Part shown: in pieces, positions 1 through 64,000 of the stretch
How the letters are laid out: the number at the start of each line of letters is the position of its first letter
Position numbering within the stretch: position 1 is the first letter of the stretch
Source: Naegleria gruberi
Taxonomy: Eukaryota
Strand: one strand, 5' to 3'
Length of the DNA: 64,000 nt
Assembly (NCBI GenBank): GCA_000004985.1
Contig: GG738886.1
Program-made: the position numbers and the translations under genes
Notes under the pieces: generated by a model
What the model saw: the letters and a program-made list of their open reading frames with translations, nothing else
What the model was told of the DNA's origin: nothing
The model's database searches: none

Positions 1-299
1 TTTACATTAATGAGATAATTCATAACAAAACTTACAACTGAAAGTATAAAGATTCAAACAAATAATCATCTGGAAAACTAATAAATATTGGAGAGGTATT
101 TCTTTCAACGTATCTTTCATGTAAAATCAAATATGAAACCACATAAAGTCGTTTGAGATCTATTAAATCAAGGTCAGGTAGTAAGTGAGTTGCTAGTGGA
201 ATAGTATCAGGGCTCAACAAGGAAATTATTTGGTTGCAATTACAACCAATGACCAACTCTAATGCATAGTGATAACATGGTGCTATCGATTTGTCATTA

Positions 300-3200
300 T
301 CATCTAATAAAAATAGAACACTTACTGGAATAATATGCATGGGTTTTGATGATTGTTGAAATAAAATCCACGTCCCTGATTTCGTAACCACTCATCAACT
401 CAGAGTTTCTAGAAATCTTACATACTACTTCAATATTTCCAATTACGACTTCTCCAAATTTTAAATTGACTTCATCTTCATTTATATTTTCCAAAAAGTC
501 TTCACAAAATTCCCACACTATTTCGACATATTTCTCAATATCAGAAGCATGGGATAGTTCTTTACAACTAAAAACTGTTGCTACAATATTATTATTTCCT
601 TGAATCAATAAAAGTTCGTGGATGTTTTGAAGATTTCCTTTCACTAACAGGATCATCTTGACATTATGATTTGCTTCAATTTGTTTAGGAGAAAATGACA
701 CTATCTGAAACAATTTTGACTTCATTTCCTGAATAATAATATCCCAGTTATCTGGTCGGTGTTCTTCTTCTCTTGCAGTGCATCTATGACATAAGTTGCT
801 AAATTCTTGATCAATACCACAATATTCTAACAATTTTCCAAATGAATAAATATCGCACTTATAAGTATATAAACCTCCTTCTGCTACTTGTGGAGATCTG
901 AAAAAGGTTGTACCTCCAGATGAATTGTCTTCTCCAAGACATATTTTACCGAATCCAAAATCTACAAGTGTAACTACATTCGATGATATCATAATATTTT
1001 TTGCTGAGATGTCTCGATGAACAATATTAAAAGCGTGAACCTTTTTAAGAGCATCAGCTATTTGAATGAGTATTTTGATTTTCTGAAAACGGCTTGGGTT
1101 TGTTTGATTCCATTCTGCCAAGTTTTGGTCTAATTCGTCTTGAATGATATAGATTGTGTTGTTTTCGTCTCGTAATATTGTTTCCACTTGGGCAAGCTCT
1201 TTAAGTTTATACTTAATATTGAGAAATCTTTACATGTTGGTGATTACAAAAGAATTAAAATACTTACATTAGTATAAAAACTTCTCTGTAAAACGGATAA
1301 TCTTGCTTAGCCCTGGGTATTACCTTTACAACCTTATTTTGGTTGTTCCAAAATATTCTATAAACGGTGCCATAAGCTCCCGATCCAATCGGGTTTGTTA
1401 GCTCGGGTAATTTATCTTTGTAAAATACCTTATTAGCAAAGAAATAGGTTTCAACATAATTTTTCATCAATTCATCTAAGTCTGAAATGTTGAATGGTAT
1501 TTCATTATTGCCAATATCTGTGGCACCAGAGGCTTTCAGAATATTGAAAGCTACCATTCTCTCTTGATATTCTCGATCAATAATAGACTCTGCCAACGTT
1601 TTCATCTTGCTCAACATGATATCCGGAAATAATCTCACTACAGAGTCGATTTGATGATCAATATCATCTTTTCCTACTTTCTTTTTCCTCTCTCCATTCC
1701 CGAAATGAGGCTGTTTAAGCTGGAAAAGGAGGCTGAAAAATCCTCCAATATTTCTTATTTTAGAAGAAATAGTTGATTCCCAAAATCCAAAATTAGTCAA
1801 TTTGGATCTTTCGATAATATCATTCTTTTGATCTACTGGATTAGGGAGTTCATTTTTGGGATTTGCAAAATCATAATGCAAGAAATCTCCAAGCTTAGTA
1901 AGGAAAAGCAATTGAATAGATTGAATATTAACTAATCTCAGAAGTAAACAATTCACTACTCTTGAAACTACTCTTTCATTGTATTCTCCCACATCCAATA
2001 TATCTTCAAAGTAAAGTTTGTCTTTGATATCAGAAGAAATTATATGACTATTCGCAATCTTTTTCTTAAACTTTTCACTATTAACAACCATAAACTTTTC
2101 AATTTGTTGGAAAAGCTTATTCTTGGAAATATTGATATCCTCAATTGATTTCTCTTCTATGATTGTTGTTATAATATTGTTCAAGACCTCCAATATTCTA
2201 GTGGAGTAATATTGTGGGAAATCTTGTAATTTTTGAAGGACTAATAGAAGAAGGTGTTCTTGAAATTCGAAAAATTCGCAATCTGGTATTTGGTTCCTTT
2301 TCATTTTGGATTCTAGAGCATTCTTTGCTGATATTCTAAATGAAGGAATATCTCCAAAATACTCTATTACTTGTGTTTGATGGTATTTTTTATACCTTTC
2401 AACGTTACTTTTGTCTTGTTCTTTGTCTACCATATTGTAAAGAATAATGTTAGGTTCAATGTTTTTTTCTTTAAGAATGGACAATATATTCTAAGAAAAT
2501 TAATGAAATCTGTTGGAGAATACTTACTCGATCTGGATATTGAATGTTTGTAAAATCAACAACACAAATGACGACATCTGAGTTTTCAACAAATTCCAAA
2601 GTGTTTGAATCTATTGCCTCACAATTCTTTTGATTTATGCCAGCAGTATCACATAGATTAATATCAAGTTGTAATAATTCATATCCTGGAAGCTGAATGC
2701 TGAATATCTTTTGTTCAAATTCGTCATTCAAATCCTCACTGAAATCTGAATCGAAATTAGCATCACTAGAAAAGCTTTGTTCGTCTAGCTCAGTAACTCG
2801 TTCAAGTTGTTGGGATAGACGATAATACTCCACCTTGTTACCATTCTCACAAATAATAACTCCACTAGTTGATGGTAAAACATCAGAGTGTAGAACTAGT
2901 CCTCCAAGAATACTGTTGATAACAGTTGATTTACCTACTGATGAGCCTCCCACAAGTGTAATTTTGAAAGTGGAGTCCAACGGTTTTTTAAATGTCAATA
3001 AATGTTGAATGACATTATTAAAATTATACAACTGATTCGTAATTTCGATCAAGCTTTCTTTAGAGGTTCTCCACTGCGCCATCTCTCCTCTAATTAACTC
3101 ATAATGAACGCTCAATTTGTCCCAAAACTTAGTGACAATAATCTCTCTTAACTTGATATCGGATGCAATGTTCAAAGCCTCTTTGTGTCTTCCTTGCAAT

Positions 3201-3592
3201 GATAAACATACAGCATATAAAGGTTCTAAAATTGATTCATTCCCATTATTAGACATAGACTTAATAGTATTAAGCGCATCTATTCAAGTGTAAAATTAGT
3301 ATCTCAAAAACAACCTACTTTTGCTCCATTCAATTTCATCTGTTAGAAAACCAGGATCCAAGTCTATAAAAGATGCAAGATAACGCTTAATGTTACTGGT
3401 GTCAATTGTATTCACTTGTTCTGAGGGATTCAACTTCAAAAAGTCCAAACATCTAGAACAATAAAATCCAGAGCTTGAGCCAACAACGTGACTGCCCAGT
3501 AAATCACAACATTTACACCAACGGCAACAAGGCGTTAAACGTTCATGGCATAGGCTTACTGCAAAGTTAATAATGTCAAGTGTTGATACCAT
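300..3592 (-). CDS. Multi-exon gene: N-terminal Cys-rich segment, then a mitofusin/dynamin-like P-loop GTPase domain, a helical region and a C-terminal Ser/Thr protein kinase domain. Proposed exons on the minus strand are 3592..3319, 3279..2528, 2490..1268 and 1227..300, about 1059 aa.
   Basis: GTPase motifs: ITLVGGSSVGKSTVINSILGG...LPSTSG (P-loop, close to mitofusin GKSTVINAML..LPSG) and LCDTAGI (DxxG). Kinase motifs: GSGAYGTVY glycine loop, VVKV lysine, HRDISAKN catalytic loop, DFG, and CDIYSFG. Exons are joined in frame by three tiny GT..AG introns at plus-strand 3280..3318 (39 nt), 2491..2527 (37 nt) and 1228..1267 (40 nt). I checked the junctions by hand; the third uses a weak AAG acceptor. 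Confidence 0.6.
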
Positions 3593-4244
3593 TTTTTTGA
3601 TTTGTTTAATTGAGTGCTATTGGCAATTAGTGATAACCTTGCTTGTTATGAAAGCTTGAAATCACGTTTGGATATTTATGGCAAGCAGGGTAGAATTTAC
3701 AAAATAACCAAACGTGATCACTCTACAGTAATTTTGAAAATAAATTGTAGATGATCACTCTACGGTTGGTATTAAATATTAATATTGAATAATGCACTTT
3801 AAATTGAAAGTCGTAAAATGGAATCCTTTAGACAATTTAATTATCGGAATGCAATGGAATTTTAAAAATTCACAACATTTTTTAAAAAGCACTCGGCAAA
3901 ACAACGCGTCTGCATTTCCATTTATTTTTTTATCAAATTTCAACACCGCTTAATGTTTTGAAGCTTCATAACATTTTCACCACCTCACCTCAGGCTTTAC
4001 AAGACATTATTAAATATTAATAATTTGTACTGTTGGTTTTGATAAGCGATACAATTAATTGGCTAATATTTTTCTTTAAAGGCCACCATTCTAACATGTA
4101 ACATCCCTCCGGAGTCTTTTAGCTACTATATTTTATAAAGATTTGGATAGTGTTACCAGAAACGAACAGTATCTCTCATGGCAATGAATCCAAACTAATC
4201 TTGGACAGTGCCTTGAACAAAGCCCCAACAATTACCACAAAAAA

Positions 4245-5392
4245 ATGTTTCTATCATTCAACAAGCCCTCTGCACTTTCGTCTACTTTCGAATCAAACAA
4301 TGCCAGCTCTATTGTTTTCACAATGACTGACTTTGATGATTTAATTTACTCGGCAATTGATCAATCCTTCTCCTTCTTCTTTATGGCAACTTTTATTTTA
4401 CTAATTTTACTAATTGTTGGATTTTCCATAAAAAGCGATTGGAAAACATTAAAAAAAAGTCAAAAAAATATAATTTTAATGATTTTGACATTGTTGACAA
4501 CTCAAATGATTGGACTGTCAGGGAGAACAAGTTATAATTTTATTGACATTTCAATTTTGACAAGATATGAAAATTATTTAACTGAGAATGGATATACAGA
4601 GAATGATCAACTGTATATTGATGTAATTGTGAATGGAAATGACACTTATTTGACAACTGACATGGTGGGAATACCTTATGCAGATGTAGTTGGATTATTT
4701 CTCTCCAAGTCAATTGAGGCATTTTTCATTTTATTTGGATTAGTGATAATTAACATGGTTTTACATTACATTTCACATTTATTCTTTAATTTAATCAAAT
4801 ATTCACAAGGAGTTTTGAAATCGAATAGAACTAGAGTTATTCGAATGATTTTTGACACTGTCATGTTTATTACTTATTTCTTTTACTTTTTATTATTGAC
4901 TGCCATATTTATATTATTACTCATTGAGAATTTGAAGATAATTCATAACATCCAGTTAATTTTCTTTATCATTTCATTTGTTTTATTTGTTTTCCAATTG
5001 CTTTCTCAAACAATATTTTCATTGGTAAGTAATTTATTCCTACTTTCGTATAAAAATTATTGAAATAGATTGTAGCCATGATAGTTCTTTCAATTATTAA
5101 TCAATCAAGAAAGAAATTCAAAGATCAAACAAATTATTCATGGAAACAACCAATTGTGAAAATTGTAATTTTACAAGCAATTATGATATTTTCATGTTTT
5201 ATTCAAATTATTGCGATTGGATTTGGAGTTGTCATTTCTGCTTGGAATAATTCAGCATTGATTTATGACTTTTTAAATAATTTGGGAGTTTTGATATTTT
5301 CTATATTGGTATTGTGTTTGTATCATCCTTCGTTTGACTTTTTTAAGAATGAGAATGTTCGAATGAGGCTTAATTGTCAAAGTTTAGAATAA
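4245..5392 (+). CDS. Multi-pass transmembrane protein of about 368 aa in two exons, with the intron at 5025..5068. Function unknown.
   Basis: Two long hydrophobic ORFs (4245..5063 and 5078..5392) join in frame across a 44-nt GTAAGT...ATAG intron. The sequence is rich in I/L/F stretches typical of TM helices. Confidence 0.5.
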
Positions 5393-5406
5393 AATGAGAG
5401 ATTTCC

Positions 5407-7242
5407 TTAATGTAAATGGAATGTTCCACCTCCATATGCATAATTCATTCTCTCACGCAACAGAATATCAAATTCCTCTTGACTATTGATGTGTGAAAAG
5501 TCAGCAATCAATCCATGATATTTAAGAGCTGCCATTCGATACTCTTCATCATGATTCAAATCAATAGCCAAATAAAACGCAGGGGATAATTTCAATGCCT
5601 TCATAACAAACTCTCTATTTTCTATCAGATTCTTTGGAATTTGTTGATAGGAGAATTTGTATTGATTCACTTTCATGGACGAAAGCAAAATTTCTTCATT
5701 GTCTGTAAGAAAGTTTGGAACTTGAGTGAAAACTACCTTTCTTTGCAATATCAAGTCAGCGATCTTCTGTTTGAAATCCAAATCTGAAACAAGTGATTCT
5801 GCTAGACTAATATTTGTGAAATTACCGAGGTCTATAACTTTCAAAACGAAATCCTTATCATTCTTGAAGAATGGAAAATATTCAATGCAATTCTGATTTA
5901 CCATAACACATTCCATAGCAAACTGACTGTCTTTTAACAAATCTTCCTTTGCAAATCTCATTAAAGAAGCATCATTTCGAATAACTTCCAAAATTCCCTT
6001 TCTATCATTTTGTTTGAACAACAATTCGAAATCTTTTCGTTTGTTTGGTTTTTTCACTTCCTCTTCTTCAATAAACTCATCATTCTCTTCATAATTACCC
6101 ACCATAAACATGTCATTTGAATCGTCTTCCAATTGTAAACTTTCTGATTTTTCATTTTCTTTAAAATTCTCAAAACTTTCATCCTTAATTAGTTCAGCAG
6201 GAATGTAAGGAAGAATTTTACAATCATGATTGAGTGCTTTCAATATAAATTGCTTATTATTTCTCAATTCTGATTGTTCAAGTAAGCTTGGATCATGTTG
6301 CAAACAGTTCAATAAGATTTCTTCATCATTGTTTCTAATACTTTCAGATAGATATCTGAAAGCTAAATAATTAATTTTCACTAATTGAAGGCAAAAATCT
6401 CTATCTTGCAATAAATCTATACCTTTAACATGATCCAGGAGGGTTATGTTGACTGGAGCAATTGCCAAAATTATTTCTCTATCTTTCTTCAATTCGTCTT
6501 TCATATTTGAATTCGAATAGACATTCACATTTCTTTTAATTGCTTCTAAAACCACATGTTTATCCTTAAAAAGATAAGAAAGTGAAGTGTTGTAATGCTG
6601 AACTAGATATTCTACAGCTATTTCAGGATATCTTTCGAATACAGATTCTTCCAAAGTTATTGAATCTGATTTGACAGCTGCCATAATAATTTCAGGATCA
6701 TTTTTCAAATCCTCACTAGCATACAGATAAGCCCACCCATCATTCTTCACAGCAGATAAAACAATTCTCTTGTCTGATTGACATTCCTCTGACAGAAACG
6801 CCAAATGTCTTCCTTGAAATTGAACGAGCATGTGAGCAATGTCAAGATCTGATTTAGAAGTTTCTGAGGATTGAAGGAGAGGATCGCAGAACCATTCCTT
6901 GAATGCCAGTTCGAATAATGATTTTCTGTTCAAAATAAATGGTAAATCTCTGACAAGATTCGAATATTTTGGACGAATTGATTTCATTGCTTGAATCACC
7001 AAATAATCATCAAATAAGAATTCAATAGGAAGAAAGTTGACTTGCAACAGTGAATTTGAAACTCTTCTCTCACGTTGTTCTTTAATATATTTCACTTTAG
7101 CTTCAATCCATTTCGAATAACCTTTTCCCAGTTGCGTAAACTTTTCTTTCAACTTTATCCGAAAGGAATTTTGATTATTTGATAGATAAAACGGTTCTTC
7201 CACCAGAATGAGAATGCACTGCTGCTCATGATCTTGTGACAT
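5407..7242 (-). CDS. Repeat protein of 611 aa with DUF4116-like repeats of roughly 35 aa.
   Basis: Single ORF. Recurrent motif of the form [RK]xxxEI(V/I)LxAVKxxGxALxYASxxLxNDxEI. An acidic low-complexity linker lies mid-protein. The gene at 60212..62089 is a paralogous architecture. Confidence 0.55.
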   Translation of the reverse strand: MSQDHEQQCILILVEEPFYLSNNQNSFRIKLKEKFTQLGKGYSKWIEAKVKYIKEQRERRVSNSLLQVNFLPIEFLFDDYLVIQAMKSIRPKYSNLVRDLPFILNRKSLFELAFKEWFCDPLLQSSETSKSDLDIAHMLVQFQGRHLAFLSEECQSDKRIVLSAVKNDGWAYLYASEDLKNDPEIIMAAVKSDSITLEESVFERYPEIAVEYLVQHYNTSLSYLFKDKHVVLEAIKRNVNVYSNSNMKDELKKDREIILAIAPVNITLLDHVKGIDLLQDRDFCLQLVKINYLAFRYLSESIRNNDEEILLNCLQHDPSLLEQSELRNNKQFILKALNHDCKILPYIPAELIKDESFENFKENEKSESLQLEDDSNDMFMVGNYEENDEFIEEEEVKKPNKRKDFELLFKQNDRKGILEVIRNDASLMRFAKEDLLKDSQFAMECVMVNQNCIEYFPFFKNDKDFVLKVIDLGNFTNISLAESLVSDLDFKQKIADLILQRKVVFTQVPNFLTDNEEILLSSMKVNQYKFSYQQIPKNLIENREFVMKALKLSPAFYLAIDLNHDEEYRMAALKYHGLIADFSHINSQEEFDILLRERMNYAYGGGTFHLH

Positions 7243-7559
7243 TTTTTAAATATATTTAATAATAATATTGAAGGTTACATTAATAATATTATTCATAATT
7301 ATTGATCCAAATTATCCTAAAATCATAATCTTTGATTAGTGACGAGATTAGTTGTTCCAGTTCGAAAGTCTAGACCAATCAAATAAATTTCAATTTCTAG
7401 TGTTGAGAAATTTTCAATTCAAAACCTTATTCGAAACATTAAGGAATAAAATTCGAACCAAACTCTTAAACTCTTGAGAATCATCTAAATCATTTTACTT
7501 TCCATAAATGAAAATGGAGAAATTAAACTATTAATAAAAAACAAAAGTTTTGAAAAAAA

Positions 7560-7946
7560 ATGATTGACCACATTGACCATATCGTGCTCACCACCCACAA
7601 CCTCAACCAATGCATTGATTTCTATACTCGTGTCTTGGGAATGCAATTAGAATCCTTTGGAAATAACAATGAACGTAAAGCTCTCAAATTTGGAAATCAA
7701 AAAATTAATATACACGAATATGGAAAGGAATTTGAACCAAAAGCTCATTTACCAGTTCCTGGTTCGATAGATATTTGTTTTATTGCTTCAATTCCATTGG
7801 AAAAAGTTAGAGAAAAGATTGAAAGTGAAAATTGGGAAATAATTGAGGGTCCAATTTTGAGAACTGGAGCAATTGGTAAAATTACATCAATTTATATAAG
7901 AGATCCAGATTTGAATTTGGTGGAAATTGCTACGTATAATCAATGA
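7560..7946 (+). CDS. Glyoxalase / VOC (vicinal oxygen chelate) family protein, 128 aa.
   Basis: Single ORF. The N-terminal HIDHIVLTTHNLNQCIDFYTRVLGM matches the VOC/glyoxalase-I beta-alpha-beta-beta-beta module signature. Confidence 0.55.
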   Translation: MIDHIDHIVLTTHNLNQCIDFYTRVLGMQLESFGNNNERKALKFGNQKINIHEYGKEFEPKAHLPVPGSIDICFIASIPLEKVREKIESENWEIIEGPILRTGAIGKITSIYIRDPDLNLVEIATYNQ

Positions 7947-8502
7947 GTCAATATTGAGAAATTAGTTTTAAATTTCATTCAGTAAAAATGTCAAGTTGTC
8001 AATTTTTTTTGAAAGTATTTAAAAATATTGAATATTGACACATGTGAACGAAGGAAATATTACATAGTGGAACATTTTCATTACAATATTACCGTGAAAA
8101 TTAACTACTCAATAGTTTAATAAATTTAAATACCAGTTTACAAATTGGCAAGTGGAAACTATCAAAAGTCAAAATTAAACATGTCAAAGATTTGCAATAA
8201 AAGGAGAGGATACAAATTAATTGATTAGTGTCAGGCTTTGGAACCCTTTTTTTCGGATAAGCTTTTCAAATTTGGACGATTCTTGTCTTTGGTCAGAATT
8301 AAAAAACGAAACTTTCGAATAAATTGAAACAAAGAGTAGACAAGGATTTCATATCTTTGTTTTATTCACAGAGTTGCTAGCCATCATCATTAGTAAAATC
8401 ATCATTTTCATCATCATTAGCGAGTAATAATAAATTTAGATCTCGGGAGATAGCAGATTCGAAACCTTTCGAATAGAAAAGTCTATCACAATATTAGGAA
8501 AA

Positions 8503-11109
8503 ATGTTCTCTTCATCCTCTTCGTCATCCTCCAACAATAGGCGTTTACCTCTGGCCATCCTATTCCACACACCACCTAATCCTCTCATCCAACAACAACT
8601 TCCTCCAACACTTTCTCCCAATGTTTCGTCTAATTCTTCCATTCGAATAAACTCACCTCTAACATCCAGCAGTCTATCAAGTACCACTACCAATATCATG
8701 AGCAATATTAGTAGTAGTACCAACAGTTCCATTCATACTTCAACTCCTTCATTTTCTTCATCATCTTCTTTTACTCCAAGTTTAAATTCGCTTAGTTTCT
8801 CCTCATCTAATCCGAATCCGTTGAAACCAAGAAGTAGAAGTAATAGTAATTCAAGTTCTGTTAGTAATGGTGGTTTACATGAGTTTGTTTCGTCTCCGAC
8901 TGCAGAAGAAGTCGAAATTGAAAATGATGAAGAAAAACGAAAGAGGACGAAATCAATGGCAAGTTTGGCGAAACAATTAAAAAAGATTTCGAATCAGCCA
9001 GGTGAAACAATTAATCAACCAATTTCATCAGAAAGTTCTGTCATTGCAAATACGCCACAGAAAGTTGAGAAAGTAGAAGAAACTCCATCCGAAACTATTG
9101 TTGTTGGACTAAAGAGAAGAGTTAGTTCATTTCTATTTAGGAAATCTTTAAATCAAGAAACATTAAGTGCTAATGGAGGAAGTTTTCGTATTCCAGCTGC
9201 TTCATCACCTTCTAGAAAATCATTGAATGTAATTTCTAATACGAATCCAAACGAATCCAACACATATACATCATCTTCTCCTCAATTTGGCAAGGCCACA
9301 GTTTCTAACAACAATCAATCTAATCCTATTCAAAGAACTAATTCAAAAACTAGAAGTTTCTTCACATCTAAAAAGAAGAAACATCAATCAATGGAACATG
9401 AAGTTTCTTCTAATGTTTCTAATAAGAAAAATAGACATTCATCTTCCAGTAATGTAGCAGGAATGTGTGAATCACCAGATACTGGTTCATTATTTTCATT
9501 TGATATAGGAACAGTTGATGCCACAACAAATACTACTAGCAATGATAATGTCAGTAGTACTGATGCAGATTGCATTTCGAATTTTGGTGGAAATAATCAA
9601 AAAAGTTTAGTTTTGGAAGATTTGGAACATGCCACTCCAGAGGAAATGGGAAATATTGATAGTATGAGAGTGAAATTTTTACAATTCATTTCGAATGAAT
9701 TTGTGAGAAATCCAAATACGAAAGGTCTTCCAGAAAATGACTTTCTCGTCAAGTTGTATTTTATGGATTTTATGTATGATGGTATTAGTTTGAAAATTTC
9801 TAGAAAATTGACAAATCTTTTATCAATTTTACATCAAATTGATTCGCTTTGTAAATTTTTATTAACCAAATTTGACAAACATTCCCAATTATGGAGAGAA
9901 ATTATTGAAGATCAAGCAACAAGTTTAAAATATCCATATCTAGAATGTATTGTAACTGACACTATTGAAAATGATGTTCAAAGAATGAGCCAATCTTACT
10001 GGTTGACTCATCAAAGATTATGTAAATTTTTAAAAGAAACCTATGAAGTATATGTGAAGAATAATCATAAACCATTAGAACAACTAGACGAAAATCAATC
10101 TCATTCAACCAATTTGAAGAAACAAATTCAGTTATTGTGTGACATGTTCTTTATTGACTTGGAAGATCAATTTATGCTTTTCCAAGCAAAGAATTACAAG
10201 TACATTAAGAAATGGATTGGTGAGGGTGTGAAAAATAAGACAATTCCAAATCAAGTGATTGAAATTTATAAGAGAGATAGGGAGCATAATGAAAAGATGC
10301 AAAACGAATTCAAGATTCAAGCCGAAGACTTTACAACTAAGCATGTCATTGATAAGGATTGGAAATTTATGAAATATTTCTCTAATGAACTATCTCACCA
10401 TTGGTTCCTTACTTATAGTCAGCTCGGAAAATTGGCTAATTGGAATAGTTTTGCAGATTTTTCATCAGACAATTTGAATTTGAGAATTTCCAAAATGATT
10501 GGATATATTGACCAACCAATTGAGCAAGTTGCAAAATCTTTCAATTATGACAATCATTTACAATATCAATTTAAGAATATGAAATGGTCGTCGTACAATA
10601 CCATTGATGATTCTAATTCACTGCTCAAATATCCATCTGTTCTCATGTCAGGTGTCTATGAATCAGGTTCTATATTCTCATCTAGAAATATGCAATTAGT
10701 ATTCTCATCAAAATCATCGTTTGTAGGCGAAGAATTAACCGAAATGCAAACAATATTCAAATCATGTGAAACTGTAAAGGAGAAATCTAAAAAGGACATT
10801 ATCAAAATCAAAATGCCACTACTAGGAATCAGAATTTTACTGAAAATTGATGAAAATAGAACTAGAGTTACAGAGCTGAGATTTTCCAATTTGGGTGGTT
10901 TCTTAAATTCCAAAATTGTAATTTTTAACCCAATCAGTACAAAGAAATCTTGCTTGGAAACTTATAATTCGCTGCTGAGTGCCATTGCAGCTCATGAAGG
11001 AAAAGGCATGCCCTCCTCACAAGATAATAATCTAATGAGATTGTGGGTTGACTATTGTAATCATTACGCTGGTATTAATGTTGTTGAAAAGTATAAATCA
11101 ATTCGATAG
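8503..11109 (+). CDS. Hypothetical 868-aa protein. The N-terminal third is Ser/Asn/Thr-rich low complexity and the C-terminal two-thirds look globular. No domain recognised.
   Basis: Uninterrupted 2.6-kb ORF, unlikely by chance at this AT content. The stop lies 29 bp from the convergent G-alpha gene. Confidence 0.5.
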   Translation: MFSSSSSSSSNNRRLPLAILFHTPPNPLIQQQLPPTLSPNVSSNSSIRINSPLTSSSLSSTTTNIMSNISSSTNSSIHTSTPSFSSSSSFTPSLNSLSFSSSNPNPLKPRSRSNSNSSSVSNGGLHEFVSSPTAEEVEIENDEEKRKRTKSMASLAKQLKKISNQPGETINQPISSESSVIANTPQKVEKVEETPSETIVVGLKRRVSSFLFRKSLNQETLSANGGSFRIPAASSPSRKSLNVISNTNPNESNTYTSSSPQFGKATVSNNNQSNPIQRTNSKTRSFFTSKKKKHQSMEHEVSSNVSNKKNRHSSSSNVAGMCESPDTGSLFSFDIGTVDATTNTTSNDNVSSTDADCISNFGGNNQKSLVLEDLEHATPEEMGNIDSMRVKFLQFISNEFVRNPNTKGLPENDFLVKLYFMDFMYDGISLKISRKLTNLLSILHQIDSLCKFLLTKFDKHSQLWREIIEDQATSLKYPYLECIVTDTIENDVQRMSQSYWLTHQRLCKFLKETYEVYVKNNHKPLEQLDENQSHSTNLKKQIQLLCDMFFIDLEDQFMLFQAKNYKYIKKWIGEGVKNKTIPNQVIEIYKRDREHNEKMQNEFKIQAEDFTTKHVIDKDWKFMKYFSNELSHHWFLTYSQLGKLANWNSFADFSSDNLNLRISKMIGYIDQPIEQVAKSFNYDNHLQYQFKNMKWSSYNTIDDSNSLLKYPSVLMSGVYESGSIFSSRNMQLVFSSKSSFVGEELTEMQTIFKSCETVKEKSKKDIIKIKMPLLGIRILLKIDENRTRVTELRFSNLGGFLNSKIVIFNPISTKKSCLETYNSLLSAIAAHEGKGMPSSQDNNLMRLWVDYCNHYAGINVVEKYKSIR

Positions 11110-11138
11110 TTTTTTGTTGTAAATTGTAACTTATTCAC

Positions 11139-12277
11139 TTATGGTTTATTCTCTTCAAATATTTGATTTAACATTTGATAAACTTGTTCAGTGTTAAATG
11201 CTGAAATTACAAAATGCTTTACAACTCTGTTGTGCACATCCATTTCCATGTACTTTTTCACAATGAACTCAACAATACTGTCAACATTTGATTCGTCGCC
11301 TCCAAATTCTGGAACGTACTGTGAAAACGAAACTCCCCTCTTTATCCTATCTTCTAAAACATCTTTCTTATTGAAAATCAAATAGAGTGGATGTTCAGAC
11401 ACAAGTTTAGAGTCATACCATTTCTCAAATGAAGATAATCCCTCAACAAATCGATTTGTAATATTGTCTTCATAACACAATTCGTCAAATTCACTTAATG
11501 AAATAACGTAGCCAACTACAAGTTTTTGTTGAGAAAATTCAAAAACTTGTGGAATATGCAACCATTTCTTACGCTCAGTACGTTGTCCTCCTATTTTGTT
11601 TTGTTATTAATTGAGTAAATCAGCTATTAAATACGTACCAGTGTCCATGATTGCTTTTTTAGGATTTTTGATATACTTGAAAGATGGTTGACCAGTTGTT
11701 TTAATGGCAGCATAAAAGAAATCATCAAAATTCATTTCAACATTATCTTTTAACAACCTTTCCACATTCTCTTTCTTTGAATAATATTTGATACTTTCTA
11801 AAAATGGTAATGTTGCTCTATTTTCAAATAAAGCTCTTTGTAATCCTGGATCTTGATGCATTTTCAACACAACTCTTTTCACATCATTCCAAACTCTATC
11901 AGGTGCTAATAGATTCTTGTGAGATTGTCCAATAGTTTCTATCATTTCCAAATAGGCCTCTGAATTTTCCCTTCTTTCGAATTCATCTTTATATTTATCA
12001 ATTTCTTCAAAAACCAAATTTAATAATATTGAATAAACATTCAAAATTGACTTTTCATGAGTGTGAGGCAGTTGAATTCCACTTCTTTTCACTATTGAAG
12101 CTAATTATATTATGCAGACGAAACTAAATGGCAAATGTCAAAAGGAATTAACCTACTTTTTCCTGCACCACCTGTTCCTATCAATGCAAGAGCAGTATCT
12201 GTACCTTCCAATGGATCATATGGAGGTGGAACTGTATTCACTGTTCGAAAGTTAAATAATTTACCAAGTTTTTTCAT
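11139..12277 (-). CDS. Heterotrimeric G-protein alpha subunit, about 345 aa in three exons: 12277..12156, 12100..11639 and 11590..11139.
   Basis: Spliced product motifs: P-loop GTGGAGKTSIVK; helical-domain stretch LFENRATLPF...AAIKTTGQ; switch II DTGGQRTERKKWLHI, formed across the intron at 11591..11638; and NKxD as LIFNKKDVLEDRI. Introns are 55 and 48 nt with GTAGGT/GTACGT donors and TAG acceptors. Confidence 0.75.
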
Positions 12278-12456
12278 TTTTTTTTCTTTCTAAAATTGTT
12301 CATAAAAGTTCTAGAGCGATCTTTGAAGACACATGTCGAGTCAGTGATGAAATTATCCTAAACCACTTTGAATAGTCGCCAAGAGTTCAATATTTTGTAA
12401 AGTAAAAAGTTATAATTATTTGTAATAAATTTTATGAATTTGCACTTTAAAAAAAT

Positions 12457-13485
12457 ATGTCATCATCAGCTGCATCTTTTCAATCCCTATCTCCAGAACT
12501 AATCTATAGAGTGATTGGCTTTTTAGATTCCTTCTCCGTCTTTCGAATGGAAAGACTAAACTCTAAATTCCACAAGGCACTCACTCGGAATAAACAAGTT
12601 GATCGTTTAATTTATGGAAAATTAATATTGAACGAATTGAAAATATTACCGACATGGTGGAAGCTTCAGTCATCATGTGAAAAAATGATTGATGAATTAT
12701 ATGAAAAGAATCAAGATTGGAAAAATTGGTTGACTGAGGAAAGTTTATTAGATTTACTATTGAATGGGAAGAATGATAGGTTTAGGATAGTTTTGAGGGA
12801 TTTTTATGTGGTTCCATTTAGTCTAGTTCAGGAAAATGTGGAGGGGAGGTATAGTACCGATGTTAGTAGAGATTATTTTAGAGTTGGAGGTGTTGTGGAA
12901 TTTACAAAATGGAAACCATGTGGATTGATTGAGAAATTGTTACAAAATTTCAAGATAACTGAGTATTTTCAAACAAAAATTCATAGCATGCTAATGTTTT
13001 TCTCTATTTGTGATTGGTTTGCTGAGAGGAATGAAATCACTACCATTAGATTGGTTTTGAATGACAATTCCATTTTGAGGAAATTACCTGGAGAGTTTTT
13101 CTTGTGTTTTGTAAAGGATCAAAAAATGGAAAATGTTCAGAATATTAATACTTTCAAAAGTAGCTCACCAATAATTGATTTCAAATTGTTTAGAGAGCAT
13201 TGTACAAAGTATGAAACCTGTAGTATTGATACAATCTTTGAGAAAACTAAAAATCCTCCTTATGGTATGAAACCAAATGCAGCAACTGTAGTGGAATCAC
13301 TCAAATCAGAGCTATACGAATTTGACTCTTACTCTATTGATTGGAGTGCGACTATTGCTGTTAGTACTCAAGATTGGTGCAGTTACTGGTCTAGTGGACG
13401 TGAGTGGTGGGGATGTTATGCCATGACTTCATTCAATTCAAAAGAGTGTGCATTTATTGTTGCAACAGCATCTTGTTCTGATTAA
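12457..13485 (+). CDS. F-box-like domain protein, 342 aa.
   Basis: The N-terminal LSPELIYRVIGFLDSFSVFRMERLNSKF matches the F-box consensus (LPxEIxxxIxxxLD). The rest is unassigned. Confidence 0.45.
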   Translation: MSSSAASFQSLSPELIYRVIGFLDSFSVFRMERLNSKFHKALTRNKQVDRLIYGKLILNELKILPTWWKLQSSCEKMIDELYEKNQDWKNWLTEESLLDLLLNGKNDRFRIVLRDFYVVPFSLVQENVEGRYSTDVSRDYFRVGGVVEFTKWKPCGLIEKLLQNFKITEYFQTKIHSMLMFFSICDWFAERNEITTIRLVLNDNSILRKLPGEFFLCFVKDQKMENVQNINTFKSSSPIIDFKLFREHCTKYETCSIDTIFEKTKNPPYGMKPNAATVVESLKSELYEFDSYSIDWSATIAVSTQDWCSYWSSGREWWGCYAMTSFNSKECAFIVATASCSD

Positions 13486-13598
13486 TAACAATTATACAAT
13501 CAACTTCATTCTTAGGAGCTCATCGCTCAATTATTCTTTTAAAGACCTTGCCAACAATGATCTGTGGCTAAAATCACGTGACAAATTAGGTCTTTGGC

Positions 13599-14039
13599 TT
13601 AGTCGTTAGGGTACACCATAGTTGATCTGACAGGTTGTAATGGTAATTCAACTTCTCCACATTCACAAGTAGCATCAACCAAGTTATCTTGTTTCTCAGA
13701 GGTTTCAATCAATGTATTCAAAATACGTTTAGCCATTTCTGATGGAATATCTAGTGAAACTAGGTCAGAAATTTCAAGAGTTAGCATTATATAACCGTTT
13801 AGTCTATCCTTCTTGAGCTGTTTAATGTATTTCTTGTCGAAACCTTTGTATTTAAGCCACTTATAGAGTGATTTGTAATTCCACTTGTAGACAGGTTTCT
13901 GTTCAATTTTCTTTAATTTTCTTTCCTTTCTTCTTTCAAAGTAACCTTTCTTTTCTTCTACTTTCATCTTTTCCCGTGGAGAGTTAGTTTCTGTTGCTCT
14001 GGACAGAGGTTGTTTACCTCTAAACAAGATAGAAGACAA
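13599..14039 (-). CDS. Small basic protein with a SAM-like (sterile alpha motif) C-terminal domain. The 5' exon or exons may lie upstream.
   Basis: WNYKSLYKWLKYKGFDKKYIKQLKKDRLNGYIMLTLEISDLVSLDIPSEMAKRILNTL resembles a SAM fold pattern. The N-terminus is lysine-rich. The start is uncertain. Confidence 0.35.
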   Translation of the reverse strand: MSSILFRGKQPLSRATETNSPREKMKVEEKKGYFERRKERKLKKIEQKPVYKWNYKSLYKWLKYKGFDKKYIKQLKKDRLNGYIMLTLEISDLVSLDIPSEMAKRILNTLIETSEKQDNLVDATCECGEVELPLQPVRSTMVYPND

Positions 14040-15103
14040 TGAATGTCTCTTACTTATTACATTAGTTGTAGGTTGTGGTTCTAAAGGTTGTTGTTGTGCT
14101 GATCAATCTTTCGCAGAGTGTCTTGTTCAATACTCTGATTTGACCTACTCTTTTTAGAGAGTGTATGTACAAAGTCCATTTGATGATGTTCTTCTTGATG
14201 ATTAACACAGTCAGCCGAAGTCATCTTATTAATCTTCTTCTTATTACTAGTATTGTTAAGAATAATATTAAAACTTTTTTGTTTTTAAAATTAAATCTTC
14301 TTGTTCAGGTCTTCTACTACAACACAATAAGAAGGCTTGTTTGCCAATGATGATTTTCTTTTTAATGATGAATTAACCGATGATGAGAACGGAGGCTTTT
14401 TTGTTTTTCAATAATTCATATGGAATATCTGAACGCAAAGTTATCGAATCGTCCAGCTTTTCATCGCGCAATAAAAAACCGCTGCGCTATTATAGAGATT
14501 TTTTTGGATAAATACACCTCAATCAAACATGGCGCCAAAATAAAATGTACCATTTCTGTGGAGATGTCAAAGTCAGTATGATGTGTTCATTGAATTTGGT
14601 ATTGTGAAGGTAAAATGGTTGTTTAAGGAATATAAAGAGAAATGCATGAAATTATTTTAAATTTCAATAATGATAAAAACCTTACTTTATTTCTTTGTAT
14701 TGCTTGTCAAGTTTTGTTTTTTGAAATCTGACCTTCACACACAAAGACCTAATTCATTGGAGAATGAAATTGTAAAATGAGTTTTATCATTCAGTAATAA
14801 AATCCTCTAAAATTGTTAAATAGAAATCCAGAACATGAAAGCGGAGAAAGGTGAGTAAGCCAGTGTGAGAGAATTTAACCTGAACCAATTAATTCATGTC
14901 CTAAATGTATTATTATATTCCAGTGTATCTTCAAATCTCTGAATGTAACCTTACATTGGTAATTGCTATCTCTCTTGCCAATCAAAGAGTTGCCTTGATG
15001 GTCAATTTACTTTCATCCAATTTTCACAATTTCAAACATTTTGAAATGGAAAATATGAAATGGAATCAAAAGGAATTGCAATCAAAAAACCAAATTCAAA
15101 AAA

Positions 15104-16390
15104 ATGCTTTCAAACAATGAGTATTATTTTCTTTTACCCGATGAGATGATCACCAACATTATAGATTATTTGGATCCATTCACGATCGTTTCCTGTTCCA
15201 TGCTAATTTCCAAACAATTTTATCGAATTTCTCACCAAGAATTTCAATCCCTTGAAATTTCATCACACCACGACAGAGTAATCCACTATCAATTCATTCA
15301 TAAATGTTCAAGTTTTAGGACACTCACTAGTTTAGATTTGAGAAATTGTAGCATTGAAGTGGAAGATTTTACAAAATGGGTAAAGAGTGGAAATTTGAAG
15401 GGATTGAAATGCTTAGTAGCTCCAAACGATGGACAATTGGTTTTAGAAATTGGTAACATTTACAATGAGTGTATGGAAGAATTGAAGAAGGGATCAGAAG
15501 TGGATTATACCCTTCCCAACTTGAAGAGTATTCAGGTGGAAAATGTTTGTCGATTGGATTTGATTAGTCCTGTGGAATATTCTGAACAAATGACAAAGAC
15601 TCCTGTTGGGGAAATTAAAAGTAGCCGTGGTGAATTATTTGGAAAGAAAAAGGCTTTGAGCACATTAGTGGAGGGGGTTTGTTTGCCAATGGCATTTCCA
15701 CAATTATTCACAGGATCCAGACGTCCTCCAAGACAGTACCTGTTTTTTGGACCTATGAATAGTGGAAAAACGATGATATTAGATGCATTGCATGAATCAA
15801 TGCCTTCCAATTTAATTGAGCCATTCTCAATTAATTACTATGATAAGGAAAGAGCTATCCGAATACTGTTCTCAATTGCAAGGTTGTTTGGGAAATATGT
15901 ATTTTCCATATTGACCTACCATCAAAACCTGTTCCAGGAGGTGGAAACAGAAGGGGAGTTCAATAGGAGAGCTCTAACAGAACTGGTCATACAATTAGAT
16001 ACAAGACCTGAAGAAAATTTAATTATAATTATGTCCTCGAATAGACCAACAACTATTAATACCATCATTAGAAGAAGGCTCTATCCACGAATTTACATCA
16101 AACTCTTAACAGGAGATGATCTCAACATGTTTGTGAAATATCAACTTGAGGGTAGATTTGGAAGTAATAGTTTTACCACAAGTCAAATTGATCAAATTAC
16201 CAAACTTTGTGAAGGATATTCGCCCTTTGAGATTGAGCAAATGGTGAAATCGATCAGAAATGAAAATATCAAGGGGACAAAATTAATTGATTGTTTTAAA
16301 GAGATTATTGAGAAGGCACCACCCCTTAATACAGAGCAAGAAATAATGGAAATTGAAAGCTTTGCAGAAAATTTCGCCAGCGAATATTAG
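15104..16390 (+). CDS. Protein with an N-terminal F-box-like motif fused to an AAA-type ATPase module that has a degenerate Walker B.
   Basis: F-box-like LPDEMITNIIDYLDPFTIV. Walker A GPMNSGKT. Sensor-1-like IIIMSSNRPTTI. An arginine-finger region RRRLYPRIYIKLL, and LCEGYSPFEIEQM resembling the AAA lid. No clear hhhhDE Walker B. Confidence 0.55.
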   Translation: MLSNNEYYFLLPDEMITNIIDYLDPFTIVSCSMLISKQFYRISHQEFQSLEISSHHDRVIHYQFIHKCSSFRTLTSLDLRNCSIEVEDFTKWVKSGNLKGLKCLVAPNDGQLVLEIGNIYNECMEELKKGSEVDYTLPNLKSIQVENVCRLDLISPVEYSEQMTKTPVGEIKSSRGELFGKKKALSTLVEGVCLPMAFPQLFTGSRRPPRQYLFFGPMNSGKTMILDALHESMPSNLIEPFSINYYDKERAIRILFSIARLFGKYVFSILTYHQNLFQEVETEGEFNRRALTELVIQLDTRPEENLIIIMSSNRPTTINTIIRRRLYPRIYIKLLTGDDLNMFVKYQLEGRFGSNSFTTSQIDQITKLCEGYSPFEIEQMVKSIRNENIKGTKLIDCFKEIIEKAPPLNTEQEIMEIESFAENFASEY

Positions 16391-16726
16391 TAATCTTTGT
16401 TTGGAAGATGGTGATTCCACATACCTTATTGCACAAGAATTTGTGATCGGTTCATTATTTGCTCTGAAATGGATTTTTTAATGAGCTCTATCAATTTGTT
16501 ACTTCTCTGTTATTAGATGGCTTCCTCAATTAACACATATTTCAATAAAGTTGAAGTTATTTATTAGTTAGTCTGTAGTTGAAACTTTTACTGTCTTAAT
16601 TGGTGTTCTCTTTTCTGAATTCTTCCCATTCTCTCAAACTCTTATTCTACAATATTTCTTTTTCTCATCACTTTCATCATCAATTTCTTTATCATTGTCT
16701 TTTCTTTCTCAAGAAAGTTCCCTCTC

Positions 16727-17755
16727 TTAAAAGATCTTTATATTTGCAAAAGAAACAGATATCCAGTTATCCATATGATTTCTTTCTTTTTTTCTAGCAG
16801 CAAGCCCAATTCCGTCGAAGTCAATTGATGTATCAATTAGAATAGAGACTAGATTTTTGGTTTTGGTGGATTTTTCGGTAAGCAAAGTAAGTTGAGGCAT
16901 TAAGAAAAATGGAGATACAGAAGGTTCACAGAATTGGTTGTTCATACCTTTTGGAATTTTGTCATAATATATTTCTCCTAAAGGTCTTACAACACCTTTT
17001 GGTTTGACCACACCATAAATATAAATATTAACATCACAATCACTAGAATCTAAATCAACCAAACACTCAATATTTGAGAATGCAACTGGATGTTTGAAAT
17101 ATATAATAATAGGTTCTAAATTTTCTTCCTTGTAAGCAAAATGATCAGTACCACTGTTACGATAAAAATCTAGAGGTCCAAAACCAGTAATATTAACATT
17201 ATATTGGTTTTGATTATCCGCAAAAGGTCTCTTTTTTCGGTTGCTAACTATTAATTCACTTTGGATACTAACTATTTCATGTTCTTTGTTTTTGTTTCCA
17301 AACAACAGCAAACCTCTTGAAATGTTACTCTGAAACGAAGACCAGTTAGACACATAGCGTTCAGAAAATTTGTTCAAATTTTTGTCGGTATACCAAAGTT
17401 TTTCCTTCAACTCTTTAATTTCTTTCATCATCACATCGAACATGATGTTTAATTTCTCATCATTGTCTCTCTCTTGTTGCGATAGGTTAAACTCTACGTG
17501 TTGATCATCATCCGATGCATTGACTGCTAAATTGATACCTTCATTAGCAATTGAACATCTGATATTATTATTCATCATACATGTTTTATAATATTTGAAA
17601 TGAATAATGGTTGTATTTTCCTCTTTGAATAAATATTTATGATAATTAAATGTACATGAAATAGTTATTATTTGTTCAGAGTATGAAAGAATGAATTCTA
17701 TTGGTTTTCCGGTCCCATCATCACAAGTGAAATAGTAACTTGACTGATTCACCAT
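16727..17755 (-). CDS. Hypothetical protein, 342 aa.
   Basis: Single long ORF with coding-like composition. No motif recognised. Confidence 0.4.
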   Translation of the reverse strand: MVNQSSYYFTCDDGTGKPIEFILSYSEQIITISCTFNYHKYLFKEENTTIIHFKYYKTCMMNNNIRCSIANEGINLAVNASDDDQHVEFNLSQQERDNDEKLNIMFDVMMKEIKELKEKLWYTDKNLNKFSERYVSNWSSFQSNISRGLLLFGNKNKEHEIVSIQSELIVSNRKKRPFADNQNQYNVNITGFGPLDFYRNSGTDHFAYKEENLEPIIIYFKHPVAFSNIECLVDLDSSDCDVNIYIYGVVKPKGVVRPLGEIYYDKIPKGMNNQFCEPSVSPFFLMPQLTLLTEKSTKTKNLVSILIDTSIDFDGIGLAARKKERNHMDNWISVSFANIKIF

Positions 17756-17805
17756 TTTTTTTTAAAATAAGACGAAACAATATCAAAATTTTGAAATTCA
17801 AAATT

Positions 17806-17878
17806 TGCCGACACCAGGGATCGAACCAGGGACCTTAAGATCTTCAGTCTTACGCTCTCCCAACTGAGCTATGTCGGC
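17806..17878 (-). tRNA. tRNA-Phe (anticodon GAA).
   Basis: Reverse complement reads GCCGACATAGCTCAGTTGGGAGAGCGTAAGACTGAAGATCTTAAGGTCCCTGGTTCGATCCCTGGTGTCGGCA. It has a 7-bp acceptor stem, a D-arm AGCTCAGTTGGGAGAGC, an anticodon loop CTGAAGA, a TΨC arm GGTTCGATCC, and 73 nt without encoded CCA. Confidence 0.85.
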
Positions 17879-17938
17879 TTCTTATTTTATCATACAAATT
17901 TTCATACAAGTGAATTATTCCCGAAATTTATCAATTGT

Positions 17939-19042
17939 TTATTCTGAATATTTTTGCTTTGAAAAATCTTTAGAGTGGAACCAAGGAATCATTACGCTCA
18001 CCTGTTTCTGATATAGTGAAAAAAGTGGTTTGGTTTCAGACATTTTTCTCTCTACCCAGGGAACACTGATGAATTGAAATAAGCAAGTAACTAGAATTGG
18101 TCCCCAAATGAAATAAATAAATGACTGGTCAATTTGGGAATTTTGTAAAGAACAAGCAAAGAGGAAAATTGACCACCAAAATCCAACTTCTCCAAAATAA
18201 TTTCCATGTCTAGTGTAGGCCCAAACACCCTCTACAAGTACTTGTCTATTATTTGTTCTGGTTGCCAAGTGTCTATGGAGAGTAACGTCAGCAGCATGTG
18301 AAATCCAAACACAAAATAGTGAAAATAAAGCACTGGAAATGAATGACAATAATTGAACGAATGTCATTGAGTGCTCTGCAATTTGGTTTGAATTGAAAAA
18401 GGTAGCGAAGAGAGGAATCATTGCAAAGAAAACAATAAGTGTTGGGAATAAATGAATTCCAAGGAATGAAATAATCCAATAAGGAATATTCCATCTAGAA
18501 TTATTTTCAATCTTAATTCCAAACCATCCCAGATACGAAAGCGATTTAATTCTCAAAGCTCTATATCGCCAATCTTCTTGTCCCTTTGTTAATATATTTC
18601 CAGCACTATCATCATTATCTGGTCTTGTAAAAAAGTTCTTTGTCAATCTGTATGCCCAAACATTTAAACACATGAACATGATCAGAAATACCCAAGAAAA
18701 TGATCCATTACTAAGTTGACTTGTATCTTGTCCTAAATAATTCATGTAAATTCTACTGATAAATCTATCGGAACAAAAGTAATCAATAAATAAAAGTAAA
18801 ATTGCAAATGGTGGAAATATACTCCAATACGGATCATAAATACTACTATTATTGTAATAGATTGATCCTAAGAATGTTAATATTGTCAAAATGATATCAA
18901 TGTAAAATATCAGCCAAAGCATTGGCTCTGATAAAAGTGCATGATGAGTGGAAATGAAATGCTCAACAATGAGATGAACCATTTTTTTATGCTGCTCATC
19001 CAAATCATGGTTGTTGCATTTCCACGGCTTTCGTGTTGGCAT
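17939..19042 (-). CDS. Polytopic membrane protein of the DUF1295 / steroid-5-alpha-reductase-like family.
   Basis: Multiple hydrophobic helices. The C-terminal motif AYTRHGNYFGEVGFWWS resembles the [ST]RHPNYFGE signature of this family. Confidence 0.45.
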   Translation of the reverse strand: MPTRKPWKCNNHDLDEQHKKMVHLIVEHFISTHHALLSEPMLWLIFYIDIILTILTFLGSIYYNNSSIYDPYWSIFPPFAILLLFIDYFCSDRFISRIYMNYLGQDTSQLSNGSFSWVFLIMFMCLNVWAYRLTKNFFTRPDNDDSAGNILTKGQEDWRYRALRIKSLSYLGWFGIKIENNSRWNIPYWIISFLGIHLFPTLIVFFAMIPLFATFFNSNQIAEHSMTFVQLLSFISSALFSLFCVWISHAADVTLHRHLATRTNNRQVLVEGVWAYTRHGNYFGEVGFWWSIFLFACSLQNSQIDQSFIYFIWGPILVTCLFQFISVPWVERKMSETKPLFSLYQKQVSVMIPWFHSKDFSKQKYSE

Positions 19043-19124
19043 AATGATCGCACTTCCTCTTAGTGCGAAGGATTTGGTATTAAATGTTATTACAATTCAT
19101 ATGGAAGAAGGAAATAATGTATTA

Positions 19125-20081
19125 TTATTTGAATATCATGATTGCATGTTGGTCTGAGGAGACAACAAATAGCTCACCAGTGAGATGATTAAGGGCAATA
19201 CCTAAAATTTCTGTTGCACCATCCACCAATAAAGAATGTTTAAACAGCAACCCTTGTTTGTTAAATATTTGGACTGTTTGGTTTTGAGAACTAGACACTA
19301 TCAAGTTTTCAGTTTCTTCATCAATAATTATTGAGCAGGGTAATTTAAACTCACCAAAGCTTTCGTCCTGTATCTCTCTAATTTTAGTAAAATTTTCTGT
19401 ACTAACAACGGTAATAGAGTGTCGAGAATGGCTACCAAACATTAAATAATCCCTCCCAATACAAATTGACCATGGTAAATCAATAGCCAATGAAGGACTA
19501 GAATAAATATTTTTAACAAGTTCTCCATTAATTGAATTCAGTACTCGAATAACATTCTCATCAGTATCACAAACATATATCAAGTTATGAGGATGTTGAT
19601 ATCTTACATCAAGGCCATTTGGCCAATTACAATCTTGGTCATTTTCCCATAATTTTTCTGAGCTATCATTAGCAAGTATGTCCTTAATATCGAACTTGAA
19701 AATTGCAGAAGTAATACAAGCGACAATTAAAAAGTCTGTTTTTTCTGTTCGTTCCACAGTGCAACATCGAGGAAATGCGATTGAGAAATTTGAAAGGTGC
19801 ATCTTTGTTTTTAAATCAAATGTTGTAATTCTACTATTGTAATAATCAGTAACTAAAACACAATCATATAAATATGAAATCTTCACCTCGAAAGGATATC
19901 GAAAATCATGTTTTACAGTTTCAATCAGCCTAAAATTCGTACTAAATTCAACTAATTTTTTCCTCATCATTTTCTTCCGTAATTCGCCAAACAATACATG
20001 ATTTAATCTCTCCGAATTAAAATCCTCTACAATCACGACAACATTTTCTGAACGGTTAGTATCACCACCTTCTTGTATCAT
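19125..20081 (-). CDS. Hypothetical protein, 318 aa.
   Basis: Single ORF. It lies divergently, about 115 bp, from the first ATG of the RFWD3-like gene. Confidence 0.4.
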   Translation of the reverse strand: MIQEGGDTNRSENVVVIVEDFNSERLNHVLFGELRKKMMRKKLVEFSTNFRLIETVKHDFRYPFEVKISYLYDCVLVTDYYNSRITTFDLKTKMHLSNFSIAFPRCCTVERTEKTDFLIVACITSAIFKFDIKDILANDSSEKLWENDQDCNWPNGLDVRYQHPHNLIYVCDTDENVIRVLNSINGELVKNIYSSPSLAIDLPWSICIGRDYLMFGSHSRHSITVVSTENFTKIREIQDESFGEFKLPCSIIIDEETENLIVSSSQNQTVQIFNKQGLLFKHSLLVDGATEILGIALNHLTGELFVVSSDQHAIMIFK

Positions 20082-20196
20082 CAGAAGACAATTTTTTTAA
20101 TTAATTTAAATTTAAATTAATTTATTAATAATTTGTTTAATATTTTTGGCGCGAAAGAAGTGTTCGACCATCCACAAGAATTTAGAAAAAAAAGAC
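20082..20196. promoter_or_regulatory. Short AT-rich divergent intergenic region, a candidate bidirectional promoter, between the minus gene starting at 20081 and the RFWD3-like first ATG at 20197.
   Basis: 115 bp with about 90% A+T and quasi-palindromic AATTAATTTAAATTTAAATTAATTTATTAATAATT. Head-to-head gene starts. Confidence 0.3.
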
Positions 20197-22896
20197 ATGA
20201 TGAACCTACACTTTATTCGGAGGGGACTTTCTCCTCATCAGAACCAACAACATACTTCTGGTAGTGCGAGTAATAGCCAACAATCAAATAATAGCAAACA
20301 AACACCAAATAATAGCATGAGTAATACGAGTAATATGAATTATAGTACAAACCAACATTCTAATTCTTCTTCCTCATCTTGTAGGAAGAGAACTTTGGAG
20401 TATAGTATCGATCTGGATGATTTACCTTCTCCTCCATCCTTATTTTCCTCTGCTTCTTTAATAGCCACAATGAATGCAGTTACCATGATGAATACTAATG
20501 AAACTCTAAAACAATCATCACCCGAAGACGATCAAAAAGCTTCAATAGAGAATGTTATCATGTCCGATGATCCAAATGAAGAACAGCAACAAGAAGAAGA
20601 GGAAATAATCATTTCTCAAACTGATGATGAACCAATCCTTAAAACACAATTCCCACCCTTTTCAATAGTAACAAGTTTGAAAAAAAATGATTCATTAGGG
20701 GATAGTGAGAGTGAGGATGATGGAGAATATGAAGATTCTAATGATGAAGATGAATTGAGGGAGTTTTCAATTAAACAAGTCGAACAATCGACTAAGAAGA
20801 GAAAATTAAATATTGTAAATAAGGAGGATAATAGAAAATCGGAACAGTTAGAGGATAATTCAAAACCAATCATGCTCTTGACTCAATTACCTCCAATGTC
20901 AACATGTGAGGCAAAACAAGAAGACATTACTGTAGTGGTAGAACACCCTATTGATGAAGAAGAGTTTCTAAATAATGCAACAGTCCCTCAGGAGAATGAG
21001 ATGATCAAATCTTTGGAGGATAATATTATTGAGGAACTTGCATTTACTCCAGATCAAGAAAATAACATTGAGAATTTATCCCAAATTCCAAAATTGGAAA
21101 ATAATAGGCAATTAGAGGAAGATTTTGATATTCATGTTGACTTACACGAGTTGGATTATGAATTTTCGAATAATACAGAACCAGCCCAAAAACCAGAAGA
21201 ATCAATTCAAGCTAAGAAGGTTCTTGTTGACATTTCCGTTCAAACTGATAACAGTCTCCTTCCAAAACCTGTACAAATTGTAAATAGCGATCCAAATAAT
21301 ATCTGTTCCATTTGCTTAAGTGCATGGAGCAGTACTGGACTACATCAAGTGTGCTGCCTTTCGTGTGGCCATCTTTTTGGTAAGAATTGCATTGAGAAAT
21401 GGTTGAAAAAAAACTCTACATGTCCAAAATGTAAAAAATCTGCAGATAGAAGTCATATTAGATTACTCTATGTGGACAATATTCATGCCATAGATACACA
21501 AAAAGTTGAAGATTTAGAGAGTAGATTGGAAGCAGAAGTTAAAGCACGAAAAGAGCTGGAGGTAATCAAAAATGGTCTCGAATTGAGAATTAAAATGCTT
21601 TTAGAGCAGAAAGGAGGTGAGAATTTTGCAGAGAACCCTTCATCTTCCCCCCCTAACAACAAGGGTGTTCAACACCGTTCAAGCTCAGAATCAGACACCA
21701 ATAAGAGGAAATCATTGATTCAACGATCGTTAGAACTTGCAGAAAGAAAAAAGAAAGAGTTTGATTTAATGAATTCTGAAGAGGAGGAAGTTACAAGAAA
21801 CATTGTCTGTTACAATGGGAAATCAAAAAATCAACAATCCAGAAAAAAGAACACCTATCTATATGGATCGAATGGAGCTAATAAGCTTCTATTCAATACT
21901 CCACTTGAAAATTCTGGCTTGATAGAAATTAGCAACAATCAAGTATTTATATCTTTTGAAAGAAGGGATAAAATGTGTGGATTTTATGTTGCTGGATTGG
22001 AAAGATTAATGAGTAATCCATCCATAATTAATCAGGCAAGGAAAGTAATGCATAATTCACCAATATCAGATATCAAACCACTCTATCTTCTTTCACCCAA
22101 CAATTCTAAAGGTTACTCTATTGAATATATGCAATCTAACCTTATTTTAACTTCCTCACAAGATAAATCAATGAGAATTACTGATCTACGACAAGGAACA
22201 GCGGACTCTATATGTTTTTTCCCTTATCTATCAACCAATAGAGAAGGTTTATCAACATCTATTACTTGTTGTGAATGGAATAGAACCAATTCAAACTATT
22301 GTTTTGCAGGACTATCATCAGGTTCAATTCTATGTTACGATACTAGAAAACCAAGTGAACCTTTTTTAAATACTGGGGATCATTCATGTTCTCCACATAC
22401 AATGTTTCACATACCCAACAAGGGCCTAGTAGTAGGCTCAAATAATTCCATTACCTACTATGATGAAAATCAATATGGTTATACAAAGGGACATAATTTA
22501 TTTAATAAGGAAGTTTCTTCATTCTACTTTAATACTTCAAATGATACCCTTTTATTCACATGCAGGGAATCATCAAAATCATCTCAATTACATATATTCA
22601 CTCTTGAAAGCAATCAACATGTGAATTGTTTAGAGAGTATCAGTATCAATCACAAAGGACCAAAACTAGGAAGGCCATATGTCTCAGATAATGGTCAAAA
22701 CTTTCTTTCCACAATAGCAGTTCCAAAGCCAGATGATTTTTCTGTAGAAATTTGGAAATCTCAAACAGATCAGGACTATTCATTTAAGGGTGATATCAAA
22801 TTACAATCTAGCACTGAAATTATTCAAAGTTGTGCCCTGTCATTTAATAATCTGTTTGTTGTTACAAAAGACAATCTTAGTGCATACTTGGTTTAA
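20146..22896 (+). CDS. RING-finger, coiled-coil and WD40-like E3 ligase with RFWD3-like architecture. The first ATG is at 20197.
   Basis: RING-H2-like CSICLSAWSSTGLHQVCCLSCGHLFGKNCIEKWLKKNSTCPKCK. An acidic S/N-rich N-terminal half. A coiled-coil stretch EDLESRLEAEVKARKELEVIKNGLELRIKML. A C-terminal region with WD-like beta-propeller character. Confidence 0.55.
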   Translation: MARKKCSTIHKNLEKKDMMNLHFIRRGLSPHQNQQHTSGSASNSQQSNNSKQTPNNSMSNTSNMNYSTNQHSNSSSSSCRKRTLEYSIDLDDLPSPPSLFSSASLIATMNAVTMMNTNETLKQSSPEDDQKASIENVIMSDDPNEEQQQEEEEIIISQTDDEPILKTQFPPFSIVTSLKKNDSLGDSESEDDGEYEDSNDEDELREFSIKQVEQSTKKRKLNIVNKEDNRKSEQLEDNSKPIMLLTQLPPMSTCEAKQEDITVVVEHPIDEEEFLNNATVPQENEMIKSLEDNIIEELAFTPDQENNIENLSQIPKLENNRQLEEDFDIHVDLHELDYEFSNNTEPAQKPEESIQAKKVLVDISVQTDNSLLPKPVQIVNSDPNNICSICLSAWSSTGLHQVCCLSCGHLFGKNCIEKWLKKNSTCPKCKKSADRSHIRLLYVDNIHAIDTQKVEDLESRLEAEVKARKELEVIKNGLELRIKMLLEQKGGENFAENPSSSPPNNKGVQHRSSSESDTNKRKSLIQRSLELAERKKKEFDLMNSEEEEVTRNIVCYNGKSKNQQSRKKNTYLYGSNGANKLLFNTPLENSGLIEISNNQVFISFERRDKMCGFYVAGLERLMSNPSIINQARKVMHNSPISDIKPLYLLSPNNSKGYSIEYMQSNLILTSSQDKSMRITDLRQGTADSICFFPYLSTNREGLSTSITCCEWNRTNSNYCFAGLSSGSILCYDTRKPSEPFLNTGDHSCSPHTMFHIPNKGLVVGSNNSITYYDENQYGYTKGHNLFNKEVSSFYFNTSNDTLLFTCRESSKSSQLHIFTLESNQHVNCLESISINHKGPKLGRPYVSDNGQNFLSTIAVPKPDDFSVEIWKSQTDQDYSFKGDIKLQSSTEIIQSCALSFNNLFVVTKDNLSAYLV

Positions 22897-22941
22897 ATGC
22901 TTGCAATACCGTTTATTAGCATCTTGTCTGGGTTAATAAAA

Positions 22942-24906
22942 TTATTTAATATCCAGGTTTGGAGTTTCAACTCGTGCGTTTGCCAAATTCTCTATACATT
23001 CCAAATGGTAAGATACAAAATTGTAAACTGATGGATCAGTAACTTTCAAACTTTCAATACTTTCTTTAAACTCTTTAAATTCTCCAAGAAGTGGTGTTAA
23101 TTCATCCTTTGATTTTAAAAGTACGGCCTTACACAAAAGTTTTTGTAAAAAAACTCTTGGATCCTGTTTGTACTTTTCAATATAAATATCAATTTTTTCA
23201 AGACATTGATCAGCAAGTCCTAAATCAACCATACAATTAGTTGCACCGAAAAATGCTTCCACAACAATATTCTTGTTGTGAAGGTCAAAATCATATTGGT
23301 CTACTGTAGCATAGGCTTCAATAGCCGATTCATACATGCCACAAGAGTGATAACATACACCTTGATTCATATATAAAATAGGAATATTTGGATGTCTCGA
23401 ATATAGTTCTGTTTGGCTTGAGTAATACAGCCCATTGTTGCCATGCATTTGGCTAGCCTCTACTGAATCAGCAGTTTTTGAGGCCCTAGCATAAACATGG
23501 GCCAATAATAGAGAAATTGGTGTGAATTTGAGATCATTGATCCTCTCCACTTGTTGTTTTGACTCCACTTCTGAAAATTGATTTTTGGAAATATTTGGAT
23601 ATGGAAGCATTGGCATTGTTGAAAGTATCTGAAGTGCCTTCTCTAAATGTGAAATTGCTACCAAGTAATGTTCATTGGCTTGGCTTTCTTGTGTGTATTG
23701 TAAGGTTTGGGCTGTTGCAGTCACACTGTAGGCATACAAGTAGTGAAGATAGATATTTTCTGGTTCTGCATTCACACATTCTTCCAGGATATCCAAAATG
23801 GCTTCTCTGTTTACAGTGTCAAACTTGGCATTTAACTCGGTTGTAGCCTTAATGGCTCTGATAAAATTTCCAAGATGTATTGGCATATCTGTTTCAACAT
23901 CCTCAAACCAATCAAATTCCTCCTCTGAAAATGTTCTATCCAGGTAGGAAAATGCATTCTGATGAGCATTATTTTTCAAAGTATCCATATCAGTAATTTG
24001 CTTGGCATTAGTGTATGCATTCTTAGTAATCTCATAGGCAGAGCTTAACGATTCTGCATAGTTGCACAACTCGTTGAGATCACCTGGACCACCTCTAATT
24101 CTAAAAAAGACAAAAAAGCAGGCAGCAATTAATGATTCCTTTGTAGAAAGATTGATATTTTGAATTTGTGGCACAAAAGCAGAGTTGGACAATTGTGCTT
24201 CATAAATGGAAAATAATAAAAGAGTGTCATCTACTTTGGAACCAGTAGGATACAAGTATCTGAATGGTTCTACACTTGCCTCTGGATTGAATGCTCTTTG
24301 TAACTCTTCGAGAGAGAACCATTCTTGATTAACACCTTTCAAAAGCAATAGTTCAACCTTTTTCATGAGAATGTAACTCTTCATACCAATACTCGAATTG
24401 TAAAATTTAGTGTTGGTTGAATCAGCTCTTGGAACTGTTTGATGGCAATAGGATATTAACTTTAAAATTTCATCAAATAATCCAGAACCTTGAAAAGTTT
24501 GATCGGGATGATTAATTCTATTTTGCATAATAAAACTGGTAATTTGTTTAAATGTATTATCCAAAAATTGATAATTTTCCAATAATTCTGCTTCTTCTTG
24601 AATACTTAATGTGTTATTGTTATTAGAATCAGAAAGATTTTTGGATGAGAAGGAGAATGATCTTTTTGTTATATTGTCATTATGAAGATTAAAAATTGAT
24701 ACTTTTCCTTCCTGACAATGATGATTAATCCATGATGATGATGATAAATTTCTGCTACAATAATTAGAGAAAGATGATGATTGCGCTGGTATTATCTTTT
24801 TGAAAATATTTCTTCTTATCAGTGAAGCTGATGATGAACAAGTAGAAGTAGTAATATTCCGATGTTGATGTAATAATAAATTTCTAACGAGTTGTTGTTT
24901 CTTCAT
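22942..24906 (-). CDS. Hypothetical helical-repeat (TPR-like) protein of 654 aa, possibly organellar.
   Basis: Single ORF. The N-terminus is basic and Ser-rich, resembling a presequence. Helical-repeat character throughout. Confidence 0.4.
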   Translation of the reverse strand: MKKQQLVRNLLLHQHRNITTSTCSSSASLIRRNIFKKIIPAQSSSFSNYCSRNLSSSSWINHHCQEGKVSIFNLHNDNITKRSFSFSSKNLSDSNNNNTLSIQEEAELLENYQFLDNTFKQITSFIMQNRINHPDQTFQGSGLFDEILKLISYCHQTVPRADSTNTKFYNSSIGMKSYILMKKVELLLLKGVNQEWFSLEELQRAFNPEASVEPFRYLYPTGSKVDDTLLLFSIYEAQLSNSAFVPQIQNINLSTKESLIAACFFVFFRIRGGPGDLNELCNYAESLSSAYEITKNAYTNAKQITDMDTLKNNAHQNAFSYLDRTFSEEEFDWFEDVETDMPIHLGNFIRAIKATTELNAKFDTVNREAILDILEECVNAEPENIYLHYLYAYSVTATAQTLQYTQESQANEHYLVAISHLEKALQILSTMPMLPYPNISKNQFSEVESKQQVERINDLKFTPISLLLAHVYARASKTADSVEASQMHGNNGLYYSSQTELYSRHPNIPILYMNQGVCYHSCGMYESAIEAYATVDQYDFDLHNKNIVVEAFFGATNCMVDLGLADQCLEKIDIYIEKYKQDPRVFLQKLLCKAVLLKSKDELTPLLGEFKEFKESIESLKVTDPSVYNFVSYHLECIENLANARVETPNLDIK

Positions 24907-25267
24907 TTTTTTTTCTTTAAAGAAGCCTTTTTTGTAGTTTACATTATTTACTGTAATGATGTTAAATAGTTATTTTTCTTTACAATAAATATTTAACATT
25001 ACAGTAGCTTACTTTGTTAACAACAACGTTTGTGGTTCAACTATGTGTGAAAAACAGCATCTTTGATATTCACACACCGATTCTTTAACAAACCGATGAG
25101 GACGTACTTTCTGCATAGTTTCTACGTGCTCTTTCTTCCTCTTCGTCCTCAATATACAAATTAGTAAATATGGCGCCAAAATGAAAAACACATAAATGCA
25201 AGGTCATGACACCTGTGAACCACACAAGAAATACAAAACAACAATCAAAAAAATAACATTAAACAAA

Positions 25268-26292
25268 ATGGTCAAGGTCCTCGTTCTTTTCTACTCTACT
25301 TATGGTCACATCTGGCAAATGGCTGGTTCGTATCTAGATTCAATGAATATAATTTATTAATCAATATTTTTCAAATAATTGCTCAACTTTTTTGATGTTA
25401 AAATTATAATAATAATAATTATTAATACAAAAACAACTCAATTTGATATTTTTTAACATTGAAATAATTAGAGGCTATTGCTGAAGGTGCTAGACAAGTT
25501 GAAGGTGCTGAAGTTGTTGTCAAGAGAGTCCCAGAAACTCTCCCAACTGAAGTCTTGGAAAAGATGTACGCTGTTGATGCTCAAAAGGCCTTTGCTCACA
25601 TTCCAGTTGTATGTATTGATATAGTTATAATTACATATTTATTAACTTGAAATCATTCAATTTTTTTTGATTGACCATCTTGTTATTGAACTACTCATTA
25701 ACATTATCAAAATAATATGAAAAATAATAGGCTACTACTGAAGAGCTCCCATCCTATGACGCTATCATCCTCGGTTCACCAACTAGATTCGGTACTATGG
25801 CTGGTCAATTGAAATCCTTCTTGGATGCTACTGGTGGTCTCTGGGCTACTGGTGCTTTGGTTGGTAAGGTTGGTTCCTTCTTTACTTCTAGTGCTACACA
25901 ACACGGAGGAAATGAAACAACCATTATTTCATCTATCCCAGGTTCGTATTTTTATACTATATTTGGTAATAACCATTTTAACTTTATTTGAATTATTTCA
26001 TTTATCAACAGTCTTCCTTCACCACGGAATGGTCTATGCTGGTTTGCCTTACTCTTGTGCCACTCAAATGGGTTTGGACGAAATTAAGGGAGGTTCACCA
26101 TACGGTGCTACTACCATTGGTATGTTTTGAATTATGTTGAGTTTTATTAATATTTATTAATCAATTATTTTACTGAAATAATCTGAAACAGCTGGTGGAA
26201 AGGGTGAAAGATTACCATCTGACCAAGAAAAGGAAATGGCTAGATTCCAAGGAAAGCACGTTGCTACTCTTGCTAAGAAGTTGTCCCAATAA
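25268..26292 (+). CDS. WrbA-type NAD(P)H:quinone oxidoreductase (flavodoxin-like) in five exons: 25268..25325, 25472..25608, 25731..25941, 26012..26119 and 26191..26292.
   Basis: Spliced protein [44 protein letters not shown]...[31 protein letters not shown]...[11 protein letters not shown]...[13 protein letters not shown]...[13 protein letters not shown] is colinear with bacterial and fungal WrbA. All four introns are GT..AG (GTTCGT, GTATGT, GTTCGT, GTATGT). Codon usage looks like a highly expressed gene. Confidence 0.8.
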
Positions 26293-26802
26293 TTTATCAA
26301 TTTTAATTTATTAAAGATTTAATTTTTAATCTCAATATATGATGAATCAAAGATTTTTAATCTCAAAAAATTATTCAACTGAGCTTTAATTTGTTGGAAA
26401 TCAAAGTGCATTCGGCATCATTTCTCTCCGAAGATACACCTCTCTTCATTTCTTGCATGAATATTTTATTAAGAATCAATTGTAATGCCTAAATCCATTC
26501 ATTCAACAATGAATTCTTCATTCATTTATATAAATTATTATCATTTAACTTGTTCTGACTTAGATTACGTTCTAGATTTCCAACAAAGTAGCATCTGCAT
26601 TCTAGATGATAAGCATTACAATTATAGTACATCCACATTTCAAGTATCAGATTACAACTATTTGTTAAAGTAACTTACAAGGAGAAAATCATCTCAATAG
26701 CATTACATGACATTTGGTTGATTTTATATGAATGCATGAATAAACATTCCATTCTTGGACGAACCATTGATTGTGTGAATGTAGCAAAATCAATGATTTA
26801 TT

Positions 26803-28020
26803 TCACACTTGTATGATTGGTGCTGTATTGGTTGTTGTGATAATAGTTGTGGTCTTTAATTGCACAACCTTGGAATCTGATTTTAAATCTTCTTCACTTA
26901 CAAAATCCATATTTGCCTGTTGCAATAAATATTCCTCTCTTGCTCTAACTCTAATGCAGTACCATCTCAATAAAACCAGAACAATACAGCTAATGAATGA
27001 TACACTGAACAGGAAGAGCGTGAGGGTAATATAAATAATGAGCTCATCTGATAGGGCTGCACATGGCCATCCAATGGGTTGAACAGCAATCCTTGTTGCC
27101 CTACCACATGATGCAAAAGCTCTCCATTCTAAATTCAAATGATTTGACATGAGTTCAGTGAATACCTGTCCACCTCCATACCAACTCACAGTTGAGGTAG
27201 TTACCAAAATTTTGTAACTACAATTCGAACCCTTCACACAATAATAATCAACTGGAATGTTTTTAACTGTTTGATGTTCATAGAATGGTGAAAATACTAC
27301 ACTGCTCTGAATGGGTGAGTGACAAATAACTCTTTCTAATGGAAATGATTCCTCAATCTTGATATTAAACGTCACTACATTCATTGAAGATAAAACCAAT
27401 ACAATTTTTTTTCCTAATTTAGGAATGGCTTGTAAGGATATTTCAACCTTACTAGCGTCTTCATTCCCAACCGAGACGAATAATAATTGGGTATCCCTTG
27501 TATCATTGTTACTTTCTATATTCTCCTGGAAAGCCATTGATTCACTTGTTGTGCAGGCAAGACAAAATTGAGTATTCAATTCAGGAATTATGTAAGCAGA
27601 AGGTTGTTCCGAATATGAAGCAGTTGATGATAATTCCTTTCCTACTACCATGCCAATACCACTATTTAAAACCAGTATTATCATACATAAACATAATATA
27701 CAAATTATTTGATAGAGTTGATGAAGTGATATGGAAGATAATGTTTCTATTATTATCATTATTAGAGGATTATTTTTCCTCTCCACTTCCACTACTGTAT
27801 TTGCATTCTTTTGCTTATTAATTGTTTCATAACGATTCTTCTGGTTATAATTAGTATTAGTGGTGATGATGATTGTCTGATGATGATTATTCATTGACAA
27901 TTCCCGTTTTTTGGTAACGTTAGATTTCGAGACTGTTTTTTCTCCTGACATTGAATCATCATCATTGTTGAAACATTCCATCCAACAAGTGGTGTACCTA
28001 CTAGTAGTACAACGGAACAT
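26803..28020 (-). CDS. Hypothetical membrane protein of 405 aa, with one internal and one C-terminal hydrophobic segment.
   Basis: Single ORF. Hydrophobic stretches IICILCLCMIILVLNSGIGMVVG and LTLFLFSVSFISCIVLVLL. Confidence 0.35.
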   Translation of the reverse strand: MFRCTTSRYTTCWMECFNNDDDSMSGEKTVSKSNVTKKRELSMNNHHQTIIITTNTNYNQKNRYETINKQKNANTVVEVERKNNPLIMIIIETLSSISLHQLYQIICILCLCMIILVLNSGIGMVVGKELSSTASYSEQPSAYIIPELNTQFCLACTTSESMAFQENIESNNDTRDTQLLFVSVGNEDASKVEISLQAIPKLGKKIVLVLSSMNVVTFNIKIEESFPLERVICHSPIQSSVVFSPFYEHQTVKNIPVDYYCVKGSNCSYKILVTTSTVSWYGGGQVFTELMSNHLNLEWRAFASCGRATRIAVQPIGWPCAALSDELIIYITLTLFLFSVSFISCIVLVLLRWYCIRVRAREEYLLQQANMDFVSEEDLKSDSKVVQLKTTTIITTTNTAPIIQV

Positions 28021-29015
28021 GTTGCTGTTAATTCAGGTAATAAAAAGGAGTTTGGAGTTTGGATGAGTGAATATTCTACGTATACGTTGATAATGAAAAA
28101 AACCCGCCTTGATGATTTACAGTAGAGACTCCACAACTTTTGATCGAAGGCTTTGCGTTGTTGTGTGTCCTGTTGATTTGATGACTGTTTGATCAAAAAA
28201 TGTTGTGATGATGAATTGATGAATAGAAATTTCTTGTACTGGAGATGAAATATTGAAAATGGTGGTTCGGATTCTTTGTGGATCTAATAATAATAATATT
28301 ATCTGTTGTTGAATATGAGAAGAACTATTCGTTTGTTTTTTTCATTATTGAACCATCACGTCTCATCTGTGATTCTCCAGCAAACAATGGTACATGATGG
28401 AAACACTTGATATGTTGTGTGGTGATGCACTGTTACATATTGTTCATAATATTGCAAATTGGAAGGTTATGATAATTAGCAGAGAAATCAATCAAATTTC
28501 GTCTAATCACTTTGGAAATGGATGGATAAAGCGGCCAATAAAATAGTAGATCTTCTATTCATTGACAATGTTTACAGTTAAGGGAACTGTAGATTCATTT
28601 GTTGGAATTGTAATGTCTTGTAAAATTGAATAATTTGAGAATAGTTGGAAGTTTGAAATAACTATTGACAAGACACTTCTTAATTAGGTGAAGAACTTTT
28701 ATTTACCAAGCGAAACGTTGTATTTATTGTTGTTTGCGAGCATTTTCCTTAAATCCAAATTCTCTTTAGTATCCATTGAAAGCAACTCTTTATTCCAATC
28801 TTATTTCTTAGTTCAAAAATTTGAAAATGCACTGAATAGTCTACATCTTTTTACGGAATTAGGAAATAATAAGACATTATATTTTTAGAGGGATAATTTG
28901 TTGAAAAATATTAATTTTCCTATTTGAAAAATAACTATATCAAGTTGTTTACTTAAATGGCTAAAGTCAAGCCTCATTACTCTCTTTTAATAAACCTTAA
29001 CTTAAGATTGTGAAT

Positions 29016-29134
29016 GGCTACGGCCATATCACGATGAATGCACCTCATCCCGTCCGATTTGAGAAGTTAAGCATCGTCGAGCCACATCAGTACTGAGGTT
29101 GGAGACAACTTGGGAACCTGTGGTGCTGTAGTCT
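29016..29134 (+). rRNA. 5S ribosomal RNA gene, copy 1, 119 nt.
   Basis: GGCTACGGCCATATCACGATGAATGCACCTCATCCCGTCCGATTTGAGAAGTTAAGCATCGTCGAGCCACATCAGTACTGAGGTTGGAGACAACTTGGGAACCTGTGGTGCTGTAGTCT. It carries canonical 5S helices and a box C-like CCGTCCGAT. A T4 Pol III terminator follows immediately. Confidence 0.9.
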
Positions 29135-29138
29135 TTTA
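29135..29138 (+). terminator. Pol III oligo-T terminator of 5S copy 1.
   Basis: A TTTT run directly abuts the 5S 3' end. Confidence 0.4.
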
Positions 29139-29289
29139 ATCTTAGATAAATCAACAGGATTCAAATTGTGCGTATTGAGCTTGAGAGGTTATAAATAACA
29201 TTATGAACTATTGTAAATATTGTGTGAATGATTTAGGTTTTATTTACAATGATTTGCCTAGGTTTACAACATTTTGAGTTAAATGGAGA

Positions 29290-29505
29290 TTACCACTTTT
29301 TGAATTGTTTGTTTCTCATTTCTAAAGTATTATGTGATTGAGATTTGGAAGTTTTGCTTGTTTCACTTCCAATAGAATTCAATGTTTTGTAATCAATTAA
29401 ATTTCTTTTTCTTGTTCCACCCACAATATTATCCAGAGAAATTTCGGAAATAAATTGTGAAGTGTTATTGGAGGAATTATACATATTTCTTCTTGTTGAG
29501 ACCAT
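29290..29505 (-). CDS. Small basic ORF of 71 aa, with a paralogous motif shared by the divergent ORF at 29457..29864.
   Basis: LDNIVGGTRKRNLIDYKTLNSIG on the minus strand matches IISGTRHRNNIDYHHANLNGKQ on the plus strand. Support is weak beyond this pairing. Confidence 0.25.
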   Translation of the reverse strand: MVSTRRNMYNSSNNTSQFISEISLDNIVGGTRKRNLIDYKTLNSIGSETSKTSKSQSHNTLEMRNKQFKKW

Positions 29506-29864
29506 TTTCTTATTGTTATTTTGTTTTGTTGGGGAAATTTCATCATCCGATCAACAGTTATTTATTTCCAGCTAGAAATGCTTCATCAAATTCTTCAAAT
29601 TCTTCCGAAGATAGAATTCCAACTAAAACACAATGGACAAGATCTAAACCAATTGATTTATCTAAAAGATTACCATTATTTGATATTGATACTTCTAATA
29701 TTATAAGTGGAACTAGACATCGTAATAATATTGATTATCATCATGCAAATTTAAATGGTAAACAAATTTCAGTGAAAAGATCTTCGAAAAATTCAATTGA
29801 AAAGAGAGCTAAACAACAATCGAACACCACAACTAAGAAGATTACCAAATCGAAAAAGATGTAA
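29457..29864 (+). CDS. Small basic Ser/Lys-rich ORF of 135 aa, paralogous to 29290..29505.
   Basis: Shares a GTR[HK]RN[NL]IDY motif with the inverted neighbour. The two ORFs overlap at their 5' ends. Confidence 0.25.
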   Translation: MKCYWRNYTYFFLLRPFSYCYFVLLGKFHHPINSYLFPARNASSNSSNSSEDRIPTKTQWTRSKPIDLSKRLPLFDIDTSNIISGTRHRNNIDYHHANLNGKQISVKRSSKNSIEKRAKQQSNTTTKKITKSKKM

Positions 29865-30248
29865 ATTACAACTTGTAAATAATTCAGTAAATTGTAAATA
29901 AAATAATTTGTTTTGAAATAGATGAAGTTTCAATTTAGAATTGATCAGAATATGAGAAACCAAAATTTGGATCAAGCAATTCACATGTCTAATGTTCAAT
30001 AAATTTGAGGTTGATCAACCTTTTCAATTTCTTCAACAACCTGTTATTTGAACACAACAAGATTCGTCCAGAACTCTTGCCTTCACTGTTCATACAGTCA
30101 AAGACTGTAGCGGGATAGTCGCCATATTCCTGGCAGGCTTCCCGTCTAAATTAACAATTGAAAGACAAACAACAAAATCTTATTTACTTGAACTCTTTAA
30201 CTTATTCCTTCATTTTTTCAATTTATTTATTATTCATTGTATTAAGGC

Positions 30249-30320
30249 AATAAATGGCTACGGTATATCGATTCATAGAGTTAAACATTGATTTTGAGTG
30301 ATGAATAGCTGTACCCAAAC
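30249..30320 (+). pseudogene. Degenerate 5S rRNA-like fragment.
   Basis: It starts with AATGGCTACGG, the same upstream context as both intact copies, then diverges. Scattered matches remain: GATTTTGAG versus GATTTGAGAAG, and GTTAAAC versus GTTAAGC. Confidence 0.3.
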
Positions 30321-30616
30321 CATTTTACAAGTATTAAATTTTTCCAATAATCACCTTTTAAATTCAAAACCATTAAGAGTCAAATTGCATTCAATTCACG
30401 AACAACAAGTTAAAATTCATTATTGCATGTACAGCTTAAGCAATACTTACTAAACATGAACCAAATTTGTGTCCAGAAACAAAAATCGGTTCATTGAAAG
30501 AATTTCTTTGCAGAAGAACTACTTTCTAAAAATATATACATCTCAAAACAATATAAAAAGCAAGGAACTGTTTTGAATTCAAGAAAAACAATAAGAAAAA
30601 CAAGACAACAAACACA

Positions 30617-31075
30617 ATGCAATTATTTGTCAAGACACTCACTGGAAGAACTATCACTTTGGAGGTTGAATCTAATGATTCAATTGAAAACGTGAAAAGA
30701 AAAGTACAAGATAAGGAAGGAATTTCACCAGATCAACAAAGACTCATCTTTGCTGGGAAACAATTGGAAGATGGCAGAACTATTAATGATTACAACATTC
30801 AAAAAGATTCAACTCTTCATTTGGTGTTGAGATTAAGAGGAGGAATGCAACTTTTTGTAAAAACTTTAACTGGAAAGACAATCACTATTGAAATGGAATC
30901 GAATGATACTGTTGAGAATATGAAACAAAAGATATTTGATAAGGAAGGTATTCCTTCAGATCAACAACGATTGATTTATGCCGGTAAGCAATTGGAAGAT
31001 GGAAGAACTATTGGTGATTACAATCTTCAAAAGGATTCAACTGTGCATTTAGTATTGAGATTGAGAGGTGGTTAA
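30617..31075 (+). CDS. Di-ubiquitin: two head-to-tail ubiquitin-fold repeats ending in GG. Both repeats diverge from canonical ubiquitin.
   Basis: [76 protein letters not shown] plus a second repeat. About 11 and 17 substitutions against canonical ubiquitin. K48, K63 and the C-terminal GG are retained. Confidence 0.8.
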
Positions 31076-31300
31076 GTTTGCAAAATATCATAGATTCTTT
31101 CAATTATTGTCAATAAATTATTCATTGAATAGCGTATTCTTGTATGAGTATAATTTATAAATCAATTGATAATAAACAAAAACAAGTCGATTGTAACTTA
31201 TACGTACTCAATTTTACATTTATTTTTCAATGCAGTTCAGAAATTTCAGAGGGAAACAAGGGTTGAACCGATTCAAGTTTCACAATTTAAGATGATTAAT

Positions 31301-31419
31301 GGCTACGGCCATATCACGATGAATGCACCTCATCCCGTCCGATTTGAGAAGTTAAGCATCGTAGAGCCACATCAGTACTGAGGTTGGAGACAACTTGGGA
31401 ACCTGTGGTGCTGTAGTCT
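31301..31419 (+). rRNA. 5S ribosomal RNA gene, copy 2, 119 nt, with one substitution relative to copy 1.
   Basis: Identical to copy 1 except C>A at GTAGAGCC. About 15 nt upstream and about 30 nt downstream are also conserved between copies. T5 terminator. Confidence 0.9.
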
Positions 31420-31424
31420 TTTTA
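31420..31424 (+). terminator. Pol III oligo-T terminator of 5S copy 2.
   Basis: A TTTTT run abuts the 5S 3' end. Confidence 0.4.
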
Positions 31425-31490
31425 CCTTGGATAAATCAATAGGATCACTTAAATATCGTTAATGGATTAATTTATTAGAACATGGATACC

Positions 31491-33401
31491 TTAAAGCCCC
31501 TCTGACCAACCATTGAGCATGTTATCAACTGCACCAAGAATAAGTTGGGAAGTTGTTGGTTTCAATAACTGAGCGATGTAACCCGGATCACCAGTTGAGG
31601 TGGCTGCTTGATCATTTCCAAGAATATTGAAACATTGGCCGTACTCAAGTTGTGTTTCTTGAACGAGTGGAAGTGAAAAACCTCCCTTCTCTGGTCCCAC
31701 ATAGATTGTTTGATTCAGTGGGAAACAGAAATCACTTCTGAATTGTAAATCTTGAAAGTGAGGAAGCATGACTGCCTGTTTTGGTGTCTTTTTCATTACT
31801 AAGACATTGTATAGATTGAGAATAGAGTATTCATGAAGTCCCCCTCCTATTGTTCCTTGAGCAAGTAATGGTTTACCTCTTAATGTTACAATAATTGGTT
31901 GGAGTGGATTGAGAATTTGTTGACCTCCCTTCACAGATGCCAGTTGACCTAAATTGGAGGAGATTGCATCGGATAGAGGAATGCCACCAACAATCAAGCC
32001 AGTACCAAAAGGTTGAGAATTGATTGAGTGGACAAGTGCCACTACATTTCCATCAGAATCAGCGACTGTCAAGGAATCAGAATGTCCCTTAATAATTGAT
32101 TCGGATGGAGTCTTGTACATACACGGATTGTTGGGCATTGTTTCACATTTCTTGTAAAATTTGAGCCATCTGTTCAATAAATCCTCCTTATTGGAATTGA
32201 AAATCAAATCATAAGCTTGACGAGCAGTTGTCTTGGAAAGTCGTCCTTGGAAAGATAGGTCAATATTTGGGAACATTGAAGCAAGTAATTGTGGCTTGAA
32301 GTAATCAACTACCTGCACTAATCTTCCCCATCTAGCTATTTGAACCAATTGGTAAAGAGAGTTAGCGGATTCGTTGTATGGTTGAGTGTTGTTCAATAGT
32401 TCAATTAAATTCATAGCCTCAATAATTGACATTCCACCAATGCTTGGATAATCAAGTCCATGAATTGTTAACTCTTCCAATTTGAATGTTCCATTCAATG
32501 CCTCTCCCCAAATTGGCTGATACTGGATCATGTCTTGCATTGTAATTATTCCACCATATTGATTGACCTTAGTGACAAAATCTTTAGCCCACTCTCCTGT
32601 GTACATGTAATCAGATCCAAATTGAGAAACATTTTTAAGAGTATCTGCCAATTCCAATTGTCTAAACAATTCTCCTTTCTTGTATGGTTGATTCGTATTT
32701 GGATTTATGAATATTCTCTTTCCTTCCTCAAATTTAAAAATCTTGTAACCATCATATTTCAGTAAATATTCTATTTGTGAATCAGCAATGAATCCCTTCT
32801 CTGAAAAATAAATTGCAGGTTCCAAAACAGTTTCCCATTTCAATTTTCCAAATTTCTTATGAGCAGATTCCATAGCTCTGAAAAATCCAGGAACCAAAAC
32901 TCTATATCCCAAACAATTATCCAATTTTGAATTTACACACCTATTATCCGAATCATACTTGAGTGGTTTGTTAAAAACTCCATTCAATGAGTGAATTTTC
33001 CCACTCTTTGCATCATAGTACACCATCGCAGCCAACCCACCAAATGAAACATAACTCCCACCAGCAATAACAATCTGTGCCATTACTGCTCCTACAGTTG
33101 CATCCATGGCATTTCCTCCATTTTCCAATATAACAGTTGCCACATGAACAGCAAGTGCAGAAGAGGTTCCACTCACCAAACCCTTTCCATTCATTGAAAC
33201 TCCCTGTGGTTTATCATATCGATATCCAACCATGTTCAATAGCGAAGTGTAATGTTTAATGGTCTCCTCGGACCATGTAGATGGAGAAATATCTCCACAT
33301 ACCTGATGAACACAACAACAACAGCAAAATAAGATGATCATCAGATACACAAAGCATCTCACGGATGGGATAATAACTCGCCCAGGTTTGAGTTTGAACA
33401 T
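31491..33401 (-). CDS. Gamma-glutamyltranspeptidase (GGT) of 636 aa with an N-terminal signal/anchor.
   Basis: Hydrophobic N-terminus. GGSYVSFGGLAAMVYYD. A GGT signature region TVADSDGNVVALVHSINSQPFGTGLIVGGIPLSD that includes the nucleophile threonine context. Single ORF. Confidence 0.8.
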   Translation of the reverse strand: MFKLKPGRVIIPSVRCFVYLMIILFCCCCCVHQVCGDISPSTWSEETIKHYTSLLNMVGYRYDKPQGVSMNGKGLVSGTSSALAVHVATVILENGGNAMDATVGAVMAQIVIAGGSYVSFGGLAAMVYYDAKSGKIHSLNGVFNKPLKYDSDNRCVNSKLDNCLGYRVLVPGFFRAMESAHKKFGKLKWETVLEPAIYFSEKGFIADSQIEYLLKYDGYKIFKFEEGKRIFINPNTNQPYKKGELFRQLELADTLKNVSQFGSDYMYTGEWAKDFVTKVNQYGGIITMQDMIQYQPIWGEALNGTFKLEELTIHGLDYPSIGGMSIIEAMNLIELLNNTQPYNESANSLYQLVQIARWGRLVQVVDYFKPQLLASMFPNIDLSFQGRLSKTTARQAYDLIFNSNKEDLLNRWLKFYKKCETMPNNPCMYKTPSESIIKGHSDSLTVADSDGNVVALVHSINSQPFGTGLIVGGIPLSDAISSNLGQLASVKGGQQILNPLQPIIVTLRGKPLLAQGTIGGGLHEYSILNLYNVLVMKKTPKQAVMLPHFQDLQFRSDFCFPLNQTIYVGPEKGGFSLPLVQETQLEYGQCFNILGNDQAATSTGDPGYIAQLLKPTTSQLILGAVDNMLNGWSEGL

Positions 33402-33525
33402 TTTTTTGTAATGTATTTTGTTACAAGCTTCGAAATAATTGTTAACTCCTCATAACTATTATTTTCTAATTGAGGAATTGGGTGTTACATTTTAATTAAC
33501 CATCATTGATCGTAAAATGTAAAGA

Positions 33526-34095
33526 TTATTGTTGAAATTCATTTTCTAAAAAGTTTGAAAATTCTTGTTCCATTTTGAATTGTTTAAAAACAGTTCCCAA
33601 TCTAATAATTTCCTTTCGAATATCTTTTCTTGTTTCTGGATGAATATTATTCTTATTCTTTCTAAGAAATTCCATTTGTCTCTCTTGATTCAATAATTCT
33701 TGTGAGGAATTGTAGGCTCTATTTGCAGCAATCCAATCAACAACCATTTCAGTAACATAACATATTGGCATTCTCAGTGATTTGATGGCACCATTCGATC
33801 GATCACATGTAATCCAATATTCAAAGTGGTGAGGATTTCTATTTTGATGATGCAGAAAGCAATACTCCTTCAAATCTTCATTATTGCTTGTCGCCAAATT
33901 ATTAAATTGTAAATAGCCAAACCATTCGGAAGGTGAAAACTTGGACCAATCATGAATAATCAATTGGATAATACCCAATCCCATCATGTATCCATAGTAA
34001 AAAACAATTAATTTGTGATAAAGAATGGTACGAAGGAGTGAGAGATGTGTTTTCATTCGTTGTAATAACTTAAAGGGAGAAGAACAACAAGACAT
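33526..34095 (-). CDS. Hypothetical protein of 189 aa, His-rich, with a possible metal-binding HxxH cluster.
   Basis: Single ORF with CFLHHQNRNPHHFEYW. No family assigned. Confidence 0.35.
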   Translation of the reverse strand: MSCCSSPFKLLQRMKTHLSLLRTILYHKLIVFYYGYMMGLGIIQLIIHDWSKFSPSEWFGYLQFNNLATSNNEDLKEYCFLHHQNRNPHHFEYWITCDRSNGAIKSLRMPICYVTEMVVDWIAANRAYNSSQELLNQERQMEFLRKNKNNIHPETRKDIRKEIIRLGTVFKQFKMEQEFSNFLENEFQQ

Positions 34096-34118
34096 TTTTT
34101 CGAAATAATTTAAATAAT

Positions 34119-35498
34119 TTAATAGTTTCTAATGTTGATTGATTGTTTGATTGGGGAAGTTGAGGTGGATGGAGAATATGGATAACCTTGTTGATAATCA
34201 TTGTCCAAAACAGCAAGGAATTTCTTAAGGATGGCAGTTTGACCATCAATTCTCAAAGTGAAATCACGGTTGACATTTCTCCATGTGGAGCTATTACCCT
34301 TCTTTGGTGGGAAGACATAAGGTGGATTTGGATAATCAGAACCTCTCCAGTTACCAGTACTCATCATTAAAATGTTATCATCAATAACCCAATACTTTTC
34401 ATGTGAAAATTCCAAACATTGCTTGGCAGACAAGACAACATTAATATTGTTATCAACAAGCTTTCTATAACATTGATAAGCTTCAAGAGCTTCGGATTTA
34501 GCAAAGACATAGTGAGAAGCGAAAATCTTCAAATTGATACCCTTATTACCCAATTGGATAACATAATCACAGAGGTCAGGATGAGAAATTTCATAAATAC
34601 TAATCTTCAATGATTTTTTAACTTGATTCAAAGCAGACATCAAGAATCCATAAGCATAATCAGGACTAGCACTGATAGAAATATTGTAATTATCATTGAA
34701 TTCTTGAATATCACCAGAGGAAGCATCACAGTTTGCAAAGTGCATATTTTCTGGAATGGTGACAGTAGCAGTTGAGGTTTGAATCATATGAATATCACTT
34801 TTAGAATATTGACTATAATCAACATCCAATGGAACACCATGGAAGAAATCATATTCGAAAACTCCTTGAGAGAATTTAACAACACCAGCAGCATTATTGC
34901 ATTCATTAACCAAAATACCAGCTTCTCTGTTTCTTCTGAAACTAGTTTGAGAAAAGTTAATACTAGAAATGGCAGATTTACAACCATCAATAGTGATATA
35001 TTTGGCGTGTAAGAAAGTAGTGGTTGTGTAATATCTGACATCAGCACCTGCAATCTTTAAATATGTCAACAAGTCCATCTTTCCAGAACACATCTTGTCA
35101 TCATACTTGTTAGTTAAGAGACGAACTTTAACACCATGTTGAACAATTTGATTAATTAAAACTTGGAAAATTGGGAATTTTTCATTATTCAACAAGTCAG
35201 TAGCAGAACAACCCATACATCCATCTTTTGGATAGGTACATCCACTCCAACTGTCAAATCCTGGAATTGCAATATCAATAGTCTTCTTGGCACTCATCAC
35301 AAGTTCAGTCTCTTCCTTTGTAGAGTGATCCGGAGAGAAAAGAGGAGTTAAACCAATATTAGCACGAGGGATATTGAGAGGAAGGAAAGGACTATTGTAG
35401 GTGGTATTTTGTAAATCTGCCAACACGAGTTGTGTTGTTGTGAACAAAATTATTGCACACAACAAGGTGGCAAGAGAAATTTTGCTGATGGCTTTCAT
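34119..35498 (-). CDS. Secreted phospholipase-D superfamily protein with two HKD motifs.
   Basis: Signal peptide MKAISKISLATLLCAIILFTTTQLVLA. HKD motif 1 is FLHAKYITIDG and HKD motif 2 is SHEKYWVIDDN. Several N-glycosylation sequons. Confidence 0.7.
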   Translation of the reverse strand: MKAISKISLATLLCAIILFTTTQLVLADLQNTTYNSPFLPLNIPRANIGLTPLFSPDHSTKEETELVMSAKKTIDIAIPGFDSWSGCTYPKDGCMGCSATDLLNNEKFPIFQVLINQIVQHGVKVRLLTNKYDDKMCSGKMDLLTYLKIAGADVRYYTTTTFLHAKYITIDGCKSAISSINFSQTSFRRNREAGILVNECNNAAGVVKFSQGVFEYDFFHGVPLDVDYSQYSKSDIHMIQTSTATVTIPENMHFANCDASSGDIQEFNDNYNISISASPDYAYGFLMSALNQVKKSLKISIYEISHPDLCDYVIQLGNKGINLKIFASHYVFAKSEALEAYQCYRKLVDNNINVVLSAKQCLEFSHEKYWVIDDNILMMSTGNWRGSDYPNPPYVFPPKKGNSSTWRNVNRDFTLRIDGQTAILKKFLAVLDNDYQQGYPYSPSTSTSPIKQSINIRNY

Positions 35499-35754
35499 CT
35501 TGTTTGCAATTTTATATTTTTTTAAAATGATGTGATTTAACGTTTAATTGTGTGTTAGATTCTTGTGGTCTTTTTGGTTGACGGAGCTTGAGAACGGATG
35601 TGGGGACTTTGTATCTTGACAGGAAAATATTGTAATGGGTAGGTCCTTCTTGAATATTATGGTTGGAGTTCATGAATAACGAAACAATAGTAGTATTAGA
35701 CGAACTCATCGTCTATTTCTTCCTCCCAAGCAAACTGTTCATCATATTCATCGA

Positions 35755-36288
35755 CTAGATAAATATTATCGTAGGTGAGATGAGATAATTGACTTGAAGA
35801 GGTGTTATGTTTAGCAGTCGAGAAGGAATTGAGCAATTAGGAAGCGTGAGCTTTCTTAACCTTTTCAGTTTTGTTGGATTTGAGAGACAGAATTGGATGT
35901 TATCTTTGGTAATTTGGTTATTATCTGCAATACTTAATTCAATCAAGTTTTGAAGAGAGTTTGATTCATGCAAGGAAATAATACTTTTCCCAGTCAATCC
36001 AGTGTCGTCCAAGAGTAAAATTTCCAGATTTTTCATATTTTCTCCTGAAACAATACAATCAACACCTTTGTCTCCTTATAATTCAATCTCAAATATTTTA
36101 ACTTTGTAAGGTAGGTGCTTTGAGTTTGTACAGATATATCCTGGCATGGATTTAAGGGAGAGATCGGTAAGGTGTGTAATGCACTTCCCACTAACTAGTG
36201 GCATGATGTGTCTTTCTTCAATAGTTGTACAATCAGAGATGTGCAATTGGGTTAGATTTGAGAAAGTTGGATTATTTGCAAATGTCAC
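35755..36288 (-). CDS. Leucine-rich-repeat protein fragments, probably exons of one gene. Boundaries unresolved and it may be a pseudogene.
   Basis: LRR-like segments LKRLRKLTLPNCSI, LQNLIELSIADNNQI and NLTQLHISDCTTI lie in two adjacent ORFs separated by a short gap. Confidence 0.3.
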
Positions 36289-36637
36289 TCTGCTAAACTA
36301 TCAAGGTCTTCCAAGTTTCTAATCACTTTGCTAGGGACAAGAGCACTTGCACGAAACCACACGGAACAAACTGCATGCACCCAATGCTAGGTACTCTATC
36401 ATCACAGCCAAGACATCCTCATTCAAATGCTGTATGTTGGTCATTTATTTTACTATAATTATTGGAAATGGTAATGTTTACAATAAATCAAAAGAGATTC
36501 AAACTGATTCTGAATCAAACAGCCGTGGATGCAGTGGAGGAGATACAATTTAGTATCTTACCCACAACGATCAAAAGACAGCAGAAATGGAGGTGGTTAA
36601 AATTCGCCAGAACTGAGAGCCAAGCCTTTTTAAAAAA

Positions 36638-39600
36638 ATGCCACAAGATAAAAGTGAACTTGACTGTGGTAAAGTACTTACTAATCAGGATAGTGGTGTT
36701 GGGTTTAGCACTATCAATACTAGTCCCCCGCATCAACAGTCGAGCGATTGTATTTCTAACATGAAGGAAAACCTAATTCCGGAGGTGAAGAATAATGATG
36801 AATTATCTGCATCATCTATTACTCTTGCTGTTCCGAACATTGATTGTGGAAGTAATACGACAAAGATGCCAACAACAAGTACTCTCGTTGTGGATGATAT
36901 CATTAAAAATAGGAGGAATATTGATGATAAAAGGTCTCTTGAAAATCGAGGAACGAGAACAGCCAGCCTGTCAATGCCAACAACTAATTATTTATTTCCA
37001 TCATCAAAAAGTAACTTAATTCCAATATTACCAAAAACTAAGGATCAGGAAAAGGAGAAAATGCAGAAAAACAAACTAACTTTTCAAAATTCGAGAAATT
37101 CTCTTTTTCAAAACTCTAACAAAACAACTTACACAAAAGTTGAAATGAACAAACAATCTAACGATAAGAGAGGACAAACGAAAATAGATCACCAACCCAA
37201 AAATCTAGAATTGCCCTCATTAGCATCAATTGTTTTAACACCAAATACTCCTAACTCGGTATCTAATGTCAATATTGAAACAGACGAATCAGAAATTAAC
37301 CCAATACTGGAATCAGTACCATTCTTTATATTTTTAAAAATTGGAATACTCAAGGAAAACTCAGAACCTAAATATTTAGAGGCTTATAGGGCTCTTTCTC
37401 AACAAAATCTATTCTTTATGACCTCTTGGTTTAGGTATTTTGGGATATATTTTGTTTTAGTATTTTTAACAATGTACAAGCTTGTCGGGATGCGAACAAT
37501 CTCTAGCTCTGTACTTTGCAACTTTTGCAGTGGAGGTTTTTAGTAATCTTTATCTGAATTATTTAACATGCTGTAAATCTCCAACTAGGGCAAGGAAGAA
37601 TGTAATTCATTTATGCAGAACAGTTCTGTCAACCTCTTATGGATTCATAATGCAAATGTATTACACTAAGCTATCCATATATATATTGACAATACTCAAA
37701 TTAATAATTTCTTGTCATATTTTTGGAGACCATCTTATCACCTCCTTAATATCTACAGTAATTTTCGTATCTGGTTCGCTTATTCCAATGATGATTTTGG
37801 GGTATCCAATAGAATCTATAGTAAGCAACGGGATAGTAATGACTTCCATAGCCATTATGTGCTTGTTCTTTTCAAAAATATATGCAGAAGAAAAAAGATA
37901 TCATTATAAACAAAGGTTTGCTTACATGCAGGAAAAGTATTTGAGCAATGAGAAAACTCACATGATTGCAAATATTTCACATGAAGCAAGGTATGTATTA
38001 CCAGTATCAGTTCGAATTAATTCAAATTCACATTTTGGAATTGTTTTAATTATTCCTATGTAGAAATCCATTGCATGGTATTATTGGAGCTTCAACAATT
38101 TTGAGACATGATATGGAAAAGAACAGTCATTCAGATAAAAGAAAAAAAAGAGGAAGAAAGAACAGCATTTTACAATCACCTTCTCATTCACCAATGAATG
38201 CAAAGAAAGGATTCTTACATGTTTCAAATGATGATGGACACTATTCGAGTGATTGTGAATCTTCATGTGGAGATTCAACAGCTGAACAACCGTATCTTGA
38301 ATTGGTGAATGATATTTATAATAATGCCAATTTGTTACTTCACATTTTCAGTACTTCACTTCAAATGACAAGTCTCGAAATGGGAAATATCAAATTGAAG
38401 AATGAACCATTCAATTTATTGGACACAATTGAATCAGTAATTTCAGTATTTTATAATATTGCAGCAGACAAGAATGTTTCACTTCACAGTTTTATTAATT
38501 TAAATTCTCTTCCAAACCAAGTGATAGGTGACCACGTTAGAGTTTCTCAAATATTAATGAACTTTGTGTCAAACTCTATCAAATATTCATCTAATGAGCA
38601 AGGAGAGAGTTCAGTAATTCTCAAGTGTGATATTTGTTCAGATGAAGAGCTCAAAAAGTTGAATGTTGAAAAAGAAAAAATAATTGAAATGTTAGACGAT
38701 AAGGAGGACATTGTTTTCGTTAAAATTGATTGTATTGATAATGGAAAAGGAATTGAAAAGGATAATATCAACAAGTTATTTAAAGCATTCCAAACTTTTG
38801 ATTTGAAATCAGCAAGTAACATGGACACAGGTGGAACAGTATTTGATCAATACTATTTGAAATCAATTTCAGGTAATACAAAAGGATCGAATGGAACGAG
38901 TTTACTATTGAGTAACAGAACAGGAGTTGGATTGAATATTAGCAAGCAACTTATTGAGAAGATGAAAGGATCTATTATAGTTAGCAGCGAAATAGGTAAA
39001 GGCACGACAATGTCTGTAATATTTCCTTTAAAGATAGCACCAACTCAATCTGCACAAAATCAAAGACTTGAAGAACTTAGTATAGATTTAGAAGATTTCA
39101 ACGTATTAATTATTGACAATGATGCACTCTTTTTGGATATAATGAAGGACTATGTTGCTCATATTTGTGCTAAAACTACGGTTACCACTGTTATAGACCC
39201 GAAAAGTATTACGGATATTGATGAGTCAAAACCATTGGTAGTAATTTATTCTGAACATCTCCATGCAGAAGTGAAACAAATCCTAAAATTGGTTTCTGTA
39301 GAAAAGATATTGATACCCATTGGATTGAGAGGAAGGACTAGAAAATATGCAACTATGAAGTATATTATCAAACCTGTAAAGGTTGACGATATGATAAGCG
39401 TATTGAACGAAAAACTCGACAAGCAAAAGAAGAAGATTAATTGTCAAAATATTATTACTCCACCTCCAGAGATAAATATCACAACTGATAATGTTCCAAC
39501 TATAGAGGTAGTAATACCAGAACCTGTACCTTCTAAACGAATACTGATAACAGATGATAATTTAATTAACAGAAAAGTGATGGAAAAGATGGTTCGATTG

Positions 39601-39915
39601 TTGGGATTTACTGAAGTTGATTGTGCATCGAATGGATTGGAATGTTTTGAAATGTACAAACAAAAACAATATTCAATCATTTTATTGGACTTGTTGATGC
39701 CAGTCATGTGTGGCAAGCAGAGTGTGAAACATATTCGAGAATTTGAAGAGAGTGAAGGAAGAAAACGAACACCAGTAATTGCCATCACTGCCAACATTTG
39801 GGAATCAGTTGATACTCTCTCACAACTTGGATTTGACTCTGTCATTTACAAACCAATCCTTATTGAAAAATTGAGGGAGGAAGTTGAACGGTTAACGCAA
39901 GAAAGCAACTCATAG
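36638..39915 (+). CDS. Hybrid histidine kinase A. It has a low-complexity N-terminus, a TM region, HisKA, HATPase_c and a C-terminal receiver domain. Exons are 36638..37990 and 38064..39915, with an apparent frameshift near 37478.
   Basis: H-box IANISHEAR|NPLHGIIGAS is split by the intron at 37991..38063. N-box LMNFVSNSIKY. G1 DNGKGI. G2 GTGVGLNISKQL...GKGTT. REC domain ILITDDNLINRK...LLDLLMP...YKP. It is colinear with the downstream paralog except for a frame change between MYK in frame 2 and TSLSGCEQ in frame 0. Confidence 0.65.
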
Positions 39916-40026
39916 CCCAAATATCAACAACCTACATAACAGTACCACATTTTTGGATGGTTTTTTTGGTGGATATAATTGTTTTTATTAAGGCCAAATA
40001 ATTCGCAAAATTAATATTTAAAAAAA

Positions 40027-43000
40027 ATGAATACATTGAAACCCCACAACGTGACTGGAACGAATTGTACCACGAGTTCTATCGGATCTTCATCCACAGT
40101 TGGAGACTTGGGAAATAGCAGTCTACAACAAATAAATCAAAAGTTTATTAGGGAAGATACAAAACCTACTCCTTCATTATCGGAAATCACTAATAATAAC
40201 AGAAACACAAATAATTTATTATCACCTTCTTCAACAACAAGTCCAACAAGTAGCAGAAGCATTCCAAAAACTAAATCTCCAATATCAAGATGGGATTCAG
40301 TACCTATTATCTCTTCGACAACTAACGTTTCAATAACAAATACTGAAGATATCTCTCCAAAGAGAAGTGAAAAACTCTCCCCAATAATTGTCCCAGAAAC
40401 AGCTGGTGTGTTTGAGGTGAGTTCAACACCCAGAAAGTCGTCCAGAATTAATGAACCACCACCCTCAACAAGAAACTCAATCATCCTCACACCAACAAAC
40501 TCCAAATTCATTTCTCAAACAAGCATACCTTTGGATGTGGACGATTCGAATGATAATAGTAATGAACAGATTCTTTCCTCAATTTCACTTTTTCAATTTA
40601 TCCAACTAATCATGCAAAAAAATCCTAACCCTAAATTTAGAGAAGCCCATCGACAAATTTCACAGCAAAATATTTATTCAATTACCAAATGGTTTAGCGT
40701 TTTGACTTTATATTTTTGTTTACTATTTATTGGAATGTACATAACATCAGAAAGTTCAGCATCTCCTATTGTATTTTTTGGCCTTTTTCCATTTGAAGTA
40801 GCCAACAATATGATATGCAATTATATAACTTGCTGTAAAGCTAGATCGGTTTATGCGAAAGCATCCATTCATATCTATAGAGCTGTTATCATTGCAACAC
40901 TTGCATTTATTTGGCAATATTTTTACCACGATATGCCTTTCTACCTGCTTACAATGATAAAACAAATCATTGCTTGTCACGTTTATGGAGAGGAAATTCT
41001 AATATCTTCAACTGCGTCTATAATCATTAGTACAGGAGCAATCTATCCACTCTATGTTCTGAATCAAGGAACAAAGAAGGTTATTGAGGTTTTCTTTTTA
41101 ATGGTGTCTGCTTCTGTGATAAGTTTGTTCTTTGCCTATGTTTATGCAGAAGAGAAGAGAAATCATTACAAACAAAGGTTTGCTTACATGCAGGAAAAGT
41201 ATTTGAGTAATGAGAAAACTCACATGATTGCAAATATTTCACACGAAGCAAGGTATGTAGTACAAGCATCATTTTCAATTAACTCCCATTTTTATCATTC
41301 CTATGTAGAAATCCACTGCATGGTATTATTGGAGCTTCAACAATTTTGAGACATGATATGGAAAAAAACAGTCATCCAGATAAAAGAAAAAAAAGAGGAA
41401 GAAAGAACAGCATTTTACAATCACCTTCTCATTCACCAATGAATGCAAAGAATGGATTCTTACATGTTTCAAATGATGATGGACATTATTCGAGTGATTG
41501 TGAATCTTCATGTGGAGATTCAACAGCTGAACAACCATATCTTGAATTGGTGAATGATATTTATAACAATGCCAATTTGTTACTTCACATTTTCAGTACT
41601 TCACTTCAAATGACAAGTCTTGAAATGGGAAATATCAAATTGAAGAATGAACCATTCAATTTATTGGACACAATTGAATCAGTAATTTCAGTATTTTATA
41701 ATATTGCAGCAGACAAGAATGTTTCACTTCACAGTTTTATTAATTTAAATTCTCTTCCAAACCTAGTATTAGGTGATCATGTAAGGTAAGTGAAATATCA
41801 ATGAGCTTCTAATCACGTCAGTAGAGTTTCTCAAATACTTATGAACTTCATATCCAATTCTATCAAATATTCATCTTCTGAATCTGGAGAGAGCTCAGTA
41901 ATTCTCAAGTGTGATATTTGTTCAGATGAAGAGCTCACATCACTGAACGTAGAGAAGGATAAAATAATAGAAATGCTTGATGATAAGGAGGACATTGTTT
42001 TCGTTAAAATTGATTGTATTGATAATGGAAAAGGAATTGAAAAGGATAATATCGGTAGCTTATTCAAAGCATTCCAAATTTTTGATCTCAAGAATAGTGA
42101 AAATATAACGGATACAAGTGGAACTGTATTTGACCAATACTATTTGAAATCAATTTCAGGTAATACAAAAGGATCGAATGGAACAAGTTACCTATTGAGT
42201 AACAGAACAGGAGTTGGATTGAATATTAGCAAGCAACTTATTGAGAAGATGAAAGGGTGCATTATAGTTAGCAGTGAGGTCGGAAAAGGAACAACCATGT
42301 CAGTGATATTCCCATTCAAAAAGAAAATTGACAATCCAAGTGTTGAACTTGTTATGCAATGTAAAGCATCGCTCAACACTTTCAAAGAGTTTGGAATCTT
42401 TTCATGTCATTATTATTGATAGTGAGACCCACTTTTTGAATCTTTTGGAGGATTATTTACATTTATTGAATCCTAATATAACTATTTTCAAATATGTGAA
42501 CACAGCTAGTATTAAGGAAATTGATTGTTCAAAATCATTGATTGTAATTTACTCTGAAAATCTTCACTATGAAGTCAAACACTTATTCAAGCAGTCAGTG
42601 ATGGAAAAAATTCTAATTCCAATAGGACATCGAGGAAAGATGAGAAGATTCACAAACATGAAATATGTAATCAAACCTCTTAAGGTTGATGAGTTGGTAA
42701 ATGTGTTGAATGAAAAAATTGAGAAACACAAAAAGAGAGTAAGCCATCAAACTACAGATTTTCCACCAGAAATTAAGGTCACAACAGAGAATATTGATTC
42801 TGTGCAGTCTTCTTCAAATAATATGCCTCTAAATGTTGAACCTCCTAGGGTTGAACCAATCACAGATTCCAAAAGAGTTTTAATAACAGATGATAATTTA
42901 ATTAACAGAAAAGTGATGGAAAAGATGGTTCGATTGTTGGGATTTACTGAAGTTGATTGTGCATCGAATGGATTGGAATGTTTTGAAATGTACAAACAAA

Positions 43001-43248
43001 AACAATATTCAATCATTTTATTGGACTTGTTGATGCCAGTCATGTGTGGCAAACAAAGTGTGAAACATATTCGAGAATTTGAAGAGAGTGAAGGAAGAAA
43101 ACGAACACCAGTAATTGCCATCACTGCCAACATTTGGGAATCAGTTGATACTCTCTCACAACTTGGATTTGATTCGGTCATTTACAAACCCATCCTTATT
43201 GAAAAATTGAGGGAGGAAATTGACAGGCTCCCAACCAACACCTCATAG
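40027..43248 (+). CDS. Hybrid histidine kinase B, the tandem paralog of A. Exons are 40027..41252, 41309..41785, 41825..42350 and 42388..43248.
   Basis: Same domain order and motifs as A. Intron 1 (41253..41308, GTATGT..TAG) is shared with A. Intron 2 (41786..41824, 39 nt, GTAAGT..CTAAT..TAG) and intron 3 (42351..42387, 37 nt, GTTATG..CTCAAC..AAG) are absent from A, and both restore colinearity and frame exactly. Confidence 0.75.
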
Positions 43249-43362
43249 TAATAAATTATGAGAAATTCTTAACTCGCTCGCATGTACTATAAACTTTATG
43301 CGCCCTTCTCCACTTTAATAGCATTCTTCACATAACTCCACACTAAACAAATTACAAAAAAA

Positions 43363-43818
43363 ATGAGCGATTTAGTAAGAATCTTCAAGTCAGATATTGT
43401 CAATGCTCCAATCGACCAAGTGTGGCAGTTGGTGAGAAGTTTTAATGGTCTTCCACAATGGGCAGCTGGTATTTCAGCAAGTATTATCGAAAATGGTAGA
43501 GAAGATAATTCCATTGGTTGTGTCCGATCATTATCTTTGGCTGGTGGTGAAGAACCAATCCGAGAGGAATTATTATCCTTTGATGAGAAGAATCACACCT
43601 ATTCATACACTATCCTTGATGGACCACTCCCATTCAAGAATTACAAACACTATTATTCAACTATTACTTTGCGTGAAATTACAGAAAGCAACACAACATT
43701 CATTGAGTGGAAATCGGAATTTTTCTGTCCTTTGGGTGAACATGATAGTGCCAAACCAATTGTGGAAGGAGTTTATGTTGGAGGAATTAATGCATTGAAA
43801 AAGAAATTCTCTCAATAA
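43363..43818 (+). CDS. Bet v1-like / SRPBCC (polyketide-cyclase-type) ligand-binding domain protein of 151 aa.
   Basis: Single ORF. VNAPIDQVWQLVRSFNGLPQWAAGI...TFIEWKSEF is consistent with the SRPBCC helix-grip fold pattern. The assignment is by pattern only. Confidence 0.45.
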   Translation: MSDLVRIFKSDIVNAPIDQVWQLVRSFNGLPQWAAGISASIIENGREDNSIGCVRSLSLAGGEEPIREELLSFDEKNHTYSYTILDGPLPFKNYKHYYSTITLREITESNTTFIEWKSEFFCPLGEHDSAKPIVEGVYVGGINALKKKFSQ

Positions 43819-44201
43819 TTGTGCTGAGAATAATTGTTTGTGAAATTTTGAATTTATATTAAATTTGTTCCTTGATTAATTTAATTGGAAATTATTTTCA
43901 TGTGTGATGATGGAAAATTTAATGGATTCTCTCAATGAGTGGAAGAATTGAGTTTTTAGCATGATGGCAGTTAAGGAATTGAAATTGAACTGTCAATTTT
44001 ATTGTAAGCTACAACAGAATTATTCGAATATGGTCAATATTTTGTAAAGAACATATAATATCCACAGGGGTGCCTTTTCGATTGGATTAGTTCTTGTATG
44101 GAAGTTTGTGATAATCTTTCATCTGATTCCCGCCAAACAAATTTTCAACCGTTACACAAATCTGCCAAGCATCAAATTTTCAAAAACAAAAAAAATACAT
44201 C

Positions 44202-46709
44202 ATGATTCAAGAGCACTTAAACGGCGACTCCACCTCTGTGGAAAGAACCGTTTTCCAACAAGATTCCTCACCCATCCGTCTTCGTTCATTAAAACCAAGT
44301 CACCAACTTTCTCCTTCGTATAAATCACCAAAATCACAAACACCTTCAAAAACTAAACTTTCACAATCTCCTCCACCTTCATCGAACAGTAAGAGAATGA
44401 TGAGAGCAAATCATGCTCGCTGTCAAGCTTTTGAAAAATCTCCAGATTTGCGAATGCAAAAAGTTTCACATGATAAGGAAAATCAAGAAATGGACATTAG
44501 TCCACATAATAACGAAACTATTCTTTCACCACCCAAGTTGGTGTTGAGTAAATCGAATTCTGGATTGAGAAAGCCACTGAGTCCAATTTCTCCTCAAATG
44601 ATGGAAGATTCTCCATTGGAAAATATTAAACGAAAGACACCTAATCGTTATTCACCTTATTTATTGAAATCTGTATTGAAGAATGCAAATTCACCACGAA
44701 ATGTTTCACCACTCGTTCGTAACAGTGCTACCTTTAAGAGAAAATCACCACACAATCGATCTACTCCAAATAATTATTCGAAACATTCGAATGATCCTAA
44801 TAGAATGAGTGAATCACCAGATGCAGACTGTATCCAATTAGAAACTCCACCTCACATCCTCCAACAAGAAGACAATAAGAAATTCATTGGTGAACAAAGT
44901 ACCATCCGTGTGAAACCAATCCAATTCCAAGCTCCAACCTCAAGTGCCAACGAACCATTCTCACCAATTGCCCAAACTAATCACATTCCACAACAAGCAA
45001 CATCTTCCACATTCAGATCACCATTCAAAACTCCAAGTTACATTAAAAAGAGACAAGCTCTTGCTGAGGATTTGGGAATGGCCTTTGAGGATAGTTATTC
45101 CAGATCTGCAAAGAAGAATGCTACCACTCAAAATCCACTTAAAAATCCATTCACACCAAATAGTTTTAAACAAATTAAGGTAATTCCTGATAAGGCATTT
45201 AGAATGATGGTTGGAAATACAGCTCAACAACAAGTGGTTGAAGAACCTAAAAAGAAGAAATCAATCATTCGTTCAATGAGAGATTATAGAAAGAATAAGA
45301 AGGAATCACTGAAAAGTAAATTGAGAGGTGATAGTCCACCTAAGGATTATTCCTCATCTACTGATTCATTAAAGAAGAGTAGATCTCCTGCCAGAAAGAG
45401 AAAGTTTGATGAAACTGAAGAAGAAATTCAAGGAGGTGCCACAGTTTTAAGTAATTTGGGTGTTCTCATTGATCAGTCAACTGTAACCAGTTCAGCACCA
45501 GTAGCCAACACTAACCAAAATGATTTCATGATTGCAGCAGATATCGAAATTGAAAGTGATGGAGAAGATGTTGTCATTGAAGAATTGGAACATGCAGCAT
45601 GTGAATCACCAACTAAGAAAATCAAATCAGAACAAGGTAGACCACTTTGGAGTAGATTAAAGAAGGCTCTCACAAAGAAGAAATCAAATCCAGAAGAAGA
45701 CGATGAAGAATCCAAACAACCAAAGAATACACTCAGAAGAAAGCTCTCTAAAAAGGGTCTTCAAGCATTCAGATCTAATCAAGTTCAACAAGTGCAAAAT
45801 AACTTGTCAAATCCTAATTTACTATCAACTCAAGATTTCAATAATGAAGGTCCACTGAGAAAACAAAGAAGTTTTGGAGAAAATTATTTTTCCTCAATGG
45901 TTCATGGAAGAAAGCAACAACAACAACAAATGGAAGAACAATCAGCTGATTTACACAATATTTCATTTGACGAAACTGATTTAAACAAACACAAGAATCG
46001 TCAATTCCAACTTCAAGATGATTTACAAGAACAATTTTTGAATAATATGAAAATGGTCAAACATACTGATTCTAATTTAAAGTCCTCATTCACTAACAAT
46101 ACAACCATTGCTGCCACTACTAACGAATGTGTGAAAAATTTCAAAATTCCATCACTCAATTTGAAGAATGTACCAACTTTACAATTAGCTCCAAAAGAAG
46201 AAAAGCCAACTTTCACATATTCTTTCGTTGAGATTATTAACACTCCACATCATAGAGAATACTTTACAAAACATTGTATTAATGAGTACAATTCAGAAAA
46301 TATTGAATTTTGGTGTGCTGTCAGATTAGAATATTCCTATTTAAGAGATAGATCACAAAGATATCAAATGGCTATCAAACTTCTCAATGAATACGTTGAT
46401 TTATCAAGTGATAAGGCATTAAACATTGATAAGAAATCCATTCTTCAAGTCAAGACAAGAATCAATGACGAAACTGATGACCTCTCTGATTTATTCGATT
46501 CCATTACTAACCATGTAGAAACTGTAATGATGGACTCTTTCAAGAGATTCCAACTCCTTCCAATCTACCAGGAAATGATTGCTCACCACAAAACCATCAT
46601 CTCTGAGAATAACAAGACAGATTTGGATACTCCTAGAGGAACCAACTTTAAGAATAAGATGTTTAGTTTCCTTTCTCCAAAAGGTCTCATCAAACAACAA
46701 CATGATTAA
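44202..46709 (+). CDS. RGS (regulator of G-protein signalling) domain protein of 835 aa with a long Ser/Pro/Lys-rich N-terminus.
   Basis: C-terminal RGS box FSFVEIINTPHHREYFTKHCINEYNSENIEFWCAVRLEYS...LLNEYVDLSSDKALNID...MMDSFKRFQ, matching the SEENLEFW consensus. Confidence 0.7.
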   Translation: MIQEHLNGDSTSVERTVFQQDSSPIRLRSLKPSHQLSPSYKSPKSQTPSKTKLSQSPPPSSNSKRMMRANHARCQAFEKSPDLRMQKVSHDKENQEMDISPHNNETILSPPKLVLSKSNSGLRKPLSPISPQMMEDSPLENIKRKTPNRYSPYLLKSVLKNANSPRNVSPLVRNSATFKRKSPHNRSTPNNYSKHSNDPNRMSESPDADCIQLETPPHILQQEDNKKFIGEQSTIRVKPIQFQAPTSSANEPFSPIAQTNHIPQQATSSTFRSPFKTPSYIKKRQALAEDLGMAFEDSYSRSAKKNATTQNPLKNPFTPNSFKQIKVIPDKAFRMMVGNTAQQQVVEEPKKKKSIIRSMRDYRKNKKESLKSKLRGDSPPKDYSSSTDSLKKSRSPARKRKFDETEEEIQGGATVLSNLGVLIDQSTVTSSAPVANTNQNDFMIAADIEIESDGEDVVIEELEHAACESPTKKIKSEQGRPLWSRLKKALTKKKSNPEEDDEESKQPKNTLRRKLSKKGLQAFRSNQVQQVQNNLSNPNLLSTQDFNNEGPLRKQRSFGENYFSSMVHGRKQQQQQMEEQSADLHNISFDETDLNKHKNRQFQLQDDLQEQFLNNMKMVKHTDSNLKSSFTNNTTIAATTNECVKNFKIPSLNLKNVPTLQLAPKEEKPTFTYSFVEIINTPHHREYFTKHCINEYNSENIEFWCAVRLEYSYLRDRSQRYQMAIKLLNEYVDLSSDKALNIDKKSILQVKTRINDETDDLSDLFDSITNHVETVMMDSFKRFQLLPIYQEMIAHHKTIISENNKTDLDTPRGTNFKNKMFSFLSPKGLIKQQHD

Positions 46710-46849
46710 GAGTGAGCTACTTTAGTGTTAGTTCACTACCTTTCTCAAATATATTGTAAAGTATTTAACAATTTGTCACATTTCTTTTTGTATGTTTGAA
46801 TTTGGCGCCAAAATTGTTTACAAGTTTTTAAAAATAGTTGAAAAAAAAA

Positions 46850-48554
46850 TGCTCTCCACTGATCAGGCAAGACAATATCAAGCAGCACAGAAGAATACAA
46901 AGGCTGCCAATAGTAGTAAAGTCAATAACAATATTAGTACTACAACAACAAGCAGTACAAGGAGTAATTCATCAGCTTCACCTTTGGATGCTAGTAATTA
47001 TTTTAACAACACAACGGGAAGAGAAAAGTTGGATATCACAAAGGAGGAAATAGATAAGATTGAAAAATGTATGAAGGACCCTGAGTTTTTAAAGTTGTTT
47101 GAGGAATATGTGAATGAAATTTCCGATCCTAATGCATTGAGGGAAACTGACATGTATATTAAACAATTGGAGAAGGAGGGAACAAGTTTACCCAAGTCAA
47201 TAGTCATTCCGAAGGCTGTAAGTATGAACGTGATGATAGAATTATGTTAATAGATGTAGTGTTTTTGTATTCAATGTGGAACTGAAGATAAGAAGGGGAA
47301 GAACTATATTGTAAATGTTTGTTCGAGTGATAGTGTTGAAATTCACAAGGAAGAGAAATCTAAAAAAGGCGAAAAATGTAAGTTGTGACAATTCAATTAA
47401 GGTCTTATCCAAAACTTTCAGCTGGTACCCAATTTAGTGTTCCATTGGTCGTCGGAAATCCAAAAGTTGAGGAAAAACAAGTCGTTCTCGATGTCATTTT
47501 TAACACAAAAACTTGTGAAAAGGCTGATAAGGATGTTTTGTTTAAGGATTTTATCTGTGGAATGGCTTTGGACTATGTGGAGAAGAAATGTAATGTTAAA
47601 TTGAAAAAGCAATATTATACAATGATGCTTGGAGTTAAAAGTGTTGGAGAGCCATCAGCTCTGACAGTTCAAGCCCCTGGTCAAAAAACTGATAAGAACG
47701 ATCCATTAGCTCCTCAAAGCGTGCTTAAGGATATTCAGGAAAGTAGAGAAAAGGCCAATCAAATCTACTCTACAGAACAAAAGGAACTGAAATTGACCAA
47801 AGAAGACCCAACTCCTAAGAAATCAAACCTCATTCAAGAAGTTAATGATCCAATAACTCCAAAGTATGAAATTGTATACAGGAATAGTTTTGATATGTCA
47901 GAATATACATATTCAACTCCAACAGCTACAAATAGAGCAAAACCAGCTGAGATTGGAATTAGAATATTCCTTCCAATGTTGGATAGTATATCAGGAGTGG
48001 ACCTGGATGTGTCTGAAAACTTTTTGAAATTGGATTGTACACATCCTCAAAAGTATCATTTGGATCTTCATTTGCCGTACAGTGTGTTGAGTGACAAGGT
48101 TTCCGCCAAATTTGAAAAGAAAACCAGAACTTTGAAAGTCAACTTAATTGTCACACCTGACCCAGTGCAGAAAGTTGTCTTTGATGAGATTCCAAAAGAA
48201 CAGGAAGAGGAAGAGAAAGTTACAGTTGTGGAAGAATTAAACAAGGTTGAAGAAGTTGCAGAAACTGTCACAGAAATCCCTCAAACAGAATTTAAACTTT
48301 CTAAAGCGCCATCTCCAAATCAATTCTCTTCGTTCGTTCAAAAGATTCCTCAAGAAATTGATATTGCTGCAACTGAATTGAAACCTGTAAATATCCATGC
48401 CGAACCACCAAAAACCCAAATTGTAAATAGAGTTGAAAGGAATGATACCACAACAAAGAAGAGTGTATCATTTGCTCCACCAGTCAGCGAAGAAGTGAAA
48501 CCAGTCCAACAAGCAAGCGAGTTCAAAAATAAGTATTTATTTGAACTGGACTAG
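46850..48554 (+). CDS. Kintoun/DNAAF2-like PIH1-family protein with a C-terminal CS domain. Three exons at approximately 46850..47218, 47252..47376 and 47422..48554.
   Basis: KDPEFLKLFEEYVNEISDPNALRETDMYIKQLEKEG closely parallels the Kintoun N-terminus DPEFRRMFSQYAEELTDPENRRRYEAEI..LERERG. KGKNYIVNVCSS matches the PIH1 core, and LKLDCTHPQKYHLDLHLPYSVLSDKVSAKFEKKTRTLKVNL resembles a CS domain. Introns have GTAAGT donors. Exact junctions are approximate. Confidence 0.6.
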
Positions 48555-48748
48555 TTGACTAAATATTGCCAATAAAATATTTAAATAATTTTTTTGTGGA
48601 TTTATTTAAGTCGCCAAATACACAAAATTATTGGAGACTTGTGCTACAGAAATGGGTGAAGCAAATGAATCCACAACTCTTGAGTATTTACAATCTTCTT
48701 TTTCCATTCTGACTGTTCTGGAAACACATTTAAAATACATTGCATCAC

Positions 48749-50770
48749 TTATTTGATAATCTTTTCAGCAGCTTCCTTAATCTTACCCAAACGGCTTTGA
48801 ATATAAGCCATTCTGAGAGTCTTATCTCTAGCTAAGAAAGGTCTAGCACTGACAGCAAATTGGAAACGAGGATTAAGTTGTCTAGCAATACCTTCGACAA
48901 CGACAGTACTGATGACAAGTGTAGAGAAAGTAGATTCAATAGGAACACGATATTGTCTACCAAGAGTCAACACAGTTTCCATAACCTTACCAACTTGAAT
49001 TTCTTCAATTGGCTTATCCAAAACGAATGTAATAAGTTCAGCCATTTCCTTCTTGAATTTTTCAGCATTTTCTGGTGTCAAAGAATAACCAGTATTTTCA
49101 CGAAGCTTTCTAGAACGTTCAATCATCAATTGAGCAGCATAATAACCTTCACCTCTGATAATAGCAGAGAAGAGATCAATAAAGTTTTGACGATCTTCTG
49201 ATGACAATTGAGTAACCATACCAGCATCCAAAACAACCAACATTGGCTCATTGGTTTCCTTGTTAATTCTAACCATCAAATTACCAGGGTGCAAATCAGC
49301 ATGGAGCAAGTTGTCATGCAACATCATCTTTAAGAAAAGGTCGGTACCAAGTTCGGCAACACGATGTCTTTGGTTGGTTTGTTGAAGTCTTTGTTGTTCC
49401 TTTTCATCAATTTCTCCTTCAACTTCTCTACTAACAGGTTTGTTGCCCTTTTCATGAACAAGTTCATCTAAAATTTGTTCTGGTTTTGGAACAGGATTTG
49501 GGATTGAAATTTCACGATCAATACGAGCTTGATCCAAATAATGTTGAATAGAAATACCAGGTTCAAAACTTTCAATAAGAATGCTTGGAGTATAGAAATA
49601 TGGAGTTGGGAAAATGATAGTAGACTTAAAGTCTTGGAAGTTCTTTTGGAAGGCCTTAAGATTTTCACCTTCAAATCGGAAGTTGGTTTGAAGTTTCATA
49701 CACTTTGTAAATTCTTTAACATTTTCTTGAAGTTGCAACCAACCCAATGATGGAAGGAATCTACTAGTCAAAACACAGAACAATTCCAAAATCTTTAAAT
49801 CTTGAAGAATTTGTGTTTCAACATAAGGATGTCTAACCTTGATGGCAACATCCTTGATTTCTTCCTTCTTTGTGTGATCATTAAATCTCTTCATTTTGCC
49901 TCTGTAAACTTGACCAATAGCACCACTTGCCAAAGGATGGTTACTATCAATCCAAGTAATGATATCTTCATCTTTTCCTTCTCTCTTACGATATTGATCA
50001 TTAACAAGTTGTTTAACGTTTTTAACATGATGTTTTGGAGCATTAGAGTGGAGAGCAGCAAAGTGTTTACAAATGTGAGGATCGAGTAAATCAGCTCTTG
50101 TTGAAAGCCATTGTGAGAATTTGATGAAACAAGTACCTCCGTCCTTCAAACTTTGAACAACACGCATAAAGAATGCTTCATCAAGATCCTTTTCAGCCTT
50201 GTCCAACATTTCTGCTCCATTTTCAAATTTAATCCTAGTGTATAAAAATCTATAGAAAGGCTTTAGGATGAGATAATGCCACATTGAATAGAAAACGAGT
50301 GGTGAAAAGATGGTAATAATTTCATTCAAACGTTGTCCAATATGAATTAAATAGTAAATACGATGGAAAAGAGAGTGAGTAAATCTATCATATAATAATT
50401 GACCATATTTGTCGCTGTTGATGAGTGTTGGTGTATCAAAGGCATGTTCAGGAACTGCAGGAGGTTGTGCTTCTTCTGATTTTGGTCCAAATAACAAATT
50501 CAACCATCTACTCTTTCTACGGATGACTCCAAGTTCTTCTTCGGTTTCCTTTTCGTAAGCCTTAGCAACAGCTCCAACTGTAAGAGCTGAACCAACTACC
50601 ACTGAACCAATTAGAAATTTTCTACCATATCCACTACTTTTGGCAGCTTCAGCAGTTGTCTTTAATGGTTGTTGCACACCACGACGAAGGAGGTGCTTCC
50701 ACATTTTTTTTATCGGCTTTTTTGTTTGCACATTTGCGTTGAAGAGATTCAAAAGCCCTGTTTCACTCAA
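48749..50770 (-). CDS. ABC1/ADCK (UbiB-family) atypical kinase of 673 aa, likely mitochondrial.
   Basis: ASGAIGQVYRGK...VAIKVRHP at the lysine site, and HADLHPGNLMV as the catalytic loop typical of ABC1. Single ORF. Confidence 0.75.
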   Translation of the reverse strand: MSETGLLNLFNANVQTKKPIKKMWKHLLRRGVQQPLKTTAEAAKSSGYGRKFLIGSVVVGSALTVGAVAKAYEKETEEELGVIRRKSRWLNLLFGPKSEEAQPPAVPEHAFDTPTLINSDKYGQLLYDRFTHSLFHRIYYLIHIGQRLNEIITIFSPLVFYSMWHYLILKPFYRFLYTRIKFENGAEMLDKAEKDLDEAFFMRVVQSLKDGGTCFIKFSQWLSTRADLLDPHICKHFAALHSNAPKHHVKNVKQLVNDQYRKREGKDEDIITWIDSNHPLASGAIGQVYRGKMKRFNDHTKKEEIKDVAIKVRHPYVETQILQDLKILELFCVLTSRFLPSLGWLQLQENVKEFTKCMKLQTNFRFEGENLKAFQKNFQDFKSTIIFPTPYFYTPSILIESFEPGISIQHYLDQARIDREISIPNPVPKPEQILDELVHEKGNKPVSREVEGEIDEKEQQRLQQTNQRHRVAELGTDLFLKMMLHDNLLHADLHPGNLMVRINKETNEPMLVVLDAGMVTQLSSEDRQNFIDLFSAIIRGEGYYAAQLMIERSRKLRENTGYSLTPENAEKFKKEMAELITFVLDKPIEEIQVGKVMETVLTLGRQYRVPIESTFSTLVISTVVVEGIARQLNPRFQFAVSARPFLARDKTLRMAYIQSRLGKIKEAAEKIIK

Positions 50771-51613
50771 TCTTTGTTAATTGTGCGTTAAATTGGAATA
50801 TTAGATAATCATCATGATTGAATTTTATTAATACTATCATATTCTACTATCAAAATTGATGAGGAGAGTTTTTGATTTATTTGAAGCATAGATGACGTAT
50901 TCAAGTATTAAAAATACACAACTAAGAGATTGAATGTTCTTGCTCAATGCACATTTTCCTCTTCTTGATGTTACCGATTGCATTCCCCTCAAGACAACAA
51001 AATTGATTGACTATTAGACAACAACGAGATAAATGATTCTTTTGTTGTTGTAAAATAACAAGGAGTCAGACGAGCTGCTAAATTGTCTACAGGTATAATT
51101 CTGTTACTACAATAACGGAAAAGAAAGCATTCATCATTAACGCAATCATTCAATTATTCTCTCTATTTTGATTGACTTTATCATCTTTGAATGAAATTGT
51201 GGTTTTTCATTTTTAATAAAAATAATTTCAAAAAATTATTTTACACCTTAACCTTTTTCGTTTTCATTTGAAGCCTTCCAAAAGAACAATTCACAATTTG
51301 AATGGCTTCATTGTCATAGTACTTACTAATGAACCTTAAAATTTTCAAGTTTGTTTGTTTGGAATATTACAATACGATTAAATTAACAATAAAAAATTAA
51401 CTATCAGTCATCCATCATTTCAAACTATTTAACCGGTTCAATATTGAATCGTCCCAAATTGTTATTTTACAATAAATTCATCTCTCTATTACATCAACAC
51501 AATAAACTTGTCCCAAATTCAAATCATAACTCAATCCATGTAAGCAGCCAGCGATAAACTATATTCATAACCCAGGGCTTTGTATTTTTCAAATGTCACC
51601 AGCACTATAAAAA

Positions 51614-54600
51614 ATGTCAATCAGACAAAAACTCTTCCCTCAGCGAAAGCGAATGTCTGGTATTTTTGAATCAGAGCACTCGCCAACTGACGTGGACAGC
51701 CTAAAGAAAAATAGACGAGTTTCGAACGCTTCAGATATGATGTTGAGTCATCCTCCAATCGATCAGCACACCTCCAACCTTCTCAACACTAGTCTCTGTA
51801 ATAATCCCTCCATGTCAGAAGATTCACTCTCTCGAAAAGTTACCATTGGATCATCGACTTGTATTGATAGTAGTACTGGTAGCAGCGAGGTTGATTCATC
51901 ACCAAATAATAATGGTAATACACTCGATATCAAGAGCAGTAGAGGGAAACAAGAGCAATCATCCACAGTGATGATCGCTACTGCTCCTCCTGCTGGTTCT
52001 GATGCGGTAAATGATGATGTTGCTTCTTCTGGCTCATCCAAAAACAGCCTAAAAAACGAAGAGAAAAATGCTTCATTGTTGCCACAACAAGACTCATCAT
52101 CAACAAGTATAAAATCGGACTCATCTTCTCTCAATAACAACAACAATAATAATAATATTAGCAATAATAGTTCAGTATCATCATCATCATCCGCCTCAGT
52201 AGTAGATAATATTGAAGACGATATGACAAAAAACAGATCACTCACATATGCTGTTGGTGATTCCAAATTTAAGGGAATTGGCCCTAATGATGTTAAATCA
52301 CCACAATCACAGAATGCTACTACAGTTTCAACCTTTCTTACCGATGAACAACCATCTACTATTTCTCCAACAACTGCTATGAATAATAGATTCCAAGGAA
52401 TCAGTTCAAAAGACGCCAAACCTACAACCACAACAAGTACTACATCCCAACCAAAGCATGCTAATCCTCCACCAATACAAACAACATCATCCGTATCAAA
52501 TAATGGTAAATCATCAACTCCTACAAATAACAAGCCAGCATCATCAAAACCAGTAGAAAAACCAAGAGTTTCTCAAGACCTTTCAAGAGAAGCAGCTTTA
52601 AAGAAGAAAGCAACAGGAAAAAGCTTAACAATGCCATCTTCATCACAAAACAAAATTGTAGTGATTGGTTGTAGAGGTATTGGTAAATCCGAAATGGTGT
52701 ACAAGTTTTTACACAATGAAATTCGTTTTTATCATCAATTAAAGAAAGATAAGGCTCATCTACTTGAAGAACTTAAAGGTACTTTGGCTTCCGAACAAAA
52801 GACTATTAACGAGAAAAAAACACAATCAGCGTCCAACCAACAGAATGCTACTACCACACCAACAAATAATTTACCATCATCATCGACATCATGCACAATA
52901 ACACCTAAAACTGAACCTTCTCCAACAAAAGTTCAAGACAATTTACCAATAGATCCAGGTGCAATAGTGGAAAATGAAATTGAGTGTGCTCTCAAACCAT
53001 CAGACTCTTTAGAAGTTAGAAAACTGAAATTACTTTTAATGAAGAAAGACCAAGAAATTAAAAAACAAAAAGAAGAAATGGAAAATACCATTCAAGAACT
53101 TTCAAGTATGTGGAAAAAGGAGAGAACAGAAAAGGTCGAACTTGAAGAAGAGTATGTCGAAAAGGAAAATGAGTTGAATCATTATATTTCAGTTGTTGAA
53201 CAGATTCATCACTTGATTAATTTGGATCCAAAGTCAGATGAAATTCCAGAAGCAATTTCTTTCAAACTTCCTGAAAATCCTAATAATGGAATTTTGAGTC
53301 CAAACAGAAAGAGAAAGACCAGTGCCCATGCTGGAGTTATTGCTGCAACACCAAAACAAAATTTATCAACACTTCCACCATCTACTCCAAATGTTGTAAC
53401 ACCAATGAATAATAGAAATAGTCACAATAATAACCACAACGACGACTTCTTTGATCTCCAAAACTTCAACCCTAAAGACCCTGTACCAGTAACACCAATG
53501 TCTTCCCAAAGAAAGGCAAGACATGTCAGAACGGAAAGTACTTTCCAAAAGCTAAGAACAAACCAATATCAAGTTGTTGCTCAAGATTTAAGAAAATCAA
53601 TTGAAGAAGATATTGACGCAGATGTTTCTGATCCAGAAACAAACAGCATTGCTTTAGCTGCAAACGAAACTGATGAGACCACGGACGAAATTAACATGTT
53701 CTTGGCAGATTTTAATAGAACCGAGGAATCCAATTTTGTATTGACAAACAATCCATCCATGAATAGAATTCAAGCTCCACAAGTGAAGAATTCCCTTTCC
53801 AATTCGGAAGATAGTGCTGGAGATGAAGATACCGAGAATGATTATTCAGAAAGTAGTGATATTACTTCTGTTTCATCAACTGCTAGTTCTAACCATTCCC
53901 TTGTTAAAGCTCAATCAACAATGGATGTAAGAGGTGATAGAGGACAACCAGTAGTAGCTAACAGTTTAATTTTACCAAATGTTGGAAAGTCAAAATCTCC
54001 AACAATTGTACAATCTACAGATTACAAGTATGACGAGAACTTGTTTGTAAAATTATTAACCCCAAGTTTCCACCTTACTGAGGGTTTGAGAAAGTTTAAT
54101 ACCGGTAAACCAAAAGATGCTCTCAAGTATCTGATAGAAAATGCAATTTTGCCTGATCCAGAAGCTGGGTTAACTGAAACTAAGGAAAAACCAGAGGCAG
54201 TAATTTCTAGATTTATGGCCATTGCTGATTCTTTGAATAAGGAAAAACTCGGAGAATTTTTGGGAGATGAAAGGAATAATGTCTATCTGGAAGAATTTGT
54301 CAGATTCCATGTTCAAGAGCTGTACAATGAAGAAAAGAAACAAGGTGATGACACTTATTTGAGCAAGTTTGATCGTGCTCTTCGTTCATTTTTCATTCAA
54401 TTCAAATTACCAAAAGAAGGACAACAAGTTACCAGAATTGCAGAGGTCTTTGCCAATGTGTATAGTGAAAATAACAAGAATGATGGAGAACTCAATGGTA
54501 ATGGTGATGCTTGCTATTTACTTGTATGTTCAATGCTCATGGTGAATACACAATTACACAATCCAATTGCGAATATCAAGTTATCGAGAGAGCAATTTGT

Positions 54601-55588
54601 AGAATTATTCTCACAATTCAAAGATATTAACATGAACTTTATTGGATCATGTTACGATACCATCGCAAGAAATGCTATGGTTCTCTATGATGAAGAAGTT
54701 GATTCTGAGGATAGAACAAATTTCGAGTCAGACGATCAGATCGATTTATTCTTCAAATGCTACAAACCAAGAGCAGCATTGCCAGCTTCAGCTAGTGATT
54801 CTCAAATAACAGTTCACAGAGCTATCAAATCTCTGAGTTTGGATGGAGACAAAGTTAAGGAATTGATGGAAAGTGCTATTACATTCTTCTTCAAAGCCAA
54901 AGTTATACATGATGGAGTCATTAATAGAATTCAAATCAAGGACTCTGATCCAAATCTCGAGTTAACAACCACAGAAACTATTACTGAGTCTGGTTTGACA
55001 ATAACAAAAGTCAAGCTCAGGGATCCAACAGAAATTAATAATGAGGCAAAGACTGGTAATTACTTTATCTGTGCTTATAGTGTTGCTGATCGCACAAGCT
55101 TTTTGATTGTTGAGCATATCATCAAAGCAATTAGAAAGGCCAAGAGAAGAGAAAGAAAGGCAGAAAAGAAGAAGAATAAGTCTTCCAAGACAAAGCCTCA
55201 ATATAGCACCTTAACTGGTTCAGTTACCGAGGAATTACTACAAATGCTCAATGGAGATGATAGTGACTACAATAATGACAAGTTTATGGTTCTTGTGGGC
55301 TGTAAAGCTGATGTTCCAGATGACCAAAGACAAGTTTCAAAGAAAGAAGGTGGTGAACTAGCTCTCAAGTACAGTATTCCATTCTTTGAAGTTTCTAATG
55401 GAGATATGTTTGGAATACGGAAAGTTTTCTTGAATGCTATCGATTCCATCAAGAGACAAAATGCTTCATACGTGGATGCAGTCAAACAAATGAATGACTT
55501 CCACAAGAGAATGAATATTGCAAAGCAAAACAAGAAAGGCCAAATAGATGTTAACTCTCTTGCTATACTGCCAAAGTGTTACATTTAA
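51614..55588 (+). CDS. Protein of 1324 aa. It has a Ser/Asn-rich N-terminus, a Ras-like G1 P-loop segment, a coiled coil, a Sec7 (ArfGEF) domain and a C-terminal Ras-like G-domain remainder.
   Basis: G1 KIVVIGCRGIGKSEMVYKF. Sec7 core FKLPKEGQQVTRIAEVFANVY and YLLVCSMLMVNTQLHNP. The C-terminus YFICAYSVADRTSFLIVEHIIKAIRKAK...KFMVLVGCKADVPDD...LALKYSIPFFEVSNGDMFGIRKVFLNAIDSIKRQ is colinear with Ras beta4 through alpha5, that is G4 NKxD and G5 ETSAK. Confidence 0.7.
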   Translation: MSIRQKLFPQRKRMSGIFESEHSPTDVDSLKKNRRVSNASDMMLSHPPIDQHTSNLLNTSLCNNPSMSEDSLSRKVTIGSSTCIDSSTGSSEVDSSPNNNGNTLDIKSSRGKQEQSSTVMIATAPPAGSDAVNDDVASSGSSKNSLKNEEKNASLLPQQDSSSTSIKSDSSSLNNNNNNNNISNNSSVSSSSSASVVDNIEDDMTKNRSLTYAVGDSKFKGIGPNDVKSPQSQNATTVSTFLTDEQPSTISPTTAMNNRFQGISSKDAKPTTTTSTTSQPKHANPPPIQTTSSVSNNGKSSTPTNNKPASSKPVEKPRVSQDLSREAALKKKATGKSLTMPSSSQNKIVVIGCRGIGKSEMVYKFLHNEIRFYHQLKKDKAHLLEELKGTLASEQKTINEKKTQSASNQQNATTTPTNNLPSSSTSCTITPKTEPSPTKVQDNLPIDPGAIVENEIECALKPSDSLEVRKLKLLLMKKDQEIKKQKEEMENTIQELSSMWKKERTEKVELEEEYVEKENELNHYISVVEQIHHLINLDPKSDEIPEAISFKLPENPNNGILSPNRKRKTSAHAGVIAATPKQNLSTLPPSTPNVVTPMNNRNSHNNNHNDDFFDLQNFNPKDPVPVTPMSSQRKARHVRTESTFQKLRTNQYQVVAQDLRKSIEEDIDADVSDPETNSIALAANETDETTDEINMFLADFNRTEESNFVLTNNPSMNRIQAPQVKNSLSNSEDSAGDEDTENDYSESSDITSVSSTASSNHSLVKAQSTMDVRGDRGQPVVANSLILPNVGKSKSPTIVQSTDYKYDENLFVKLLTPSFHLTEGLRKFNTGKPKDALKYLIENAILPDPEAGLTETKEKPEAVISRFMAIADSLNKEKLGEFLGDERNNVYLEEFVRFHVQELYNEEKKQGDDTYLSKFDRALRSFFIQFKLPKEGQQVTRIAEVFANVYSENNKNDGELNGNGDACYLLVCSMLMVNTQLHNPIANIKLSREQFVELFSQFKDINMNFIGSCYDTIARNAMVLYDEEVDSEDRTNFESDDQIDLFFKCYKPRAALPASASDSQITVHRAIKSLSLDGDKVKELMESAITFFFKAKVIHDGVINRIQIKDSDPNLELTTTETITESGLTITKVKLRDPTEINNEAKTGNYFICAYSVADRTSFLIVEHIIKAIRKAKRRERKAEKKKNKSSKTKPQYSTLTGSVTEELLQMLNGDDSDYNNDKFMVLVGCKADVPDDQRQVSKKEGGELALKYSIPFFEVSNGDMFGIRKVFLNAIDSIKRQNASYVDAVKQMNDFHKRMNIAKQNKKGQIDVNSLAILPKCYI

Positions 55589-55797
55589 TAAATGTTGAAT
55601 CCTTTTTCTTTGCACTTCCTTTTTAACAAAAATTACAGGATTTTCTCTAAGATCAAGATATTATCTGTTCTTTTCAGTTCGAAAAAAAAGAAATAAAAGC
55701 AAATCATGAGTTTGTTTCCTGCTAGCCAGCAAACAAAAAGACAAAATGGAACGAAGAAGTTTCAGATTCAGCCTCTCTTCAATTCTCAGCAGCCATC

Positions 55798-56994
55798 ATG
55801 AATAATCCGGATATTATTCATCAAGTATTAAACTTTTTAAACGATGGTTCCGAGGAGATGATCAAAGATTACATGTTGGTTTCTTCCGAGTGGATGAAGG
55901 CTGTTCGTAATTTAGATTTATTTATTGCAGTTTATCGGAAGAATATAAAGAAGGAACAAGTAGAATTAATGATGAAAAGTACTTGTTTGAAGAATTTGAC
56001 CAAGTTGACTATTAAATTTACTGATTTGGATGGGGTAAAGGCATTTTGTGATAATTTTGCCTTCGATAGATTGACTAGCTTGGCTGTGAACGATAGTAAA
56101 CTTGGAGTTGAAGGCGCCAAGTTGATTGCACAATGTCAAAAATTGAGTAATTTGAAAGAGTTGAATGTTAGTGTGTGTGATTTGCATTGTGAAGGTGCTC
56201 AAGTGATTGTTTCAAGTCCAGTGTTTAGCAAATTGACTAGTTTGGATCTGGGTTGGAATCAGATTAAAGATGAAGGCATAAAATCATTGGCAATGAGTGA
56301 ACACATGTCTAACTTGACTCAATTAGACCTCTATCTCAATCTATTTGGAGGAGATGGCTTATCAGCAATGGCTACTAGTCCATACCTGACTAATCTTACG
56401 GATCTGAAAATGGCAGAGCTATTTCTTGGTGAAGGAATTGATTCAATTTGTGATGGTAAATCCCTTTCTAATCTAACGAGATTGGATTTGACAGAAAATG
56501 ATTTATATGAAGGTGCCATTACTGCTTTGAATAAGAGCTTGACAAAGATTACTGATCTCAATTTAACTAAGAATAATATTGGAGATGAGGGAATTGAAAT
56601 ATTGGCCAACAGCAAGTTTGCATCCACTTTGAAAGTGCTCAATATTACTGACAATGTCCTCAACCCAGCATCTTTTAAAGCAATTTCAAATTCTCAATTC
56701 CTTTCCAATTTGGAAGTATTGAATGCCTCCTCGAATTTCAGAGTAAAGGATGAAGGAGCCAAACTCATTGCCAACAGTCCAACACTTTCAAATTTGACTG
56801 AACTCATTTTGGAGGATGACAGTATTGGAACTGAGGGAGCTTGCGCAATTGCCAATAGTCAGTATTTGACTAAACTGAAGAAATTGAATCTTTCATTTAA
56901 TAAGATTGATGAGGAAGGTGTGAAGGCAATTCAAAACATGAATATCCAAGCCAAAGTCGGTAACGACAAAGCTAAGGGTTGTCCACAGCAATAA
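55798..56994 (+). CDS. F-box-like protein with RNI-type leucine-rich repeats, 398 aa.
   Basis: N-terminus IIHQVLNFLNDGSEEMIKDYMLVSSEWMKAV. About 12 repeats of the form LxxLxLxxNxIGDEGxxxLAxS, as in ribonuclease-inhibitor-type LRRs. Confidence 0.6.
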   Translation: MNNPDIIHQVLNFLNDGSEEMIKDYMLVSSEWMKAVRNLDLFIAVYRKNIKKEQVELMMKSTCLKNLTKLTIKFTDLDGVKAFCDNFAFDRLTSLAVNDSKLGVEGAKLIAQCQKLSNLKELNVSVCDLHCEGAQVIVSSPVFSKLTSLDLGWNQIKDEGIKSLAMSEHMSNLTQLDLYLNLFGGDGLSAMATSPYLTNLTDLKMAELFLGEGIDSICDGKSLSNLTRLDLTENDLYEGAITALNKSLTKITDLNLTKNNIGDEGIEILANSKFASTLKVLNITDNVLNPASFKAISNSQFLSNLEVLNASSNFRVKDEGAKLIANSPTLSNLTELILEDDSIGTEGACAIANSQYLTKLKKLNLSFNKIDEEGVKAIQNMNIQAKVGNDKAKGCPQQ

Positions 56995-57390
56995 ATCGAT
57001 TTGTTGCTGAATCTACATTTTCATTCATCCGATTTTGCTCATGGTTGTGTGTTTACAGATCTGTTTTCCTTCCAATACCACAACTGGAAACAATCACCCT
57101 TCGTGGAAGGACCTTTTGTTGATTGAATTGATTTAGAAATTGTAAATTACTCACCAGATATGTTAATGAAATATCAGCATTGTATAACCATTGAAACAAC
57201 AAATGTTGCTTTCGAATAATTGTTTCCTTGATGATTGTATGTTGCATTCCTGACATTTTAAAGACGCATCTAAATTGTCAACCTCAAAACAACAACCGTT
57301 ACCTTTCGCAAGTGCAAAATCAGCTCCTTTCATGAGTTCTTTTAGAACTTTATTTTCACGAAATGACAGCTGTCTTTTATCAACAAAAAA

Positions 57391-59844
57391 ATGCACAAAC
57401 AGATATCTTTATTCTTGTTAGTTTTATTCTTGCTGGTTTCTTCAGCATCATTCAAACATACCCATTTCACAAAGGACATGATTGACTCTCTCAATCAAGA
57501 TCCATCTGTCAAATGGGAAGCTGCAAATTATGACCAATTTGCAGGTAAATCATTTGCTGAATTGAGAAAATTATTAGGTGGTAAGAGAGGTGAAGAAAGC
57601 TCGAGTGAAGAAGCAAGATATAATACCAGAGATGTTAAATCGACTGTTGCCATTCCTGATACTTTTGATTCTAGAACTAAATGGCCACAATGTATTCATG
57701 GTATTAGAAATCAAGGTGTAAGTAATATTCATCCATAGCATGTTGTTTAATATTGTAAAAAAAGCAATGTGGATCATGCTGGGCTTTCGCAAGTAAGTAT
57801 TAAGTTTTCCTCTGTTGTTGCTCATCTTTGACAACAATTATTACAACAAAATATGATGTGAATATTGACATGAATAACATGAAAATAATAGCTACTGGTG
57901 TTTTCTCTGATCGTTTGTGTATTACTACTAACAACGTTTCAAATGTTGTTATCAGTCCTGAAGTAAGTTAATGTAAGCTAACAATAACATAACATTCGTC
58001 CAGTTTCTTATTGAATGCGACAAGACCAGTTTTGCATGTCAAGGCGGTTATGGTTATTATTCATGGAAATTCTTCATGAATACTGGTATCCCATTAGAAT
58101 CCTGTGTTCCATACACTAAAGATTCCCTTGTTTATGGTAACACCACCAACGCTCAATGTAGATCAACTTGTACTGATGGTAGTCCACTTAAATTATACAA
58201 GGCTGCTAGTGCTTATTATATTTACTCTCCAATTACCAATTATCAAACTGAAATTATGACTAATGGACCAGTTGAAGCTGATTTTGATGTGTAAGTTTTC
58301 TAATTTTAGTAATGTGAAATTTTAATTTTTTTTAGATATTCTGATTTTTATTCATATAAATCTGGTATTTATCAAAAGACAGCAGGAAGTACCTATGTTG
58401 GTGGACATGCTGTTAAGGTTCTTGGATGGGCTTCTGATTCTAATGGAACTCCTTATTGGATTGCTCAAAATCAGGTAAGTTTCGAATAGAAATTAACAAT
58501 TAATAGAAATAATTTAAAACACAATAATAGTGGGGAACATCATGGGGTATGGGAGGCTATGTATGTTTTTAATTTGATTTGAAAAATTAATTAACTTTTT
58601 CTAGTTGTAAGTAATTTGTAATTTACTTTTTTGTAAATTTATTATCAACCTTAACAGTTATATTTATAGAGGAAATTCTACTTTGAATTGTAAATTTGAT
58701 AATTACATGATTGCTGGAACTGTCTCACCACCAACATGTTATGGTAAAGCTCAAAGTGATTCTTCAGTTTGTAATGGACATGGTCAATGTGTTGGACCAG
58801 ATACTTGTTCATGCTCAAGTGGATGGGGTGGCACTTATTGTAATATTACCAGTTGTAATGGAATTGTTTTGACTGATTCATCAGTTTGTAGTGGTCATGG
58901 CCAATGTGTTTCTGCTGAAAATTGTGTTTGTAATAGGTAGGTTTTTTCACTTGTTGTGTGATTTTTTTAACACAATTGGTTGAAGTGGTTGGAGTGGAAC
59001 TTATTGTGCTGAAACTACCTGTAATGGTATTTCATCTGCCAATTCATCTGTCTGTAGTGGACATGGTACATGTACTACCAAGGATACTTGTACATGTAAG
59101 ACTGGTTATGGAGATCAATATTGTCAATCATTCATTTGTTATGGATTGACTGGTTCCAATGCTGCCGTTTGTTCTGGACATGGTACATGTTCTGCTTATA
59201 ATACTTGTAAATGTAATACTGGATACTCTGGTTCTCAATGTCAAAACTATACCTGTAATGCCATTGCCCAAAATAATGCCAATGTCTGTTCAGGACATGG
59301 TTCTTGTGTTGATTACAATACTTGTAAATGTTCAGGTGGATACACAGGTACTTATTGCTCACAAGTTGCTTGTAATGGAATTCTTCCAACAGATTCATCT
59401 GTTTGTAGTGGCCGTGGTAAATGTGTTGGTCCAAACAATTGCACATGTACCAACTCAACTCAGTATGGAGGTGAATTCTGTCAAGTTCCAAAATGTGGTG
59501 GAATTTTGGCAACAGATTCTTCAGTTTGTGGTGGAAAGACCAATTATGTTTGCTCTGGTGTAAATACTTGTACATGTAAGACTGGATATACTGGAGCTAA
59601 TTGTAACTCATTCTCATGTTTTGGAATTGATTCCAACTCAACAAGTGTCTGTGCAGGAAGCGGAAAGTGTGTTGCATTGGATACTTGTCAATGCACTGAT
59701 GGAACTTCAGGCAATTGTACTTCCTCAACTAGTACAGATTCCAGCACAAGACAATCACATGCCTCTAATCAATATGGCCAAACCATGTGGATCCAAATTG
59801 TATTGTGTACTGTCTTGTTATGGATTGGAGCTATTGTTTTTTAA
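57391..59844 (+). CDS. Cathepsin-B-like papain-family (C1) cysteine protease. It has a signal peptide, at least six short exons for the protease, about eight tenascin-type EGF-like Cys repeats, a Ser/Thr stalk and a C-terminal hydrophobic GPI-signal/TM tail. One junction, 58561..58657, is unresolved.
   Basis: Signal MHKQISLFLLVLFLLVSSASF. Protease exons: 57391..57717; 57765..57792 encoding QCGSCWAFA; 57892..57962; 58004..58290 encoding GGYGYYSWKFF; 58336..58474 encoding GGHAVKVLGW...YWIAQNQ; 58531..58560 encoding WGTSWGMGGY. Then YIYRGNSTLNCKFDNYMIAG from 58658 onward, repeats of CxGHGxC(x5)CxCxxGYxGxxC, an intron at 58939..58988, and an end at MWIQIVLCTVLLWIGAIVF*. Confidence 0.55.
58690..59720 (+). 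repeat. Coding tandem array of about eight copies of a unit of roughly 96 bp (about 32 aa) of EGF-like modules.
   Basis: Recurrent module T-C-N-G-I-x-x-T-D-S-S-V-C-S-G-H-G-x-C-V-x(5)-C-x-C-x-x-G-[YW]-x-G-x-x-C. Nucleotide-level periodicity is visible, for example repeated gtttgtagtggncatggtnaatgtgtt. Confidence 0.6.
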
Positions 59845-60211
59845 ATATTCAAAGATTGAGAATAAATTAGTTGTGTGAAATAAGCTTCCAGAACTTAATT
59901 ATGGTTCGATGGCAAGTAGTTTATAGAGTTCAACCTGTAATCCCAACCTTAAAAGCTCTAAGGAAATGTTGAATTTCCTTCATTGATAATTTTCTTTGCA
60001 TATTCCTCTCTCCTGTGTTCATTATCATGCATTTCGAAAGGGAGAGAGGATTAGCAAGTGCAAACTTTGGTCTATTCGATTTTACACAACAAGAAATATC
60101 CTATAGTTGTTCAACATGATTCCTCTGATTTATCCACCGATTGCACCATGATCTCAAAGAATAATTCATTCGCCCAATGAAGATGTTCCAAAGTCTTAAA
60201 TTATCATAATA

Positions 60212-62089
60212 TTAAAAATCATTACACAATTTCAATATTTCCTTATCATTTCTCAAATCAATGGATGCATATTTCAGTGCACTCTTATTTTGTTTGACTG
60301 CAAATGAAACTATTCCTCTATCACTTCTGAGTTTTAAACACATTTCACGTAACAGATTGCCATCTCTTTTCACAACTCGAATCACAAATACTCTATCTGA
60401 GACCTTTAATTTACCAGCACTGTAGAATGCATTAATAGCATCAGTTTTTAACGCTTCCATCAAAATCTCTCTATCTATTTGATGTTTTCTTGGAAAATTT
60501 GGCAAATAATTCCCAGATTGTTTGACTAGTTTCTGAAAGCAAAATAGTCTGTCATTAATCAATCTTTTAGATATCTGACTAAAATTCAACATGACGTTTC
60601 AGCAGCTTTGAGAACAATTTGTTCATCATCCCAAAACTCTGCTGTGCAAGAATTGATTGCATCTCCATCTTGTGTGACTGCAGCCAAAACTATTTCTCTA
60701 TCTGTTTGAAATTGTTCACCAACATAATACAATATCTCACCACATCTTGTTACAGCTTGTAATACAAATTCTCTGTCTTGTTTAAATTCATTTGGGATTG
60801 CATTCATTGCTTCGTACAGATTAAAACATCCTGAGGATATTTTAATTGATTCCAATAATACCTCTCTGTCGTGTGTGAATTGATCTGGAATATTCTCCAA
60901 AGCAAAACCAGTCTTTGCAAATGATTGGATGAATTCAATGTCATTTCTCAATCTATCAGAAATATATGTAATGGCCAAACCAGAAGATTTGAGTGCCAAC
61001 TCAGCAATTTCCTTGTCATCTCTCAATTCAGTTGATGCAAATTGGAAACAGGACCAATTTTTCATAACAAGCATTTTCACAAATTCCTTATCATTTTTCA
61101 ATTCATCAGATGCGTGTTGAAAAGCTTGTGGATTTTGTTGAATAGCTTCCATAACAATCTCTCTATCATTTCTCAATTCCTTACACGCATATTCTAGTGC
61201 TTTCACACCGTCCAAATTTGATATTGTGAGCAGAAACTCTCTATCATTCGTAAATGCCCTACTTGCACTGTTAATTCTGGCAAGAGATTTTGAAAATGCT
61301 TTAAAAATCACATCTCTATCATTTCTCAATAATTGGGATGATTGAAAATATGCATTTGGCTTTGATTCTAGAGCTAGTAAGACAATTTCCTTATTATTTT
61401 GCAATTCTTTGGACGCAAACTCTAGGGCATCACCATTTTCTTGTACAGCAGTTCTAACTATTTCAATATCATTTCTAAATGTTTCAGATACAAATTTAAG
61501 AATTGGTCCCCAAGTACTAACAGCTGTCATTACAATTTCCCTGTTTCTTTTCAATTCTTCAGATGCGTACGAAAGAAAATGACCCTTATGTTGCACAGAA
61601 GTTTTTACAATTTCAAAATCATTTCTCAATTCTTCTGAGGCACATCTGATGCTTCCATTTTCCTTGACAGCTGCCATGACAATTTCTCTATCATTTCTGA
61701 AAACATCATCCACATAATTGAGTGTCTCAAGACCACTATACTCTGTTGTAGTCAAAACAAACGATCTATCCTTCCACAATCCAAATTTTCTAGCCAAAAT
61801 ATCAAATTTATCACAAGGCAAATCGAATATTTTGTCATGAATAAAAGTTCGATCTCTAATCAATCAATATTGGAAAATTAATTGGTTGATTTTCATTGTT
61901 AAATTCTTCTCCATGATCAAAAAACTCCCAAACAGAATCATCACTTCTCCCGAAACAATATTCAAGTATTGGTTTTAAAATGGTGTCGTGTTTGTCATTG
62001 GGTGGAATGTCTGCAATTTTTGTGGAGAGTAATTGGGAAGAGAGGGACAAATCTAAAAAACACTGATGGTTATTCTTCATCATTGGCAT
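60212..62089 (-). CDS. DUF4116-like repeat protein with an N-terminal F-box-like exon. Exon 1 is about 62089..61930, followed by an intron of about 69 nt, then exon 2 from about 61859 down to 60586. A further frame break at 60586..60592 continues into a 126-aa repeat-containing ORF.
   Basis: About nine repeats of [FL]xNDxEIVxxAVxxNGxALxYAS. The proposed intron GTTTTTTGATC...GATTGATTAG joins ...SDDSVWE to DRTFIHDKIF in frame. The ORF at 60212..60592 carries the same repeat but sits in a different frame, overlapping by 7 nt. Confidence 0.45.
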
Positions 62090-62581
62090 TAAAACCCTCG
62101 ACTACGTTTTTTTTAATACCATTACAAAATGTGAAAAAATCAAAAGCCACCCCAAGGTTTGTCCATCCTCAATATGTAATGTGTGAAGAAATTGAGCACA
62201 ATGAGGTCAATTCAGCTCTCAAAAGTCCACTTAACTCGTTTATAAATCATTCAAGTTTTTTCATTCGAATTTTCATGTGAAATTTTCACACTTTACATTG
62301 TAATCATTATTCCTCTTCTCATTTGATAACCAAAAGATTTGGTCAATTTTCACAAACACTATCCACGTACCCACCTCAACGCGCAAAATTGTCCAAATTT
62401 GTAGAAAAACGAGTACAGTGCGCAATAAACCAAGAATAAAAAAATATCTCAAAGCCTTTCGAGTTTTGCATTTGGTAGGTTTTTATGATGGAATGAAGGC
62501 TTTGATAACACTTTATTGTGCTGAAAATGATGGAAATATTACATTGATGACTGATACAATATGTGATGATTGATAATTGTG

Positions 62582-63787
62582 ATGATGACAATAGAAATGA
62601 CCGATAATATTGAAATTGGAAAAGTTGTTGAATTGGATTATAATGATCTTGTTAATGAAGTTGATTTGAGTGAAAAGATTGAAGAAGCCTATGGTCCTGA
62701 AGGTTTGGGTTTGTTGGTCGTTTCCAATGTTCCAAAAGTTTTGGAATTGAGAGAAACATTGTTGCCACTTGCTCACAAGTTTGCAATGCTTCCAGATGAA
62801 TCTAAAGAAAAGTACGAACACAAGGGATCTAATTATTCATTTGGTTGGTCATATGGCAAGGAATCTTTCAATGGAAAGGTGAGTAATTTTAAATTATCGG
62901 ATCATGAATTTTGTGTTTTTTAAAATTGTTTCGGAATTAATTTTCACATCAGACTGATGTCTTCAAGGGAAGCTACTATGCCAATCCTGAAGTTGATGTA
63001 CCAACTGAAGATAAGGAAATTCAACAAAAGTATCCATTCTACTGCACACCAAATATTTGGCCAAAGGAAGATTTGCCAGAATTGGAATTTGCCTTCAAGA
63101 ATATGGGTCAACTTATTGTTTCCGTTGGTCACCTTATTGCCAAGCAATGTGATAGTTACATTCAAAAGAAATGTCCAACCTGTCAACCAAACAAGCTCTA
63201 TAATATTATCAGCCAAAGCAAGAATACTAAATCAAGACTCCTCTATTATTTCCCAAGATCTCAAGAAGATGTCAATGCTGATGAAAATGTTGAAAGTGAT
63301 GATGGTTGGTGTGGACTTCACTTGGATCACGGTTCTTTGACCGTAAGTAGTAGCATTAGTATTTCAGTATAATGATTCTAATATTCATAATAATAATAAT
63401 CATCATCAATAGGGTTTAACTTCTGCCATGTACTTTAGAGATGGACAAGTTGTTCAAAATGACGATCCAAAGGCTGGACTTTACATTAAGGGAAGAAAAG
63501 GAAATTACATTAAGGCCACCTATAGACCAGACCAATTGGCTTACCAAATTGGTGAAAGTGCCCAAATTCACAGTGGTGGTTTATTGCAAGCCACTCCTCA
63601 TTTGGTTCGTGGTCCAAGATCTGTTGGTATTGCCAGAGCTACTCTTGCCAACTTTATGCAACCTGCTTACAATGACATGATGGACGTTCCAGCTGGAAAG
63701 ACTGTTGCTGATTGTAAGATTAAGCATATTGAAGAAGGAATGACATTCCACGATTTCTCTGAAAAGAAGTTCAAGGAATATTATTAA
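62582..63787 (+). CDS. 2-oxoglutarate/Fe(II)-dependent oxygenase (IPNS-like family) in three exons: 62582..62880, about 62950..63345 and about 63412..63787.
   Basis: WCGLHLDHGSLT|GLTSAMYFRD followed by LQATPHLVRG gives the HxD...H facial triad pattern (compare GAHTDYGSLTILFQD). Introns are GTGAGT..ATCAG and GTAAGT..ATCAATAG. Confidence 0.6.
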
Positions 63788-63804
63788 ATTTTTTCACATT
63801 CTAT

Positions 63805-64000
63805 TTATTTCTTCTTGGTAACTGTTGACTTTTTTGTGGCAGTAGTGGACTTTTTCTTGACAACAATATCGTCTGGTTTAACATCCATGGCAACAACTTT
63901 AGTTTTTGTGGTAGTTGGTGTTGTTGTTGTAGTTTTTGTTGTTGAAGGAGTTGTTGTTGTGGTGACGGTAGCTGGAGTGGTAGTAGTTGGTGTGGTTGTT
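63805..64000 (-). CDS. 3' end of a Thr/Pro-rich (mucin-like) protein gene that extends beyond the window. Partial.
   Basis: The minus-strand frame reads ...TTTPTTTTPATVTTTTTPSTTKTTTTTPTTTKTKVVAMDVKPDDIVVKKKSTTATKKSTVTKKK* with its stop at 63805..63807. That is 17 bp from the convergent oxygenase stop. Confidence 0.35.
   Translation of the reverse strand, partial: TTTPTTTTPATVTTTTTPSTTKTTTTTPTTTKTKVVAMDVKPDDIVVKKKSTTATKKSTVTKKK

What the first reader, a model, noticed from the sequence alone, without database searches (positions are those of the whole stretch)
1228..3318. A class of tiny spliceosomal introns of 37-40 nt
At least five introns here are only 37-40 nt long. They sit at plus coordinates 3280..3318, 2491..2527, 1228..1267, 41786..41824 and 42351..42387. 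Each has GT..AG ends and a plausible branch motif, and each removes a segment exactly so that flanking exons stay colinear with homologs. I verified the frame by hand in every case. Other introns in the window are 44-145 nt. A discrete ultra-short intron class is a lineage-level genome feature worth noting, and it will defeat gene finders trained with longer minimum intron lengths.
Basis: partly seen in the sequence, partly recalled or inferred. Interest (0 to 1): 0.5.

Follow-up and report, generated by a model that had tools for sequence, protein, structure and literature searches.

The report
Short Naegleria introns, not a separate class
Four of the five 37-40 nt segments are genuine spliceosomal introns of the amoeba Naegleria gruberi, but they are the short end of a continuous run of intron lengths, not a separate class, and the fifth is doubtful.

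Summary
The window is Naegleria gruberi nuclear DNA. All five segments sit at the stated coordinates with GT..AG ends and lengths 39, 37, 40, 39 and 37.

Four are well supported as introns.
- 41786-41824 lies in the same codon and phase as a 59-nt intron in the N. lovaniensis orthologue. The tandem paralogue HK1 lacks exactly these 39 nt.
- 2491-2527 and 1228-1267 match, in phase and position, 50- and 59-nt introns of the only homologue found, in Willaertia magna.
- 3280-3318 is needed to join a zinc-finger exon to the rest of the gene and has consensus signals.

The fifth, 42351-42387, is doubtful. It has an atypical donor (GTTATG) and no branch motif, and the orthologue has no intron there. 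A 1-nt frameshift explains it about as well.

The "discrete class" reading fails. I found 27 candidate introns in the window: 37, 37, 39, 39, 40, 41, 42, 44, 44, 44, 45, 47, 48, 49, 50, 51, 56, 56, 56, 70-146. Sixteen are reproduced exactly by GenBank proteins. There is no gap after 40, and the splice signals are the same.

The gene-finder warning has some support: neither gene carrying introns of 40 nt or less is in the annotated proteome. This is an ordinary feature of low interest.

The parts
3280..3318 (-). 39-nt intron, phase 1, GTAGGT...ATAG, branch-like ACTAAT with its A 16 nt from the 3' end. It joins the B-box-like zinc-finger exon (3319-3592) to exon 2 of gene 1.
   Evidence: ends, in-frame stops; only consensus-donor bridge of 90 nt or less; signals. 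One search shows the Willaertia homologue carrying the zinc-finger and the GTPase/kinase parts on one polypeptide. There is no orthologous intron, so support is indirect.
2491..2527 (-). 37-nt intron, phase 0, GTAAGT...TTAG, branch-like ATTAAT 9 nt from the 3' end. It lies between the G3 and G4 motifs of the GTPase domain of gene 1.
   Evidence: One search gives an ungapped alignment across the junction with conserved NI(L/I)..LKEK immediately after it. Searches show a phase-0 50-nt intron in the Willaertia homologue one alignment column away. Searches show GTPase domain matches that run continuously across the junction.
1228..1267 (-). 40-nt intron, phase 2, GTAAGT...AAAG, branch-like TGTAAT 16 nt from the 3' end by my reading (the scan scored TTTAAT at 27 nt). 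It lies in the N-lobe of the kinase domain of gene 1.
   Evidence: One search places it in the same MAFFT column and phase as the 59-nt intron in codon 794 of the Willaertia homologue. One search shows the Pkinase profile matching 708-883 in one stretch. One search shows a 4-aa insertion relative to Src at the junction.
41786..41824 (+). 39-nt intron, phase 2, GTAAGT...CAGTAG (tandem acceptor), branch-like TCTAAT 12 nt from the 3' end. It lies in the N-box of the HATPase_c domain of histidine kinase HK2.
   Evidence: tandem paralogue HK1 lacks exactly these 39 nt. GDHVR|VSQIL is gapless in three homologues; the N. lovaniensis orthologue has a 59-nt phase-2 intron in the same codon.
42351..42387 (+). 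Doubtful 37-nt segment, GTTATG...AAAG, in the linker between the HATPase_c and receiver-like regions of HK2. It is either an atypical intron or the site of a 1-nt frameshift.
   Evidence: the only candidate without a GTNNGT donor, and no branch motif found; no intron here in N. lovaniensis; a frameshift-corrected read-through aligns as well to HK1 (104 vs 107) and better to N. lovaniensis (83 vs 61); the in-frame alternatives of 25 and 46 nt also have weak donors.
300..3592 (-). Gene 1: zinc finger, then dynamin-like GTPase, then protein kinase (1058 aa as spliced). It may continue through a further 43-nt intron at 283-325 and off the window start.
   Evidence: It is not in the annotated proteome.
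40027..43248 (+). HK2, a hybrid histidine kinase (1029 aa as spliced), in tandem with paralogue HK1 (36638-39912).
41253..41308 (+). 56-nt intron of HK2 (GTATGT...GTAG, phase 2), homologous to the 73-nt intron of HK1 (37991-38063) and to a 59-nt intron in N. lovaniensis.
57963..58003 (+). 41-nt intron of the cathepsin-B-like gene (57391-59844). The other introns of this gene are 47, 99, 45, 56, 44, 51 and 49 nt.
   Evidence: the spliced protein is exactly EFC41310.1; the alignment to PDB 5fpw has no gap at any of the seven junctions within the aligned protease domain (the 49-nt intron lies outside it).
47218..47259 (+). 42-nt intron of the PIH1 gene. A second intron of 44 nt lies at 47378-47421.
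   Evidence: the spliced protein from M20 is exactly EFC41307.1. Pfam PIH1 positions 1-164 of 166 match in one stretch across both junctions.
11591..11638 (-). 48-nt intron of a G-alpha gene. A second intron of 56 nt lies at 12101-12156.
   Evidence: the alignment to PDB 6ne6 has no gap at either junction.
25268..26292 (+). WrbA-type flavoprotein gene with introns of 146, 122, 70 and 72 nt. These form the long end of the window's distribution.
   Evidence: exactly EFC41301.1; gapless alignment to PDB 4la4.

Best explanation
The window is Naegleria gruberi nuclear DNA. Four of the five segments (3280-3318, 2491-2527, 1228-1267, 41786-41824) are ordinary U2-type GT-AG introns. They are the shortest members of one continuous distribution of short introns: 19 of the 27 candidates in this window are 37-56 nt, the median is 49, and a tail reaches 146. 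They are not a separate class.

Likely mechanism (inferred, not shown). These introns are recognised across the intron (intron definition). The near-perfect GUAAGU or GUAGGU donor pairs with U1. A CUAAU/UUAAU-type branch site lies 22-27 nt downstream of the donor and pairs with U2. The 3' splice site is the first AG after the branch, 9-16 nt away, or the second AG in the CAGTAG case. That distance leaves no room for a polypyrimidine tract. Every intron would give a premature stop codon if retained, so unspliced transcripts would be non-productive.

The orthologous introns in N. lovaniensis and Willaertia are 50-59 nt. The N. gruberi copies are therefore shortened versions of ancestral introns, not a new kind.

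The fifth segment (42351-42387) is more likely a 1-nt frameshift in HK2, either real or an assembly error, than an intron.
For: - Organism: 100% identity to an N. gruberi protein on a 358,576-bp contig; exact GenBank matches.
- Intron reality: (exact 39-nt gap against paralogue HK1). (N. lovaniensis 59-nt phase-2 introns in the same codons as HK2's 56- and 39-nt introns; Willaertia introns of 77, 50, 51, 59 and 41 nt). (the 40-nt intron shares column and phase with a Willaertia intron; the 37-nt intron shares phase and is one column away). (25% identity over 1009 aa, E = 5e-57, continuous across junctions 2 and 3).
- Continuum: (27 lengths, shared donor GTNNGT in 26 of 27, TAG/CAG/AAG acceptors).
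- Validation of the other introns: 16 introns of 41-146 nt reproduced exactly by GenBank proteins EFC41310.1, EFC41301.1, EFC41307.1 and EFC41311.1; no gap at any tested junction against solved structures.
- Stop codon on retention.
- Doubt about the fifth.
- Literature: N. fowleri RNA-seq was mapped with a minimum intron length of 30 bp 'based on an assessment of predicted genes' (PMC8296547).
Against: No transcript data were available, so removal from RNA is inferred and not shown. The census comes from a single 64-kb window of 27 introns, and it was found through ORF breaks. Introns with lengths that are multiples of three and no stop codon would therefore be missed, and the stop-on-retention result is partly built into the method. 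Two census members (5025-5068, 44 nt; 14099-14148, 50 nt) have no independent support, and the GenBank model for the latter gene is single-exon. Intron 3280-3318 has no orthologous intron. The published mean annotated intron length for N. gruberi is 203 bp, far above my median. At least one annotated 629-nt 'intron' in this window is a modelling artefact.
Confidence: 0.85

Rival explanations
1. One reading: N. gruberi has a discrete class of ultra-short introns of 37-40 nt, distinct from its other introns, seen as a separate mode in the length histogram.
For: Five candidates fall within a 4-nt range.
Against: The next lengths are 41, 42, 44, 44, 44, 45, 47, 48, 49 and 51, with no gap. The 41-, 42-, 44- and 45-nt introns are in exact GenBank models. 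Donor, branch and acceptor signals do not differ. The orthologous introns in relatives are 50-59 nt, so length at these positions drifts rather than being fixed to a class.
Confidence: 0.07
2. The segments are not introns. Gene 1 and HK2 would be decaying pseudogenes whose frame breaks happen to be flanked by GT and AG, which would also explain their absence from the annotated proteome.
For: Neither gene is in the annotated proteome. The HK1/HK2 pair does contain frame disruptions with no intron signals (HK1 near 37500; HK2 near 42360).
Against: For four segments the break coincides with a consensus GTAAGT or GTAGGT donor, a hexamer that is depleted in the window. Three coincide in codon or position and phase with introns annotated in other genera. 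One is an exact 39-nt indel bounded by GT..AG relative to a paralogue. Apart from these breaks the ORFs are long and uninterrupted.
Confidence: 0.03
3. The fifth segment, 42351-42387, is a genuine 37-nt intron with an unusual GUUAUG donor.
For: It has GT..AG ends, and its length of 1 mod 3 restores the frame. The product PSVEL|SLESFHV aligns slightly better to HK1 (107 vs 104). GTT donors do exist in this genome: GTTCGT occurs twice in the WrbA gene.
Against: It lacks G5 and T6, which the other 26 introns all have, and no branch motif was found. N. lovaniensis has no intron at this place. The 3' half of the segment, read in the downstream frame (HRSTLSK), resembles the orthologue's LETLKSK, and the read-through scores 83 vs 61.
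Confidence: 0.35

Closest known systems
Species-specific 'minimal intron' peak of short, intron-defined U2-type introns (for example about 50 nt in C. elegans and fission yeast, about 60 nt in Drosophila)
   Same: GT-AG ends, a strong donor, a branch site close to the 3' end, and a narrow main mode at a species-typical length with a thin longer tail. Ranges for several species are summarised in PMC4675715. The intron-definition model is from my own knowledge.
   Different: In this window the lower bound is 37 nt and the median is 49, somewhat shorter than in those model organisms. No genome-wide histogram for Naegleria could be found in the searchable literature.
Ultra-short introns of ciliates (Paramecium and Nyctotherus, about 25 nt)
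   Same: Very short introns that give a premature stop when retained (PMC5014332 abstract; the Paramecium nonsense-mediated-decay argument is from my own knowledge).
   Different: In those genomes nearly all introns fall in one very tight peak near 25 nt. Here the lengths spread from 37 to 146 nt, and nothing below 37 was found.
Annotated introns of Naegleria and Willaertia genomes
   Same: The same donor consensus (GTAAGT) and overlapping sizes: 41-146 nt in N. gruberi GenBank models, 59 nt in N. lovaniensis and 41-77 nt in Willaertia. Three of the five positions are shared with those genomes.
   Different: The four accepted introns are 1-4 nt shorter than the shortest annotated one I could verify (41 nt), and their two host genes are missing from the 2010 annotation.
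Validated sub-40-nt GT-AG introns in animals (human MST1L 30 nt, Tribolium nAChRb1 35 nt, human AQP12A 37 nt)
   Same: They show that canonical splicing can remove introns of 30-40 nt (PMC4675715).
   Different: Those are rare outliers in genomes with long introns, and in human they are G-rich. Here the short introns are AT-rich (62-75% A+T) and are the norm.

Membership tests
U2-type (GT-AG) spliceosomal intron | GT at the 5' end and AG at the 3' end | tested here: met
   All five segments.
U2-type (GT-AG) spliceosomal intron | Extended donor matching the consensus of other introns in the same genome (GTNNGT, mostly GTAAGT/GTATGT/GTAGGT) | tested here: met
   Met for four of the five. 42351-42387 (GTTATG) is the only one of 27 that fails.
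U2-type (GT-AG) spliceosomal intron | Branch-site-like YTNAY motif upstream of the 3' splice site | tested here: met
   Four of the five have ATTAAT, ACTAAT, TCTAAT or TGTAAT with the A 9-16 nt from the 3' end. For the 40-nt intron the scan scored TTTAAT at 27 nt, and TGTAAT at 16 nt is my own reading. None was found in 42351-42387. The motif is short and the sequence is AT-rich, so this is weak evidence on its own.
U2-type (GT-AG) spliceosomal intron | Removal restores a reading frame colinear with homologous proteins | tested here: met
   Met for 41786-41824, 2491-2527 and 1228-1267. Inconclusive for 3280-3318. Not supported for 42351-42387.
U2-type (GT-AG) spliceosomal intron | Intron position and phase shared with orthologues or homologues | tested here: met
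   41786-41824 matches an N. lovaniensis 59-nt phase-2 intron in the same codon. 1228-1267 matches a Willaertia 59-nt phase-2 intron in the same column. 2491-2527 matches a Willaertia 50-nt phase-0 intron one column away. Not met for 3280-3318 or 42351-42387.
U2-type (GT-AG) spliceosomal intron | The segment is absent from mature mRNA | not testable with these tools
   No N. gruberi transcript data can be reached. Look-ups of N. gruberi proteins and ORFs in the contig collection failed.
Discrete ultra-short intron class (separate mode in the length distribution) | A gap or trough separating the class from the other introns | tested here: not met
   Sorted lengths are 37, 37, 39, 39, 40, 41, 42, 44, 44, 44, 45, 47, 48, 49, 50, 51, 56... 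The step after 40 is 1 nt.
Discrete ultra-short intron class (separate mode in the length distribution) | Splice signals distinct from those of longer introns | tested here: not met
   The same donors, acceptors and branch motifs occur below and above 40 nt.
Discrete ultra-short intron class (separate mode in the length distribution) | A genome-wide mode near 38 nt | not testable with these tools
   Only this 64-kb window of N. gruberi DNA is available. No published histogram was found.

The most novel reading that the evidence does not exclude
N. gruberi has a hard lower limit for splicing at about 37 nt, and introns pile up against it. The 2010 gene models would then systematically miss or mangle genes whose introns are 40 nt or shorter, so part of the reference proteome is missing. 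Gene 1 (a zinc-finger/GTPase/kinase protein with a Willaertia homologue) and HK2 would be examples. A stronger form is that the introns of 40 nt or less, whose branch-to-AG distance is only 9-16 nt, depend on a 3' splice-site recognition route that works without a polypyrimidine tract.
Probability: 0.2. Interest if true: 0.35.

Novelty: new member of a known kind. Interest (0 to 1): 0.15.

Why it matters
The main value is practical. Mapping and gene prediction in Naegleria should allow introns down to about 35 nt, a choice already made for N. fowleri (a 30 bp minimum, PMC8296547). At least two multi-domain signalling genes in this window appear to be missing from the 2010 N. gruberi protein set. 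The published mean intron length of 203 bp is probably inflated by artefactual long introns, such as the 629-nt one in the HK1 model. Biologically, the result places N. gruberi among organisms with short, intron-defined introns and shows that conserved intron positions have shrunk from about 50-59 nt in relatives to 37-40 nt. This is unsurprising and opens no long-standing question.

Tried and rejected
- A home-made exon-chaining gene finder with introns up to 400 nt fused neighbouring genes into one giant model. It became usable only with a maximum intron of 160 nt and a donor threshold. Every model it gave was then checked by hand.
- Its first choices for HK2's last frame switch were a 34-nt intron at 42389-42422 and a 124-nt intron at 42299-42422. 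Both were rejected because they delete conserved residues (HVIIID, MSVIFPF).
- Its model for the cathepsin gene, with an 81-nt and a 109-nt intron around a 5-nt exon, was rejected in favour of 56 + 44 + 51 nt with a 2-nt exon. That version matches GenBank and PDB.
- The alternative G-alpha acceptor at 12092 (65 nt) was rejected because it destroys the P-loop GAGKT.
- A 76-nt intron in HK1 (37460-37535) was rejected because it would delete a conserved transmembrane segment.
- Retrieval of the N. gruberi locus or an independent assembly failed.
- Searches for a published Naegleria intron-length histogram found only the mean and the intron count.
- The 36-nt variant of intron 4 (first AG of CAGTAG) was considered. 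It would add one residue that is absent from all homologues.
Full report
**Source of the window.** The window has about 33% G+C. An ORF at 48749-50770(-) is 100% identical to an NCBI 'predicted protein [Naegleria gruberi]' on a 358,576-bp contig, 81% identical to N. fowleri and 59% to Willaertia magna. Several of my spliced models later proved identical to GenBank N. gruberi proteins. The window is therefore N. gruberi nuclear DNA.

**The observation.** They have GT..AG ends and lengths of 39, 37, 40, 39 and 37 nt.
- Removing the three minus-strand segments joins four open segments into one 1058-aa ORF. Pfam finds a dynamin/MMR_HSR1-type GTPase at 197-361 and a protein kinase at 708-883, each as a single stretch running across a junction.
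- Removing 41253-41308, 41786-41824 and 42351-42387 gives a 1029-aa hybrid histidine kinase, HK2.

**Intron 41786-41824 (39 nt).** This is the best supported.
- A tandem paralogue, HK1, has an uninterrupted ORF at 38050-39912. Its DNA, otherwise about 90% identical locally, lacks exactly these 39 nt.
- The spliced product reads GDHVR|VSQILMNF, with no gap against HK1 or two N. lovaniensis proteins.
- I fetched the N. lovaniensis locus and solved its exon boundaries so that they reproduce the annotated protein exactly. It has a 59-nt phase-2 intron in the same codon, and another 59-nt phase-2 intron in the codon where HK2 has its 56-nt intron.
- The position is therefore ancestral, and HK1 has lost the intron precisely.

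**Gene 1 introns.** Gene 1 had no close relative in the word-indexed search. A full HMMER scan of 1.84 billion representative proteins with exon 3 found a single hit, KAL9655766.1 of Willaertia magna.
- That protein shares the whole architecture: 25% identity over 1009 residues, E = 5e-57, from the N-terminal C..C...GSH...YC..C zinc-finger motif to the kinase.
- Its locus has introns of 77, 50, 51, 59 and 41 nt.
- In a MAFFT alignment, the 59-nt phase-2 intron falls in the same column as gene 1's 40-nt phase-2 intron (1228-1267). The 50-nt phase-0 intron falls one column from gene 1's 37-nt phase-0 intron (2491-2527), in a stretch where a one-residue shift is within alignment ambiguity.
- The sequence immediately after the 37-nt junction (NILSILKEKNIEP vs NIITVLKEKGIMP) is among the best conserved in the protein.
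- The 39-nt intron (3280-3318) has no Willaertia counterpart, and the local alignment is poor. It is still required, because the zinc-finger exon and the rest of the protein are on one polypeptide in Willaertia while stop codons separate them here. It is the only bridge of 90 nt or less with a consensus donor.

**The fifth segment (42351-42387).** This one is different.
- Its donor is GTTATG. The other 26 introns I list all have G at position 5 and T at position 6. No YTNAY motif is present.
- It lies in a linker whose length varies among homologues. N. lovaniensis has no intron there.
- If the segment is read through with a single-base frame correction near 42360, the product aligns as well to HK1 (104 vs 107) and better to N. 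lovaniensis (83 vs 61) than the spliced product does.
- The neighbouring paralogue HK1 also carries a frame disruption without intron signals. The GenBank model avoids it with a 629-nt 'intron' that skips the transmembrane region.
- I put the probability that this segment is a true intron at about one third.

**Is there a discrete class?** I built models for every multi-exon gene I could recognise in the window and tested them independently.
- The cathepsin-B-like gene has introns of 47, 99, 41, 45, 56, 44, 51 and 49 nt. Its spliced protein is exactly EFC41310.1, and its alignment to PDB 5fpw has no gap at any of the seven junctions inside the protease domain.
- The WrbA gene (146, 122, 70 and 72 nt) is exactly EFC41301.1 and aligns without gaps to PDB 4la4.
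- The PIH1 gene (42 and 44 nt) is exactly EFC41307.1, and a dioxygenase-like gene (74 and 70 nt) is exactly EFC41311.1.
- A G-alpha gene (56 and 48 nt) has no gap at either junction against PDB 6ne6.
- With the five claimed segments and two unsupported candidates (44 and 50 nt), the sorted lengths are 37, 37, 39, 39, 40, 41, 42, 44, 44, 44, 45, 47, 48, 49, 50, 51, 56, 56, 56, 70, 70, 72, 73, 74, 99, 122 and 146, with a median of 49.
- There is no gap after 40, and donors, acceptors and branch motifs are the same on both sides.
- The 37-40 nt introns are therefore the lower edge of one distribution.

**Chance.** GTAAGT occurs 24 times on the two strands, against about 44 expected from base composition. 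Thirteen of these occurrences are donors of listed introns. On the plus strand 11 of 13 are donors. A consensus donor landing on an ORF break by chance is therefore unlikely.

**Retention.** All 26 introns tested would give a premature stop codon if retained. All eight whose length is a multiple of three contain an in-frame stop. I found introns through ORF breaks, so this result is partly built into the method.

**Mechanism (inferred).** Recognition is across the intron. A strong GUAAGU/GUAGGU donor and a branch motif 22-27 nt downstream define it. The first AG 9-16 nt after the branch serves as acceptor, or the second AG in the CAGTAG case at 41819-41824. No space remains for a polypyrimidine tract.

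**What is known.**
- N. gruberi is reported to have 1.7 exons per gene and a mean intron length of 203 bp (PMC8296547).
- The same paper mapped N. fowleri RNA-seq with a 30-bp minimum intron 'based on an assessment of predicted genes', so very short Naegleria introns are already recognised in practice.
- Introns of 30-40 nt have been validated in animals (PMC4675715). Ciliates have introns of about 25 nt (PMC5014332 abstract).
- The finding is thus ordinary in kind.

**The gene-finder warning.** Its one practically useful element is that both genes holding introns of 40 nt or less are absent from the annotated proteome, while genes with introns of 41 nt or more are annotated exactly. With only two genes, and other possible reasons for their absence, this is a lead and not a result.

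**Verdict.** The interpretation as a discrete class is not supported. Novelty: new members of a known kind. Interest is low.

Noticed in passing
window 58561-58657 (+), exon at 58605-58606: The cathepsin-B-like gene needs a 2-nt exon (TT) between a 44-nt intron (GTATGT...CTAG) and a 51-nt intron (GTAAGT...ACAG) to stay in frame. The resulting residue (F in GGYFYIYRG) makes the alignment to procathepsin B gapless, and the model equals GenBank EFC41310.1. No single GT-AG intron keeps the frame. It could be a genuine micro-exon, or a recursive-splice-like site. RNA evidence is needed.
   Followed up: partly
window 37436-38064 (+), frame break near 37490-37510: HK1 has a frame disruption relative to HK2 (16 nt against 9 nt between conserved codons) with no usable intron signals. 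The GenBank model (P0120) bridges it with a 629-nt 'intron' that drops the whole transmembrane region. HK1 is either a decaying paralogue or carries an assembly error. Such models would inflate the published mean intron length.
   Followed up: partly
window 38520-38540 (+) compared with 41786-41824: HK1 has precisely lost the intron that HK2 and the N. lovaniensis orthologue share. This is an exact intron loss in one copy of a tandem pair. The C-terminal receiver domains of the pair are identical over more than 100 aa, which suggests gene conversion.
   Followed up: partly
window 300-3592 (-) and 40027-43248 (+): Neither gene 1 nor HK2 appears among annotated N. gruberi proteins. Gene 1 also has no detectable relative in N. 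fowleri or N. lovaniensis, only in Willaertia magna (a single hit among 1.84 billion representative proteins).
   Followed up: partly
window 283-325 (-) and 35 (-): Gene 1 may continue beyond its apparent stop codon. A GTAAGT at 325 with an acceptor at 283 (43 nt) joins in frame to an ORF at 36-282, which weakly resembles kinase subdomains VIII-IX. A further GTAAGT at 35 points to another intron that runs off the start of the window.
   Followed up: partly
window 41819-41824 (+): The 39-nt intron ends in a tandem CAGTAG acceptor. Using the first AG would give a 36-nt intron and one extra residue (Ser) that is absent from all homologues.
   Followed up: partly
window 29016-29134 and 31301-31419 (+); 30617-31075 (+); 17806-17878 (-): Two dispersed 5S rRNA genes flank a polyubiquitin gene, which is identical to several N. 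gruberi GenBank entries. A tRNA gene lies between two minus-strand ORFs.
   Followed up: no
window 25326-25471 and 25942-26011 (+): Two WrbA introns use the donor GTTCGT (T at +3, C at +4), so the genome tolerates non-purine +3 donors provided G5 and T6 are kept.
   Followed up: no
L001 (ENA ERZ929261, PRJEB11402), corresponding to about window 43068-49109: A 6-kb contig from a data set labelled as a metagenome encodes a protein identical to the window's SRPBCC gene. Two other proteins called on it fall in the same >=90%-identity clusters as the window's RGS and PIH1 proteins. N. gruberi-like DNA is therefore present in that sample. The contig ends inside the HK1/HK2 repeat.
   Followed up: no
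whole window, both strands: GTAAGT is under-represented (24 observed, about 44 expected from base composition), and more than half of its occurrences are intron donors. This would fit selection against stray donor sites in a compact genome.
   Followed up: partly

Follow-up and report, generated by a model that had tools for sequence, protein, structure and literature searches.

An ancestral gene fusion in Naegleria gruberi links a mitofusin/BDLP-type GTPase module to a protein kinase that the module may gate

A 64,000-nucleotide stretch of Naegleria gruberi DNA (contig GG738886.1; the window) carries, close to one edge, a locus that appears to encode a dynamin-like GTPase and a protein kinase in the same polypeptide. 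Is this one genuine gene, to which class of GTPase does it belong, and what might the GTPase do for the kinase? An earlier note on this DNA had described a chimeric gene between positions 300 and 3592, in which removal of three tiny introns would restore a single frame for a Cys-rich N-terminus, a dynamin-superfamily GTPase, and a canonical kinase catalytic domain.

In N. gruberi NEG-M the fusion gene is read from the minus strand, starting with an ATG at 3592-3590, and removal of introns of 39, 37, and 40 nt by conceptual splicing does yield a single open frame. Exon 1 (3319..3592) encodes residues 1-91 plus 1 nt; its ATG is the first after a stop, and the N-terminus is kept in L001, a relative on a metagenome contig (MSSQQTVKILKRAIELC). 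Intron 1 (3280..3318; 39 nt, GTAGGT..TAG, phase 1) has in-frame stops inside it, and in L001 a 46-nt intron occupies this site, directly after W[S/A]K. Exon 2 (2528..3279) contains the pre-G helical segment and motifs G1 to G3, and matches Pfam Dynamin_N. Intron 2 (2491..2527; 37 nt, GTAAGT..TAG, phase 0) interrupts the G domain between ..YPDR and NILS.., at a position and phase common to L001 (40 nt) and to a homologue from Willaertia magna (50 nt, after residue 330). Exon 3 (1268..2490; ORF 1264-2484) encodes in one frame G4/G5, the entire helical middle, and the N-lobe of the kinase with its G-loop (1386-1369) and K731 (1326-1324). Intron 3 (1228..1267; 40 nt, GTAAGT..AAG, phase 2) lies 4 residues past the alpha-C REV motif, where W. 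magna has a 59-nt intron (after residue 793) of the same position and phase. Exon 4 (326..1227) encodes the remainder of the kinase and the start of the C-terminal region (residues ~921-1051; 716-326). Thus, the positions and phases of introns 1 and 2 are the same in L001, and those of introns 2 and 3 are the same in W. magna. The three introns also fit the genome, because the likely introns elsewhere in the window are 36-74 nt long and have GTAAGT or GTATGT donors. Codon usage is of the coding type in every exon of the fusion gene.

Position 300, which had been given as the end of the gene, is probably not its end. The stop at 302-300 lies inside a putative intron 4 (283..325, minus strand; 43 nt, GTAAGT..ATAG). 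Alternative acceptors at 304 and 259 would make this intron 22 or 67 nt long; the 22-nt version is disfavored, being shorter than the 36-74 nt of the window's other introns, a range that 43 and 67 nt fit. Beyond it, a putative exon 5 (36..282, minus strand; ~82 codons) remains open to 36, for 74-89 codons depending on whether the acceptor is 304, 283, or 259, in a genome with 32% GC. The in-frame codon-usage score of this segment is +0.05, compared with -0.76 and -0.91 off frame and about -0.6 for intergenic sequence. The stop that follows, TAA at 34-32, is itself embedded in GTAAGT (35-30). The GTAAGT donor at 325, the frame open to 36, the coding score, and a next stop inside GTAAGT all indicate that the gene probably extends past position 300. 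Because of that last feature, it may also run beyond the window edge, and its 3' end possibly lies outside the window. The locus is a single intact gene on the minus strand. It starts at 3592, reaches at least as far as 36, and comprises a minimum of 5 exons encoding at least ~1,133 amino acids. There is no paralogue of it within the window.

The sole full-length homologue found is W. magna KAL9655766.1 (hypothetical protein ABK040_004993), which aligns with residues 26 to 920 and is colinear over ~1,000 residues (E = 5e-57). Its layout matches that of the N. gruberi product: a Cys-rich N-terminus comes first, then pre-G helices, the G domain, a helical middle region with the GFWES..SK.R loop, and a kinase that looks active and whose C-lobe seems to be shortened in the same way. 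The two proteins are only 25% identical, however, and the W. magna protein differs in having a shorter G1-G3 insert, a canonical G4 (NKFD), extra introns, and an N-terminus that is more clearly B-box-like. Its C-terminus is a second, degenerate kinase-like domain, whereas N. gruberi has there a region of ~215 amino acids without an assigned fold. The L001 product is 40-52% identical to and colinear with that of N. gruberi. Between these two, pS is ~0.74, which is saturated, and pN is 0.27-0.46, with the lowest divergence in the middle region and the pre-kinase linker. Judged by these substitution values, the frame is under purifying selection.

The family members found are those of N. gruberi, W. 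magna, and two environmental contigs. The family is thus small and known so far only in vahlkampfiid heteroloboseans, and it is lineage-restricted and fast-evolving. Scans of metagenome and viral contigs with the family alignment as the query gave no further members. A scan of prokaryotic genomes gave one weak G-domain match (L004), in a Myxococcota metagenome-assembled genome. A word-indexed search recovered distant kinases only when queried with the full protein and Der GTPases only when queried with the non-kinase part; with the family alignment it again returned Der and did not recover P0097, which was itself in the query. These outcomes were attributed to a limit of the tool and were not counted as absence of homologues. 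The same fusion is therefore present in related genomes, where the earlier note had suggested looking for it. The fusion is ancestral to the vahlkampfiid lineages and is kept by purifying selection, and the term chimeric describes an old, conserved fusion that is neither recent nor artefactual.

The contrary explanation is that two adjacent genes, or a decaying pseudogene, were joined by conceptual splicing or misassembly. In its favor, exon 2 is in no public protein, and none of the candidate gene models (three spliced models beginning at the earliest ATG in exon 3, plus three unspliced ORFs, one each from exons 1, 2, and 3 and starting at an ATG) was in a collection of 15 billion proteins in which all tested neighboring genes were present. 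It seems that the public protein set either lacks the N. gruberi gene or has it in an incorrect model. However, the linkage of GTPase and kinase does not depend on the splicing inference, because the stretch from G4 to the kinase N-lobe sits within exon 3 alone. In N. gruberi, L001, and W. magna alike, a single exon contains the junction, and the L001 counterpart of the exon 3 ORF continues into GRGGYGVV..MAVKL. This continuous layout, repeated in two other genomes or contigs, together with the shared intron positions and phases, purifying selection, intact catalytic motifs, and coding codon usage in every exon, makes an artefact exceedingly improbable.

The product of the intact gene consists, in order, of a CxxC..CxxC module, a helical stretch of ~100 amino acids, the G domain, a middle region of ~300 amino acids that is also helical, a kinase, and a C-terminal region. 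The Cys-rich, zinc-type module (3449..3550, minus strand; residues 15-48) contains the CxxC pairs C26/C29 and C45/C48, and both pairs (4 Cys) are invariant in the three-member family alignment A2, in agreement with the Cys-rich N-terminus noticed earlier. The N-terminus of the W. magna protein weakly matches Pfam ANCHR-like_BBOX (E = 2.9e-4; 21.3 bits, under the cut-off of 27), and that of L001 weakly matches CEBP_ZZ (E = 0.0067; 17 bits, under the cut-off of 29.8). The N. gruberi N-terminus had no Pfam match and no zinc-finger match. The pre-G helical segment (residues ~96-196; 3268-2966, minus strand) follows within exon 2.

The G domain (2317..2965, minus strand; residues 197-400) spans intron 2. 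By motif reading, it contains G1 (GGSSVGKS, 2950-2927, residue 202), the switch I threonine of G2 (T229 in LPSTSG, 2869-2867), G3 (DTAG, 2650-2639, residue 302), G4 (NMVD, 2436-2425, residue 361), and G5 (SAK, 2331-2323, residue 396). The G1, LPSTSG, and DTAG motifs quoted in the earlier note are among these, and G1 (GxxxxGK[ST]), the switch I threonine, G3 (DxxG), and G4 ([NT][KR]xD) were counted as the dynamin-superfamily motif set. G4 has Met in place of the usual Lys/Arg, where L001 and W. magna have NKFD. When the spliced product was compared with Pfam, Dynamin_N matched residues 198-336 (E = 2.4e-11; 44 bits, cut-off 27), as expected of the dynamin-superfamily GTPase that had been claimed. 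Dynamin_N scores for the G domain are 44-46 bits versus 35-38 bits for MMR_HSR1; in the W. magna G domain, the coverage and score of MMR_HSR1 are slightly ahead of those of Dynamin_N.

Significant similarity of the G domain to Era/Der GTPases was also seen. The protein could then be an Era/EngA/EngB-type (MMR_HSR1) TRAFAC GTPase with lineage-specific helical extensions, and the gene a small-GTPase-kinase fusion nearer to ROCO proteins in spirit. However, when the family profile was compared with the PDB, the matches to Mfn2 (1.2e-13), BDLP (2.7e-10), and Mfn1 (6e-10) each covered the whole G domain, whereas the EngA match (1.5e-9) was partial, and the weaker Der/Era matches covered G1 only or G3-G5 only. 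The EngA match of 48 bits, also partial, is far under the curated cut-off of 306.7. In hhalign comparisons, in which the G domain alone aligned, the family matched a dynamin-like set at 7e-34 and a Der set at 8e-15, a preference of ~19 orders of magnitude in E-value. BDLP was the best single-sequence PDB match (8e-5), and its switch I (LLPSDVNPCT) is nearly identical to that of the N. gruberi protein (VLHSDVLPST). Era/Der-type G domains typically have ~45 residues between G1 and G3; in the family this spacing is 70-100 residues. Neither a KH domain nor a second G domain was found in the spliced product. An Era/Der-type GTPase thus seems unlikely.

An exhaustive phmmer search gave 127 matches, and the scanned matches outside the family that had a family assignment were all Dynamin_N proteins (6/6); a further match, P0016, had no family match. 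Among these 127 G-domain relatives, a kinase is attached only in the W. magna family member. Fold comparison used an AF2 model of the Willaertia homologue, which is 25% identical to the N. gruberi protein and was modelled from an input alignment of dynamin-like matches. The top 23 Foldseek matches to this model were all of the mitofusin/BDLP class, with 336-380 columns aligned to mini-Mfn1. In this model, the helices that flank the G domain on both sides form an HB1/neck-type bundle. Model confidence (pLDDT) is 80-95 in the G domain, 65-83 in the adjacent helices, and <50 in the distal part of the helical region, where the GFWES loop lies; a single-sequence AF2 model of a Willaertia fragment (pLDDT 37) was set aside. 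The IRG-like protein GM4951 is also in the Foldseek list. Because profile, profile-profile, and fold comparisons all agree, the G domain belongs to the mitofusin/BDLP branch of the dynamin superfamily and not to Era/Der or Roc.

The product is nevertheless neither a mitofusin nor a ROCO protein, because it has no transmembrane segment, HR2, or COR domain. A mitofusin proper was ruled out by the lack of a transmembrane segment and of HR2/Fzo_mitofusin. The highest 19-residue Kyte-Doolittle mean was 1.6, in a helix containing R, N, and Q, and hence no convincing transmembrane segment was found; nor was there an HR2/Fzo_mitofusin match in Pfam at E ≤ 0.1 on the full product, in which the kinase comes after the helical region. 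Thus, of the profile searches that had been proposed, those with Dynamin_N and Pkinase were positive and that with Fzo_mitofusin was negative. Unlike mitofusins/Fzo1 (Mfn1, Mfn2), the product has no transmembrane segment, HR1/HR2, or Fzo_mitofusin domain, it carries a kinase and a zinc module, and its host is a heterolobosean. A ROCO protein was likewise ruled out: the Roc match (E = 0.083) covers the P-loop only (residues 197-220), and no COR domain was found with Pfam in the spliced product, in line with the earlier view that the G domain is not a Ras-like Roc. Only a small subset of eukaryotes is reported to have mitofusins (PMC10280142), and eukaryote-wide surveys of dynamins (PMC10280142, PMC11789081) explicitly omit the mitofusin/BDLP branch.

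The helical middle (1417..2316, minus strand; residues 401-700) had no match in Pfam or NCBIfam; within the protein, conservation is highest here (56% identity to L001). The AF2 models show this region as helical, with low confidence in the distal part. The aromatic/basic loop GFWES..SK.R (GFWES at 1788-1774, minus strand), after which comes a basic patch, is invariant in the family. Bacterial dynamin-like proteins (Nostoc BDLP, Campylobacter DLP1/2, IniA, LeoA, SynDLP) share with the product the order of helix, G domain, and long helices, as well as a hydrophobic/aromatic loop that precedes the module's end by ~90-100 residues and is followed by return helices. In contrast, there is no detectable sequence similarity to these proteins beyond the G domain. 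The GFWES..SK.R loop and its basic patch are at a position comparable to the BDLP paddle, in a part of the model with pLDDT <50, and the loop region has no sequence similarity to that paddle. That the GFWES loop is the equivalent of the paddle is a conjecture.

The protein kinase domain (717..1416, minus strand; residues 701-920) spans intron 3 and matches Pkinase at residues 708-883 (E = 3.4e-22; 79.5 bits, cut-off 31.7). All of the catalytic residues are there: the G-loop (GSGAYG at 711), K731, E745, HRD (1019-1011; HRDISAKN at 820-827, with N827), and DFG (962-954; residue 839). The best PDB matches are the Src, EGFR, and LRRK2 kinases. On these motifs and matches, the kinase is TK/TKL-like with every catalytic residue and is apparently active, and the catalytic domain is canonical, as had been claimed, apart from its apparently shortened C-lobe. 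The Pkinase alignment covers profile positions 5-187 of 263 and, in W. magna, ends at 210 of 263. DIYSFG (875) and the Arg of HRP (906) are present but only 31 residues apart; the C-lobe seems to lack ~30 of its usual residues, and therefore substrate handling may be atypical. The C-terminal 222 amino acids had no Pfam match even at E ≤ 10, and the C-terminal region of ~220 amino acids had none in NCBIfam.

This combination of domains, reminiscent of TRIM B-boxes, immunity-related dynamin-like GTPases (Mx, GBP, IRG), and RIP/IRAK-type kinases, could also suggest a sensor in innate defence or stress: recruitment of the protein would fall to the N-terminal zinc module, its oligomerization to the GTPase, and signalling to the kinase. 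The weakly B-box-like N-terminus in W. magna, the IRG-like protein in the Foldseek list, the TK/TKL-like kinase, and the lineage-restricted, fast-evolving character of the family are in line with such a role. However, the B-box match is below threshold in W. magna and absent from N. gruberi, there is no expansion of paralogues in the window and no relative on viral contigs, and the argument is made purely by analogy. Such a sensor is considered quite improbable.

The helical bundles of mitofusins, BDLP, and other members of the dynamin superfamily swing on hinges through the GTP cycle. By analogy with dynamin-superfamily G proteins that are activated by dimerization and have hinged bundles, which serve as the basis of the proposal, it is probable, with considerable room for doubt, that this intact ancestral fusion gene encodes a GTPase-plus-helical module that gates the attached kinase via GTP-dependent dimerization. 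The module would act as a GTP-gated switch for dimerization or assembly, and dimerization would bring the two covalently attached kinase domains together and turn the kinase on. Alternatively, repositioning of the conserved linker helix, which runs straight into the kinase N-lobe, may activate the kinase. Switching might take place on a membrane that the GFWES loop would touch, from a position comparable to that of the BDLP paddle. The logic would parallel that of ROCO/LRRK2, in which a G domain governs a kinase in cis, with another class of GTPase. The concept of G proteins activated by nucleotide-dependent dimerization (GADs) has been described, and in ROCO proteins, in which the G domain controls the kinase in cis, nucleotide-dependent dimerization has been proposed to govern kinase output (PMC6337361).

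The relationship could instead be reversed: the protein may be first of all a dynamin-like membrane remodeller or tether that its built-in kinase regulates, by autophosphorylation of the G domain or bundle or by phosphorylation of partners at the remodelling site, so that the GTPase would not be the switch of the kinase. Mitofusin/BDLP-class proteins are mechanochemical membrane tethers, which the G domain and bundle resemble, and no region is better conserved than the helical middle, which contains the invariant GFWES loop, as expected of the working part. It is also general knowledge that dynamin-superfamily proteins are commonly regulated by phosphorylation. Against this, the product has no transmembrane segment, and the tight conservation of the linker into the kinase suggests conformational coupling, although it is silent on the direction. 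A remodeller regulated by its own kinase is thus a minority reading, to which we give perhaps one chance in several.

The resemblance to LRRK2-type GTPase-kinases is in principle only. Like this protein, the ROCO proteins (LRRK2, LRRK1, Dictyostelium Roco4) combine a G domain with a TKL-type kinase in a single polypeptide, but here the G domain is not a Ras-like Roc, and there is no COR, LRR, ankyrin, or WD40; therefore, the origin is independent of ROCO. No published description of the architecture was found, and the earlier note had not recognized it as described. It is a new domain architecture assembled from known parts, whose W. magna representative is already public but unnamed, as a hypothetical protein. 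Because the N. gruberi gene seems to be absent from public protein data or present there only in an incorrect model, domain-architecture censuses would have missed it. Among protists, unusual kinase fusions are no rarity, and this family is small and lineage-restricted.

These results place a G domain of the mitofusin/BDLP class in Heterolobosea. To our knowledge, control of a kinase in cis by a G domain is known essentially from ROCO/LRRK2 alone, where the mechanism of coupling is debated. A mitofusin/BDLP-type GTPase coupled to a kinase would be an independent natural experiment on how a kinase can be gated by nucleotide-dependent dimerization. It is conceivable, though doubtful, that such "dynamin-like kinases" constitute a second, independently evolved class of cis-regulated GTPase-kinases, in which G-G dimerization and hinge motion, possibly on a membrane, would switch the kinase. 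If the proposed gating is true, the vahlkampfiid family would provide a natural counterpart of ROCO/LRRK2 built from a mechanochemical GTPase instead of a Ras-like one.

The fusion gene of a mitofusin-like GTPase and a protein kinase lies on the minus strand with its ATG at 3592. Between its open reading frame pieces (3592-3296, 3256-2471, 2484-1264, and 1187-300) are short AT-rich gaps, and each gap, read on the minus strand, contains a GT..AG intron: intron 1 at 3318-3280 (39 nt, GTAGGT..TAG), intron 2 at 2527-2491 (37 nt, GTAAGT..TAG), and intron 3 at 1267-1228 (40 nt, GTAAGT..AAG). These introns are typical for the genome, because the other candidate introns joining long open frames in the window are 36 to 74 nt long with GTAAGT or GTATGT donors. 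Their removal yields a single frame of 1,058 codons down to the stop at 302-300; the splice model, the Pfam matches, and the motifs thus bear out the claim of an earlier note that three tiny introns interrupt one frame encoding both GTPase and kinase. Exon 3 (2490-1268, minus strand) is one unbroken frame that spans the GTPase motifs G4 and G5, the entire helical middle region of ∼300 aa, and the G-loop and catalytic lysine of the kinase. Because this exon alone carries the end of the GTPase motifs and the start of the kinase N-lobe, the fusion is independent of splicing, and transcripts ending between the two parts would therefore have to terminate within a conserved exon.

The end of the gene at 300, as originally proposed, did not hold. 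A GTAAGT donor is present at 325, the stop at 302-300 comes 22 nt after it, and the frame is open for 74 to 89 codons, as far as 36, past acceptors at 304, 283, or 259. In-frame codon usage in the stretch down to 36 was of the coding type (+0.05 bits/codon) and resembled that of exons 1 to 4, compared to −0.76 and −0.91 off-frame and approximately −0.6 in intergenic sequence. The preferred intron 4 is 325-283 (43 nt), which gives a product of at least 1,133 aa; a 22-nt intron using the acceptor at 304 was disfavored because it is shorter than the local intron range. The next stop, TAA at 34-32, ends putative exon 5 and falls within a perfect GTAAGT donor (35-30, minus strand), so the gene may extend past the left edge of the window.

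The gene (32-3592, minus strand) seems to be unannotated or mis-modeled in the reference gene set, possibly with a partial public model, for example of the kinase only. An exhaustive HMMER search with exon 2 against 1.84 billion representative proteins detected no N. gruberi protein, and partial or unspliced models (models spliced onward from the first exon 3 ATG and unspliced ORFs of exons 1 to 3) were absent from a 15-billion-protein collection. All tested neighboring genes, in contrast, exactly match N. gruberi NEG-M proteins (EFC41370/D2VP49, EFC41297/D2VP51, D2VP55, D2VP58, D2VP64, D2VP68, and D2VP71) that belong to a 358,576-bp scaffold.

The immediate neighbor, D2VP49 (5407-7242, minus strand), has DUF4116 repeats in five stretches (E 2e-53). 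D2VP64 (34119-35498, minus strand) is a PLDc protein with the UniRef name "mitochondrial cardiolipin hydrolase." Animal MitoPLD works in mitofusin-dependent mitochondrial fusion, and the location of D2VP64 30 kb from a mitofusin-like gene is probably a coincidence. A second GTPase-related fusion in the window, D2VP71 (NAEGRDRAFT_80719; one 1,324-aa ORF at 51614-55588, plus strand), carries a Sec7 Arf-GEF domain (820-1021) and, at its C terminus, a Ras-family GTPase domain (1221-1280). Two candidate introns on the plus strand, 37991-38063, just upstream of a hybrid histidine-kinase/response-regulator ORF (38071-39915), and 41253-41308, close to the 3' end of the following ORF (40027-41349), share a GTATGT donor and an identical 12-nt acceptor end, ATTCCTATGTAG, which may reflect a local tandem duplication. 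Two dispersed 5S rRNA genes, 2.3 kb apart (29016-29134 and 31301-31419, plus strand), and a tRNA-Phe(GAA) gene (17806-17878, minus strand) are interspersed with the protein-coding genes. No paralogue of the fusion gene was found within the window.

The exon 2 scan returned 127 matches, two of which were close: P0008 (41% identity, 273 aa) and P0009 (53% identity, 128 aa). P0008 is located on L001, a 3.4-kb metagenome contig (GC content, 32%) that is colinear with the fusion gene through the Cys-rich N terminus (30% identity), the G domain (40%), and the middle region (52%); its third ORF enters a kinase G-loop and lysine (GRGGYGVV..MAVKL) before the contig stops. The L001 introns (46 and 40 nt) have the positions and phases of introns 1 and 2. 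Synonymous sites are saturated between N. gruberi and L001 (pS, ∼0.74; pN, 0.27 to 0.46), and the most conserved parts are the helical middle (56% amino acid identity) and the linker that leads to the kinase, ISDLDELMKNYV.TY.F.NK..Y.D.

Among the weak matches, the sole other kinase-bearing protein was from Willaertia magna, a vahlkampfiid related to Naegleria (KAL9655766.1, "hypothetical protein ABK040_004993"). It aligned with residues 26 to 920 of the N. gruberi product (E 5e-57, 25% identity) in the same domain order, and its introns match introns 2 and 3 in position and phase. The same fusion thus occurs in related genomes, in full in W. magna and up to the kinase G-loop and lysine in L001, and the domain order and intron positions shared with W. 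magna indicate that the fused gene predates the Naegleria-Willaertia split. Scans with the alignment of these three proteins found no further family members on metagenome or viral contigs. The word-indexed search missed the W. magna protein even though the query alignment included its N-terminal 750 residues as one row, so that negatives from this search do not equate to absence. The only prokaryotic genome locus confirmed, in a pattern scan, was positions 3001-3441 of a Myxococcota MAG contig (JAZKFH010000022.1), with 29% identity to residues 190-332.

Of the domain profiles named as checks in the earlier note, Dynamin_N (residues 198-336, E 2.4e-11, 44 bits against a cut-off of 27) and Pkinase (residues 708-883, E 3.4e-22) matched the spliced product, and no Fzo_mitofusin domain was present. 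The G domain has G1 (GGSSVGKS, 202), switch I (T229), G3 (302), G4 (NMVD, 361), and G5 (SAK, 396), including the LPSTSG (T229) and DTAG (302) motifs noticed earlier. Pfam names alone are indecisive, because MMR_HSR1 also passed its cut-off (1.9e-9), and NCBIfam and the word-indexed search pointed to Der/EngA similarity. However, all five further tests point the same way, to the mitofusin/BDLP class. The single protein compared with PDB sequences had BDLP (8e-5) and Mfn2 (0.012) as first matches, with a nearly identical switch I in BDLP (VLHSDVLPST versus LLPSDVNPCT). The three-member family profile matched Mfn2 (1.2e-13), BDLP (2.7e-10), Mfn1 (6e-10), and Fzo1 (2e-7) across the entire domain (pre-G helix to G5), whereas matches to Der and Era were weaker and covered G1 only or G3-G5 only. 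Six of seven nonfamily exon 2 matches examined were Dynamin_N proteins (E 1e-18 to 1e-56); P0016 had no family. In hhalign, the family G region scored 7e-34 (221 columns) against the dynamin-like set versus 8e-15 (154 columns) against the Der set. With an AF2 model of a Willaertia fragment (pLDDT, 80 to 95 in the G domain and 65 to 83 in the adjacent helices), the top 23 Foldseek matches in the PDB were all of the mitofusin/BDLP class (mini-Mfn1, 336 to 380 columns, TM 0.47 to 0.53); this model is of a homologue 25% identical to the N. gruberi protein, was built from a 55-sequence alignment of dynamin-like matches, and has low confidence in the distal helical part, where the GFWES loop lies.

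The protein is not a mitofusin proper, having neither a transmembrane segment nor an HR2/Fzo_mitofusin domain, nor an Era/Der protein, since it has a single G domain, lacks a KH domain, and scores far under the curated cut-offs. The distinction drawn earlier from ROCO/LRRK-type G domains also stood: a ROCO protein was ruled out by a Roc match confined to the P-loop (E 0.083) and the lack of a COR domain. G4 (2425-2436, minus strand) is NMVD in N. gruberi and the canonical NKFD in L001 and W. magna. The G4 lysine has thus been lost in a lineage-specific manner, which might change nucleotide affinity.

The kinase resembles the TK/TKL kinases Src, EGFR, and LRRK2 in a PDB comparison. Its catalytic core is complete (G-loop GSGAYG 711, K731, E745, HRDISAKN 820, and DFG 839), as expected from the canonical catalytic domain described previously, and SPQ (861) and DIYSFG (875) are also present. 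However, the alpha-G region seems to be missing from the C-lobe, because only 31 residues separate DIYSFG (subdomain IX) from the subdomain XI Arg (residues 875-906, at window ∼759-854, minus strand), the Pkinase alignment ends at profile position 187 of 263, and W. magna has the same short spacing (∼30 residues). The C-terminal ∼215 aa of the N. gruberi product had no match in a profile search; W. magna has a degenerate second kinase-like domain there. The reported Cys-rich N terminus contains two CxxC pairs invariant in the family alignment (C26/C29 and C45/C48), with a subthreshold B-box match in W. magna, and is probably a small zinc-binding module.

No account of a kinase joined to a dynamin- or mitofusin-type GTPase turned up in a literature search, in agreement with the initial impression of a novel architecture; ROCO/LRRK2 was the sole GTPase-kinase class found. 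A recent eukaryote-wide survey of the dynamin superfamily expressly left out the mitofusin/FZL/BDLP branch (PMC10280142), as did a second (PMC11789081). The parts of the protein are all of known kinds, and a homologous sequence is already public as a "hypothetical protein" of W. magna, but the domain combination, which is conserved in the lineages of Naegleria and Willaertia at a minimum, appears to be undescribed.

The helical bundles of dynamin-superfamily proteins shift on hinges through the GTP cycle. In the fusion protein, the final bundle helix leads through the strongly conserved linker straight to the kinase N-lobe. Members of the dynamin superfamily, mitofusins and BDLP among them, are G proteins that become active through nucleotide-dependent dimerization. 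PMC6337361 gives a summary of the GAD concept. GTP-dependent pairing of G domains and/or bundle rearrangement would bring two kinase domains together or free the N-lobe, and the kinase would thereby be switched on. An invariant GFWES..SK.R loop with a basic patch lies ∼90 to 100 residues ahead of the end of the helical module, roughly where BDLP has its membrane paddle, so the switch could conjecturally operate at a membrane through this region. Alternatively, control may run the other way, with the kinase regulating a membrane-remodeling GTPase; the most economical reading is that the GTPase module would act as a GTP-dependent switch of the attached kinase.

Follow-up and report, generated by a model that had tools for sequence, protein, structure and literature searches.

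The open reading frame (ORF) that occupies positions 15104–16390 on the plus strand of the 64,000-nucleotide stretch of Naegleria gruberi DNA analysed here (hereafter, the window) encodes a protein in which a predicted F-box is joined to a AAA module that derives from the FIGL1/spastin/katanin/Vps4 group and appears to be catalytically dead. We interpret the protein as a functional, lineage-restricted F-box protein of the FBXO type, whose AAA module would serve binding or co-assembly within an SCF (Skp1–Cul1–Rbx1) ubiquitin ligase or another Skp1-linked complex, and we put the probability of this reading at roughly 55 per cent. An earlier note on this DNA, made from the sequence alone, had described an F-box-like motif fused to a AAA-type module with a degenerate Walker B; all of the motifs it quoted (GPMNSGKT, MSSNRP, and RRRL..RI, the last as RRRLYPRI at amino acids [aa] 323–330) are present in the ORF product.

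The gene is a single uninterrupted exon of 428 codons plus a stop codon (Table 1), and the nearest in-frame stop codon 5' of its first ATG lies 16 codons away. From Met15 onward, the ORF product is a 100 per cent match to the N. gruberi protein NAEGRDRAFT_51149 (EFC41299.1, XP_002674043.1, UniProt D2VP54), which is located on a 358-kb scaffold and publicly annotated as a "predicted protein" only. The public start at Met15 removes the residues LPDE, with which the F-box opens. The XP_002674043.1 model thus appears to begin 14 codons too late and to hide the F-box, a complete copy of which would require a start at 15104 or farther upstream; the true start codon is uncertain, because a second strain (see below) carries an additional upstream ATG in frame. 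An exact-sequence look-up in assemblies returned no record of either the 414-aa or the 428-aa protein. The gene lies between a SAM-domain gene and the tRNA-Phe/DUF1295 genes. The window has a G+C content of 29–36 per cent, and its genes are compact, eukaryotic, and mostly intron-free in appearance; a neighbouring gene also has a related F-box-like N-terminus. A giant-virus origin, prompted by the AT-rich and F-box-rich context, was excluded by the 100 per cent match to an N. gruberi nuclear scaffold and by the ordinary eukaryotic neighbours.

Table 1. Features of the F-box–AAA gene (nucleotide positions are those of the window; amino acids are numbered from the first ATG of the ORF).
Feature	Amino acids	Positions	Strand	Basis and remarks
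Complete coding sequence, NAEGRDRAFT_51149	1–428 + stop	15104..16390	+	ORF list, upstream stop, identity to XP_002674043.1
Start codon of the public model	Met15	15146..15148	+	414-aa public protein = ORF aa 15–428
F-box (predicted), opens with LPDE	11–46	15134..15241	+	Pfam F-box and F-box-like matches
Weak LRR-like stretch, LTSLDLRNCSI...	72–104	15317..15415	+	LRR_4 E = 0.0022, 18.6 bits, below cut-off 27; LRR_6 E = 0.2
AAA large (alpha/beta) subdomain	177–336	15632..16111	+	phmmer versus PDB, Pfam AAA, AF2 pLDDT ~90
Walker A variant GPMNSGKT (consensus GPPGTGKT)	216–223	15749..15772	+	Column frequencies
Pore loop 1 region INYYDKER (family ...SKW/YxGEGEK)		15830..15853	+	Gapped alignments
Walker B position, YVFSILTYH for SVIFIDEID		15896..15922	+	Alignments, AF2 strand, second allele
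Sensor-1 strand MSSNRP	310–315	16031..16048	+	N313 (98%), R314 (87%), and P315 (96% conserved) all kept
Arginine-finger triplet R323-R324-R325	323–325	16070..16078	+	R324 (97%) and R325 (95% conserved) kept
AAA lid (small helical) subdomain; GYSPFE where the family has GYSGxD	337–405	16112..16318	+	AF2 helices and alignment columns
C-terminal helix typical of the Vps4/spastin/katanin/fidgetin clade	411–424	16334..16375	+	AF2, pLDDT ~90

The assignment of the C-terminal part of the protein to the AAA-type P-loop NTPases is well founded. We looked for the outcome that the earlier note had named as decisive against it, the absence of any AAA hit, and found instead that Pfam AAA (PF00004) matches the whole protein with E = 7.3e-8 (33.4 bits versus a cut-off of 21.2); the AAA matches in NCBIfam, such as CdvC and CDC48, were all far below threshold. 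In a phmmer search against the PDB, aa 177 to approximately 400 matched best Caenorhabditis elegans FIGL-1 (4l15; E = 5.5e-24), followed by spastin (6.5e-20), human FIGNL1 (2.6e-19), VPS4B (4.7e-18), and katanin (~3e-15). AlphaFold2 (AF2) supplied with a 70-sequence alignment modelled aa 180–428 at a pLDDT of ~90 (a single-sequence run reached a mean pLDDT of 32 only), with lid helices at 337–352, 359–368, 374–385, and 393–404 (pLDDT 85–97). Foldseek matched this model to FIGNL1 (8r64), FIGL-1 (4l16), Vps4 (6bmf), spastin (6p07), and katanin (6ugd) with E-values of 1e-15 to 1e-12 and TMt values of 0.65–0.78, in alignments of ~290 columns that span the whole AAA chains of FIGNL1, Vps4, and spastin. 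The sequence and fold matches, together with the C-terminal helix characteristic of the clade, point to descent from the Vps4/spastin/katanin/fidgetin lineage, and the general AAA-type label can be sharpened to this group. Judging from sequence and model, aa ~177–428 form a complete AAA module of the meiotic clade (FIGL1/spastin/katanin/Vps4), with fidgetin-like and spastin members as its closest relatives.

To describe which catalytic positions are lost and which are kept, we aligned the protein to its 150 best relatives and calculated the conservation of each column. At Walker B, the substitutions D270L, E271T, and D273H affect positions that are each 95 per cent conserved. The residues VFSILTYH lie opposite VIFIDEID in all three independent alignments (to C. 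elegans FIGL-1 [4l15], Drosophila spastin, and a Vps4-like protein), and the predicted beta-strand 265–270 ends exactly at the expected DE site with no acidic residue there. The Walker B stretch is identical in the second-strain allele and hence is not a sequencing error. An intact DE Walker B that had gone unrecognized was sought in the alignments and in the alternative reading frames and is absent from both, which also led us to reject a compensated frameshift as the origin of the loss. Among the 150 best relatives, almost none has a comparable loss in the main AAA cassette.

Changes are not confined to Walker B. In the P-loop, Lys222 and Thr223 are kept, with P218M and G219N at positions that are 98 and 100 per cent conserved, respectively, so that the motif fits the general GxxxxGK[ST] pattern but departs from the GPPGxGK(T/S) of the clade. 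Pore loop 1 has lost approximately three residues and has N-Y-Y-D in place of K-(W/Y)-x-G, which preserves one aromatic residue and eliminates the Lys and the Gly; in pore loop 2, R279 (85 per cent conserved) is replaced by E. Overall, 29 of the 51 near-invariant positions (at least 90 per cent conserved) are retained (57 per cent, versus a median of 98 per cent in the relatives), and 6 of the 22 losses fall in or beside Walker B. The sensor-1 Asn and the arginine fingers that the earlier note had recognized are indeed conserved in the alignment with the 150 relatives, as are R288, R289, T292, and E293, and the residues K222, T223, N313, R324, and R325 have been kept against an overall divergence of ~70 per cent. 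The earlier note was therefore correct that a clear hhhhDE Walker B is missing, in both alleles as in the three alignments, and its account was, if anything, too mild, since the P-loop and both pore loops have changed as well.

Because Walker B and pore loop 1 both lack their defining residues, the protein should be called a putative pseudo-AAA rather than an ATPase. That it is nevertheless a still-active ATPase relying on non-canonical catalytic residues is very improbable: the intact Walker A Lys and Thr, sensor-1 Asn, and arginine fingers would suit such an enzyme, but the two acidic residues of Walker B and the Asp that comes after them have become L, T, and H, neither the end of the predicted strand 265–270 nor the alternative frames offer a replacement, pore loop 1 is truncated, and R279 of pore loop 2 is E. 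Nucleotide binding itself may have been lost altogether through the combination of G219N and the missing Mg-coordinating Asp.

At the N-terminus, the ORF product contains LPDEMITNIIDYL at aa 11–23, and the longer segment LPDEMITNIIDYLDPFTIVSCSMLISKQF (aa 11–39) fits the F-box pattern, in which an LPxE start is followed by hydrophobic heptads that end in (V/I)(S/C)(K/R)x(W/F). When the whole protein was scanned, both Pfam models scored slightly under their cut-offs (F-box-like PF12937, E = 2.4e-4, 21.3 bits versus 24.3; F-box PF00646, E = 8e-4, 19.7 bits versus 20.5). With aa 1–60 alone, the scores rose to 25.2 bits for PF12937 and 24.1 bits for PF00646 (E ~1e-5), both above the curated cut-offs, and the N-terminus of the second-strain allele scored 27.1 bits with the F-box-like and 24.3 bits with the F-box model. 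For the F-box, whose fold has three helices, AF2 placed helices at 13–22 and 25–51 in a low-confidence prediction (pLDDT <50). The F-box-like motif that the earlier note had pointed out is thus matched by two Pfam models, and on these grounds we consider the F-box very probably genuine, with Skp1 binding as its predicted property.

The F-box and the AAA domain are separated by ~130 residues (aa 47–176). This linker includes the weak LRR-like stretch listed in Table 1; the N-terminal 176 residues, that stretch included, were modelled at a pLDDT below 50, and no LRR solenoid was seen in the AF2 prediction, in which this region is of low confidence. A word-index search returned no homologues of the N-terminal 177 aa, and phmmer searches of the PDB with the N-terminal 174 aa gave chance matches only (E ~1, to ATP13A2). 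The part of the protein that binds substrates may include the LRR-like part of the linker in addition to the AAA domain. A fortuitous F-box match would leave the ~176 N-terminal residues as a lineage-specific targeting domain that has taken the place of the MIT or other N-domains of the clade, and the protein as an SCF-independent pseudo-AAA regulatory subunit, for instance one that poisons or scaffolds a severing enzyme or Vps4. Such an interpretation would accommodate the sub-threshold full-length Pfam scores, the lack of a homologue of the N-terminus in our searches, and its low-confidence AF2 model. We nonetheless consider it unlikely, given that two F-box models match the same residues with E ~1e-5, that the isolated domain passes the cut-off in both alleles, that the sequence follows the canonical LPxE...L(D/x)P...(V/I)SK.(W/F) pattern, and that a related F-box-like N-terminus occurs in a neighbouring gene.

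When 1.84 billion representative proteins were scanned exhaustively with HMMER, only the query protein itself was recovered at E < 1e-30, and the next matches, which begin at 2.7e-24, cover only the AAA part at ~30 per cent identity; no orthologue was found among these representatives. A regular-expression scan for the F-box pattern was negative in all 150 best AAA relatives. The sources of 20 of these top 150 matches were looked up and comprise insects, Dictyostelium, Anaeramoeba, Euplotes, a plant, and metagenomes, with no Naegleria paralogue among the 20. A word-index search with the full protein returned the query and one Vps4-like protein only, and a scan of JGI metagenome contigs yielded 132 pattern matches, none of which is a relative. 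Neither the gene nor an F-box–AAA architecture is mentioned in the literature that could be searched. As far as the searched libraries show, the gene therefore appears to be a lineage-restricted orphan.

An allele from a second strain is available as the other member of the protein's 90 per cent identity cluster. It comes from a metagenome contig of 1578 bp in the ENA (ERZ929261) that was assembled independently and is 97.9 per cent identical in DNA sequence to the N. gruberi locus, and it contains the same unbroken F-box–linker–AAA ORF with the same dead Walker B. The two coding sequences differ at 13 sites (8 synonymous and 5 non-synonymous) and by no indels, and the adjoining 270 nucleotides upstream carry 11 substitutions (4 per cent) and two indels. 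One of these indels, at 15097, is a one-base change in the length of an A-run, through which the second strain gains an in-frame ATG and 15 additional residues. By the Nei–Gojobori method, dS = 0.032, dN = 0.0049, and dN/dS = 0.15, and a binomial test of the low non-synonymous count gives P = 0.0013; for the AAA half alone, with three differences, P = 0.11. The test has small power, as it depends on 13 substitutions between two near-identical alleles. Taken over its full length, the gene is nevertheless under purifying selection. Since the same architecture occurs on an independent contig and dN/dS is 0.15, the gene is neither an assembly chimera, which we rule out, nor a pseudogene, which the intact ORF in two strains also disfavours.

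These data bear on whether the gene could be a recent, decaying duplicate of a FIGL1/spastin-like gene that is drifting toward a pseudogene, with an F-box-like N-terminus and motif losses that have no function. The loss of 22 of the 51 near-invariant family positions, the lack of an orthologue among the 1.84e9 representatives, and an annotation of just "predicted protein" could all be expected of such a duplicate. Yet the ORF has remained intact and free of indels in two strains next to non-coding DNA with indels and 4 per cent substitutions, dN/dS is 0.15 (P = 0.0013), and K222, T223, N313, R324, and R325 persist against a background divergence of ~70 per cent. On balance, we judge decay of this kind improbable.

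Under the preferred reading of a functional F-box protein with a dead AAA module, the most likely role is that of an SCF substrate receptor or Skp1-tethered adaptor whose non-hydrolysing AAA module is used purely for binding or co-assembly. The F-box would dock on Skp1 and thereby enter an SCF ligase. The AAA module would probably still bind nucleotide, and it would not hydrolyse it, because the catalytic Glu and the Mg-binding Asp are missing; threading of substrates is also unlikely, because the pore loops are degenerate. The suggestions of the earlier note that the protein may bind ATP without hydrolysing it and that it could be an SCF adaptor are both plausible. The retained Lys and Thr would contact the nucleotide phosphates, the arginine fingers would reach into the active site of a neighbouring subunit, and the C-terminal helix, which holds oligomers of this clade together, could do the same here. 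The module would then act as a static platform for binding and co-assembly, comparable to a natural Walker B 'trap' mutant, that joins or caps oligomers of an active paralogue (for example, N. gruberi spastin) or holds a client of that enzyme. Either way, the partner, be it the active AAA paralogue or its client, would be brought to the ubiquitin ligase.

In N. gruberi, the canonical spastin (D2VS83) severs internalized axonemes, and centriole elimination involves K48/K63 ubiquitination (PMC11772885). Plausible candidate partners for the proposed SCF or Skp1-linked role therefore exist. In a more specific form of that role, the protein would be an SCF receptor that inserts itself, through its arginine fingers and C-terminal helix, as a naturally 'trapped' AAA subunit into the hexamer of an active paralogue (spastin, katanin, or FIGL1), and would either target that enzyme for degradation or expose to ubiquitination the client that the enzyme has engaged (tubulin, axonemal or centriolar proteins, or RAD51). 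We hold this version to be unlikely; if true, ubiquitin ligation would be linked directly to an unfoldase or severing machine while Naegleria rapidly builds and dismantles its microtubule organelles.

F-boxes are the handles by which proteins plug into SCF ubiquitin ligases, although F-box/Skp1 pairs also work outside cullin ligases, as in yeast Rcy1, Ctf13, and the RAVE complex. By analogy with these established non-SCF F-box proteins, the F-box and Skp1 could be partners outside a cullin ligase, with Skp1 merely an assembly factor for the pseudo-AAA module. The present data fit cullin-dependent and cullin-independent roles alike, but SCF ligases are the setting of most characterized F-box proteins and nothing speaks positively for the cullin-free role, to which we assign a low probability.

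If a Skp1-linked binding role is correct, a dead AAA domain of the unfoldase type would recruit the partners of an SCF adaptor, one more case for the growing list of pseudo-enzymes that have found new use as binding modules. The finding could then be relevant to the way in which AAA enzymes that sever or remodel microtubules, or the clients of those enzymes, pass to the ubiquitin system when Naegleria undergoes its amoeba–flagellate transition. Its reach is limited: the gene appears confined to the N. gruberi lineage, and the functional steps are all inference. An F-box and a dead AAA, two intensively studied modules, are joined in none of the 150 best AAA relatives from the 1.84 billion representatives and nowhere in the literature searched. 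Domain shuffling of this kind is common in protists.

Among characterized proteins, FIGL1/FIGNL1 and spastin are the most similar in the AAA part, with which the N. gruberi protein shares a single AAA cassette, the pre-AAA segment (P195, P199, F202, G204, and R206), the sensor-1 Asn, the paired arginine fingers, the lid, and the C-terminal helix. It differs from them in having no Walker B Asp or Glu, a GPMNSGKT P-loop, and a shorter pore loop 1, and in carrying an F-box at the N-terminus in place of a MIT, FRBD, or microtubule-binding domain. By its sequence, it descends from this family but would not work as an unfoldase or severing enzyme. Vps4, spastin, katanin, and Msp1 have been engineered into Walker B E-to-Q 'substrate-trap' mutants which, like natural pseudo-AAA subunits, bind ATP, assemble, and retain their partners but do not turn ATP over; Msp1 E193Q reportedly forms mixed oligomers. 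The N. gruberi protein resembles the trap mutants in that the Walker A Lys and Thr and the arginine fingers are kept and the catalytic acid is gone, but it also lacks the Mg-coordinating Asp and has degenerate pore loops, which makes both nucleotide binding and trapping in the pore uncertain.

With respect to the F-box, the Cys-containing LRR-like stretch LTSLDLRNCSI that follows it is reminiscent of FBXL proteins such as Skp2; those proteins have an LRR array, whereas the N. gruberi protein has at most one weak repeat pair (LRR_4, 18.6 bits versus 27). A closer parallel is FBH1/FBXO18, in which an F-box is fused to an active UvrD-type SF1 helicase built of RecA-like folds. In both proteins, the N-terminal F-box is followed by a P-loop NTPase module and not by LRR or WD40 repeats, and FBH1 sets a precedent for NTPase domains in SCF subunits, but the FBH1 helicase is active and unrelated to AAA, and the N. 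gruberi module appears to be a dead AAA, so the two are analogous rather than homologous. Because F-box proteins with 'other' C-terminal domains are well known as the heterogeneous FBXO class (PMC12475580), to which FBH1 also belongs, the combination of an F-box with a AAA module is unusual but not unprecedented in kind.

Degenerate AAA motifs are not confined to the target gene (NAEGRDRAFT_51149), whose product joins an N-terminal F-box to a C-terminal AAA domain without Walker B acids. They are also found in a few other AAA-domain relatives from its protein hit list, namely a 304-aa protein of Euplotes crassus (P0144; GPKGSGKE, DE absent), a 304-aa protein from an ENA metagenome (P0071), and the second AAA cassette of P0011. 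As judged from their motifs, AAA domains of the Vps4/spastin/katanin/fidgetin clade have thus been inactivated independently in other protists, in proteins that lack an F-box.

At the 5' end of the target gene (15104–15148), the public model XP_002674043.1 places the start of its 414-aa product at Met15 (15146), which truncates the F-box; an in-frame ATG upstream, at 15104, restores the complete F-box. The poly-A run directly 5' of this ATG (15091–15103) differs in length by one base (indel at 15097) between the window and the corresponding locus of a second strain (L001, a metagenome contig). Because this difference shifts the frame of a further upstream ATG (MESKGIAIKKPNSKK-), which is in frame in L001 and out of frame in the window, either the start codon of the target is ambiguous or one of the assemblies carries a homopolymer error.

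Only two F-box-like motifs of this kind were found in the window, that of the target and that of a 342-aa neighbor. In a pairwise comparison, the two are 29 per cent identical (E = 1e-4); the Pfam F-box model scores only 13 bits on the neighbor, and no other domains were found in this ORF. One possibility is that the two genes belong to a divergent F-box subfamily of Naegleria; another is that the neighbor was the local source of the fusion's F-box.

Features of the window other than the target gene
Feature	Position	Strand	Remarks
DUF4116-repeat protein, 611 aa	5407–7242	-	at least 6 DUF4116 repeats, E = 2e-53
ORF with F-box-like N-terminus, 342 aa	12457–13485	+	N-terminus LSPELIYRVIGFLDSFSV, related to target F-box
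ORF with weak SAM-domain match, 146 aa	13599–14039	-	SAM_3 E = 4e-4, just under cut-off
tRNA-Phe(GAA) gene	17806–17878	-	
DUF1295/steroid-reductase-like multi-pass membrane protein	17939–19042	-	E = 2.5e-22
RING-finger and WD40 protein, 916 aa	20146–22896	+	WD40_RFWD3 E = 1e-14; zf-RING_2 E = 8e-9
Sec7 (Arf-GEF) ORF with C-terminal partial Ras-family GTPase, 1324 aa	51614–55588	+	Sec7 E = 9e-36; GTPase E = 4e-13

The ORF with the SAM-domain match runs on the opposite strand from the two F-box-like genes that flank it. The tRNA-Phe(GAA) gene occupies the short spacer separating two protein-coding genes, with the DUF1295 gene directly downstream. The GEF–GTPase fusion is an unusual combination. 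A second ubiquitin-system gene lies a few kilobases from the target, and its RING-finger and WD40 product is similar to the E3 ligase RFWD3.

Follow-up and report, generated by a model that had tools for sequence, protein, structure and literature searches.

Two intact 5S rRNA genes and a truncated relic at a dispersed locus of Naegleria gruberi, with a candidate upstream element

INTRODUCTION

Two 5S rRNA genes that lie close together among protein-coding genes, with a possible third copy between them, raise the question of how the 5S genes of Naegleria gruberi are organized and whether the few bases that these copies share upstream serve any function. We addressed this in a 64-kb stretch of N. 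gruberi DNA (the window, in which all positions are counted from the first base), which corresponds to scaffold_42, about 64001-128000, and encodes two proteins with 100% identity to proteins of this species. Our reading, to which we assign a probability of roughly 0.88, is that a dispersed family of about 280 5S genes, neither arrayed nor linked to the rDNA, is represented at this locus by two working genes and a dead relic. The dispersed arrangement and both intact genes are already catalogued (PMC3369914); the modestly new part is the short shared upstream motif, and the cassette duplication, the stub and the TTAA/AAT context described below are absent from that paper.

RESULTS

Two intact 5S rRNA genes within a duplicated cassette

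Both full-length copies lie on the + strand and match Rfam model RF00001 over its whole length (1-120), copy A (29016..29134) with 105.4 bits and copy B (31301..31419) with 106.5 bits, far above the gathering score of 38. Their starts are 2285 bp apart and a single substitution separates them, at gene position 63, where copy A has the majority C (29078) and copy B an A (31363). These data bear out the initial annotation, which had described two intact 5S genes on the same strand, 2.3 kb apart and differing by one base. Position 63 is an unpaired bulge in the 5S structure; the A of copy B is the Rfam consensus base there, although it was found in none of five other Naegleria-type copies. In a comparison of ten sequences, including the 5S gene of N. 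fowleri (93% identical), 18 of the 39 consensus pairs had changed on both sides with pairing kept.

The genes also have the anatomy of type 1 Pol III units, as far as this can be read from the sequence. Using the box consensus sequences given in PMC3369914, we found an exact match to box A at +50, box C at +80 with two mismatches, and a loose match resembling the IE at +61. Each gene runs into a presumed Pol III terminator on the + strand, T4 at 29134..29137 in copy A and T5 at 31419..31423 in copy B, and all related 5S copies likewise finish with T3-T5 runs. Copy A has a TATA-like sequence, TTTTAATAAA, at -31..-22, and no TATA-like or AT-rich box was found near -30 in the upstream flank of copy B. 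Both copies would thus be predicted to be transcribed by Pol III.

Each gene sits within a larger direct repeat on the + strand, which comprises 17 nt upstream, the gene, the T-run and approximately 26 nt downstream (cassette A, 28999..29160; cassette B, 31284..31445). The repeat is 162 nt long with 94% identity, in agreement with the duplicated unit of about 165 bp proposed earlier. Identity is 118/119 bases in the gene, 13/17 upstream and 22/26 downstream, and the similarity breaks off sharply 17 nt upstream and approximately 26-30 nt downstream of the gene. The two flanks behaved differently when compared with other 5S loci. The upstream context recurs at independent loci, as described below, whereas only copies A and B share the 26-nt block downstream (z=6.6, against z≤1.5 for every other pair of 5S loci), which rules this block out as a general 5S flank and marks it as the trace of a local duplication. 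Copies A and B would accordingly be products of the local duplication of a cassette of approximately 165 bp, after which purifying selection and/or gene conversion may have kept the gene bodies nearly identical while the flanks drifted.

A 5′ stub and the neighbouring genes

A third copy at approximately 30249 had been described as truncated or diverged, and it proved to be the former: a 5′ stub of about 29 nt (30242..30270, + strand) that reads TTAAG-N6-AAT followed by GGCTACGG-TATATC. It retains the upstream context and gene bases 1-11 exactly, or 1-17 with one gap (to TATATC, ending at 30270), and lacks the region of +18..+119 and hence the internal control region (+50..+97). The stub gave no match to the 5S covariance model, even at E≤10, and its local-alignment score of 24-26 falls below the largest null score of 31. 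Its significance therefore rests on a pattern with fixed spacing, TTAAG-N6-AATGGCTACGG, which has 16 specified bases, is matched exactly at 30242-30263 and occurs three times in the window against 0.02 expected. Judged by its sequence, the stub is the leftover of a third 5S copy and a dead relic. Its flanks showed borderline homology with a metagenomic 5S locus, L020 (E 0.03-0.09), which we set aside.

No further 5S pieces were found in the window beyond copies A and B and the stub. One candidate, element E (30097-30152), was rejected as a diverged piece of 5S (z=0.2); an open frame without an ATG crosses this element.

Copies A and B are separated by 2.1 kb containing protein-coding ORFs, and the flanks of each copy are unique. 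As had been proposed, a di-ubiquitin gene and an inverted pair of small ORFs lie between them. The former (30617-31075, + strand) encodes two ubiquitin domains, 86% and 79% identical with human ubiquitin. The latter is a head-to-head pair of paralogues (29290-29505 on the - strand; 29571-29864 on the + strand, without an in-frame ATG) that share 45% identity over 47 amino acids (E=2e-8) and a CHZ-like motif, NI(V/I)xGTRxRNxIDY.

Genome-wide organization of the 5S genes

The published catalogue assigns 279 putative 5S genes to 117 scaffolds and includes copy A (scaffold_42:93019-93135) and copy B (scaffold_42:95304-95420), the latter slightly less similar to the query used there (PMC3369914, Table S1; PLoS One 2012;7:e36878). 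The spacing of these two entries, 2285, equals that of 29016 and 31301 in the window. When parsed, the catalogued coordinates resolved into 207 singletons, 30 pairs and four triplets, with no head-to-tail arrays and a smallest spacing of 462 bp; the distance between neighbours had a median of 34 kb. Gaps of up to 6 kb were in excess, with 38 observed against 11.2 expected (P about 3e-10) for a genome that we take to be 41 Mb. Dispersal of this kind conflicts with Table 1 of the same paper, in which the N. gruberi arrangement is marked 'tandem'. The paper also reports the genes as unlinked to rDNA and as having an internal control region and a TATA box (PMC3369914).

An Rfam search of the window detected no 18S, 5.8S or 28S gene, and only the two 5S genes and one tRNA scored above the thresholds. 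Together with the unique flanks, this upholds the view of 5S genes interspersed with protein-coding genes and outside any rDNA repeat; placement within a larger tandem rDNA unit fits neither the absence of large rRNA genes here nor that of arrays in the published coordinates. Furthermore, the 18S/5.8S/28S rDNA of Naegleria resides on a 14-kb extrachromosomal circle (PMC5805870), so the chromosomal 5S genes are necessarily unlinked from it. The overall picture is one of a nuclear family of approximately 280 copies in chromosomal intergenic spaces, either single or loosely grouped in twos and threes at distances of 1-6 kb, in which each copy is probably a self-contained Pol III unit with an internal control region, a T4-5 terminator and a short upstream context.

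Recurrence of the upstream context at independent loci

Further 5S loci came from several searches. A metagenome scan with a 26-mer of the 5S gene gave no match, and the 5S gene and element E likewise had no match in viral contigs or GTDB genomes. A second metagenome scan gave 14 loci, of which only L009 was of Naegleria type and the others belonged to different organisms. A protein search with spurious translations of the 5S gene hit two metagenome ORFs, leading to L019, whose upstream flank is only 2 nt long, and to L020. With the N. fowleri gene (L021), this gave three independent flanks, which come from related Naegleria in metagenomes and from N. fowleri and not from the 277 further N. 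gruberi copies.

Copies A (29002..29015, + strand) and B (31287..31300, + strand) both have TTAAGAT at -14..-8 and AAT at -3..-1. At the independent loci, L009 has TTAAcAT at -15 and gAT at -3..-1, L020 has TTAAGAT at -22 and AAT at -3..-1, and the N. fowleri gene has TTAAtAa at -13 and AAT at -3..-1. Across all six loci, three of which are independent, the TTAA box thus begins at -14 (three times), -15 and -13, but at -22 in L020, so that its spacing is inconstant; AAT occupies -3..-1 in five of the six, three of the six being independent of the locus of A, B and the stub. The presence of TTAA at -14±1 in at least two of the three independent loci had a P value of 0.0016, and that of AAT at -3..-1 in at least two of the three a P value of 0.0055. 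TTAAGAT itself occurs five times on both strands of the window (128 kb), twice upstream of the 5S genes and three times elsewhere. Between the conserved TTAA and AAT blocks, positions -7..-4 are variable, a pattern that a simple conversion tract would not readily produce.

No TTAAGAT was found upstream of the tRNA-Phe gene in the window or of the three complete tRNA genes of L020, a fourth L020 tRNA being cut by the contig end so that its flank fell outside this check. As far as tRNA genes are concerned, TTAAGAT is thus rejected as a general Pol III motif, and the upstream element looks specific to 5S. The initial annotation had suggested a lineage-specific Pol III upstream element; recurrence at independent loci and in N. 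fowleri supports this in part, but the element looks confined to 5S genes instead of being common to Pol III genes, as the tRNA genes lack the motif. On the strength of the same two observations, the upstream context is plausibly a candidate 5S-specific start-site or promoter element.

Positions of 5S genes in related genomes

In a relative that is about 91% identical (L001), a 5S gene lies beside the di-ubiquitin gene on the opposite strand, and this relative lacks the segment with copy A, the ORF pair and the stub. The ABC1 kinase gene of N. fowleri has a 5S gene 3 kb away, and the corresponding place in N. gruberi has no 5S gene. No 5S gene was found at the GGT loci of Willaertia (L003) and of a metagenome (L004), and our attempt at synteny found no GGT orthologue in N. 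fowleri. Thus the positions and orientations of 5S genes differ between close relatives, which fits birth-and-death turnover, and although this evidence comes from a few loci (L001, N. fowleri, Willaertia and the metagenome), it suggests that 5S copies may be gained and lost rapidly.

DISCUSSION

Alternative explanations

Two alternatives concern how the locus came about and what it now contains. The cassette might be a mobile unit, inserted at TTAA sites or through reverse-transcribed read-through transcripts, rather than an ordinary local duplicate. Its ends hug the gene (17 nt upstream and approximately 30 nt downstream), TTAA stands on both sides of cassette B (31287 and 31449; cassette A has TTAA and TCAA), L001 has an inverted 5S gene next to its di-ubiquitin gene, and 5S copies are spread across 117 scaffolds. 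However, TTAA is frequent in this DNA of 33% GC, at 0.8% of positions, and the other 5S loci lack a matching downstream boundary or target-site duplication; in the few loci compared, the trend was towards no consistent cassette ends or target-site duplications at all, which leaves TTAA unsupported as a target-site duplication. In addition, the upstream 17 nt would be missing from a Pol III transcript and neither a transposase nor a reverse transcriptase is encoded next to the cassettes, and we consider mobility very improbable. It is also improbable, if somewhat less so, that one full-length copy, most likely B, is silent or recently inactivated, leaving one working gene and two relics. The private A63 and the lack of an AT-rich box near -30 would fit such a loss, but the change gives the consensus base in an unpaired bulge, and copy B slightly outscores copy A and has kept its internal control region, its upstream motif and its terminator intact. 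We retain local duplication, with two working copies, as the preferred reading.

The alternative with most weight, although still unlikely in our judgement, is that the upstream similarity has no function and is simply the edge of a duplicated cassette or of gene-conversion tracts spilling past the gene. With 2.3 kb spanning copies A and B and the stub, all three could derive from one ancestral cassette, the downstream block is clearly a mere trace of duplication, the spacing of the motif varies (in L020 it is 8 nt further from the gene), and very few independent loci were sampled. Against this, TTAA near -14 (P=0.0016) and AAT at -3..-1 (P=0.0055) reappear at independent loci with different genomic surroundings, N. 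fowleri included, TTAAGAT is very rare in the window, with three occurrences outside 5S genes in 128 kb, and a contiguous conversion tract would not leave positions -7..-4 variable between conserved blocks. Under our preferred reading, the TTAA box near -14 and the AAT at -3..-1 would most likely assist in setting the start site or recruiting TFIIIB. That Naegleria 5S genes may depend on such a 5S-specific external element, TTAA(G)AT at about -14 plus AAT, is a speculative proposal that we put forward with considerable reserve.

Comparison with known systems

Short conserved sequences upstream of 5S genes are familiar from other eukaryotes: Arabidopsis has a TATA-like box at -28, GC at -12 and C at -1, the Saccharomyces cerevisiae gene has a start-site element, and Drosophila and Bombyx have upstream regions. 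The Naegleria genes resemble these in combining a short conserved sequence just before +1 with the internal control region, and the candidate element differs in being TTAAGAT or TTAA plus AAT, at -14 and -3..-1. In Schizosaccharomyces pombe, a TATA box is a general upstream element of Pol III genes, tRNA genes included; in contrast, the Naegleria motif is absent upstream of the tRNA genes checked.

Dispersed 5S genes are also known in Neurospora crassa and S. pombe, and in filamentous fungi such genes undergo birth-and-death evolution with truncated pseudogenes, a mode also considered for the 5S genes of animals. The local duplicates, decayed fragment and unconserved positions seen in Naegleria are comparable, although here the relic retains the 5′ end with its upstream context and the evidence for turnover comes from a few loci. 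Among protists, Acanthamoeba castellanii has about 100 5S copies over most chromosomes (PMC9528979). As in N. gruberi, the dispersed genes of A. castellanii, N. crassa and S. pombe are single genes with unique flanks that lie between protein-coding genes and apart from the large rDNA, and they have homogeneous gene bodies and pseudogene fragments. N. gruberi differs in belonging to the Heterolobosea and in its wholly extrachromosomal large rDNA, and it shows an excess of loose 5S pairs at 1-6 kb. The N. gruberi set described earlier includes the same genes as copies A and B, and for this set an internal control region and a TATA box were reported (PMC3369914).

Significance

The significance of the locus lies mostly in annotation, as a clean example of 5S organization in Naegleria, and the coordinates correct a published table that calls this arrangement tandem. 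The C/A difference at position 63 offers a handy tag for establishing which dispersed 5S copies are transcribed. No TFIIIA has been recognized in N. gruberi (PMC3369914), and the upstream motif supplies a concrete 5S-specific candidate element in a lineage where that factor was not found. If Naegleria 5S genes do depend on it, their promoters would be a variant of the classical type 1 form, driven in part from upstream rather than wholly from within the gene, and this dependence would explain why the same 15 bases accompany every dispersed copy, even the dead stub. The 5S genes of Naegleria number a few hundred and occupy the gaps between genes on the chromosomes, and its other rRNAs come from thousands of extrachromosomal circles.

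5S rRNA genes of the window and their cassettes

The Rfam search returned two complete 5S rRNA genes on the plus strand of the window, copy A at 29016-29134 (105.4 bits) and copy B at 31301-31419 (106.5 bits; gathering score 38), whose starts lie 2285 bp apart, and the sole further Rfam match in the 64 kb was a tRNA-Phe gene at 17806-17878 on the minus strand. As the initial annotation had proposed, both genes are intact and are separated by a single substitution, at gene position 63 (C at 29078 and A at 31363), which is unpaired in the Rfam model. Each gene sits in a direct repeat of 162 nt (28999-29160 and 31284-31445; 94% identical), in good agreement with the duplicated unit of approximately 165 bp described earlier, and outside these limits the surroundings of the two copies are unrelated. 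Matching bases numbered 118/119 for the gene, against 13/17 for the flank upstream and 22/26 for that downstream; nearly invariant gene bodies set in flanks that are only 76-85% identical imply that purifying selection and/or gene conversion acts on the 5S gene body.

In addition, the stretch at 30242-30270 reads TTAAG-N6-AAT and then GGCTACGG-TATATC, i.e. the upstream context of the genes (a TTAA box near -14 and AAT at -3 to -1) followed by gene bases 1-17 with one deletion. The 16 specified bases of this pattern match exactly, with three matches in the window against 0.02 expected. A covariance-model search at this site gave no 5S match even at E<=10, and the reading as a diverged gene was rejected; of the earlier description as a third, truncated or diverged copy, the truncation and the retained upstream context hold, and the stretch is a dead 5S stub. 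No 5S fragments were found in the window besides copies A and B and this stub.

Genome-wide organization of the 5S family

The genome-wide copy count that the initial annotation called for could be taken from published coordinates, as a search of the N. gruberi genome for 5S genes in 2012 gave 279 hits, listed in Table S1 (PMC3369914). Its entries scaffold_42:93019-93135 and 95304-95420 reproduce the 2285-bp distance between copies A and B exactly, so the window is scaffold_42:64001-128000 and both copies are already on record. When parsed with pairs and triplets defined by gaps of <=6 kb, the table yielded 207 singletons, 30 pairs and 4 triplets on 117 scaffolds; neighbouring hits were never closer than 462 bp and lay a median 34 kb apart. 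Gaps of <=6 kb numbered 38, compared with 11.2 expected under random placement in a genome that we take to be about 41 Mb (P about 3e-10), and this excess implies that local duplication is a regular source of new 5S copies. Although Table 1 of the 2012 study labels the arrangement as tandem (PMC3369914), its own Table S1 contradicts this, with 207/279 singletons and no head-to-tail arrays among the 279 hits on 117 scaffolds.

In Naegleria, the 18S, 5.8S and 28S genes are carried only by an extrachromosomal circle, of which there are thousands of copies (PMC5805870 and related announcements), so the 5S genes cannot be rDNA-linked. The unique flanks, together with the Table S1 coordinates, likewise rule out collapsed arrays and rDNA linkage, and the proposal that these genes lie outside an rDNA repeat, scattered among protein genes, is fully borne out. 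Dispersed 5S genes have similarly been documented in Acanthamoeba (PMC9528979). The locus represents the ordinary, already catalogued 5S organization of N. gruberi. Dispersed 5S genes are also known in Neurospora and S. pombe.

Neighbouring genes and element E

The di-ubiquitin gene and the inverted pair of small ORFs reported between the 5S copies were both found. The small ORFs, at 29290-29505 (minus strand) and 29571-29864 (plus strand), are head-to-head paralogs (45% identity over 47 aa, E=2e-8) with a common CHZ-like histone-chaperone motif, NI(V/I)xGTRxRNxIDY; the plus-strand ORF has no in-frame ATG, and therefore either requires an upstream exon or is a pseudogene. The repeats of the di-ubiquitin gene (30617-31075, plus strand), which terminates straight after GG, are unusually diverged: they share 86% and 79% identity with human ubiquitin and, at the DNA level, 77% with one another. 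An identical protein is encoded in an ENA metagenome and in the NCBI assembly GCA_006365155.1, on short contigs in both cases. The sequence GTATTGAGCTTGAGAGGT at 29172-29189, 38 nt downstream of copy A and just past the end of the A/B similarity, corresponds at 17/18 positions to the 3' end of the di-ubiquitin ORF (31052-31069, coding VLRLRG); a ubiquitin gene end may have left a remnant here, or the match may be due to chance.

Two proteins of the window are 100% identical to N. gruberi proteins, and their orthologs are 81% identical in N. fowleri and 50-59% in Willaertia magna. A gamma-glutamyltranspeptidase (GGT) gene at 31491-33401 (minus strand) had orthologs only in Willaertia (50%) and on one metagenome contig (63%); the remaining matches were about 30-35% identical, the few with an organism name being bacterial, and no N. 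fowleri protein was among them. Horizontal acquisition and lineage-specific loss are candidate explanations for this distribution. ORFs with DUF5662 (33526-34095, minus strand) and with five DUF4116 repeats (5407-7242, minus strand) are unrelated to the 5S finding.

Element E, a GC-rich stretch of 56 nt at 30097-30152 (plus strand) that perhaps extends to a T-run at 30213-30218, is 55/56 identical to positions 1086-1141 of L020 (ENA ERZ929261, 1354 bp), with unrelated flanks. The element forms two hairpins when folded (-26.8 kcal/mol, z=-5.5), with the lone difference located in a bulge, and both copies continue into an A-rich stretch and then, roughly 120 nt after the element starts, a T5-6 run. 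It matched no Rfam family, contained no ATG-initiated reading frame and was rejected as a 5S-like sequence by comparison with 5S; it could represent either a Pol III small RNA gene that has escaped annotation or a SINE-like element. L020 itself is a dense Pol III gene cluster comprising four tRNA genes and a 5S gene (92.3 bits, with a 2-nt insertion in loop C), and carries a direct repeat of about 40 nt (945-983 and 1025-1073).

Turnover of 5S positions

In L001 (ENA ERZ929261), from a Naegleria relative about 91% identical to the window at this locus, the 5S gene lies at 1295-1403, about 165 nt past the di-ubiquitin stop codon and on the opposite strand; synteny is lost upstream of di-ubiquitin, where copy A, the ORF pair and the stub are missing and another gene takes up their segment. 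The N. fowleri 5S gene (L021:6857-6975, minus strand; GCA_008403515.1, VFQX01000034.1; 102.3 bits) is 93% identical to that of N. gruberi, with compensatory helix changes; it is flanked by two protein genes in divergent orientation, and the ABC1 kinase ortholog lies 3 kb away. No 5S gene was found in the corresponding N. gruberi region, nor at the GGT loci of Willaertia and the metagenome contig. These differences in position and strand indicate that 5S positions turn over quickly, in keeping with the birth-and-death mode of evolution described for families of dispersed 5S genes.

Comparison of the flanks across loci

The flanks were compared with Naegleria-type 5S loci from outside the N. gruberi genome, namely L001, L019 and L020 (an ENA metagenome with a relative that shares about 91% identity with N. 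gruberi), L009 (a JGI metagenome) and L021. Of the flanks, the upstream context recurred at other 5S loci, though at a variable distance from the gene, but not the downstream block, which is common to A and B only (z=6.6; all other locus pairs z<=1.5) and is thus a trace of duplication. In copies A and B and the stub, TTAAG stands at -14 and AAT at -3 to -1; L009 shows TTAAcAT at -15 and then gAT, L020 an exact TTAAGAT at -22 followed by AAT, and N. fowleri TTAAtAa at -13 followed by AAT. For three independent loci, finding TTAA at -14 +/-1 in two or more of them had a P value of 0.0016, and finding AAT at -3 to -1 in two or more a P value of 0.0055. TTAAGAT occurs five times in the window, counting both strands, and two of these occurrences lie upstream of 5S genes.

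The motif was absent upstream of the four tRNA genes with readable flanks (tRNA-Phe of the window and three in L020), which points to a context specific to 5S rather than general to Pol III. The evidence for the upstream context is suggestive, drawn from few loci and with a spacing that is not fixed. The lineage-specific Pol III upstream element proposed initially survives as a candidate through its recurrence at independent loci, but not as a general Pol III signal, and this short context shared across loci and species is the only, modestly new, point. The 5S genes of another organism on VFQM/VFQO metagenome contigs (L005-L008, L010-L014, L016 and L017; GGGTACGGTCATCTTG...), which are single with unique flanks, share a pyrimidine-rich TTTCTTC-like context immediately before +1, and short lineage-specific upstream contexts may thus be common among dispersed 5S families.

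Proposed mechanism

Each 5S copy most likely functions autonomously as a Pol III unit. Its internal control region occupies the canonical place, with an exact box A consensus at +50 and box C with two mismatches at +80, and a T4 or T5 run directly follows the gene. Covariation supports the structure, as 18/39 pairs have changed on both sides with pairing kept among ten sequences, and these include helix changes that distinguish N. fowleri from N. gruberi. That copy B is silent appears improbable, as the one base peculiar to it is unpaired and the rest of the copy is intact. The upstream similarity could instead be a non-functional cassette edge, a reading that we consider doubtful yet the most serious of these alternatives; its recurrence at independent loci speaks against it, and the variable positions -7 to -4 between conserved blocks are unlike a gene-conversion tract extending outward from the gene. 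Spread of the cassette as a mobile unit with a TTAA target is very unlikely, since TTAA is common in this DNA and the other loci lack consistent cassette ends.

The TTAA/AAT context would probably contribute to start-site choice or TFIIIB placement, by analogy with the upstream elements carried by 5S genes of plants, yeast and insects. As no TFIIIA was found in N. gruberi (PMC3369914), this candidate upstream element gains some interest.

Follow-up and report, generated by a model that had tools for sequence, protein, structure and literature searches.

The window analysed here is a stretch of 64,000 nt from the Naegleria gruberi NEG-M reference genome (contig GG738886.1), and it carries two genes in tandem on the plus strand, referred to below as A and B (Table 1). 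In a preliminary description of this DNA, both were read as adjacent, same-strand hybrid histidine kinases with HisKA, HATPase_c and receiver domains, and this reading was borne out by matches above the Pfam gathering scores in each gene. The HisKA profile (PF00512) scored 31.0 and 31.4 bits in the A and B proteins (cut-off 26.9). In both proteins the match covers the first helix only and is followed by an insertion of approximately 60 residues, and both contain the H-box SHEARNPLHG with its conserved histidine. HATPase_c (PF02518) was matched over the full profile (1-110) in A and B, with 51-60 bits (cut-off 26.4), and the N, G1 and G2 boxes are readable in the alignment as MNFxSNSIKYS, DNGKGI and GVGLNIS. 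The C-terminal receiver (Response_reg, PF00072) reached 62 bits (cut-off 30.2), and its motifs ITDDN, LLDLLMP and YKPI, with a predicted phospho-accepting aspartate, are conserved with N. lovaniensis homologs. Judged by this domain content, A and B are hybrid histidine kinases of the two-component type, and in the A/B alignment all catalytic motifs are intact (H-box histidine, N, G1 and G2 boxes, and receiver aspartate). A Pfam scan of the transmembrane region and of the linker, in which a degenerate receiver was suspected, gave no match.

The annotated N. gruberi protein for gene A (P0001 in the homology search) matches the exons in the window exactly, and its model leaves out positions 37435-38063, thereby bypassing a frameshift. 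The disruption is most likely caused by one extra base around positions 37481-37488, a stretch that includes a GGG run, and when one base is removed the predicted protein is exactly as long as that of B and can be aligned both to it and to the N. lovaniensis ortholog described below. Candidate GT..AG introns that could rescue the frame, such as 37435-37480 (46 nt, TAG^GTATTT, the caret marking a splice junction), would delete transmembrane helix 1, and they were rejected because this helix aligns as coding sequence with both B and the ortholog. Of note, the frameshift had been missed before; because of it, gene A lacks an intact reading frame in the assembly. The earlier statement that copy A is continuous coding sequence therefore holds at both sites where introns had been proposed in B, but not in the transmembrane region. 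For gene B, the homology search gave no annotated N. gruberi protein, the only N. gruberi matches being gene A and an A-like allele, and none of the matches was a transcript-derived protein of this species.

Table 1. Positions of the two predicted kinase genes, their introns, frame disruptions and shared tracts in the window (caret, splice junction)
Feature	Position in A	Position in B	Strand	Description or basis
Gene A, predicted hybrid histidine kinase (NAEGRDRAFT_51156 / XP_002674047.1)	36638..39915		+	ORFs, gene model, Pfam
Exons of A	36638-37990; 38064-39915		+	
Frame disruption in A, +1 shift required	37470..37543		+	Frame 2 ORF ends at TAG 37541-37543; frame 0 open from 37470
Intron 1 of A, 73 nt	37991..38063		+	AAG^GTATGT...TAG; in H-box codon SHEAR^NPLH, phase 2; common to B and the N. 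lovaniensis ortholog
Site of putative precise loss of ancestral intron 2 in A	38540..38541		+	GDHVR^VSQ, phase 2
Gene B, predicted paralogous hybrid histidine kinase		40027..43248	+	Gene model, Pfam
Exons of B		40027-41252; 41309-41785; 41825-42350; 42388-43248	+	Last exon applies if the 37-nt segment is removed
Intron 1 of B, 56 nt		41253..41308	+	AAG^GTATGT...TAG; H-box position as in A
Predicted intron 2 of B, 39 nt		41786..41824	+	AAG^GTAAGT...GTAG; in-frame TAA 41787-41789; probably ancestral, kept in B
Disputed segment, 37 nt		42351..42387	+	CTT^GTTATG...CAAAG; intron with weak signals, specific to B, or frameshifted linker sequence
Older identity tract T1, end of exon 1	37878..37990	41140-41252	+	92.9% identical
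Putative recent conversion tract T2, dimerisation/phosphotransfer domain and first part of ATPase domain	38044..38517	41289-41762	+	97.9% identical
Block of intermediate divergence, second part of ATPase domain	38541..39032	41825-42319	+	86-88% identical, dS ~0.58
Putative recent conversion tract, receiver domain	39547..39887	42883-43223	+	6 mismatches in 341 nt, 98.2% identical

Both A and B correspond to a single gene in N. lovaniensis, C9374_002814, which is syntenic: in that genome one histidine kinase gene lies downstream of a phospholipase D-like gene and upstream of the RGS and PIH1 genes, as is the case here. In every segment, A and B resemble each other more than either resembles the N. 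lovaniensis gene (35% versus 24% and 18% in the transmembrane region, and 45% versus 31% and 27% identity in the linker). The pair thus probably originated in a lineage-specific tandem duplication in N. gruberi, by which one ancestral gene would have given rise to two six-helix membrane hybrid histidine kinases. Homology searches yielded no N. fowleri ortholog, and a second one, started from the N. lovaniensis ortholog, gave paralogs from that species only. A metagenome scan for further outgroups gave distant bacterial kinases only.

The N. lovaniensis gene could be reconstructed exactly with two 59-nt introns with GTAAGT donors, located at SHEAR^NPLH and GDHVK^ISQ and both in phase 2. Gene B contains introns at both of these sites, and gene A at the first site only. 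The H-box intron common to both copies had not been noticed before; when its A and B versions are aligned, 45 of 56 positions are identical and there is a 17-nt indel. At the second site, the 39-nt segment that had been reported as present in B and absent from A was confirmed: it has canonical GT..AG ends, a perfect donor and an in-frame TAA, and A reads GDHVRVSQ across the corresponding junction, with no gap relative to spliced B and with uninterrupted, colinear coding sequence. Because an intron interrupts the N. lovaniensis ortholog at this codon and in this phase, there is a solid case that the 39-nt intron of B is ancestral and was precisely lost in copy A. The change can thus be polarised by the single syntenic ortholog, and of the intron gain or loss that had been proposed for this gene pair, the part that concerns the 39-nt intron stands, as a loss in A, whereas the 37-nt segment discussed below is no clean intron case. 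Splicing of the 39-nt intron is a prediction that is supported indirectly by its donor, the in-frame stop codon, its conserved position and the purifying selection on the sequence downstream. In the ancestral gene, the H-box and the site GDHV(R/K)^(V/I)SQ would each have been interrupted by an intron, and A would have lost the second intron exactly, plausibly by recombination with a cDNA of its own transcript. Other predicted introns of 37-73 nt with GTAAGT or GTATGT donors are found elsewhere in the window (e.g., 47214-47259, 47378-47421, 5025-5068, 2527-2491 and 1267-1228).

The second tiny intron that had been proposed for B, the 37-nt segment in the linker, fared differently. It starts with GT, ends with AG, and its removal restores the reading frame; however, there are 20 frame-restoring GT..AG pairs at this junction, a number that arises by chance, so that the GT..AG ends carry no weight. 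The donor, CTT^GTTATG, agrees with the local consensus only at the GT and at position +4, and is unlike all 13 other introns considered (10 of 10 clear ones in the window and 3 of 3 in N. lovaniensis), which have either GTAAGT or GTATGT. When frame-restoring deletions were scored for the homology of the resulting linker with those of A and the ortholog, removal of the 37 nt ranked 806th of 1588 with a score of 147, compared to 182 for the best model and 173-177 for single-base deletions, and the best-scoring models retain TLSK, which is encoded in frame 1 by the final 12 nt of the putative intron. The linker would measure 19 residues in spliced B, compared to 27 in A, 35 in the ortholog, and 31 in unspliced B with a 1-nt correction. 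The ortholog has just two introns, none of which is in the linker, and two N. lovaniensis paralogs (P0004 and P0076) have one intron each, at other positions. The window contains no other copy of the segment with up to 3 mismatches, and no tandem-duplication signature was seen for it. A 9-bp inverted repeat links 42338-42346, in the upstream exon, to 42374-42382, in the segment, but the predicted hairpin falls short of significant stability (z = -1.6). Homology favours a small frameshift at least as much as a 37-nt intron, which makes this a doubtful intron, and the description of the segment as a clean one could not be upheld. The example also calls for caution in general, since a frame-restoring GT..AG segment is no proof of an intron where such pairs are expected by chance.

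It is conceivable, although we consider it less probable than not, that the segment is a genuinely spliced, B-specific intron. It would then have been gained after the duplication or, if ancestral, have been lost twice, once in N. lovaniensis and once in A, where a single 3'-biased cDNA event would have removed it along with intron 2. Its removal joins GAACTT^AGT, as in A, with the frame restored, and the nucleotide alignment places a gap of approximately 30-37 nt in A at this location. Lengths of 37-46 nt are normal for introns here, an AAAG acceptor is found elsewhere, and the segment is absent from the ortholog and from the two N. lovaniensis paralogs. Moreover, the downstream open frame of B, 287 codons long, looks constrained, with a dN/dS of ~0.17 in the linker and 0 nonsynonymous versus 5 synonymous differences in the receiver, which implies that B must be translated through the receiver. 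The off-consensus donor is difficult to reconcile with this, as intron-poor genomes generally have strict donor signals (PMC3488318), and so are the many alternative GT..AG pairs, the short linker, the homology ranking and the retention of TLSK, and the locus is not free of plain frameshifts, as gene A shows. A related and quite tentative idea is that the segment would be a nascent spliceosomal intron with weak signals, acquired after the duplication in a length-tolerant linker and spliced enough to keep the receiver under selection. If that were true, one loss and one de novo gain would lie side by side at one locus of an intron-poor protist, and conversion tracts that stop at the boundary of intron presence and absence would preserve the difference between A and B.

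The similarity between A and B is strongly uneven along their length. The near-identity that had been noted over the H-box/ATPase core and the receiver was recovered, amounting to 98.2% both in 38064-38517 versus 41309-41762 (8 mismatches in 454 nt) and in the receiver tract, and so was the divergence of the N-terminal, transmembrane and linker parts, where nucleotide identity in sliding windows is only 35-63% and synonymous sites are saturated. Tract T2 starts within the final 20 nt of intron 1, and its final 141 nt contain no mismatches, whereas 6 are found in the 23 nt that separate it from the intron-loss site. In the receiver segment 39547-39870, the codon differences comprise 5 synonymous and 0 nonsynonymous ones. 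Two further elements of the mosaic had escaped notice, namely tract T1, located upstream of the common H-box intron, and the tier of 86-88% identity. By segment, the synonymous divergence (dS) is 3.1, 2.0, 0.44, 0.068, 0.58, 2.2 and 0.081, of which the values for the N-terminus, transmembrane region and linker (dS >2) are saturated and not real estimates. Both recent tracts thus have a dS of ~0.07 (0.068 for T2 and 0.081 for the receiver), and 37878-37990 and 38541-39032 have a dS of ~0.4-0.6. That the divergence is not uniform is also apparent from codons that specify the same residue in both copies, of which 16 out of 281 differ inside the tracts (5.7%) versus 89 out of 186 outside (48%; Fisher p = 5e-27). 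By the same measure, the intermediate tier is distinct from both other tiers (p = 5e-7 and 6e-6).

Synonymous divergence therefore spans a more than 25-fold range along a single gene pair and falls into at least two age classes, which supports the proposal that the near-identical parts are kept by repeated gene conversion between these tandem duplicates. This claim is based on the heterogeneity of synonymous divergence, as an outgroup of one gene does not allow conversion to be demonstrated through conflicting trees. In the scenario that we propose, the phosphotransfer core and the receiver would have been re-homogenised at least two times by short-tract, non-reciprocal gene conversion, with an older round leaving a synonymous divergence of ~0.4-0.6 and a recent round one of ~0.07. 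The sensor-side parts (the N-terminal disordered region and the transmembrane bundle) and the linker before the receiver would have diverged freely. The ends of the recent tracts adjoin insertion/deletion differences, namely the 17-nt indel of intron 1, intron 2 (present in B but not in A), the linker with its many indels, and the diverged 3' end. Heterology may be what halts conversion tracts, although this link is an observation on four ends. Taken together, the best explanation, to which we assign a probability of roughly 80%, is an N. gruberi-specific duplication followed by repeated conversion, precise loss of intron 2 in A, and frame disruptions in the unconverted parts. The reference contains one such disruption per copy, in the transmembrane region of A and in the linker of B, and two frame disruptions in adjacent genes that otherwise look constrained are an awkward coincidence for this explanation.

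The recent tracts contain 11 synonymous and 3 nonsynonymous differences, where approximately 22 nonsynonymous ones would be expected had one copy been neutral (P = 7e-7, Poisson, or 4e-4, binomial). This ratio suggests that both copies were under purifying selection until very recently, in which case the disruptions would either be lesions of very recent date, stem from errors in the assembly or, in the case of B, be spliced out. It is also the main reason why we consider it unlikely that one or both copies are decaying pseudogenes, in which the A frameshift and the 37-nt disruption of B truly inactivate the genes and the tracts are kept only by conversion from the other copy. In favour of decay, the +1 frameshift in A is unambiguous, with no intron solution that keeps transmembrane helix 1, and the models of A and of the A-like allele (P0002, located on a separate 11.9-kb scaffold) both omit the transmembrane region, suggesting that the disruption is present in both scaffolds. 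Gene B has no annotated model among the homology search results, and the failure to retrieve an N. fowleri ortholog could mean that the gene is dispensable. Relaxed selection on environmental sensors could apply in an axenic laboratory clone such as NEG-M. Yet, decay is hard to square with the deficit of nonsynonymous differences since the last conversion, with the lack of further stops or frameshifts over ~3 kb of either gene, and with the intact catalytic motifs.

A history without any conversion is highly improbable. The mosaic would then be due either to purifying selection being stronger in the catalytic and receiver domains or to an assembly artefact that merged reads of the paralogs. 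The near-identical tracts do coincide with the functionally most constrained domains, and the draft whole-genome shotgun assembly that serves as reference has haplotypes on separate scaffolds, including that of the A-like copy, but the synonymous differences in same-residue codons are beyond the reach of protein-level selection, the second half of the ATPase domain is equally conserved as protein (89% identity) and yet has a dS of 0.58, and the tracts contain 6-10 copy-specific differences each and, at 341-474 nt with unique flanks, should be bridgeable by normal reads.

Two other possibilities were considered and set aside. Conversion through an RNA intermediate might be suspected from exons that are 93-98% identical around an intron 1 that is 80% identical with a 17-nt indel, but it is unneeded because intron 1 fits the neutral divergence of T1 (p = 0.34) and T2 begins in the last 20 nt of the intron, which is a simpler explanation. 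At one tract site the A-like allele agrees with A and at another with B; this is uninformative on recombination because one new mutation in the reference A copy explains its mixed states too.

Interlocus (ectopic) gene conversion of tandem paralogs is known from classic cases such as the globin, opsin and heat-shock gene pairs. Like these, A and B are old duplicates with discrete tracts of near-zero dS, sharp boundaries and several age classes, and the tracts lie in the most constrained domains whereas the ligand- or sensor-side parts diverge. Unlike in the classic cases, each tract end adjoins an indel or a difference in intron presence, the second species in the comparison contributes a single gene rather than an orthologous pair, and B is unannotated. 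In N. gruberi itself, the copies of the flagellar alpha-tubulin family are reported to be exceptionally similar, in a paper that also mentions gene conversion (PMC2115128). The A/B pair is a well-documented example of known processes and no new kind of biology; for Naegleria, it is a documented case of concerted evolution within the two-component signalling repertoire, and it leaves the understanding of gene conversion and intron loss unchanged.

Precise intron loss is usually ascribed to recombination with reverse-transcribed mRNA and is 3'-biased (reviewed in PMC3488318). The change in A resembles such losses in that the removal is exact and the flanking codons are unchanged, the lost intron is the more 3' one of two with the 5' one kept, and the N. 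gruberi genome is intron-poor with strict GTAAGT/GTATGT donors. It differs in that it is seen between paralogs of one genome and polarised by one ortholog only, and in that the loss site coincides with the end of a conversion tract; the data fit cDNA recombination and genomic deletion alike. For intron evolution, the locus thus provides one clean, polarised loss between young paralogs. A literature search gave nothing specific on these two genes or on Naegleria splice-site statistics.

Kabbara et al. (2019) listed 24 N. gruberi histidine kinases, which fall into three groups and for the most part have several hydrophobic helices but lack a known sensor domain (PMC6324907). The order of elements in A and B (transmembrane helices, HisKA, HATPase_c and C-terminal receiver), with a sensor that lacks a recognisable Pfam domain, resembles that of these membrane hybrid kinases. 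Gene B is probably not among the 24, since it appears to be missing from the annotated protein set, which means that one N. gruberi histidine kinase gene is without an annotated protein in the set that was searched. For gene A, the annotated model is wrong, as the whole transmembrane sensor has been omitted to avoid the frameshift.

Models of the two adjacent hybrid histidine kinase genes, A and B, were built from direct sequence reading and the ORF table. In both proteins, matches to HisKA, HATPase_c and Response_reg exceeded the Pfam gathering scores, a low-complexity N-terminus preceded the domains, and six hydrophobic helices were counted by eye from the sequence. The best protein match was XP_002674047.1 (P0001, NAEGRDRAFT_51156), which is residue-identical to the window exons of A. 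The homology search gave only A and an A-like allele located on a separate 11.9-kb scaffold, P0002 (NAEGRDRAFT_76511), and no annotated N. gruberi protein for gene B. The G+C content of the window is ~33%, and 33% has been reported for the 41-Mb N. gruberi NEG-M reference genome (PMC8296547). N. gruberi has 24 histidine kinases, mostly membrane-bound and with unidentified sensor regions (PMC6324907).

Features of genes A and B, segments of A compared with B, and predicted short introns of neighbouring genes. The bounds of the dS segments differ slightly from those of the identity tracts.
Feature	Position	Strand	Partner in B	Identity	dS
A exon 1	36638-37990	+
A intron 1, 73 nt	37991-38063	+
A exon 2	38064-39915	+
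B exon 1	40027-41252	+
B intron 1, 56 nt	41253-41308	+
B exon	41309-41785	+
B intron 2, 39 nt	41786-41824	+
B exon	41825-42350	+
B disputed 37-nt segment	42351-42387	+
B last exon	42388-43248	+
N-terminus	36638-37299		aligned part	32-55%	3.1 (saturated)
Transmembrane region	37300-37862		aligned part	33-63%	2.0 (saturated)
T1 (older tract)	37878-37990		41140-41252	92.9%	about 0.44
T2 (recent tract), part	38064-38517		41309-41762	98.2% (8/454 mismatches)	0.068
ATPase second half	38541-39032		41825-42319	86-88%	0.58
Linker	39011-39546		aligned part	28-77%	2.2 (saturated)
Receiver tract	39547-39887		42883-43223	98.2% (6/341 mismatches)	0.081
Predicted intron	47214-47259	+
Predicted intron	47378-47421	+
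Predicted intron	5025-5068	+
Predicted intron	63343-63412	+
Predicted intron	2527-2491	-
Predicted intron	1267-1228	-
Predicted intron	325-283	-

The mosaic near-identity claimed in the preliminary description was confirmed, with tracts of 98.2% identity amid saturated N-terminal, transmembrane and linker segments. Its map of the tracts was correct, but it overlooked the H-box intron shared by both copies, the start of near-identity 113 nt upstream of this intron, and a frameshift in A. Protein-level constraint was controlled for by counting only codons with the same residue in A and B. Within the three high-identity tracts 16 of 281 such codons differed, versus 89 of 186 outside (Fisher p = 5e-27), and the second half of the ATPase domain was intermediate (33/142), differing significantly from both other classes. 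These three tiers of synonymous difference indicate that a much older gene pair was homogenised at two or more different times.

The steep shifts in synonymous divergence over short distances inside one gene pair, and sharp transitions such as the edge of T2, where 0 mismatches in the final 141 nt are followed by six in the next 23 nt, support the proposed gene conversion between the tandem duplicates, which would have been repeated, short-tract and non-reciprocal. A single unequal crossover is unable to give the alternating diverged and identical pattern. All four recent-tract ends adjoin indel differences, namely a 17-nt indel in intron 1, the site where intron 2 is present or absent, an indel-rich stretch ahead of the receiver, and the diverged sequence at the 3' end. 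Conversion is known to be sensitive to heterology, which fits these positions, and such heterology would account for the persistence of the intron difference beside a recently converted tract. Divergence in intron 1 exceeds that at the synonymous sites of T2 (11/56 versus 6/92, p = 0.03) but does not exceed that at the T1 sites, T1 being the older tract (p = 0.34), so that RNA-templated conversion is not needed. Both interlocus conversion within tandem pairs and the precise, 3'-biased loss of introns are textbook processes (PMC3488318), of which this locus offers a new and well-resolved example. Nearly identical gene copies are on record in the same species for alpha-tubulin, in a paper that mentions gene conversion (PMC2115128).

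One syntenic homolog was found in N. lovaniensis, P0003 (C9374_002814), flanked like the A/B pair by a phospholipase D-like gene upstream and RGS and PIH1 genes downstream. Since this homolog is single, and A and B resemble each other more than either resembles P0003 in every segment, unconverted segments included, the simplest history is that one gene was duplicated in tandem within the N. gruberi lineage. The P0003 gene was reconstructed exactly, with two 59-nt GTAAGT introns (SHEAR|NPLH and GDHVK|ISQ), both in phase 2. The former position, within the H-box codon, is common to A and B, and the latter matches the 39-nt intron of B (GDHVR|VSQ) in codon and phase. Because of this match, intron 2 appears ancestral, and its precise loss from A, at 38540|38541, is well supported by the sequence comparison. 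Two more distant N. lovaniensis paralogs have a single intron each, at other positions, without bearing on polarity, and homology searches for further outgroups retrieved no N. fowleri ortholog and no more Naegleria sequences. At this locus, the N. lovaniensis sequence L001 contains acetyltransferase, 713-residue and RCC1-like genes (13627-16585, 19982-21298) that are absent from the window, and the window instead contains, downstream of gene B, a small Polyketide_cyc2-like ORF (43363-43818; Pfam 23.6 bits, below the cut-off of 27.4). Two of the predicted short introns lie in the PIH1-like gene and have ~50-nt counterparts at matching places in N. lovaniensis.

The claim of intron gain or loss, which had been based on two introns of B, therefore stands for the 39-nt intron lost from A, but is doubtful for the 37-nt segment, which has perhaps one chance in three of being truly spliced. 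Its length is unproblematic, because comparably short introns are predicted in the window (37, 40, 43, 44, 44, 46 and 70 nt, with donors of the GTAAGT/GTATGT class, here GTAAGT throughout). However, its donor is CTT|GTTATG, whereas 10 of 10 clear window introns and 3 of 3 in N. lovaniensis use GTAAGT or GTATGT, and donor sequences are as a rule strict where a genome is poor in introns (PMC3488318). GT..AG ends are expected by chance, given 20 frame-restoring GT..AG pairs at the junction. When all 1588 frame-restoring deletions were scored by similarity to the A and P0003 linkers, removal of the 37 nt ranked 806th (score 147, versus 182 for the best and 173-177 for single-base deletions). The best-scoring models retain TLSK, frame 1 residues from the last 12 nt of the segment, and splicing would leave a linker of 19 residues, shorter than that of A (27) or P0003 (35). 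In favour of splicing, B must be read through to the receiver, since 287 codons are open downstream, dN/dS of the unconverted linker is ~0.17, and all 5 differences in the receiver tract are synonymous, with 0 nonsynonymous; the same need would be met equally well if the draft were misassembled here or the lesion were very recent. Parsimony gives the segment no polarity, as loss of intron 2 in A plus a gain in B makes two events, and the alternative also requires two.

The frame of A is broken as well: the ORF that opens at the start codon, in frame 2, runs only to TAG 37541-37543, and homologous reading resumes in frame 0, open from 37470. Removing one base near 37481-37488, which includes a GGG run (37486-37488), makes the protein exactly as long as B across the stretch, and the corrected A aligns with B and P0003. 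Rescue by an intron was rejected, as the frame-restoring GT..AG pairs would delete transmembrane helix 1, which clearly evolved as coding sequence. XP_002674047.1 counts 37435-38063 (629 nt) as intron, apparently a way round the frameshift, and thereby lacks the entire transmembrane sensor; the P0002 model leaves out the same region. The locus yields an annotation correction, with A modelled without its transmembrane region and B without a protein model in the searched collection. The preliminary observation largely holds. Its word "clean" overstates the case, because the reading frame is disturbed in both reference copies. The recent tracts have acquired 11 synonymous and 3 nonsynonymous differences since they were last converted, versus ~22 nonsynonymous changes expected if either copy were neutral (Poisson P = 7e-7, binomial P = 4e-4), and this deficit indicates that neither kinase lost its function until very recently. 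That leaves very recent lesions, draft errors or, in B only, removal by splicing to account for the disrupted frames; we consider recent lesions in a long-cultured axenic clone plausible.

A Ser/Lys/Arg-rich insertion of ~60 residues separates the two HisKA helices (A 38110-38290, B 41355-41535, L001 about 11500-11660), hence only the first fits the Pfam profile. Its basic cluster, KRKKRGRK here and KHKRKSRRRS in N. lovaniensis, looks like a candidate nuclear localisation signal. The ATPase-receiver linker (A 39069-39440, B 42388-42742) has a receiver-like pattern, VLIIDND ... VVIYSE ... IKPVKVDD, that suggests a degenerate second receiver; a Pfam scan of this linker gave no match, even at E = 10. 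Elsewhere in the window, two 5S rRNA genes (29016-29134 and 31301-31419, +; Rfam 105-107 bits) lie 2.3 kb apart and are 94% identical over 162 nt, with an ORF between them (30617-31075) encoding two tandem ubiquitin-like repeats of only 77% nucleotide identity. ARAGORN and Rfam agree on a tRNA-Phe (GAA) gene at 17806-17878 (-). Units of a 45-nt family (60674-61708 and 5522-6715), with 64-80% identity and several ~75 nt apart, lie in long minus-strand open frames and probably encode a helical-repeat protein; some adjacent frames have no strong-donor intron joining them. Six repeat copies at 58737-59459 (+), spaced mostly by 117 nt, encode Cys-rich units (C..G....C.GHG.C....C.C) that look like an EGF-like repeat protein.
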